Made by a program: the position numbers and the translations under genes. A stretch of 19,695 bases of DNA from an uncultured Thermoleophilia bacterium (GTDB lineage Bacteria > Actinomycetota > Thermoleophilia > UBA2241), in assembly GCA_963715985.1 (NCBI GenBank), contig CAVQSP010000006.1, forward strand, positions 1 to 19,695, read 5' to 3'. Each line of letters opens with the position of its first letter. The stretch's first letter is position 1. Below the pieces are notes generated by a model. It searched no databases. It was not told the origin of the DNA and saw nothing but the letters and a program-made list of their open reading frames with translations. Below, in pieces: positions 1 through 19,695 of this stretch.

Positions 1-73
1 AGCCGACGCGGGGAATCGAACCCCGGACCCCATCATTACGAGTGATGTGCTCTGCCAGCTGAGCTACGTCGGC
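1..73 (-). tRNA. tRNA-Thr(CGT); CCA end would lie outside the window
   Basis: Reverse complement GCCGACGTAGCTCAGCTGGCAGAGCA-CATCA-CT-CGT-AA-TGATG-GGGTCCGGGGTTCGATTCCCCG-CGTCGGC-T folds as a cloverleaf with GTTCGA T-loop and anticodon CGT. Confidence 0.96.
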
Positions 74-90
74 CCTGAAGAAGCCTAGGG

Positions 91-119
91 ATTCTAGGAC
101 AACGCGGGCGCGGGCGCAA
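91..119 (-). promoter_or_regulatory. Putative sigma70-type promoter of tRNA-Thr(CGT)
   Basis: Minus strand TTGCGC-17 nt-TAGAAT, 17 nt upstream of the tRNA 5' end. Confidence 0.55.
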
Positions 120-399
120 AACGTCCCCGCCCGAGTCCGTACAACGCGCCTTTCCGAGGCTGCGTCGCAACCGGCCTGAGCGACCGCGGCAGCGTGCCCC
201 CGCGCCGTCACGCGCCCATCCACTGGATGCAACAATCCGCAACGCGCACTACCTTTTCGCGCTCTAGAGTCTGCAAAGTACGCTGGCGGTAGTGGAAAGG
301 GCTATGACGAGGCTCCCTTCATCAAGCCGCCGGCGGAGTTCCACTCGACCTGCGGCGCGGGATCGGCCCGCGCCGGAAGCTGATTCCCTAAGGGGGAGC

Positions 400-801
400 A
401 TGAAGAAGACGTTGACCAGTCTGACCGTCGTCGCCCTGGTGTTGACGGCCGCCGTGATGGTGTTCGCGGTCGTCGTCACGGCGCGCTCCGGCGCCACGTC
501 GTCGCTGTGCCACTCGACCAAGCTGTCCATCTCCGCACCGGCGTCCGTCAAGGCGGGCAAGACGATCAAGGTCACGGGCGCCGAGGGCCGGACCCCCGCC
601 CACGACGTGAAGGCGACGCTGCAGTACAAGCTCTCCACGGCGTCCGCGTGGAAGAACGGACCCTCCGCGAGCCTGTCCAACGGCGCGTACTCGCTGACCT
701 GGAAGGCCCCGTCCGCCAAGGGCACGTACAAGCTGCGCGTGCGGGTCGCGCACCTCTCGACGTCGAGCACGTCCGCGGCGAAGAAGGTCACCGTCAACTG
801 A
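400..801 (+). CDS. Secreted or surface hypothetical protein (133 aa), probable Ig-like beta-sandwich
   Basis: AAGGGGGAG RBS before ATG 400; MKK plus hydrophobic stretch (signal peptide); Ser/Thr/Lys-rich mature part with beta-strand pattern (LSISAPASVKAGKTIKVTG...YSLTWKAP...GTYKLRVRV); high third-position GC. Confidence 0.8.
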   Translation: MKKTLTSLTVVALVLTAAVMVFAVVVTARSGATSSLCHSTKLSISAPASVKAGKTIKVTGAEGRTPAHDVKATLQYKLSTASAWKNGPSASLSNGAYSLTWKAPSAKGTYKLRVRVAHLSTSSTSAAKKVTVN

Positions 802-830
802 AGCTCCGCGTCGCGGATCGAGCTCTTGAC

Positions 831-864
831 GACGGGCGGGCGGCCGCAGGGCCGCCCGCCCGTC
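831..864 (+). terminator. GC-rich stem-loop, probable intrinsic terminator without U tail
   Basis: Perfect 15-bp stem GACGGGCGGGCGGCC-GCAG-GGCCGCCCGCCCGTC, 30 nt after the stop at 801. Confidence 0.6.
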
Positions 865-1004
865 GCGCGTACGTGGCCGGCGCGGCGATGCTCCGGGCGC
901 CGCCGACCCTCCAAGCGGGCCGAAACGGCCCGGCCGGGCTCGCGCCGGCGGCCGTTGCGTCCACCGTTGGGGCGGTACCCTGACCGGGTGAGTGGGTCGG
1001 ACCC

Positions 1005-1039
1005 TTGCCCGGCATCGGGGTTTGCGCCTAGAATCACAT
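1005..1039 (+). promoter_or_regulatory. Putative promoter of the response regulator with overlapping Rex/CRP-like site
   Basis: TTGCCC-18 nt-TAGAAT (1005-1034); TTGCGCCTAGAATCACAT (1022-1039) resembles TTGTGA-N6-TCACAA. Confidence 0.4.
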
Positions 1040-1098
1040 AGTGTGAACTACCGCGTCGCGGCCGGAGGGGCCGAGCGCGGCGCGCCGGGAGGGGCAAC

Positions 1099-1767
1099 GT
1101 GAACGGCCCGGGAGCCGTGATCCGCATTCTGCTCGTTGACGATCACGCCATCGAGCGCCAGGGCGTGCGCGCCTTGCTCGACACCCAGCCGGACATGACG
1201 GTCGTCGGCGAAGCTCCCGACGGTCTCGAGGCGCTCCCGCTCGTCGGCACCACTCACCCGGACGTCATCGTCACCGAGACGATCATGCCGCGCATGAACG
1301 GCCTCGAGCTCACCGGTCAGGTGCTGCGCCGGTACCCGCACATCAAGGTGCTGGCCCTCACCCGCAACGACCGCAAGGACTGCGTGCTCCGCCTCGTCCA
1401 GGCGGGCGCCTCCGGCTACCTGCTCAAGACGGTGTGCACCGACGAGCTCGTCTCCGCCGTACGCGCCGTGATGGGCGGCACGCAGGTGCTGCAGCCACAG
1501 GCCCTCGAGGCCGTGCTGCACGACTACCTGGCGCGCGTCCACGACCCCCTCGCGCACCGGCCGGCGGAGGAGCTCACCGCCCGCGAGCGCGAGGTGCTCA
1601 AGCTCATCGCCGAGGGCAACAGCAACCAGGACATCGCCGACCTGCTGTGTCTGAGCCGCAAGACCGTGGAGACGCACCGCGGCAACATCATGGAGAAGCT
1701 GAAGCTGCACAAGGTCACCGACCTGGTGAAGTACGCCATCAGGGAGGGCCTGGTCGGGCTCGACTAG
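1099..1767 (+). CDS. NarL/LuxR-family response regulator (receiver plus LuxR HTH) with atypical phospho-acceptor
   Basis: IRILLVDDH, ASGYLLK and LTAREREVLKLIAEGNSNQDIADLLCLSRKTVETHRGNIMEKL; GGGAGG RBS before GTG. Alternative start GTG 1117. Confidence 0.95.
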   Translation: MNGPGAVIRILLVDDHAIERQGVRALLDTQPDMTVVGEAPDGLEALPLVGTTHPDVIVTETIMPRMNGLELTGQVLRRYPHIKVLALTRNDRKDCVLRLVQAGASGYLLKTVCTDELVSAVRAVMGGTQVLQPQALEAVLHDYLARVHDPLAHRPAEELTAREREVLKLIAEGNSNQDIADLLCLSRKTVETHRGNIMEKLKLHKVTDLVKYAIREGLVGLD

Positions 1768-1846
1768 ACGCGTGCGGCTTCCCGCGCGGCGCGCCGGCAT
1801 CCTCTTGCCACACGACCTCTGAGACCCCGACAGTCGCCCCGGGGAC

Positions 1847-1878
1847 TTGTGCGACGATTCACTTGCGTGATAATTATC
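1847..1878 (+). promoter_or_regulatory. Putative promoter/operator of the GT2-hypFCDE operon (Rex/CRP-like site plus AT-rich palindrome)
   Basis: TTGTGCGACGATTCACTT (1847-1864), then GATAATTATC palindrome (1869-1878) containing a -10-like GATAAT, in an otherwise very GC-rich spacer. Confidence 0.4.
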
Positions 1879-1941
1879 GATGCACGCGGGGCGTTCACGA
1901 AGGGATGCGCCGCAGTACATGCGCGATGCCGCCGGGTCGTG

Positions 1942-1967
1942 CGGCGGGCCGCCCGGGCGGCCCGCCG
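1942..1967. repeat. Perfect 26-bp palindrome (hairpin)
   Basis: CGGCGGGCCGCCC/GGGCGGCCCGCCG is self-complementary and followed by TTC. Confidence 0.75.
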
Positions 1968-2047
1968 TTCCGGGTCCGTCCGCTCGAGCGGCCCTTCGCG
2001 GTCCTTGGGCAGTGGGGCACGCCGGCCGCGAGATGCCGGAGGAGGTC

Positions 2048-2173
2048 ATGGTGTTCGCCGTCGAGGCACACGATAGGAACACGCGGCGCACTGAGGTCAC
2101 GGCGCCGGCACAGGTGGCCGGCGCGGCTGGGCGCACGGCAGAGCCGGCTCGCGTGGGCCTGAGGGCGACATGA
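2048..2173 (+). CDS. Possible small leader ORF (41 aa)
   Basis: GGAGGAGG at 2038-2045 before ATG 2048; stop overlaps the next start (ATGA). No recognisable domain. Confidence 0.3.
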   Translation: MVFAVEAHDRNTRRTEVTAPAQVAGAAGRTAEPARVGLRAT

Positions 2174-3046
2174 GCCGCGCCGGCCTGGTGGTGTACACCA
2201 GCCACGGCGTGCCCGCCCTCCGGGCGGTGCTCCGTGGCCTCCGGGAGACGGTGGACCGTCCCGCCGGCATCGTGGTGTTCGCCGACGACGCCTCCGACGT
2301 GGTGGCCACCTACCTCGTGCGCCAGTATCTGCGCGGCCGTATCGACGCCCTGCAGCTGGAGAGCGGCGATCGCCACGGCATGCACTGCGGCATTGACCGC
2401 GCTTTCCACATGGTCGACGGCGACTTCCTGGTGCGGGTGGACGACACCCTGGAGTTCCAGCCGGGATGGCTGGATCGCTCCATCGCGGCCCTCGAGGCCG
2501 ACCCGGCCATCGGCTGCCTGTCACTCTTGCCGCCGGACGACTACCACCGCGGGCGCGGCCGGCCGCGCACAGTGCACGTGGAGCCGGTCACGGTCGACCA
2601 TCTGGACATGCGCTGTTTCGTGACGCGCCGTGACTTGGTGCAGCGTCACGAGTGCCAGCTGCTGGGCGAGCGCGCCGGCGAATGCGCCTTCCAGCGCTAC
2701 CTGCGCGAGCGAGGGTCGCACGCTGGCCTATCTGCCCGGCGTGGTGACGGCACTCTCCGTGGCCGACGTGCCCTCAGCACAGGACGCCTGCGCCCACGAG
2801 GCCGACCTGCCGGCGCACCAGGGCGCCTCCGGCGCCATGCAGCGCCTGGAACAGGCCTACGACCTCGGTGACGACGTGCTGCTCACCTGCATGGCCTGTG
2901 GCAACAACGAGCTCGAGGTGCTGGCGGCGCGTATCCGCTTCTGCGAACGCCACCAGGTGGCCATCGGCTACTGGTACGAGCTGCGCTGTCCGGAGTGCAA
3001 CGAGCTCCACTACAAGGACGACTACCAGTTCAGCTGCCCTGGGTGA
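2170..3046 (+). CDS. Degenerate glycosyltransferase family 2 (GT-A fold) protein with C-terminal CxxC...CxxC Zn-ribbon; one frameshift near 2714
   Basis: GT2-like segments IVVFADDASD and GDFLVRVDDTLEFQPGWLDRSIAALEADPAIG. Removing one G of the run at 2713-2715 joins ORF 2170-2871 to ORF 2630-3046 (CMAC...CPEC), giving 291 aa. Confidence 0.7.
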
Positions 3047-5635
3047 CCGGGGCCATCGCGAGGGACGACGTCCCATTGCCGCACAGACCTGACGCCGCAC
3101 AGGGAGAAGCCGCCGCCCGGTTGAACGTGCGCGGGGTCGTGCAGGGCGTCGGCTTTCGCCCCTTCGTGTACGGGCTCGCTCAGCGGCACCGCCTGGTGGG
3201 CTGGGTGCGTAACACGTCGGCCGGCGTGGAGATCCTCGTGCAGGGGCAGGCCGCCGACGTGGACGCGTTCGCCCTGGCCCTGCCCGCGGAAGCGCCGCCA
3301 CGCAGCCACATCGCCGCGCTGCAGAGCCGGAAGGTGGCGCCCGGCGTCGCCGCCGACGGTCCGGCCGCGGGCGACTCCTTCATCATCCTCGAGAGCTCGG
3401 TAGACCCCGATGCCTACCAGCTCGTCTCCCCCGACATCGCCACCTGCGAGGACTGCCGGCGCGAGCTGCTCGATCCGGCCGACCGCCGCCATCGAGTACC
3501 CCTTCATCAACTGCACCAACTGCGGGCCGCGGTTCACGATCATCGAGGACCTGCCCTACGATCGCGAACGGACCACGATGCGCCACTTCCCGCTGTGTTC
3601 GGCGTGCCGGGCGGAGTACGAGGACCCGGGTGACCGGCGTTTTCACGCCGAGCCCAATGCGTGCCCGGTGTGCGGGCCGCGCGTGACGCTGCTGCGGCTC
3701 GGCGGACCTCCGCTCCGGAGCATCAAGCTGGCTGAAGGAACGCACGGCGATCCCGCCGGCCCCGTCCGCGCGGCCGCCGAGCTGCTGGGTCGCGGGGAGA
3801 TCCTGGCGCTCAAGGGTCTCGGCGGCTTCCACCTGGCGTGCGATGCCACCGACGCCGCCGCGGTACGGCGTCTCAAGCAGCGCAAGCGACGGCCGCACAA
3901 GCCGCTGGCCGTGATGTTCGAGAGCATCGAACAGCTGCGTGCGCACTGCCTGGCCGACGAAGCGACGGAGGTAGCCCTTGCCTCGCCCGAGCACCCCATC
4001 GTCCTGCTGCCGTGGCGGGAGATCGGACCGGATGGCGAGGTGGGCGACGAGCTGGGCAGCGCCGGAGCCGCGCGGGCCGCTGCCACCGCCGGCAGGCCGG
4101 CCGCCGTGGACCCCGAGGTGGCCACGGGGCAGCGTTACGTCGGCGCGATGCTGCCGTACACGCCGCTCCACATCCTGCTCCTCCGAGCCGCCGGTCGCCC
4201 GCTTGTGATGACCAGCGGCAACCTGGCGGAGGAGCCGATCGTCAAGGGCTGGGAGGACATCGCGCGGCTCATGCCCATCGCCGATGCCTTTCTGGTCCAC
4301 GACCGTGAGATCGCCGTGCGCTACGACGACTCGGTGGTACAGGTCCGGGCGGACGCGTGCGGCCCATTCGGCGCTCCCGCGGCTTCGCCCCCTTCCCGGT
4401 GCGGTTGCCCCGCCGCCTGCCGCAGGTACTGGCCTGCGGGGCCGAGCTCAAGAACACGTTCTGCCTCACGCGCGAGGCCGACGCCTTCGTCAGCCAGCAC
4501 ATCGGCGACCTCGAGAACCTGGAGACGCTGGACCATTTCGAGGCGTCCATCGCCGTGTACCGCCATCTGTTCCGGCTCGAGCCGGAGGTCGTGGCCTACG
4601 ACCTTCATCCGGAGTACCTGGCCACCAAGTACGCCCTCGGGCTCGACCTGGACGACAAGGTCGCCGTGCAGCACCACCACGCGCACGTGGCGGCCCGGAT
4701 GGTCGAGCACGGGCGCGAGGAACCCGTCATCGGGGTGAGCCTCGACGGTCTGGGCTTCGGCGACGATGGGGTGCTGTGGGGAGGCGAGGTGCTGGTCTGC
4801 GACCTGGCCGGGTACCGGCGCGTCGCTCACCTGGAGGGATGCCCGCTGCCGGGCGGCGCCGCGGCCATCAGGCAGCCGTGGCGCACGGCCTTGGGCTGGT
4901 CGCTCGCGCTCCTCGGCGAGGATGGGCTCGAGCGGGCGCTCCGCCAGCTTCGCCGCCGGGCCGGCGATGTGACTGCCGCAGGCCTGCACGCTCCGACCGA
5001 GGAGGAGGTCGCCGTGGTGGCGCGCCAGGTCGAACGGGGCGTCAACGCGCCGCTCACCACGAGCTGCGGTCGCCTGTTCGACGCGGTGGCGGCGCTGGCC
5101 GGCGTGCGCCACGAGATCAGCTACGAGGGTCAGGCGGCCATTGAGCTCGAGATGCGCTCGGCCGGGTCGGGGCCGGCCTACGAGTTCGTCGTCGAGGGCG
5201 ACGTCGCGGCCGCGGCTGCGGGGCCGCGTCGTGGCGCGGCCGACTGGGCCGCGGCGCACGCACGGGGCACGGCCGGGGAGGGTGCCTCGCCGGCCGTGGT
5301 GCGGCTTGCGCCGTTGCTGGCCGGCGTGCTCGCCGACCTCGAAGCCGGCGCCGGTCGCCGGCGCCGTGGGCGCGCGACTGCACGCCACGCTCGCGCGCCT
5401 CGTGCTCGAGCTCGCGTGCCGGGTCAGGGACGCCGGCGGCCCGCAGGCCGTGGCCCTCGTCGGCGGCGTGTTCCAGAACCGTCTGCTGTGCGATCTCTGT
5501 ACGCGCAGCCTCGAGGACGCCGGCTTCGAGGTGCTCGACGCCGAGCTCGTGCCGACCAACGACGGCGGCATCTCGCTGGGGCAGGCGGCGGTGGCGGGCT
5601 ATACTGCGCTGGAGCGGCGCGGCGAGCCGGCGTAG
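3043..5635 (+). CDS. hypF: Carbamoyltransferase HypF ([NiFe]-hydrogenase maturation); frameshifts near 3495, 4350 and 5350
   Basis: Acylphosphatase motif VRGVVQGVGFRPFVY; Zn fingers DIATCEDC...YPFINCTNCGPRF and CSAC...RRFHAEPNACPVCGP; LKGLGGFHLACDA, MTSGN, VQHHHAH, DGLGFGDDG.LWGGE, TTSCGRLFDA, GGVFQN, NDGGISLGQ, spread over four consecutive frames; GTGA overlap with the upstream gene. Confidence 0.95.
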
Positions 5636-5677
5636 TCGCCTCGCCGCGTTACACCGTCCGGCAGACAGGACCCCGAC

Positions 5678-5938
5678 ATGTGTCTCGCAGTACCCATGCG
5701 CATCACCGCCCTCGAGGGCACGCTGGCCACGATCGCCGCCGCCGGCCTCGAGCAGCGGTGCAGCGTGCTGCTCGTCCCCGAGGCGGGGATCGGCGACTAC
5801 GTGCTCGTCCACGCCGGCTACGCCATCAGCGTGCTCGACGAGGCGGATGCGCTGGAGACGTACGAGCTCCTGCGCGAGATCGGCGCGCTCGACGAGCTCA
5901 CCGGCGAGGATGAGGCCTCAGCCGATGGACCAGACTGA
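5678..5938 (+). CDS. hypC: Hydrogenase assembly chaperone HypC
   Basis: N-terminal MCLAVP and IGDYVLVHAGYAI motifs. Confidence 0.97.
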   Translation: MCLAVPMRITALEGTLATIAAAGLEQRCSVLLVPEAGIGDYVLVHAGYAISVLDEADALETYELLREIGALDELTGEDEASADGPD

Positions 5939-6990
5939 GACCCTCCGTCGCCTCGCGGCCGAGCTGCAGGCCGCCGCTCCCTCCGCTCTCACCGTGATGG
6001 AGGTGTGCGGGACACACACCATGGCCGTCGCCCGCTACGGGCTGCGCGAGCTTCTTCCGGCCGGTCTGAGTCTGATCTCGGGCCCGGGCTGTCCCGTGTG
6101 CGTCACGTGCCGTCTCCGATCTCGACCAGATGGTCGCGCTCGCCCGCCTGCCCCAGGTCACCGTGACGACGTTCGGTGACCTCATCCGCGTGCCCGCCTC
6201 GGCGACCACCCTTGCGGCGGAGCGCGCCGCGGGCGCCGACGTGCGCGTCGTCTACTCGGCGCGGGATGCCGTCGCCATCGCCGCCGCGGAGCCGGATCGT
6301 GAAGTCGTGTTCGCCGGCATCGGCTTCGAGACCACGGCGCCCACCGTCGCCGCCGCCCTTCTGGAGGCTCGTGCGAGCGGGGTCCACAACTTCTCCGTGC
6401 TCAGCATGCACAAGACCATGCCGCTGGCGCTGCGGGCGCTGCTCGATCTCGGTGAGACGCCTATCGGCGGGTTCCTGCTGCCCGGTCACGTCAGCGTGAT
6501 CACCGGCACCGCCTGCTACGAGTTCCTGGCCGGCGAGTATCGCGTGGCCGGCGTCGTGGCGGGCTTCGAGCCGGGGGACATCCTCCGGGCGCTGCTGAGG
6601 ATCGTGCGCCAGACTCGGCCGGCAGTGGAGATCGAGTACACCCGCGCGGTGCGCCCCGAGGGCAACGTCGTGGCGCAGCAGCTGCTCGAGCGGGTGTTCG
6701 AGCCGGCCGACGCCGACTGGCGCGGGCTGGGCGTGATCCCCGGGTCCGGGCTCGCGCTGAGCCGGGAGTTCGAAGACATGGACGCCGGGCGCCGCTTCGC
6801 CGTGGACGCCGGCTCGCCGCAGGAGCCGGCAGGCTGCCGCTGCGGCGAGGTCCTGCGCGGTGTGCTGGACCCGGCGGCCTGCGCGCTGTTCGGTACTCGC
6901 TGTACGCCGCAGGCGCCCGTGGGCGCCTGCATGGTCAGCAGCGAGGGTGCCTGCGCGGCTCGCTATCGCTTCCGCGGCATCGATGACTGA
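5925..6990 (+). CDS. hypD: Hydrogenase maturation protein HypD; one frameshift near 6108
   Basis: MEVCGTHT and GPGCPVCVT in the first frame; GFETT, PGHVS and CRCGEVLRG...CMVSSEGACAA in the second frame. Confidence 0.95.
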
Positions 6991-8053
6991 CGGCGGCCGC
7001 GTCCTCCTGGGTCACGGCAGTGGCGGAAGGCTGTACCGCGACCTCGTCCGGGACGTCTTCGTACGCGCCTTCGCCAATCCGGTGCTCGAGCGTCTGGACG
7101 ATGCGGCCGAGCTCGCCACCGGCGGCCGCATCGCCTTCACCACCGACAGCCACGTGGTGCAGCCGCTCACCTTCCCCGGCGGCGACATCGGCCGCCTTGC
7201 GGTGGCCGGCACCGTGAACGACCTGGCGACGGCGGCGGCGCGGCCGCTGGCGCTCGCCGCCGCCTTCATCATCGAGGAGGGGTTCGCTCTCGACAGCCTG
7301 AACGCCATCTGCGCCAGCATGGCGGACACCGCGCGCGAGGTCGGCGTGCCGATCGTCACCGGCGACACCAAGGTGGTGGAGCGCGGCGCCTGCGACGGCC
7401 TCTTCATCACCACGACCGGCGTGGGGGATGTCGTCGTGCGGCACCGGCTGGGAGCGACCGCGGTCCGCGAGGGAGACGCGGTCGTCCTGAGCGGCGGCAT
7501 CGGCGACCATGCCGTAGCGATACTGGCGGCGCGCGAGGAGTTCAGCTTCACCAGCGACGTGCGCAGCGACTGCGCCCCTCTGTGGGGCCTCGTCGAGGCG
7601 GCGGTGGCCGCAGCTCGCGACGCCGGGGCCTCGCCGCCGTCGGATGCGTCTGCAGCCGGCGGCCAGGTGGATGCCCCAGCCCTGCGGTTCCTTCGCGACC
7701 CGACGCGCGGCGGCCTCACCACCGTGCTTGCGGAGCTGGCCGAAGAGGCCGATCTCGGCGTCGAGATCGAGGAGGCGGCCGTCCCGGTCTCGCCGGCCGT
7801 GCGCTCGGTCTGCGAACTGCTCGGATACGATCCCTACTCGCTGGCGAACGAGGGCAAGATGGTCGCCGTGGTGGCGCCGGAGGCGGCCGATGCCGTGGTC
7901 TCGGCCATGCGGGGTACGCCGTACGGCGTCGAGGCGCGGCGCATCGGCTTCGTCACGGCCGCGCACCCCGGCCGCGTGGCCCTTCGCACGGCGTTCGGCA
8001 CGCGGCGCGTGCTCGACATGCCGGTGGGGGAGTTGCTGCCGCGCATCTGCTGA
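6983..8053 (+). CDS. hypE: Carbamoyl dehydratase HypE
   Basis: HGSGG, FTTDS, FPGGDIG.LAV.GTVND, GDTKVV, RDPTRGG, NEGK and diagnostic C-terminal LPRIC. Confidence 0.97.
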   Translation: MTDGGRVLLGHGSGGRLYRDLVRDVFVRAFANPVLERLDDAAELATGGRIAFTTDSHVVQPLTFPGGDIGRLAVAGTVNDLATAAARPLALAAAFIIEEGFALDSLNAICASMADTAREVGVPIVTGDTKVVERGACDGLFITTTGVGDVVVRHRLGATAVREGDAVVLSGGIGDHAVAILAAREEFSFTSDVRSDCAPLWGLVEAAVAAARDAGASPPSDASAAGGQVDAPALRFLRDPTRGGLTTVLAELAEEADLGVEIEEAAVPVSPAVRSVCELLGYDPYSLANEGKMVAVVAPEAADAVVSAMRGTPYGVEARRIGFVTAAHPGRVALRTAFGTRRVLDMPVGELLPRIC

Positions 8054-8230
8054 GGCGCCGGGCCGGTGGTTCGGCTCGTCGGCCGGCCTTCCGTCCCGGC
8101 CCTTGTCCGTCATCGCGCCCGGTGCTAGCGTCGAGCCCGGTCCGGCCCGGCCGCCGTGGCGGTCGAGGCGTGAGAGCAGGTACGGGGACGTGAACCGCGT
8201 CGCCGGCCGCCGGGGCGGGGAGGAGCTCAA

Positions 8231-9431
8231 GTGAAGGTCTGCGTGATGGGCGGCGCCGGCAGGATGGCGCTCGGCGCGGTGCGGGAGTTCGTCGAGCACG
8301 ATGAGGTCGAGGCGCTCGTCCTCGCCGACGCGGACGCCGCGGCGCTGCGCGGACGCGTCGAGTCGCTGGACTCGGCCAAGGTCTCGCAGGTGGTCGTGGA
8401 CGTCACCGATCGGGCAGGCATGGTCGCGGTGCTGGACGGCTGCGACGTGTGTCTCAACGCCACGTTGCCGTACTTCAACGAGGGCATCATGGAGGCGTGT
8501 CTGGCCGCCGGGTGTCACTACACCGACATGGGCGGCCTCTTCCACTGGGCGGCGAAGCAGCTGGCGATGAGCGACCGCTTCGCCGCCGCCGGCCTCACCG
8601 CCATCTGCGGTTCAGGCTCGGCTCCCGGCATCGTGAACGTGATGGCGCGGTATGCCGCGCTGCGTCTGGACACCGTCGAGTGGGTGCGCATCCGCGACGG
8701 CATCGTGAACTTCGCGCCGGCCTGGGCTCCCCTCGTACCGCCGTACTCCCTCGATACGCTGCTCAACGAGTTCATGATGGACCCGTGGATCTTCAAGGAC
8801 GGGGAGTGGCGGGAGATGACGCCGTTCTCCGGCGCCGAGGTGATCGACTTCCCCGAGCCGGTCGGCACGCAGACCTGCTTCTACACCATCCACTCGGAGC
8901 CGCAGACCATCCCCGTGTCGTTCCGCGACAAGGGCATCCGCGAGGTGAGCTTCCAGCTGTCGCTGCCCAAGGCGTTTGAGGACAAGCTGCGCTTCGTGGT
9001 CGAGCTGGGGCTCGCGGACAAGGATGCACTTCAGGTCGGCCAGACGTCCGTCGTGCCTCGTGACGTGCTGATGGCGCTGGTGGACCGCTCGCTGGCGGCG
9101 GCGGGGGAGGCGGCGGCGGCTTCCGGTCGCACACCGCCGCCGCCCGACGATCACAAGGTACTCCGCGTCGACGTGCGCGGCACCAAGGGACGGGCAGGTG
9201 CAGGACTACCGGCTCGAGAGCATCCAGCACCCGTACCCGGCGTGGGGGATGTCGTGCGGGGCGTTCACCGTCGGCTTCCTCTCGGCCGTCACGGTGCTGC
9301 TGCTGGGGCGGGGAGTCATCACCGAGCGCGGCGCCTTCGGCGGTGAGGCGTGCATCCCGCCGGAGGCCTACTTCGCGGAGTGCAATCGCCGCGACATCCA
9401 CGTGGACGTCGCGCAGACCTGCGCGTACTGA
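8231..9431 (+). CDS. Saccharopine dehydrogenase-like NAD(P)-dependent oxidoreductase (lysine 6-dehydrogenase/carboxynorspermidine synthase family); one frameshift near 9188
   Basis: Rossmann start MKVCVMGGAGRM, NATLPYFN...ACLAAGCHYTDMGG, GSGSAPGIVN, HSEP; C-terminus (GAFGGE) in ORF 9198-9431; GAGGAG RBS. Confidence 0.85.
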
Positions 9432-9492
9432 CGGCGTTCGCGGTGGGAGGGCAGGGCGTGGGCGCGCGCGTCGCAGGCCGGCGACCGGCGTG

Positions 9493-9774
9493 ATGGACGA
9501 CCGGGTCATCCTCTGCCTCTGCCGTGACGTCACGGCCGGCGACGTGCGTCGCGCCGTCGCCGCGGGCTACACCGACGTGGAGACGCTGAAGCGCTTCACC
9601 GGCGCCTTCACGGGTCCCTGCCAGGGCAAGAGCTGCGGCGAGGCCGTGCGGCGCGTGCTGGCCGAGCTCACCGGTCGCGAGCTCGCGGACGTTCCGGCGC
9701 CGCCGGTGCGGCCGCCCCTCTGGCCCGTGCGCCTGGGGACGCTGGCGGCCGCCGCGCCAGGTGCGGAGAAGTGA
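9493..9774 (+). CDS. BFD-like Cys-cluster ([2Fe-2S]-type) small protein
   Basis: ILCLCRDVT...LKRFTGAFTGPCQGKSC...RPP matches the CxC...GxCQGxxC domain of HcnB/opine/proline dehydrogenase alpha subunits. Start ATG 9493 or GTG 9490. Confidence 0.85.
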   Translation: MDDRVILCLCRDVTAGDVRRAVAAGYTDVETLKRFTGAFTGPCQGKSCGEAVRRVLAELTGRELADVPAPPVRPPLWPVRLGTLAAAAPGAEK

Positions 9775-11015
9775 CGGGGAGGCGCGGCCCTGCCGCGGGC
9801 GCCGCCACGCTGCGCCCGCATGGCAGGGTGATCCCCGGCGCCTGCCCGCGCGGGCTCCGGCGCGCCTACGACGTCGTCATCGTCGGCGCCGGTGTCCAGG
9901 GTCTGGCCCTGGCGTACGACCTGGCGCGGCGCGGCATCGGCCGCGTGGCGGTGCTCGACGCCGCCTATCCGGGCGCCGGGGCGAGCGGCCGCAACGGCGA
10001 GCTCATCCGCTCCGCCTTCGCGTCTCCCGAGTGGATCGGCCTCTTCGACGATAGCCTGCAGCGCTGGCGCACGCTCTCGGCGGAGCTCGACTTCAACGTG
10101 CTCTTCACGCCGTCGGGCTACCTGGTCCTTGCCGGAAGCGACGAGGAGCTCGCCGCCTTCCGGGGGCACGTCCGCCGGCAGCACGAGTCGGGGCTGCGCA
10201 CCCGGGTATTGGACGCCGCCGAGACGCGCGAGGCGGCGCCGGCCCTGGCCTCCGGCCTGGCCCGCGGCGCCATGTACCAGCCGGACGCCGGCTTCGCCCA
10301 CCACGACGCCGTGGTGTGGGCCTACGCCGCGGCTGCGTCGCGGCTCGGCGCCGAGATCCACCCGTACACCGAGGTGACCGGCGTGGAGACCTCGGCCGGC
10401 GCCGTGACCGGCGTGTCCACGCCACGCGGCCACGTGGCTGCACCGATCGTCGTTGATGCCGCCGGCGGCATGGCCGCGGACCTCGCCCGCCTCGCCGGCG
10501 TGGAGCTGCCGCTGCGGAGCTTCGTCCTGGAGGCGATGGTGACGGAGCCCCTGCGTCCGTTTCTGCGTCCCGCCGTCAGCTCTCCCGCGCACCTCGCCTA
10601 CGGCCACCAGACGACGCGCGGCGAGTTCGTCGGCGGCGCGGAGCCGCGGCGCGCGCGAGGGGGGCAGAGCTTGCGCGCCTCGCTCGCCGGAGCGCGTGAC
10701 ATGGCGGCGAAGTTCACGCAGATCTTCCCGGCGCTGGCCGGTGCTCGCATGATGCGCCAGTGGGCGGGTGTGGTGTCCCAGACCGAGGATGCCGCCCCGC
10801 TGCTTGGGCGGGTACCCGAGCTCGAGGGCCTGGTGCTCGACTGCGGCTGGGTCTACGGGTTCATGGGTGCGCCGGCCGGCGCGACTCTGCTGGGCGAGCT
10901 GATCGCCACCGGCCGGGCGCCGGCGCTGCTCACCCGTTTCGGGCTCGAGCGCCTGCGCCGCGGCGACCTCATCTTCGAGCCCTCCCTGGTCGTGAGCACG
11001 GGTGAGGACACGTGA
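9771..11015 (+). CDS. FAD-dependent oxidoreductase, DAO family (sarcosine oxidase beta/proline dehydrogenase beta-like)
   Basis: YDVVIVGAGVQGLALAY, GASGRNGELIR, GYLVLA, RQWAG, D..PLLG, CGW.YGFMGAPAG; GTGA overlaps at both ends. Confidence 0.9.
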   Translation: MTGRRGPAAGAATLRPHGRVIPGACPRGLRRAYDVVIVGAGVQGLALAYDLARRGIGRVAVLDAAYPGAGASGRNGELIRSAFASPEWIGLFDDSLQRWRTLSAELDFNVLFTPSGYLVLAGSDEELAAFRGHVRRQHESGLRTRVLDAAETREAAPALASGLARGAMYQPDAGFAHHDAVVWAYAAAASRLGAEIHPYTEVTGVETSAGAVTGVSTPRGHVAAPIVVDAAGGMAADLARLAGVELPLRSFVLEAMVTEPLRPFLRPAVSSPAHLAYGHQTTRGEFVGGAEPRRARGGQSLRASLAGARDMAAKFTQIFPALAGARMMRQWAGVVSQTEDAAPLLGRVPELEGLVLDCGWVYGFMGAPAGATLLGELIATGRAPALLTRFGLERLRRGDLIFEPSLVVSTGEDT

Positions 11016-12484
11016 AGACCGGGCGGGATCCGGGGGCCGGCCGGCCGGCCCGCGATGAGGGGTCCGGCGCCCTGCGCATACGGGAGGCCGGAGCGGAGCG
11101 GCGGCCCGTCCGTTTCGTCTTCGACGGCCGCCCCATCGTTGCGCTCGAGGGCGACACCGTCGCGGCCGCGCTCGTCGCGCACGGCGTGCGCGTGTTCGGG
11201 CGCAGCTCCAAGTATCACCGCCCCCGCGGCCTGCGCTGCGGCAACGGCACCTGCTCCTGCTGCGCCATGCGCGTGGACGGGCTCCCCGGGGTGCGCACCT
11301 GCGTCACGCCCGTGCGGGAGGGCATGGTCGTGGAGCGGGAGCACGCGTGGCCGTCGGCGGAGTTCGACCTGATGCGCGGCGGCGAGCTGGCCGCGCCGCT
11401 GCTGCACGCGGGCTTCTACTACCGCTGGTTCCGCCGCTCTCCGCGCCTCTGGAGCACCGCCGAGCGCCTCCTGGCCCGTGCCGCCGGCCAGGGTGACCTG
11501 CCGAGCGCCGAGGCGGCGCGGCGGCTGGCCGGGGCGCGTCTGCGCCGGCGCGCCGGTGTCGGCGTGCTGGTGGTCGGCGGCGGGCCGGCCGGTCTCAGCG
11601 CTGCTTTGGCGGCCGCGGAGGGCGGAGCGGAGGTGGTGCTCGCCGAGAGGCATCCCGCTCTGGGCGGCGCGGCGGCCCCCACGGGCTCCGGCCGAGATCG
11701 CGCCGAGGTCCTCGAGCGCGCCGTGCGGCAGCATCCGCGCGTGGAGGTGCTCGCCCCGGCCGAGGTGGCGGGCTGGTACGACGAGGGCGTGGTCGCCCTG
11801 ACCGACGGCGACGACCTCGTGCTGATGGAGCCGGCGGCCGTGGTGCTGGCCGCCGGCGCGCACGAGCTGCTCCTGCCGTTCCGCGGCGGCGACCTGCCCG
11901 GCGTCATCGCCGCCGGCGCCGCCCGCAGGCTGCTTCGCGGCGGCGTGCGGCCGGGGCGCGCCGTCGTGCTCGTCACCGACCGCAGCGACGGGTACGCCCT
12001 GGCGGCCGAGCTCACGGCGCACGGTGTGGCGGTGGCGGCCGTCGCCGATCGCCGGCCGGCGCGCCAGGTGGCGGCGGACGAGCGCCTGGGCCTCGAGTCG
12101 TTGGGCATCCCCCTTCACACGGGCCTGCGCGACATGATCGGGCATGGCAGGACGTCTGTGGGCGCCGTCTCGCTCGTACTCCGGGACGACGACCGCGCAC
12201 GGCCGCAGACCGCGCGCATCGCCTGCGACGTCGTGTGCGTGGCGGCCGGCGGGCGTCCAGCAGCGGAGCTCGCCCGGCAGGCGCTTGCCGAGGGGCACTT
12301 CGCGCTCGCGCCGGTGACCCTCGACGGCTCCGCTGCCTCCACGGTGCTCGCTGCGCGCGGCCCCCGCCTCTTCCTCGCCGGCGCCGCGAACGGCTGCGGG
12401 TCGGCGGCGGAGGCGGCCGCGGACGGCGAACACGCCGGTCGCGCGGCCGCCTCGTGCTCGCCGACGGAACCTCGGCGGCCCTAG
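11012..12484 (+). CDS. [2Fe-2S] domain plus pyridine nucleotide-disulfide oxidoreductase-type subunit (sarcosine oxidase alpha N-terminal/proline dehydrogenase alpha-like)
   Basis: GDTVAAAL...FGRSSKYHRPRGLRCGNGTCSCC...RTC, GFYY, VLVVGGGPAGLSAA, VVLAAGAHE..LPF.GGDLPGV; no folate-binding (GcvT) C-terminus. Confidence 0.88.
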   Translation: MKTGRDPGAGRPARDEGSGALRIREAGAERRPVRFVFDGRPIVALEGDTVAAALVAHGVRVFGRSSKYHRPRGLRCGNGTCSCCAMRVDGLPGVRTCVTPVREGMVVEREHAWPSAEFDLMRGGELAAPLLHAGFYYRWFRRSPRLWSTAERLLARAAGQGDLPSAEAARRLAGARLRRRAGVGVLVVGGGPAGLSAALAAAEGGAEVVLAERHPALGGAAAPTGSGRDRAEVLERAVRQHPRVEVLAPAEVAGWYDEGVVALTDGDDLVLMEPAAVVLAAGAHELLLPFRGGDLPGVIAAGAARRLLRGGVRPGRAVVLVTDRSDGYALAAELTAHGVAVAAVADRRPARQVAADERLGLESLGIPLHTGLRDMIGHGRTSVGAVSLVLRDDDRARPQTARIACDVVCVAAGGRPAAELARQALAEGHFALAPVTLDGSAASTVLAARGPRLFLAGAANGCGSAAEAAADGEHAGRAAASCSPTEPRRP

Positions 12485-12581
12485 CGGCTCAGAGGAGACC
12501 CGGCCGAGCGCTCGAGGCGGGAGTCGCCGTGAGCAGGCGAGCGGTGGCGCCGCCCGCGAGGCCGGAGGGGCTCCCGGCCCG

Positions 12582-12977
12582 TCAGCTCGGGCAGAGAGCC
12601 TCGACCTTCGCCAGAAGCAGCTCGGGGACGACCGGCTTCTCCACGAACTCCTGCACGGGGAGCCATGCTTCGTCCAGGTCCTTGTTCGTGAACTTGCCGA
12701 CGTAGATGCCGGCCTCGTTGACGGCGGTGAGCATGAGGCGCGGCAGGGCCGTTGTGCGTTCGTCGGCCTGAAGGTCACGCGCCATCTTGAACCCGGCGCC
12801 CGTGTCCTCGGGGAGCATGACGTCGATGATCACCAGGTCGGCGCCGAACTCGACGACGTTGTCGACGACGTCCTTGTCGTCGTTCTGGGACCCGACCACG
12901 TAGCCGTTGCTCTCGAGGACCATCGAGACCGACTCCACGATGCTCGGTTCATCGTCGATGACGTAGACTCGCTTCAC
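12582..12977 (-). CDS. Single-domain response regulator receiver (CheY-like)
   Basis: VYVIDDE, LVIIDVMLP, MLTA and FVEKP all intact; GGAGG RBS before GTG. Confidence 0.93.
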   Translation of the reverse strand: MKRVYVIDDEPSIVESVSMVLESNGYVVGSQNDDKDVVDNVVEFGADLVIIDVMLPEDTGAGFKMARDLQADERTTALPRLMLTAVNEAGIYVGKFTNKDLDEAWLPVQEFVEKPVVPELLLAKVEALCPS

Positions 12978-12990
12978 GACATACCTCCAT

Positions 12991-14133
12991 TTGAATGTCG
13001 GGCTCGGACACTCTCTCCGGCCCAGCTATCATAGCCGCCGTCGAACAGGGACAGGACAGGATGGAACAGGACAGGAGGGACAGGACACGTACATCATCGC
13101 CCTGGTGGGCGCAGGAGATCAGGGCCTCGCGATCCTCAGGGCGCTCCTCGGCGTACCCGGGGTCGAGGTCCGCTACGTGTTCGACTCGGACCCTGCGGCC
13201 CCGGGGGTGGCACTCGCCCGCGAGAACGGCATCCGCTGCCGGACCGACGGTCGCTTCGACGAACTCACCGGCGACGGCGAGGTCGACCTCGTCCTCGAGA
13301 CCGGCGGCGACGCGGACGTGCTCGCGGTGCTCGAGGCGAGCACACACCCGGACAGCTGCCTGATCGGCGCCGCCGGCACGCGCTTCATCGCTCGCCTGCT
13401 CGCCGAGATCGACGCCGTCGGCGAGCGTGCGAACGTCGAGAAGGCCCGCTACCTGAGGCAGGCCTCGCATCAGGTCAAGTCGCCGCTGTCCTCGATCCAG
13501 AGCTACGTCAACGTCATCCTCGGCGGCTACACCGGGGAGATCCCCGAGCGCACCCGCGACATCGTCGAGAAGATCCACTCCCGCTGCGACGCGGCGCTCG
13601 GCGCCCTCGCCAAGCGGCGCATGCTGGCCGACCTGCGCTGCGTCGACCGCGACGGCCTCGAGATGAGCACCGTCCGCCTCGGCGAGGTGATCGACGAGGC
13701 GGTGGCGCGCCACGCCGAGGCGGCCGCCGGGCGCGACATCGAGATCCGGGTCCTGCCGCACGGCGGACCCGACCTGGTGGACTGCGACCCCCCGCAGATG
13801 GTCGCGCTTCTCTCCGAGCTCGTCGAGAACGCGGTGATCTACTCCCACGACGGCGGCCTGGTGGAGATCGCCCTCACGTCGCCGTCGGACGGCCGGCTCA
13901 CGCTCTCCATCCGCGACCACGGCATCGGTATCCCGGAGCGCTGCCTCCCGCGGATCTTCGACGAGGACTACAGGGCCGACCTCGCGGTCAAACACCACCA
14001 GGACGGCGCCGGCCTGGGCTTGGCCATCGCCCGCGAGATCGCCGGCCTCCACCGGTTCGGGCTCGCGGCCGAGAGCGAGGAGGGGCACGGCAGCGTGTTC
14101 ACCGTGACCGTCCCGGAGGCGCCGGCGGCGTGA
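12991..14133 (+). CDS. Soluble sensor histidine kinase with N-terminal Rossmann-like (NAD-binding) domain; true start uncertain
   Basis: IALVGAGDQG...VRYVFD N-domain; H-box ASHQVKSPL, N-box ELVENAVIYS, G1 DHGIGIP, G2 GAGLGLAIA; no transmembrane stretch. Confidence 0.9.
   Translation: MNVGLGHSLRPSYHSRRRTGTGQDGTGQEGQDTYIIALVGAGDQGLAILRALLGVPGVEVRYVFDSDPAAPGVALARENGIRCRTDGRFDELTGDGEVDLVLETGGDADVLAVLEASTHPDSCLIGAAGTRFIARLLAEIDAVGERANVEKARYLRQASHQVKSPLSSIQSYVNVILGGYTGEIPERTRDIVEKIHSRCDAALGALAKRRMLADLRCVDRDGLEMSTVRLGEVIDEAVARHAEAAAGRDIEIRVLPHGGPDLVDCDPPQMVALLSELVENAVIYSHDGGLVEIALTSPSDGRLTLSIRDHGIGIPERCLPRIFDEDYRADLAVKHHQDGAGLGLAIAREIAGLHRFGLAAESEEGHGSVFTVTVPEAPAA
13045..13087 (+). repeat. Cluster of six ACAGG pentamers at the 5' end of the kinase gene
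   Basis: ACAGG at 13045, 13051, 13056, 13066, 13071 and 13080. Confidence 0.8.
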
Positions 14134-14207
14134 GGGCAGGGGCGTCGGAGGACCGCTCGATTCCCGCCGCAGGCCCGGCGTGGAGCGGCGCGCCGAAGGT
14201 TCGCCGC

Positions 14208-14663
14208 TCACAGCCCCGCCAGGTGTTCGATCGCCGCAGCGGCATACACCGGCACGCGCTCGCCCAGACACTCGGACAACTCGATCCCGCTCTCCATGTC
14301 GTACGGCTCGATGCCCATGATGGCGACGGGCGGGATCGGGTAGCCGGCGTCACGCGCCAGCTCCAGCACCTTGAGCACGTCGCCCTCGTGAGTCGTCAGG
14401 CCGCTCAGCTCCTTCTGCGTCTCCACCTCGTCCGGTGAGAAGAAGCGGTAGTCACCGGGGGGCAGACCGAGCTGCGCCGCGTCGATCACCAGCACCGCCT
14501 CGGTCTCGGCGTTCAGGTACGCCACCAGCCTGAGCGCGTCGGTGGAGAGGTCAACGGCCTCGAAGTCGCGGTCGAGGCCGTTGACCGTGACATGCTCCAC
14601 CACGCGCGGGCCGACGGCGTCGTCGCCGGCCATGTAGTTGCCTACACCGACCAGATAGCGCAC
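14208..14663 (-). CDS. Hydrogenase maturation endopeptidase (HyaD/HycI family)
   Basis: LVGVGNYMAGDDAVG, VLVIDAA, TTHE, IMGIEP; directly follows the large subunit. Start GTG 14663, or CTG 14672. Confidence 0.93.
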   Translation of the reverse strand: MRYLVGVGNYMAGDDAVGPRVVEHVTVNGLDRDFEAVDLSTDALRLVAYLNAETEAVLVIDAAQLGLPPGDYRFFSPDEVETQKELSGLTTHEGDVLKVLELARDAGYPIPPVAIMGIEPYDMESGIELSECLGERVPVYAAAAIEHLAGL

Positions 14664-14668
14664 CCTGC

Positions 14669-15985
14669 TCAGCGCACGAACTTGACGGCCAGGTAGTGCG
14701 TCGAGCACGAGATGCAGGGGTCGTAGGAGCGCACGAGCATCTCGAGCGCCAGTTCCATCTCCTTCTCGCTCTTGTCCTGCGCGACCAGTTCAGGCACGAG
14801 CTTCTCGAAGTCGTGCTGGATGTTGTTGTGGTTCTGGTTGGTCGGGATGATGCAGTTGCCGCCGAGGCACATGCCGTCGTCGTCGTAGCCGTACTCGTGG
14901 AAGAGGATGCCGCGCGGCACCTCGGTGGCGCCCGCGCCGGAGCCGAACTTGGTGGGCTCGACGAGCGGCTCGAGCTCGACCCCGGCGGCGATGAGCTCGT
15001 CCAGCAGGGCGACCGACTCGTAGACGTCCGAGGCGATCTCGACGACCTGCGCGACCGTGTTCATGTACGGGTTGGTGCAGATCGGCTGGATGCCGAGCAC
15101 CTCCGCCACCTTCTTCGCCTCGGGATGGAGCCTGTCGTAGTTGTTGTTGAAGCGCGCCAGGGCGCCCGCCGCGTAGGAGTCCAGCTTGTTCCTGGTGTAC
15201 TTGGCCGTGGACTGCGGCACGACGAACTCGTTGGTCACCTGCTTGTAGTCGGCCACCGGGTAGCGCTGCTTCGTGCCGTCGGGGAGCACCGACTGGATGT
15301 CGCCGTCGTACAGGCCATAGTCCTTGTCGTTGGACAGGGCGATGTACTCGGTGGGCCGGTCGAAGGCCGGCACGTTGGGCGCCAGCGCGAGGACCGTGGC
15401 GACCGTGGCCTCGAGCTCGGGCACGGCGGCCAGAAGTCGCTCCCGCAGCTCCTTGAGCTCCTTGGTGGTCGGCACAGCCGCCATGCCGCCGGGGACGACG
15501 CTCATCGGGTGGGTGGTGCGCCCGCCGATGAGCGAGCCCCACTCGTGCGCCAGCCTCTTGAGGCGCAGGGCACGCGCCACCACGTCGGCGTGCGTCGCGA
15601 CCAGCGGGAACACCGACGGCGCGCCGAGGAAGTCGGGGGCCGCGAGGAAGTTCACGTGCAGGACGTGCGAGTCGAAGTTCTCGGCGTGCTTGAGCAGCTC
15701 GCGGAGCTTCCAGCTCTGCTCGCTGACCTCGATGCCGAGCGCCTCCTCGGTGGCCTTCACCGAGGCGAGCGTGTGGCCCACGGAGCAGATGCCGCAGATG
15801 CGGCTCGTGATGCGGGCGACCTCGGAGTAGTGGCGCCCGCGGACCATGGACTCGAAGAAGCGCGGGGCCTCCGGCACCTGCCACTCGCACTTCTCGACCA
15901 CGCCGTCGGCGATGTTGACGACGATGTTGCCGTGGCCCTCGACGCGGGTCAGGTGGTCGACGCGGATACGAGCACTCGTGGTCAT
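14669..15985 (-). CDS. hydA: Group 3b [NiFe]-hydrogenase large (alpha) subunit
   Basis: TRVEGHG, L1 SRICGICSVGH, EVPRGILFH, L2 YDPCISCSTH plus cleavable tail YLAVKFVR; 438 aa; operon context. Confidence 0.95.
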   Translation of the reverse strand: MTTSARIRVDHLTRVEGHGNIVVNIADGVVEKCEWQVPEAPRFFESMVRGRHYSEVARITSRICGICSVGHTLASVKATEEALGIEVSEQSWKLRELLKHAENFDSHVLHVNFLAAPDFLGAPSVFPLVATHADVVARALRLKRLAHEWGSLIGGRTTHPMSVVPGGMAAVPTTKELKELRERLLAAVPELEATVATVLALAPNVPAFDRPTEYIALSNDKDYGLYDGDIQSVLPDGTKQRYPVADYKQVTNEFVVPQSTAKYTRNKLDSYAAGALARFNNNYDRLHPEAKKVAEVLGIQPICTNPYMNTVAQVVEIASDVYESVALLDELIAAGVELEPLVEPTKFGSGAGATEVPRGILFHEYGYDDDGMCLGGNCIIPTNQNHNNIQHDFEKLVPELVAQDKSEKEMELALEMLVRSYDPCISCSTHYLAVKFVR

Positions 15986-16735
15986 GAGGTGGCCTCCAGG
16001 TCAATGGCAGTGAACATGAGCGCCTTCTCGGCCGCCCGCTTCTGCGAGAACCCGGCGCGGTGCACCAGCACCCGCTCGAGGGCGGGCACGTTGGGGTGGT
16101 CGACGAACCCGCGGCACGCCTCGCAGGGGACGCCGTAGGCGGGACACGGCGCCGAGCATCCGGCGCGCGCGACCATGCCCATGCAGTGGTCGTCTTCGTC
16201 GTAGCGGCAGACGGTCTCGCGGCGCTTGCACTCCACACAGACCGGATAGTTGGGGATCACCGGCTCCTTGCCGTGCAGCAGGTGAGCGACGATCTGCAGG
16301 ACTTCGTACTTGTTCACGGGGCAGCCGTAGGCCGAGTAGTCGACCTTGATGGCCGCCGAGATGGGCTGCGCCTTCTGCGAGTCGAGGTGGGGCTGATCGG
16401 CGTCGGCGCCGTACACGAACTGCTTGTAGTCGGACTGGTGGTTCTTCAGCGCGTTGATGCCGGCGCCGGCCGCGCACTGGCCGTAGGCGATGACGATGCG
16501 CGGCGCGCTCGCGGATGCTCTCGAGCCGCGCGCGGTCGGCCTCGCGCGTGAAGCTGCCCTCGACGAAGGCGATGTCGATGGGCTCCGTCGTCTTCTCCGA
16601 CATCGCCTCGCGGAACTCGACGACGTCGACGTGGTTGATGAGCTCGAGGAACGCCGCGTCACCGTAGTTGGTGAACTCGATCTGGCAGCCCTCGCAGCAG
16701 GTGAAATCGAAGAACGCGACCTTCGGCTTGCCCAT
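15982..16735 (-). CDS. hydD: Group 3b [NiFe]-hydrogenase small (delta) subunit; one frameshift near 16503
   Basis: KVAFFDFTCCEGCQ and FVEGS in the first frame; YGQCA, YGCP, VCVECK and CMG...GCSAPCP...PCEACRG in the second; no Tat leader. Confidence 0.92.
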
Positions 16736-17576
16736 CAGAACGCCTCCTCGAGACCCTGGACGTCGGCGAACGAGAACACCGGGCCGTCGACACATACGTA
16801 CTTGTCATTGATCTGGCAGTGGCCGCACTTGCCCACGCCGCACTTCATGCGGCGCTCGAGGTCGACGAAGACGTTCTCGCGGGGGATGCCGATCATGTCG
16901 AGCTCGCGGATCACGAACCGGTAGAAGATCGGCGGCCCGCAGATGACCGCGCGCGTGTGCGGCGACAGCTCGACCTTGGGGAACAGCGTGGTGATGACGC
17001 CGACGTTGCCCGCCCAGCTCGGGTCGCCCTGTCGACGGTCTCGAAGAACTCGACGTCGTGGGTCGTCCGCCACTTCTCGAGGTCGTCCGTGAACAGCTGC
17101 AGCTTGGGCTCGCGCGCCCCGTAGAACAGGATGAAGCGCTTGAACTCGTCGCGCCGGTCGAGGATGTACTGGATCAGGCTGCGCGTGGGGCACAGGCCGA
17201 TGCCGCCCGCCACGATGAGCACGTCCTGCCCGCGGAGCTTGGTGAGGTCGAAGCCGTTCCCCAGCGGGCCGCGAACGTAGACCGACTGGCCCTTGTCCAG
17301 CTTGGTGACCGCGCCGGAGACGCGCCCGACGGAGCGCACCACCAGGTCGAAGGTGTGCTTGCGCGTCGGCGAGCTGGCGAAGCCGATGGGGATCTCGCCG
17401 TAGCCGAAGAGCGAGAGCTCGACGATCTGGCCGGGCTCGTACTCCATGGGCTGCCCGTCCGCCATCTGCAGCGTGAAGTGCGTCTCCGTCGGAGTCACCT
17501 GCACGCTGCGGACGATGGTGGCCTCACGAGGCAGGAAGATGTTCTCGACTTCTGTCCAGTGGCACTGGTGATTCAT
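16735..17576 (-). CDS. hydG: Group 3b hydrogenase gamma subunit (FAD/NAD(P)-binding, [2Fe-2S]); one frameshift near 17028
   Basis: EPGQ, GYGEIPI, VRGPLGNGF, VAGGIG, FYGAR, then ICGPP and ERRMKCGVGKCGHC...CVDGPVF. Confidence 0.92.
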
Positions 17577-17586
17577 CTGTCGCTCC

Positions 17587-18615
17587 TCACGAGGCCATGA
17601 TCTGATCGATGATGCGCACCGGGTCGGCGATGTCGGCGGTGCAGCCGGCCGAGCAGCGGCCGCAGCCGACGCACGCCGGCCCGCCCAGCTTCTCGTTCAG
17701 GTACGTCGCCTTGCGCATCATGCGGTGGCGGAAGCGCGAGGCCCGCTCCTCACGGAAGTTCTCGCAGGCGCCCTCGCCGAGCGAGCACTTGGCGAAGTCC
17801 TCGGTGAGGCAGCCGTCCCAGTAGCGCGTGCGCTGCCCCGACGTCTGGTCGACGTTCCACGTGTCCTGCACGTCGAAGCAGTAGCAGGTCGGGCAGACCG
17901 TGTTGCACGTGCCGCAGGAGAAGCAGTCGGCAGCCATGGTCGCCCACATCTCTTCGTTGCCGAAGGCGGCGCGCACCTTGGCGGCGATGTCCTCGGTGCT
18001 GTGCTCCAGCTTCTCGGGGCACTGCTCGAGCGCCGCGGCGTTCACGTCTGCCGCCTCCTTGATCTGCGCCTCGGAGGCCGGATGGAAGGCGCCGTACTCC
18101 AGCAACGCCTCGCCGCGCTCGGTCAGCGGCTCGAACACGTAGCCGTAGCCGAGCGCCGTCATGAAGGCGTCGTGGCCCTTGGGCTGCACGTCCGCACCGA
18201 CCGTGGCGAAGAACGCACGCTTGGAGACGTTCTGCATGTTCGAGGCGACGATGGTGGTGGTCTGGCGATGCGCCATGTAGTTGACGTCGTAGTTGCGCTC
18301 CGAGAAGAGGAGGTCGGTCTGGTCGATCGCCTTGACGTCGTAGAAGTGGACGCCGAGGAGGACCTTCTCGGTCGGCTCCAGCGGGGCTCTGAACCCGTTT
18401 CCGTCGAACTGGACCAGGTCCTGCGCGGGCGGGAAGAAGAGCTTCTTCGGCGGCAGGATGGAGACGTCGTAGTCGAGCCGCAGCTCGTCCGGCGTCTCCA
18501 GGCGCTCGAAGGCAAAGCGCGAGCGTTTGGCCACCGGTCCGTAGACCGGGCCCGCCTCGATCATGGCGGTCACAAACGCGGCAAAGTCGTCACTCCTGAT
18601 GAATGAGGCAGTCAT
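17587..18615 (-). CDS. hydB: Group 3b hydrogenase beta subunit (2x[4Fe-4S])
   Basis: ILPPKKLFFP, CFSCGTCNTVCPTCYCF, RYWDGC, RFRHR, CVGCGRCSAGC; first gene of the beta-gamma-delta-alpha order. Confidence 0.92.
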   Translation of the reverse strand: MTASFIRSDDFAAFVTAMIEAGPVYGPVAKRSRFAFERLETPDELRLDYDVSILPPKKLFFPPAQDLVQFDGNGFRAPLEPTEKVLLGVHFYDVKAIDQTDLLFSERNYDVNYMAHRQTTTIVASNMQNVSKRAFFATVGADVQPKGHDAFMTALGYGYVFEPLTERGEALLEYGAFHPASEAQIKEAADVNAAALEQCPEKLEHSTEDIAAKVRAAFGNEEMWATMAADCFSCGTCNTVCPTCYCFDVQDTWNVDQTSGQRTRYWDGCLTEDFAKCSLGEGACENFREERASRFRHRMMRKATYLNEKLGGPACVGCGRCSAGCTADIADPVRIIDQIMAS

Positions 18616-18870
18616 CGGACCTCGCTAGGTTGAGCACGTCTCTCTCCTGCAGCGGGCGAGCGGCCGGTGGGGACGGTCTGGCCCGTTGCGGTGAGAACGT
18701 CGGGAATCGGCGCACGAAGACGCATTCCGTGCTGCGCTGGCGTCGTGAGCGGCGGTGTCAGGTCGGCGGCATGCATGTGCTCCACAGCGAAATGCGCTCG
18801 CAGCGTGCAAGCTTGCCAGGTTCCTCCTTTCGGGCCCGCTGGTACAGGATGTGCAGGATAGGCTACCTGA

Positions 18871-18892
18871 TTGCGAAAGCCGTCACAATATA
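18871..18892 (-). promoter_or_regulatory. Rex/CRP-like operator adjoining a putative -10 box upstream of the hydrogenase operon
   Basis: Minus strand TATA-TTGTGACGGCTTTCGCAA: one mismatch to TGTGA-N6-TCACA and two to TTGTGAA-N4-TTCACAA; -10-like TATATT at 18892-18887. Confidence 0.55.
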
Positions 18893-19027
18893 GGAGCGCA
18901 CCTGATTTGGGGGGGCCTGCGTCCTGGTGTATGCGCACGTGGTCGGGCGACTGCACAGGACCCGGGGGAAGGGCGGCAGGCGCGCGGCGCCACGGAGGCG
19001 GGGATCCTGCGCGAAGGGGGAGGAGTC

Positions 19028-19103
19028 TGGAGCCCGGTCGCGGATTCGAACCGCGGACCCCCTCCTTACCATGGAGGTGCTCTGCCGACTGAGCTAACCG
19101 GGC
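19028..19103 (-). tRNA. tRNA-Thr(GGT)
   Basis: 76-nt cloverleaf GCCCGGT...CCTCC-AT-GGT-AA-GGAGG...GTTCGAATC...ACCGGGC-T-CCA. Confidence 0.97.
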
Positions 19104-19107
19104 CTGC

Positions 19108-19191
19108 TGGTGGGGGAGCCAGGATTTGAACCTGGGTAGGCTGCGCCAACGGATTTACAGTCCGCCCCCTTAACCACTCGGGCACTCCCCC
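19108..19191 (-). tRNA. tRNA-Tyr(GTA)
   Basis: GGGGGAGTGCCCGAGTGG...GCGGA-CT-GTA-AA-TCCGT, long variable arm, GTTCAAATC, ends ACCA. Confidence 0.96.
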
Positions 19192-19204
19192 GGGAGCGCG
19201 CAAG

Positions 19205-19233
19205 AGGCTACAGGAAAGAGGTGAGGCTTTCAA
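19205..19233 (-). promoter_or_regulatory. Putative promoter of the tRNA-Tyr/Thr pair
   Basis: Minus strand TTGAAA-17 nt-TAGCCT just upstream of tRNA-Tyr. Confidence 0.6.
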
Positions 19234-19340
19234 CCGACTGAAGAGGCCTTCGTGGAGTCCTCTGAAGAAGGCGTGACAGGCGGAGCGGACGGTGCGCGCC
19301 GGTCGCGGCGGAGGCCCGCCGGACCGCCTTGGGTGCAGGA

Positions 19341-19369
19341 TTGAGCCCCCTCTGCGCCTGTGATACCTT
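19341..19369 (+). promoter_or_regulatory. Putative promoter of tRNA-Met
   Basis: TTGAGC-17 nt-TACCTT with an extended -10 TG. Confidence 0.55.
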
Positions 19370-19382
19370 ATGCATCCGCCGT

Positions 19383-19459
19383 GGCGGCGTAGCTCAGCTG
19401 GTCAGAGCAGCGGAATCATAATCCGCGTGTCGTAGGTTCGAGTCCTACCGCCGCTACCA
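19383..19459 (+). tRNA. tRNA-Met(CAT), elongator type
   Basis: 77-nt cloverleaf GGCGGCG...GCGGA-AT-CAT-AA-TCCGC...GTTCGAG...CGCCGCT-A-CCA. The 1:72 bases are paired and there is no triple G-C anticodon stem, so it is not the initiator. Confidence 0.93.
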
Positions 19460-19480
19460 CGCTTCTCCAGCCCTCTTCCC

Positions 19481-19695
19481 TCAGCCCTCAGCGCCGGTCG
19501 CGGTGCCAGGTGTCACGCCAGGTGACGATGCCGTGAGGGCGTTCATGCGTTCGGTCATGCGCTGCTTCTCATCCATGCCCGGTGCACGGAGGTGCGTAGG
19601 GTGATACCGGCGTCGGAATGGCCCATCGCCTCGGCTACCGCCTTGGGTGAGCCGCCGGCCGCCATCTGGATCCTGCCGAAGCTGTGACGCAGGTC
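19481..19695 (-). mobile_element. C-terminal fragment of a tyrosine recombinase/integrase (truncated by the window edge, possibly degenerate) abutting the tRNA-Met 3' end
   Basis: Manual translation from 19695 gives DLRHSFGRIQMAAGGSPKAVAEAMGHSDAGITLRTSVH, i.e. box II LRH...GH...IT..Y. Stop at 19555 as read, or at 19481 if one base is restored near 19581. Confidence 0.8.

Follow-up and report, generated by a model that had tools for sequence, protein, structure and literature searches.

What does a histidine kinase sense when its only input domain resembles the NAD-binding domain of an enzyme, and what does it do for the hydrogenase genes that lie beside it? The question is raised by a stretch of 19,695 nucleotides from an uncultured Thermoleophilia bacterium (the window, by which we mean the whole stretch analysed), in which a plus-strand open reading frame at 12991..14133 is listed as a histidine kinase of 380 aa that starts from TTG. 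The earlier note on this DNA proposed that the kinase reads pyridine nucleotides directly, and the three peptide strings that it quoted (IALVGAGDQG, VRYVFD and VDLVLETGG) are all found in this frame. The frame itself is probably too long. A sister contig (97.9% identical) and the orthologues open with ATG GGA CAG (MGQ...) at the equivalent of window position 13076, the T of this ATG is absent from the window as a 1-base deletion, and contigs of two other DNA runs (both of the two that cover the site) carry one extra base there. Therefore, the real kinase probably comprises about 352 aa with an ATG start at about 13076, and the TTG at 12991 would be an accident of the frame. The lost start codon and the frameshifts of hyhS, hyhG and hypF in the same contig may represent assembly error or decay. 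None of the public sequencing runs holds more than 0.38 of the words of the window.

The gene product is confirmed as a soluble histidine kinase of the HisKA/HATPase type. Pfam places HATPase_c at residues 266-377 (E 4.6e-22, over the cut-off) and HisKA at residues 151-200 (E 1.7e-4; 22 bits, under the cut-off of 26.9 bits), and the kinase core aligns to the WalK and PhoR models at E 1e-33 and 3e-31. The catalytic ATP-binding domain (13666..14121, plus strand) contains the N, G1, F and G2 boxes, of which N280, D309/G311/G313, F323 and G339/G341/G343 are fixed or almost fixed. According to the earlier note, the protein has no PAS, GAF or transmembrane segment, and this description holds: no further Pfam match, PAS and GAF included, occurs in the kinase at E<=0.01, and the highest 19-residue hydropathy (1.64, residues 35-53) falls on strand 1 and the glycine loop of the Rossmann domain, so the kinase is without a membrane segment. 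A reading of the protein as a membrane sensor or a PAS/GAF sensor is thus ruled out by the Pfam scan and the hydropathy. In the full-length AlphaFold2 model (pLDDT 90.9), a single helix runs from residue 127 to 177 through His160; this signalling helix leads from strand 5 of the Rossmann domain into DHp helix 1 and is followed by DHp helix 2 (186-217), the whole segment (13369..13641, plus strand) being delimited by the model, the HisKA match and the invariant His and Gln. The database names of the kinase relatives are uninformative or wrong, as in 'HAMP domain-containing sensor histidine kinase'.

The phospho-acceptor His160 lies within ASHQVKSPL. Its codon (13468-13470) is followed by that of Gln161 (13471-13473), so that the DNA reads CAT CAG, and neither residue varies among the 48 aligned relatives; the Gln that had been noticed next to the His is therefore genuine. 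The residue at His+4 is Ser in the window kinase and Ser, Thr or Ala in related clades. According to PMC3510030, an acidic residue at His+1 is needed for autokinase activity in four HisKA kinases, and Thr or Asn at His+4 is needed for phosphatase activity in HisKA kinases. The window kinase, with Gln161 and Ser at these positions, does not follow this rule, and the conserved Gln in place of the acidic residue that autokinase activity requires is a point against the explanation that we favor below.

The sensor domain occupies 13087..13365 on the plus strand (residues 33-125, strands b1-b5) and is defined by AlphaFold2, Foldseek, sequence and profile matches to the PDB, and conservation. The earlier note allowed that the domain might not be a Rossmann fold at all. 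AlphaFold2 models it as one with a mean pLDDT of 94.3, the order being b1-aA-b2-aB-b3-a-b4-a-b5 and a long helix, with the five strands in a parallel sheet. Foldseek returned 26 PDB matches at E<=0.001, and those listed are all Rossmann domains that bind NAD(P). The top match, 4lrt_B (E 2.1e-5, TM 0.66, 30% identity), is followed by 1nvm, 7z3s and 4jn6 and then by Gfo/Idh/MocA members such as 6nor; the Gfo/Idh/MocA enzymes among these matches were solved with NAD. A phmmer search of PDB sequences found 4lrs_B at E 4.1e-5, and the family profile matched five acylating aldehyde dehydrogenases at E 1.4e-11 to 4.2e-8, and only weakly the Rossmann domain of Rex (5zz5, E 5.1e-4; 3keo, 6.1e-3) and the KTN/RCK protein 4g65 (E 0.0021). 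In the ESM Atlas, the best scores (0.75-0.76) lie under the level at which matches carry meaning. The N-terminal part, as modeled, is therefore confirmed as a dinucleotide-binding fold of the Rossmann type that passes directly into the kinase core, strand 5 continuing straight into the His160 helix, as the earlier note had supposed. Its assignment of an NAD-binding fold was right and its choice of nearest family was not, because the domain is nearest to the acylating aldehyde dehydrogenases of the DmpF/MhpF type and only secondly to Gfo/Idh/MocA. Membership of the latter family was rejected: the window domain has no Pfam GFO_IDH_MocA match, and a kinase core stands in place of the C-terminal oxidoreductase domain. 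Weak matches to the Gfo/Idh/MocA N-domain occur in 50 of 143 relatives of the sensor domain.

The glycine loop GAGDQG corresponds to residues 40-45, and Asp65 stands at the end of strand 2. Among 143 aligned domains, the GxGxxG positions are almost fixed (G40 in 139/139, G42 in 135/139, G45 in 128/139), as are D65 (141/142), A76 (140/142) and G106 (130/137); at position 105, where the window kinase has Gly, 116 of 137 family members have Thr. The strand-2 Asp of Rossmann folds normally bonds the free ribose hydroxyls, and CoA carries a 3′-phosphate. The invariant Asp65 favors NAD(H) over NADP(H) as the ligand, and sensing of NAD(H) by the domain is likely. Because the domain ends with strand 5, the classical site is incomplete on its nicotinamide side. 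When two copies of residues 31-158 were modeled with NAD riding along (the ligand being unscored), ipSAE was 0.77, compared with 0.00 for the best of three controls; the runs share at least 97% of their contacts, with a partner pLDDT of 90 or more. Of proteins solved as pairs, 20 of 30 attain the mark used in this test, as does 1 of 23 solved as single chains. Because kinase linkers are similar to coiled coils of known structure, the pass may reflect this likeness. In the dimer model, domain residues 1, 4, 25-26 and 69-70 lie against the linker helix of the partner.

The domain extends well beyond this kinase. At E<=1e-3, 144 representatives match it, and the Pfam companions in the 143 that were scanned are MCPsignal (30), HisKA (23), HATPase_c (21), PAS (12), receiver (11), GAF (10) and Sigma54_activat (7). 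The architecture search that the earlier note had recommended thus finds the domain on many signalling outputs, at the head of chemoreceptors, sigma-54 activators, kinases and one PP2C phosphatase. It is carried by 120 of 401 genomes, about a third, in one sample of a Clostridia-type phylum, and 16 of 25 Rossmann-PAS-sigma54 activators lie directly before sucCD-mcm-carboxyltransferase or fumAB/frd genes. These distributions fit a general signal that reductant is piling up, read by chemoreceptors and by activators of fumarate, succinate and propionate genes. The full-text literature searched, with subscription journals outside its coverage, describes no kinase of this kind, nor a Rossmann domain as the input of any kinase, chemoreceptor or sigma-54 activator, which agrees with the earlier impression that the system is not a characterised one. 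The passages covered of a census of Clostridiales activators (PMC6615313) name PAS, GAF, PTS-HPr, PrpR_N, ACT, CBS, Fer4, Fe_hyd_lg_C, FeS, V4R and RR domains and no Rossmann domain. The sensor domain is a widespread and apparently unnamed input module.

The partner of the kinase is a response regulator of 131 aa (12582..12977, minus strand) that consists of a receiver only, with D8, D9, D52, T84 and K114 and a conserved insert, NEAGIYVGKF..WLPVQEFVEKP; it has no DNA-binding or other output domain. As described before, this gene is divergent from the plus-strand kinase, and the region between them (12978..13075) contains a conserved near-palindrome, AGCTATCATAGCC, read from the alignment. The two genes occur together in 12 of 12 loci. 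The search of neighborhoods also bears out the claim that an NAD(P)-linked hydrogenase is adjacent: the arrangement RR-HK-hycI-hyhLSGB (RR, response regulator; HK, histidine kinase) occurs in nine of ten orthologous loci, in addition to a cut copy in L116, and is maintained down to 54-66% kinase identity. The pair also occurs without a hydrogenase (L109, L005), as in genome G044, where it stands beside MsrAB and an ABC transporter, and in a Verrucomicrobiota genome, where it stands beside a class I fumarase. Two family genomes, L114 and L115, have hyh-hycI without the pair. In the metatranscriptome run X15, contigs of a relative span the RR/HK junction; these are contigs and not reads, and DNA may be present, so they are no proof of transcription.

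After the kinase and convergent with it, across a gap of 74 bp, lies the gene of a HycI-type hydrogenase maturation endopeptidase (14208..14708). It is followed, likewise on the minus strand, by the genes of the group 3b [NiFe]-hydrogenase: the large subunit HyhL (14669..15985), the small subunit HyhS (15988..16795), the FAD/NAD(P)-binding subunit HyhG (16738..17603) and the Fe-S subunit HyhB (17587..18615, assigned by Pfam/NCBIfam). HyhS and HyhG are each split into two frames in the window and are intact in the sister contig. HyhL contains its CxxC motifs, with RICGICSVGH near the N-terminus and DPCISCSTH before an 8-residue tail. The subunits are best matched by the NCBIfam models ShyA/B/C/D and HydA/B/D/G, below the equivalog cut-offs, and Pfam agrees; the four that define group 3b (AsrA-like Fe-S, FAD/NAD(P)-binding, small and large) are all present, and the window contains no second hydrogenase beside them. 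A small open reading frame at 18612-18956 was considered as a conserved protein of the hyh operon and rejected, since it belongs to no family, is of unusual composition and overlies the promoter region, where a palindrome is situated. This palindrome, TTGCGAAAGCCGTCACAA, of the Rex/CRP type (18871..18888), lies 256 bp upstream of hyhB; a palindrome of this type precedes hyhB in 10 of 13 loci, and L114 and L115 both retain it. Rex-like sites with at most three mismatches number four in the window against 1.71 expected, a count that 19 of 200 shuffles reach and that is not significant; the weight is carried solely by the position of the site before hyhB and by its quality of one mismatch. Three Rex-type matches (PF06971, above the cut-off) occur elsewhere in the genome. 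The kinase is therefore no substitute for a missing Rex, and the classical NADH sensor may already control transcription of the hydrogenase.

A link between receiver and hydrogenase also occurs in another phylum. The response regulator of the window shares 38% identity and the signature LPVxxFVEKPV with the receiver of the HycI-REC fusion P0196. HycI is combined with a receiver in 33 of 105 relatives of P0196, and hyh genes adjoin hycI-REC in all 10 Anaerolineae loci fetched. The genes of these fusions come after hyhBGSL, and after them comes that of a 6TM-GAF membrane kinase whose DHp domain is related; kinase and receiver domains fused directly to HyhB and HycI are found in Anaerolineae as well. 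One Rex-receiver fusion belongs to the same receiver subfamily. Six-frame scans of the 10 Anaerolineae hyh loci detected no Rossmann sensor at E<=0.01, and its presence there was rejected. The HycI-receiver fusions are annotated only as 'hydrogenase maturation protease'.

The explanation that we favor, and hold to be reasonably probable, is that a soluble kinase senses NAD(H) through its Rossmann domain and tunes the neighboring group 3b hydrogenase by way of the receiver-only response regulator. The protein would be a dimeric HisKA kinase whose sole input is the five-strand Rossmann domain of about 95 residues, descended, as its similarities suggest, from the NAD-binding domain of DmpF/MhpF enzymes with the catalytic and dimerisation parts gone and the binding signature kept. 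The domain would bind NAD(H), and the occupancy or redox form of the ligand would shift the coiled-coil linker and in this way set the balance of kinase and phosphatase activity toward the receiver; the pair would then tune the NAD(P)-linked hydrogenase, a putative electron sink. Because the response regulator has no output domain, the last step of this route is one that we infer. The lack of a DNA-binding domain and the fusion of its subfamily to HycI make a protein-protein effect, on HycI or possibly on Rex, more likely than direct control of transcription, and the HycI fusion in another phylum points to control at the protein level. A simple transcriptional switch is unlikely, given a regulator without a DNA-binding domain, a palindrome before hyhB and a Rex in the genome. 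A bolder view, of which we are doubtful, places maturation of the [NiFe]-hydrogenase under two-component control: the kinase would read NADH/NAD+, the response regulator, bound or fused to HycI, would gate cleavage of the HyhL tail and so set the amount of active NAD(P)-linked hydrogenase, transcription would be left to the Rex/CRP-type site, and the domain would be a general NADH-sensing input that serves redox taxis and sigma-54 control of electron sinks as well.

Other explanations share part of this evidence. The domain might respond to CoA, to an acyl-CoA (acetyl-, succinyl- or propionyl-CoA) or to the balance between them instead of NAD(H). Its nearest relatives are acylating aldehyde dehydrogenases, and DmpF, by the title of Lei et al. 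(2008) as cited in PMC4762007, uses one site for NAD+ and CoA, so that CoA is a live rival; Pfam CoA_binding is matched by 12 of the 143 family members, and 9 of the 25 sigma-54 activators precede sucCD-methylmalonyl-CoA mutase-carboxyltransferase genes, a CoA-ester pathway. However, a GxGxxG loop with an Asp conserved in 141 of 142 domains is the classical NAD(H) signature, and what hydrogenase, fumarate reduction and chemoreceptors have in common is the disposal of reductant and not one CoA ester, and we regard a CoA ligand as unlikely. It is also conceivable that the domain binds no ligand and is a module for dimerisation or scaffolding, or that it docks on a protein such as the diaphorase subunit of the hydrogenase, from which the signal would come. 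The truncation after strand 5, the packing of domain residues against the partner's linker helix in the dimer model and the protein-level coupling seen in the Anaerolineae fusions to HyhB and HycI all suit this idea. Nevertheless, the positions that are nearly invariant across diverse output proteins are exactly the nucleotide-binding ones, which is unexpected of a scaffold, and the domain occurs in proteins and genomes that have no hydrogenase nearby; we consider this idea very improbable.

The pair could also be a general redox or metabolic module that has hitch-hiked beside hyh in one lineage and acts on something else, Rex or a CRP-type factor alone controlling the hydrogenase. The pairs without hyh in G044 and Verrucomicrobiota would then be expected, as would hyh-hycI with the palindrome but no such pair in L114 and L115. 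The Rex matches agree with this view, and so does the convergence of the kinase with the hyh operon, with which it is not co-transcribed. Mere hitch-hiking is difficult to reconcile with synteny in nine of ten loci at such low kinase identity, with the independent link of the receiver subfamily to hycI/hyh in another phylum, and with the Rex-receiver fusion, and this possibility seems to us quite improbable.

If the favored explanation is true, this portable Rossmann module, which serves as input to kinases, chemoreceptors, sigma-54 activators and a phosphatase, is a cytoplasmic sensor of a new class, and its spread suggests that an as yet undescribed mechanism for monitoring the cellular redox state is widespread. 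It would provide a handle on how fermenters turn on electron sinks (hydrogen evolution, fumarate reduction, propionate formation), on what many 'orphan' soluble chemoreceptors sense, and on whether phosphorylation controls hydrogenase maturation. As a small domain fused through a single helix to its outputs, it is also a possible building block for NADH biosensors.

Bacteria are known to read NADH/NAD+ mainly via Rex, a one-component repressor whose Rossmann domain controls fermentative and hydrogenase genes. The known redox sensing by kinases and chemoreceptors relies on quinones or on cofactors bound in PAS or GAF domains. Rex is a winged-helix DNA binder, whereas the Rossmann domain of the window lacks any DNA-binding part and acts on a kinase by way of a coiled coil; the kinase has no N-terminal winged-helix match (PF06971), which excludes it from the Rex family, and its similarity to Rex is far weaker than that to the DmpF-type enzymes. 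In the latter (DmpF/MhpF/BphJ; PDB 1nvm, 4lrs/4lrt, 4jn6, 7z3s), as in the window kinase, strand 2 is followed by the motif D-P-x-(A/S)-x-G-L-x-x-A. However, only the first 100 residues or so of these enzymes are kept: the alignment is limited to residues about 5-100, the window protein lacks both the region of the catalytic cysteine and the dimerisation domain, and its Cys123 is not conserved, so that it is not an enzyme. The KTN/RCK (TrkA-N) domains likewise use a Rossmann fold as a regulatory ligand sensor and not as an enzyme, but they gate K+ transporters and form rings, and their similarity to the window domain is confined to the glycine loop. Histidine kinases dedicated to a hydrogenase locus are represented by HoxJ/HupT, which act with HoxBC/HupUV. 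These have a PAS domain, a separate H2-sensing hydrogenase and a DNA-binding regulator, whereas the window kinase has no PAS and a receiver-only partner and is predicted to sense a nucleotide instead of H2; the absence of PAS and of a regulatory (group 2b) hydrogenase from the window excludes membership of that system. Cytoplasmic sensing of redox through a cofactor, with a helix leading to the transmitter, is accomplished by KinA (PAS-A with NAD+), NifL/MmoS/Aer (FAD-PAS) and DosS/DosT (haem-GAF). The window kinase resembles these in that a helix connects a cofactor-type input domain with the transmitter, but they are all PAS or GAF folds and, to our knowledge, none is a Rossmann fold. The HycI-REC systems of Anaerolineae, finally, have a receiver fused or adjacent to HycI and a 6TM-GAF kinase, whereas the window has a separate response regulator and a kinase headed by a Rossmann domain.

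The histidine kinase that is encoded at 12991-14133 of the forward strand is of the two-component type, and its input domain, a Rossmann-type module, is new and widespread. The open reading frame is present where the earlier note had placed it and yields 380 residues from a TTG codon (the version numbered here). Judged from its sequence, the core is of the generic HisKA type: Pfam detects HATPase_c at residues 266-377 (E 4.6e-22) and a sub-threshold HisKA at residues 151-200 (E 1.7e-4; 22 bits, cut-off 26.9), and residues 140-375 align to NCBIfam models such as WalK and PhoR with E values of 1e-33 to 1e-31, at scores that fall well short of the equivalog cut-offs. The phospho-acceptor His160 lies within ASHQVKSPL. 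Residues 1-150 have no Pfam match at E≤0.01, and the top hydropathy stretch (1.64) belongs to Rossmann strand 1; therefore, the kinase has no membrane segment, and the described lack of PAS, GAF and transmembrane segments is upheld.

The start codon requires correction. The TTG is only 13 bp from the divergent receiver gene. C19, a contig of the same assembly, carries the entire locus a second time in collinear order (96.7-97.9% identity over window 5686-19459) and reads GGATGGGACAG at the kinase start, which gives ATG GGA CAG (MGQDT...), as in the orthologues. Compared with this sister contig (97.9% identical) and the orthologues, the T of the ATG is missing at window 13075-13077; contigs of two other DNA runs, both of the two that cover this place, have one extra base there, and relatives of the kinase are mostly 352-374 aa long and start with MG(Q/R/H)DT. 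Because all of these sources agree, the true kinase probably starts at an ATG near 13076 and comprises approximately 352 residues, with Rossmann strand 1 beginning five residues past the Met, and the longer TTG frame is probably an artefact of a 1-base deletion. Furthermore, hyhS and hyhG (window 15988-17603) are each broken across two frames and are intact in C19 and one orthologue, and the HypF domains of hypF (window 2995-5913) fall in three overlapping frames; the contig represents either an indel-rich assembly or gene decay. The contamination of the assembly is 7.29%, and the two locus copies probably come from two strains binned together.

The earlier note had described the N-terminal domain as a Rossmann domain similar to that of Gfo/Idh/MocA-type dehydrogenases. 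AlphaFold2, which it had proposed as a check, returned a Rossmann fold for the N-terminal 120 residues (mean pLDDT 94.3, 143-sequence alignment) in the order b1 (residues 34-39), aA, b2 (58-64), aB, b3, short helix, b4 (100-103), helix, b5 (123-125) and long helix. In the full-length model (pLDDT 90.9, 48-row alignment), a single unbroken helix, residues 127-177, passes His160 and is followed by DHp helix 2 and a normal ATP-binding domain. A Foldseek search of the PDB with the domain model gave 26 matches at E≤0.001, and all among those listed are NAD(P)-binding Rossmann domains. The acylating acetaldehyde dehydrogenase 4lrt_B ranks first (E 2.1e-5, TM 0.66, 30% identity), 1nvm (DmpF), 7z3s and 4jn6 are also at the top, and Gfo/Idh/MocA enzymes solved with NAD (6nor, 6jw7, 8qc6) come next. 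On sequence alone, 4lrs_B was matched (E 4.1e-5), and a 38-row profile of the domain matched five acylating acetaldehyde dehydrogenases (1.4e-11, 4e-11, 1.3e-10, 4.2e-8 and 4.2e-8) more strongly than Rex 5zz5 (5.1e-4) or Gfo/Idh/MocA (4e-4). The fold is thus as described, and the likeness to Gfo/Idh/MocA is real but second to that of the DmpF-type dehydrogenases. The kinase lacks the catalytic and dimerisation regions of those dehydrogenases, and its Cys123 is not conserved among relatives; therefore, an enzyme is ruled out and the domain is a putative binding module.

A dimer modelled from two chains of residues 31-158 (the Rossmann domain and linker), with NAD included but unscored, had an ipSAE of 0.77; the best of three controls had 0.00. 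Of proteins with solved structures, 20 of the 30 pairs and 1 of the 23 single chains attain this value. The runs share at least 97% of contacts with a partner pLDDT of at least 90, and in the modelled interface the partner helix is contacted by the linker helix and by domain residues 1, 4, 25-26 and 69-70 (alignment numbering). This score may reflect the likeness of kinase coiled coils to solved structures.

An architecture and neighbourhood search, likewise proposed earlier, revealed that the domain heads many signalling proteins. With its 120 residues as the query, phmmer found 144 proteins at E≤1e-3 and 16 at ≤1e-10 among 1.84 billion representatives. The Pfam partner domains among 143 sequences are MCPsignal (30), HisKA (23), HATPase_c (21), PAS (12), receiver (11), GAF (10) and Sigma54_activat (7). 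The domain itself drew only weak Pfam matches in these sequences (GFO_IDH_MocA 50, DapB_N 38, NAD_binding_3 27, CoA_binding 12), and no dedicated Pfam family was found in the 143 scanned. The architectures include Rossmann-MCP (about 270-290 aa), Rossmann-SpoIIE-HATPase_c_2, Rossmann-GAF-HisKA-HATPase-REC, Rossmann-PAS(n), Rossmann-sigma54, REC-Rossmann-HisKA_3 and Rossmann-PAS-HK-REC. Among 401 sampled genomes from the phylum to which a Thermoclostridium genome belongs, 120 match the domain at E≤1e-10, and ten of these proteins scanned with Pfam comprise six Rossmann-MCPsignal and four Rossmann-PAS-Sigma54-HTH_8 proteins. The database names of the kinase's relatives are generic, a full-text literature search found no description of this Rossmann-type input domain, and the accessible part of a Clostridiales sigma-54 activator census (PMC6615313) does not include it.

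To the window domain we aligned 142 of the 144 library representatives (n = 143), leaving out P0047, a linker-only match, and P0103, a 55-aa fragment. Gly is present at G40 (139/139), G42 (135/139) and G45 (128/139), strand 2 is followed by Asp in 141 of 142 sequences and by Glu in the remaining one, and A70-P71-G72 (124, 123 and 126 of 142, respectively), A76 (140/142) and G106 (130/137) are conserved; position 105 is Thr in 116 of 137 but Gly in the window kinase. These conserved positions are the predicted pyrophosphate loop, adenosine-ribose ligand and loop common to the DmpF family. In the textbook view, an acidic side chain after strand 2 marks a preference for NAD(H) over NADP(H).

The genomic contexts bear on the ligand as well. 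Twenty-six loci of Clostridia-type genomes (L155-L180) were picked by open-frame length (about 564-626 aa) and not by context; 25 contain a Rossmann-PAS-sigma54 activator, and the reference genes beside it were assigned by Pfam. The sucC-sucD-methylmalonyl-CoA mutase-carboxyltransferase genes follow the activator in 9 of the 25 (L177 among them also has fumAB), and class I fumarase and/or a fumarate-reductase flavoprotein in 7 further loci; that is, the activator directly precedes sucCD-mutase-carboxyltransferase or fumAB/frd genes in 16 of 25. A DAO-type oxidoreductase, SSF symporter or aldehyde:ferredoxin oxidoreductase is nearby in five, and four have no recognised gene set beside the activator. 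The genes after the activators are electron-sink routes of fermentation, and control of the succinate/propionate pathway is probably the dedicated role of these activators. We favour NAD(H) as the predicted ligand on the basis of the motif pattern, homology and the reductant-disposal theme shared by the contexts. CoA or acyl-CoA is a serious alternative: NAD+ and CoA reportedly share one site in DmpF, and many of the activator contexts are CoA-ester pathways. The earlier reading of the kinase as a candidate pyridine-nucleotide sensor for a hydrogenase finds partial support.

In agreement with the reported neighbourhood, a divergent gene (12582-12977, reverse strand) encodes a 131-aa receiver-only partner, and beyond the kinase, at 14208-18615 of the reverse strand, are the maturation endopeptidase gene hycI and hyhL, S, G and B of a four-subunit group 3b [NiFe]-hydrogenase. 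The N-terminal domain is matched at E≤1e-5 in 21 of 301 genomes from the window's class, and the 10 strong matches (E≤4.6e-28, own genome excluded) are all in the window's family. The arrangement receiver<>kinase-hycI-hyhL-S-G-B occurs in 9 of 10 fetched loci (kinase identity 54-88%); L116 has a cut kinase after hycI at the contig end, and L099 is a 2.5-kb contig with the kinase and receiver only. In L109 (genome G044), the pair adjoins MsrAB and an ABC transporter and not hyh, two of 13 family genomes with HyhL of at least 75% identity (L114, L115) have hyh-hycI without the pair nearby, and in a Verrucomicrobiota genome the pair (36% and 48% identity) is next to class I fumarase. Because of this synteny and these exceptions, the association is strong within the family, not obligatory.

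Two genomes of the same genus, G074 and G276 (loci L100 and L101), have weaker domain matches (E 2.4e-7 and 2.8e-6; frames of 343-363 aa), which could represent Rossmann kinase paralogues. Window 8231-12484, which separates the hyp genes from the receiver gene, holds an opine/sarcosine-oxidase-like cluster that is not conserved in the orthologous loci (a saccharopine-dehydrogenase-like gene, then BFD-like [2Fe-2S], DAO and SoxA-like genes, the last with 2Fe-2S and pyridine-nucleotide-disulphide domains). A near-palindrome in the receiver/kinase intergenic region (window 12978-13075), AGCTATCATAGCC, is conserved in several orthologous loci and may be an operator or promoter element.

The receiver has no output domain. 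Four longer proteins match it at E≤1e-10, including P0196, in which HycI is fused to a receiver (311 aa; 38% identity across 97% of the window's receiver); PF01750 and PF00072 occur together in 33 of 105 relatives of P0196. These 33 clusters of HycI with a C-terminal receiver (P0196-P0225, P0229-P0231) are annotated at the source just as 'hydrogenase maturation protease'. P0196-type matches at E≤1e-30 occur in 45 of 301 genomes of an Anaerolineae-type class. Ten such loci were selected by the HycI-REC match, and therefore only the hyh adjacency counts as a finding: hyh genes lie directly before hycI-REC in 10 of 10, with hyhB-G-S-L complete in 9 and L198 cut within hyhL at the contig end. The fused gene is right after hyhBGSL in L189:10506-11411 and L190:8813-9790, and in L197 and L193 hycI and REC are neighbouring but unfused genes. 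Downstream kinases are 6TM_PilS-GAF-HisKA-HATPase in four of six scanned (L191, L192, L196, L197), GAF-HisKA-HATPase with no 6TM match in L193 and HisKA-HATPase only in L198. According to Pfam, HyhB has an N-terminal REC-HisKA-HATPase_c fusion (746 aa) in L189:14631-16871 and L190:3582-5822, a predicted hybrid histidine kinase within a group 3b hydrogenase subunit; a 743-aa frame at L195:17443-19674 is a candidate with a similar layout. P0258 (381 aa) is a Rex (PF06971 and a CoA_binding-type Rossmann domain) with a C-terminal receiver that belongs to the subfamily of the window's receiver and is 39% identical to it. HyhL ends eight residues past DPCISCSTH, and therefore a tail exists for HycI to remove. 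By Rosetta-stone logic, the fusions point to HycI, or else Rex, as the most likely target of the receiver, and hydrogenase maturation may be the regulated step, which is an unexpected lead.

A palindrome, TTGCGAAAGCCGTCACAA, is located 256 bp upstream of hyhB (window 18871-18888), with tRNA genes Thr-GGT, Tyr-GTA and Met-CAT just past the hyh promoter region (19028-19459). The palindrome has one mismatch to TTGTGAnnnnnnTCACAA, a Rex consensus that also contains the CRP/FNR core TGTGA-N6-TCACA. Fourteen related loci (260 kb) contain 11 sites with at most two mismatches, 10 of which are 54-395 bp before hyhB; where the hyhB start is covered (13 loci), the palindrome is present there in 10 (window, L003 (C19), L105, L106, L108, L111-L115), although these loci are kin and not independent. 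It is present in both loci without the kinase pair (L114, L115), and three Rex-type matches in the genome exceed the Pfam cut-off. Therefore, a one-component factor probably controls hyh transcription, which fits a non-transcriptional role for the pair.

Forty-seven clusters of proteins of kinase-like length share the domain, and 44 of them have HisKA/HATPase Pfam matches. The receiver accompanies the kinase in 12 of 12 loci at 131-136 aa, retains the acidic pair, D52, T/S84 and K114, and carries a conserved insert and the signature WLPVxxFVEKPV. The ATP-binding boxes of the kinase family are intact, and the H-box His and Gln are invariant in 48 of 48 aligned relatives, including a distant THQLKAP clade (33-41% identity) and a Verrucomicrobiota protein; the Gln noted earlier after the phospho-acceptor (His160-Gln161) is thus a family trait. 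The usual SHELRTP occurs in other Rossmann kinases (3 of 25 kinase representatives). According to Willett and Kirby (PMC3510030), four HisKA kinases require an acidic residue at His+1 for kinase, not phosphatase, activity and Thr/Asn at His+4 for phosphatase activity. The kinases described here have Gln at His+1 and Ser, Thr or Ala at His+4.
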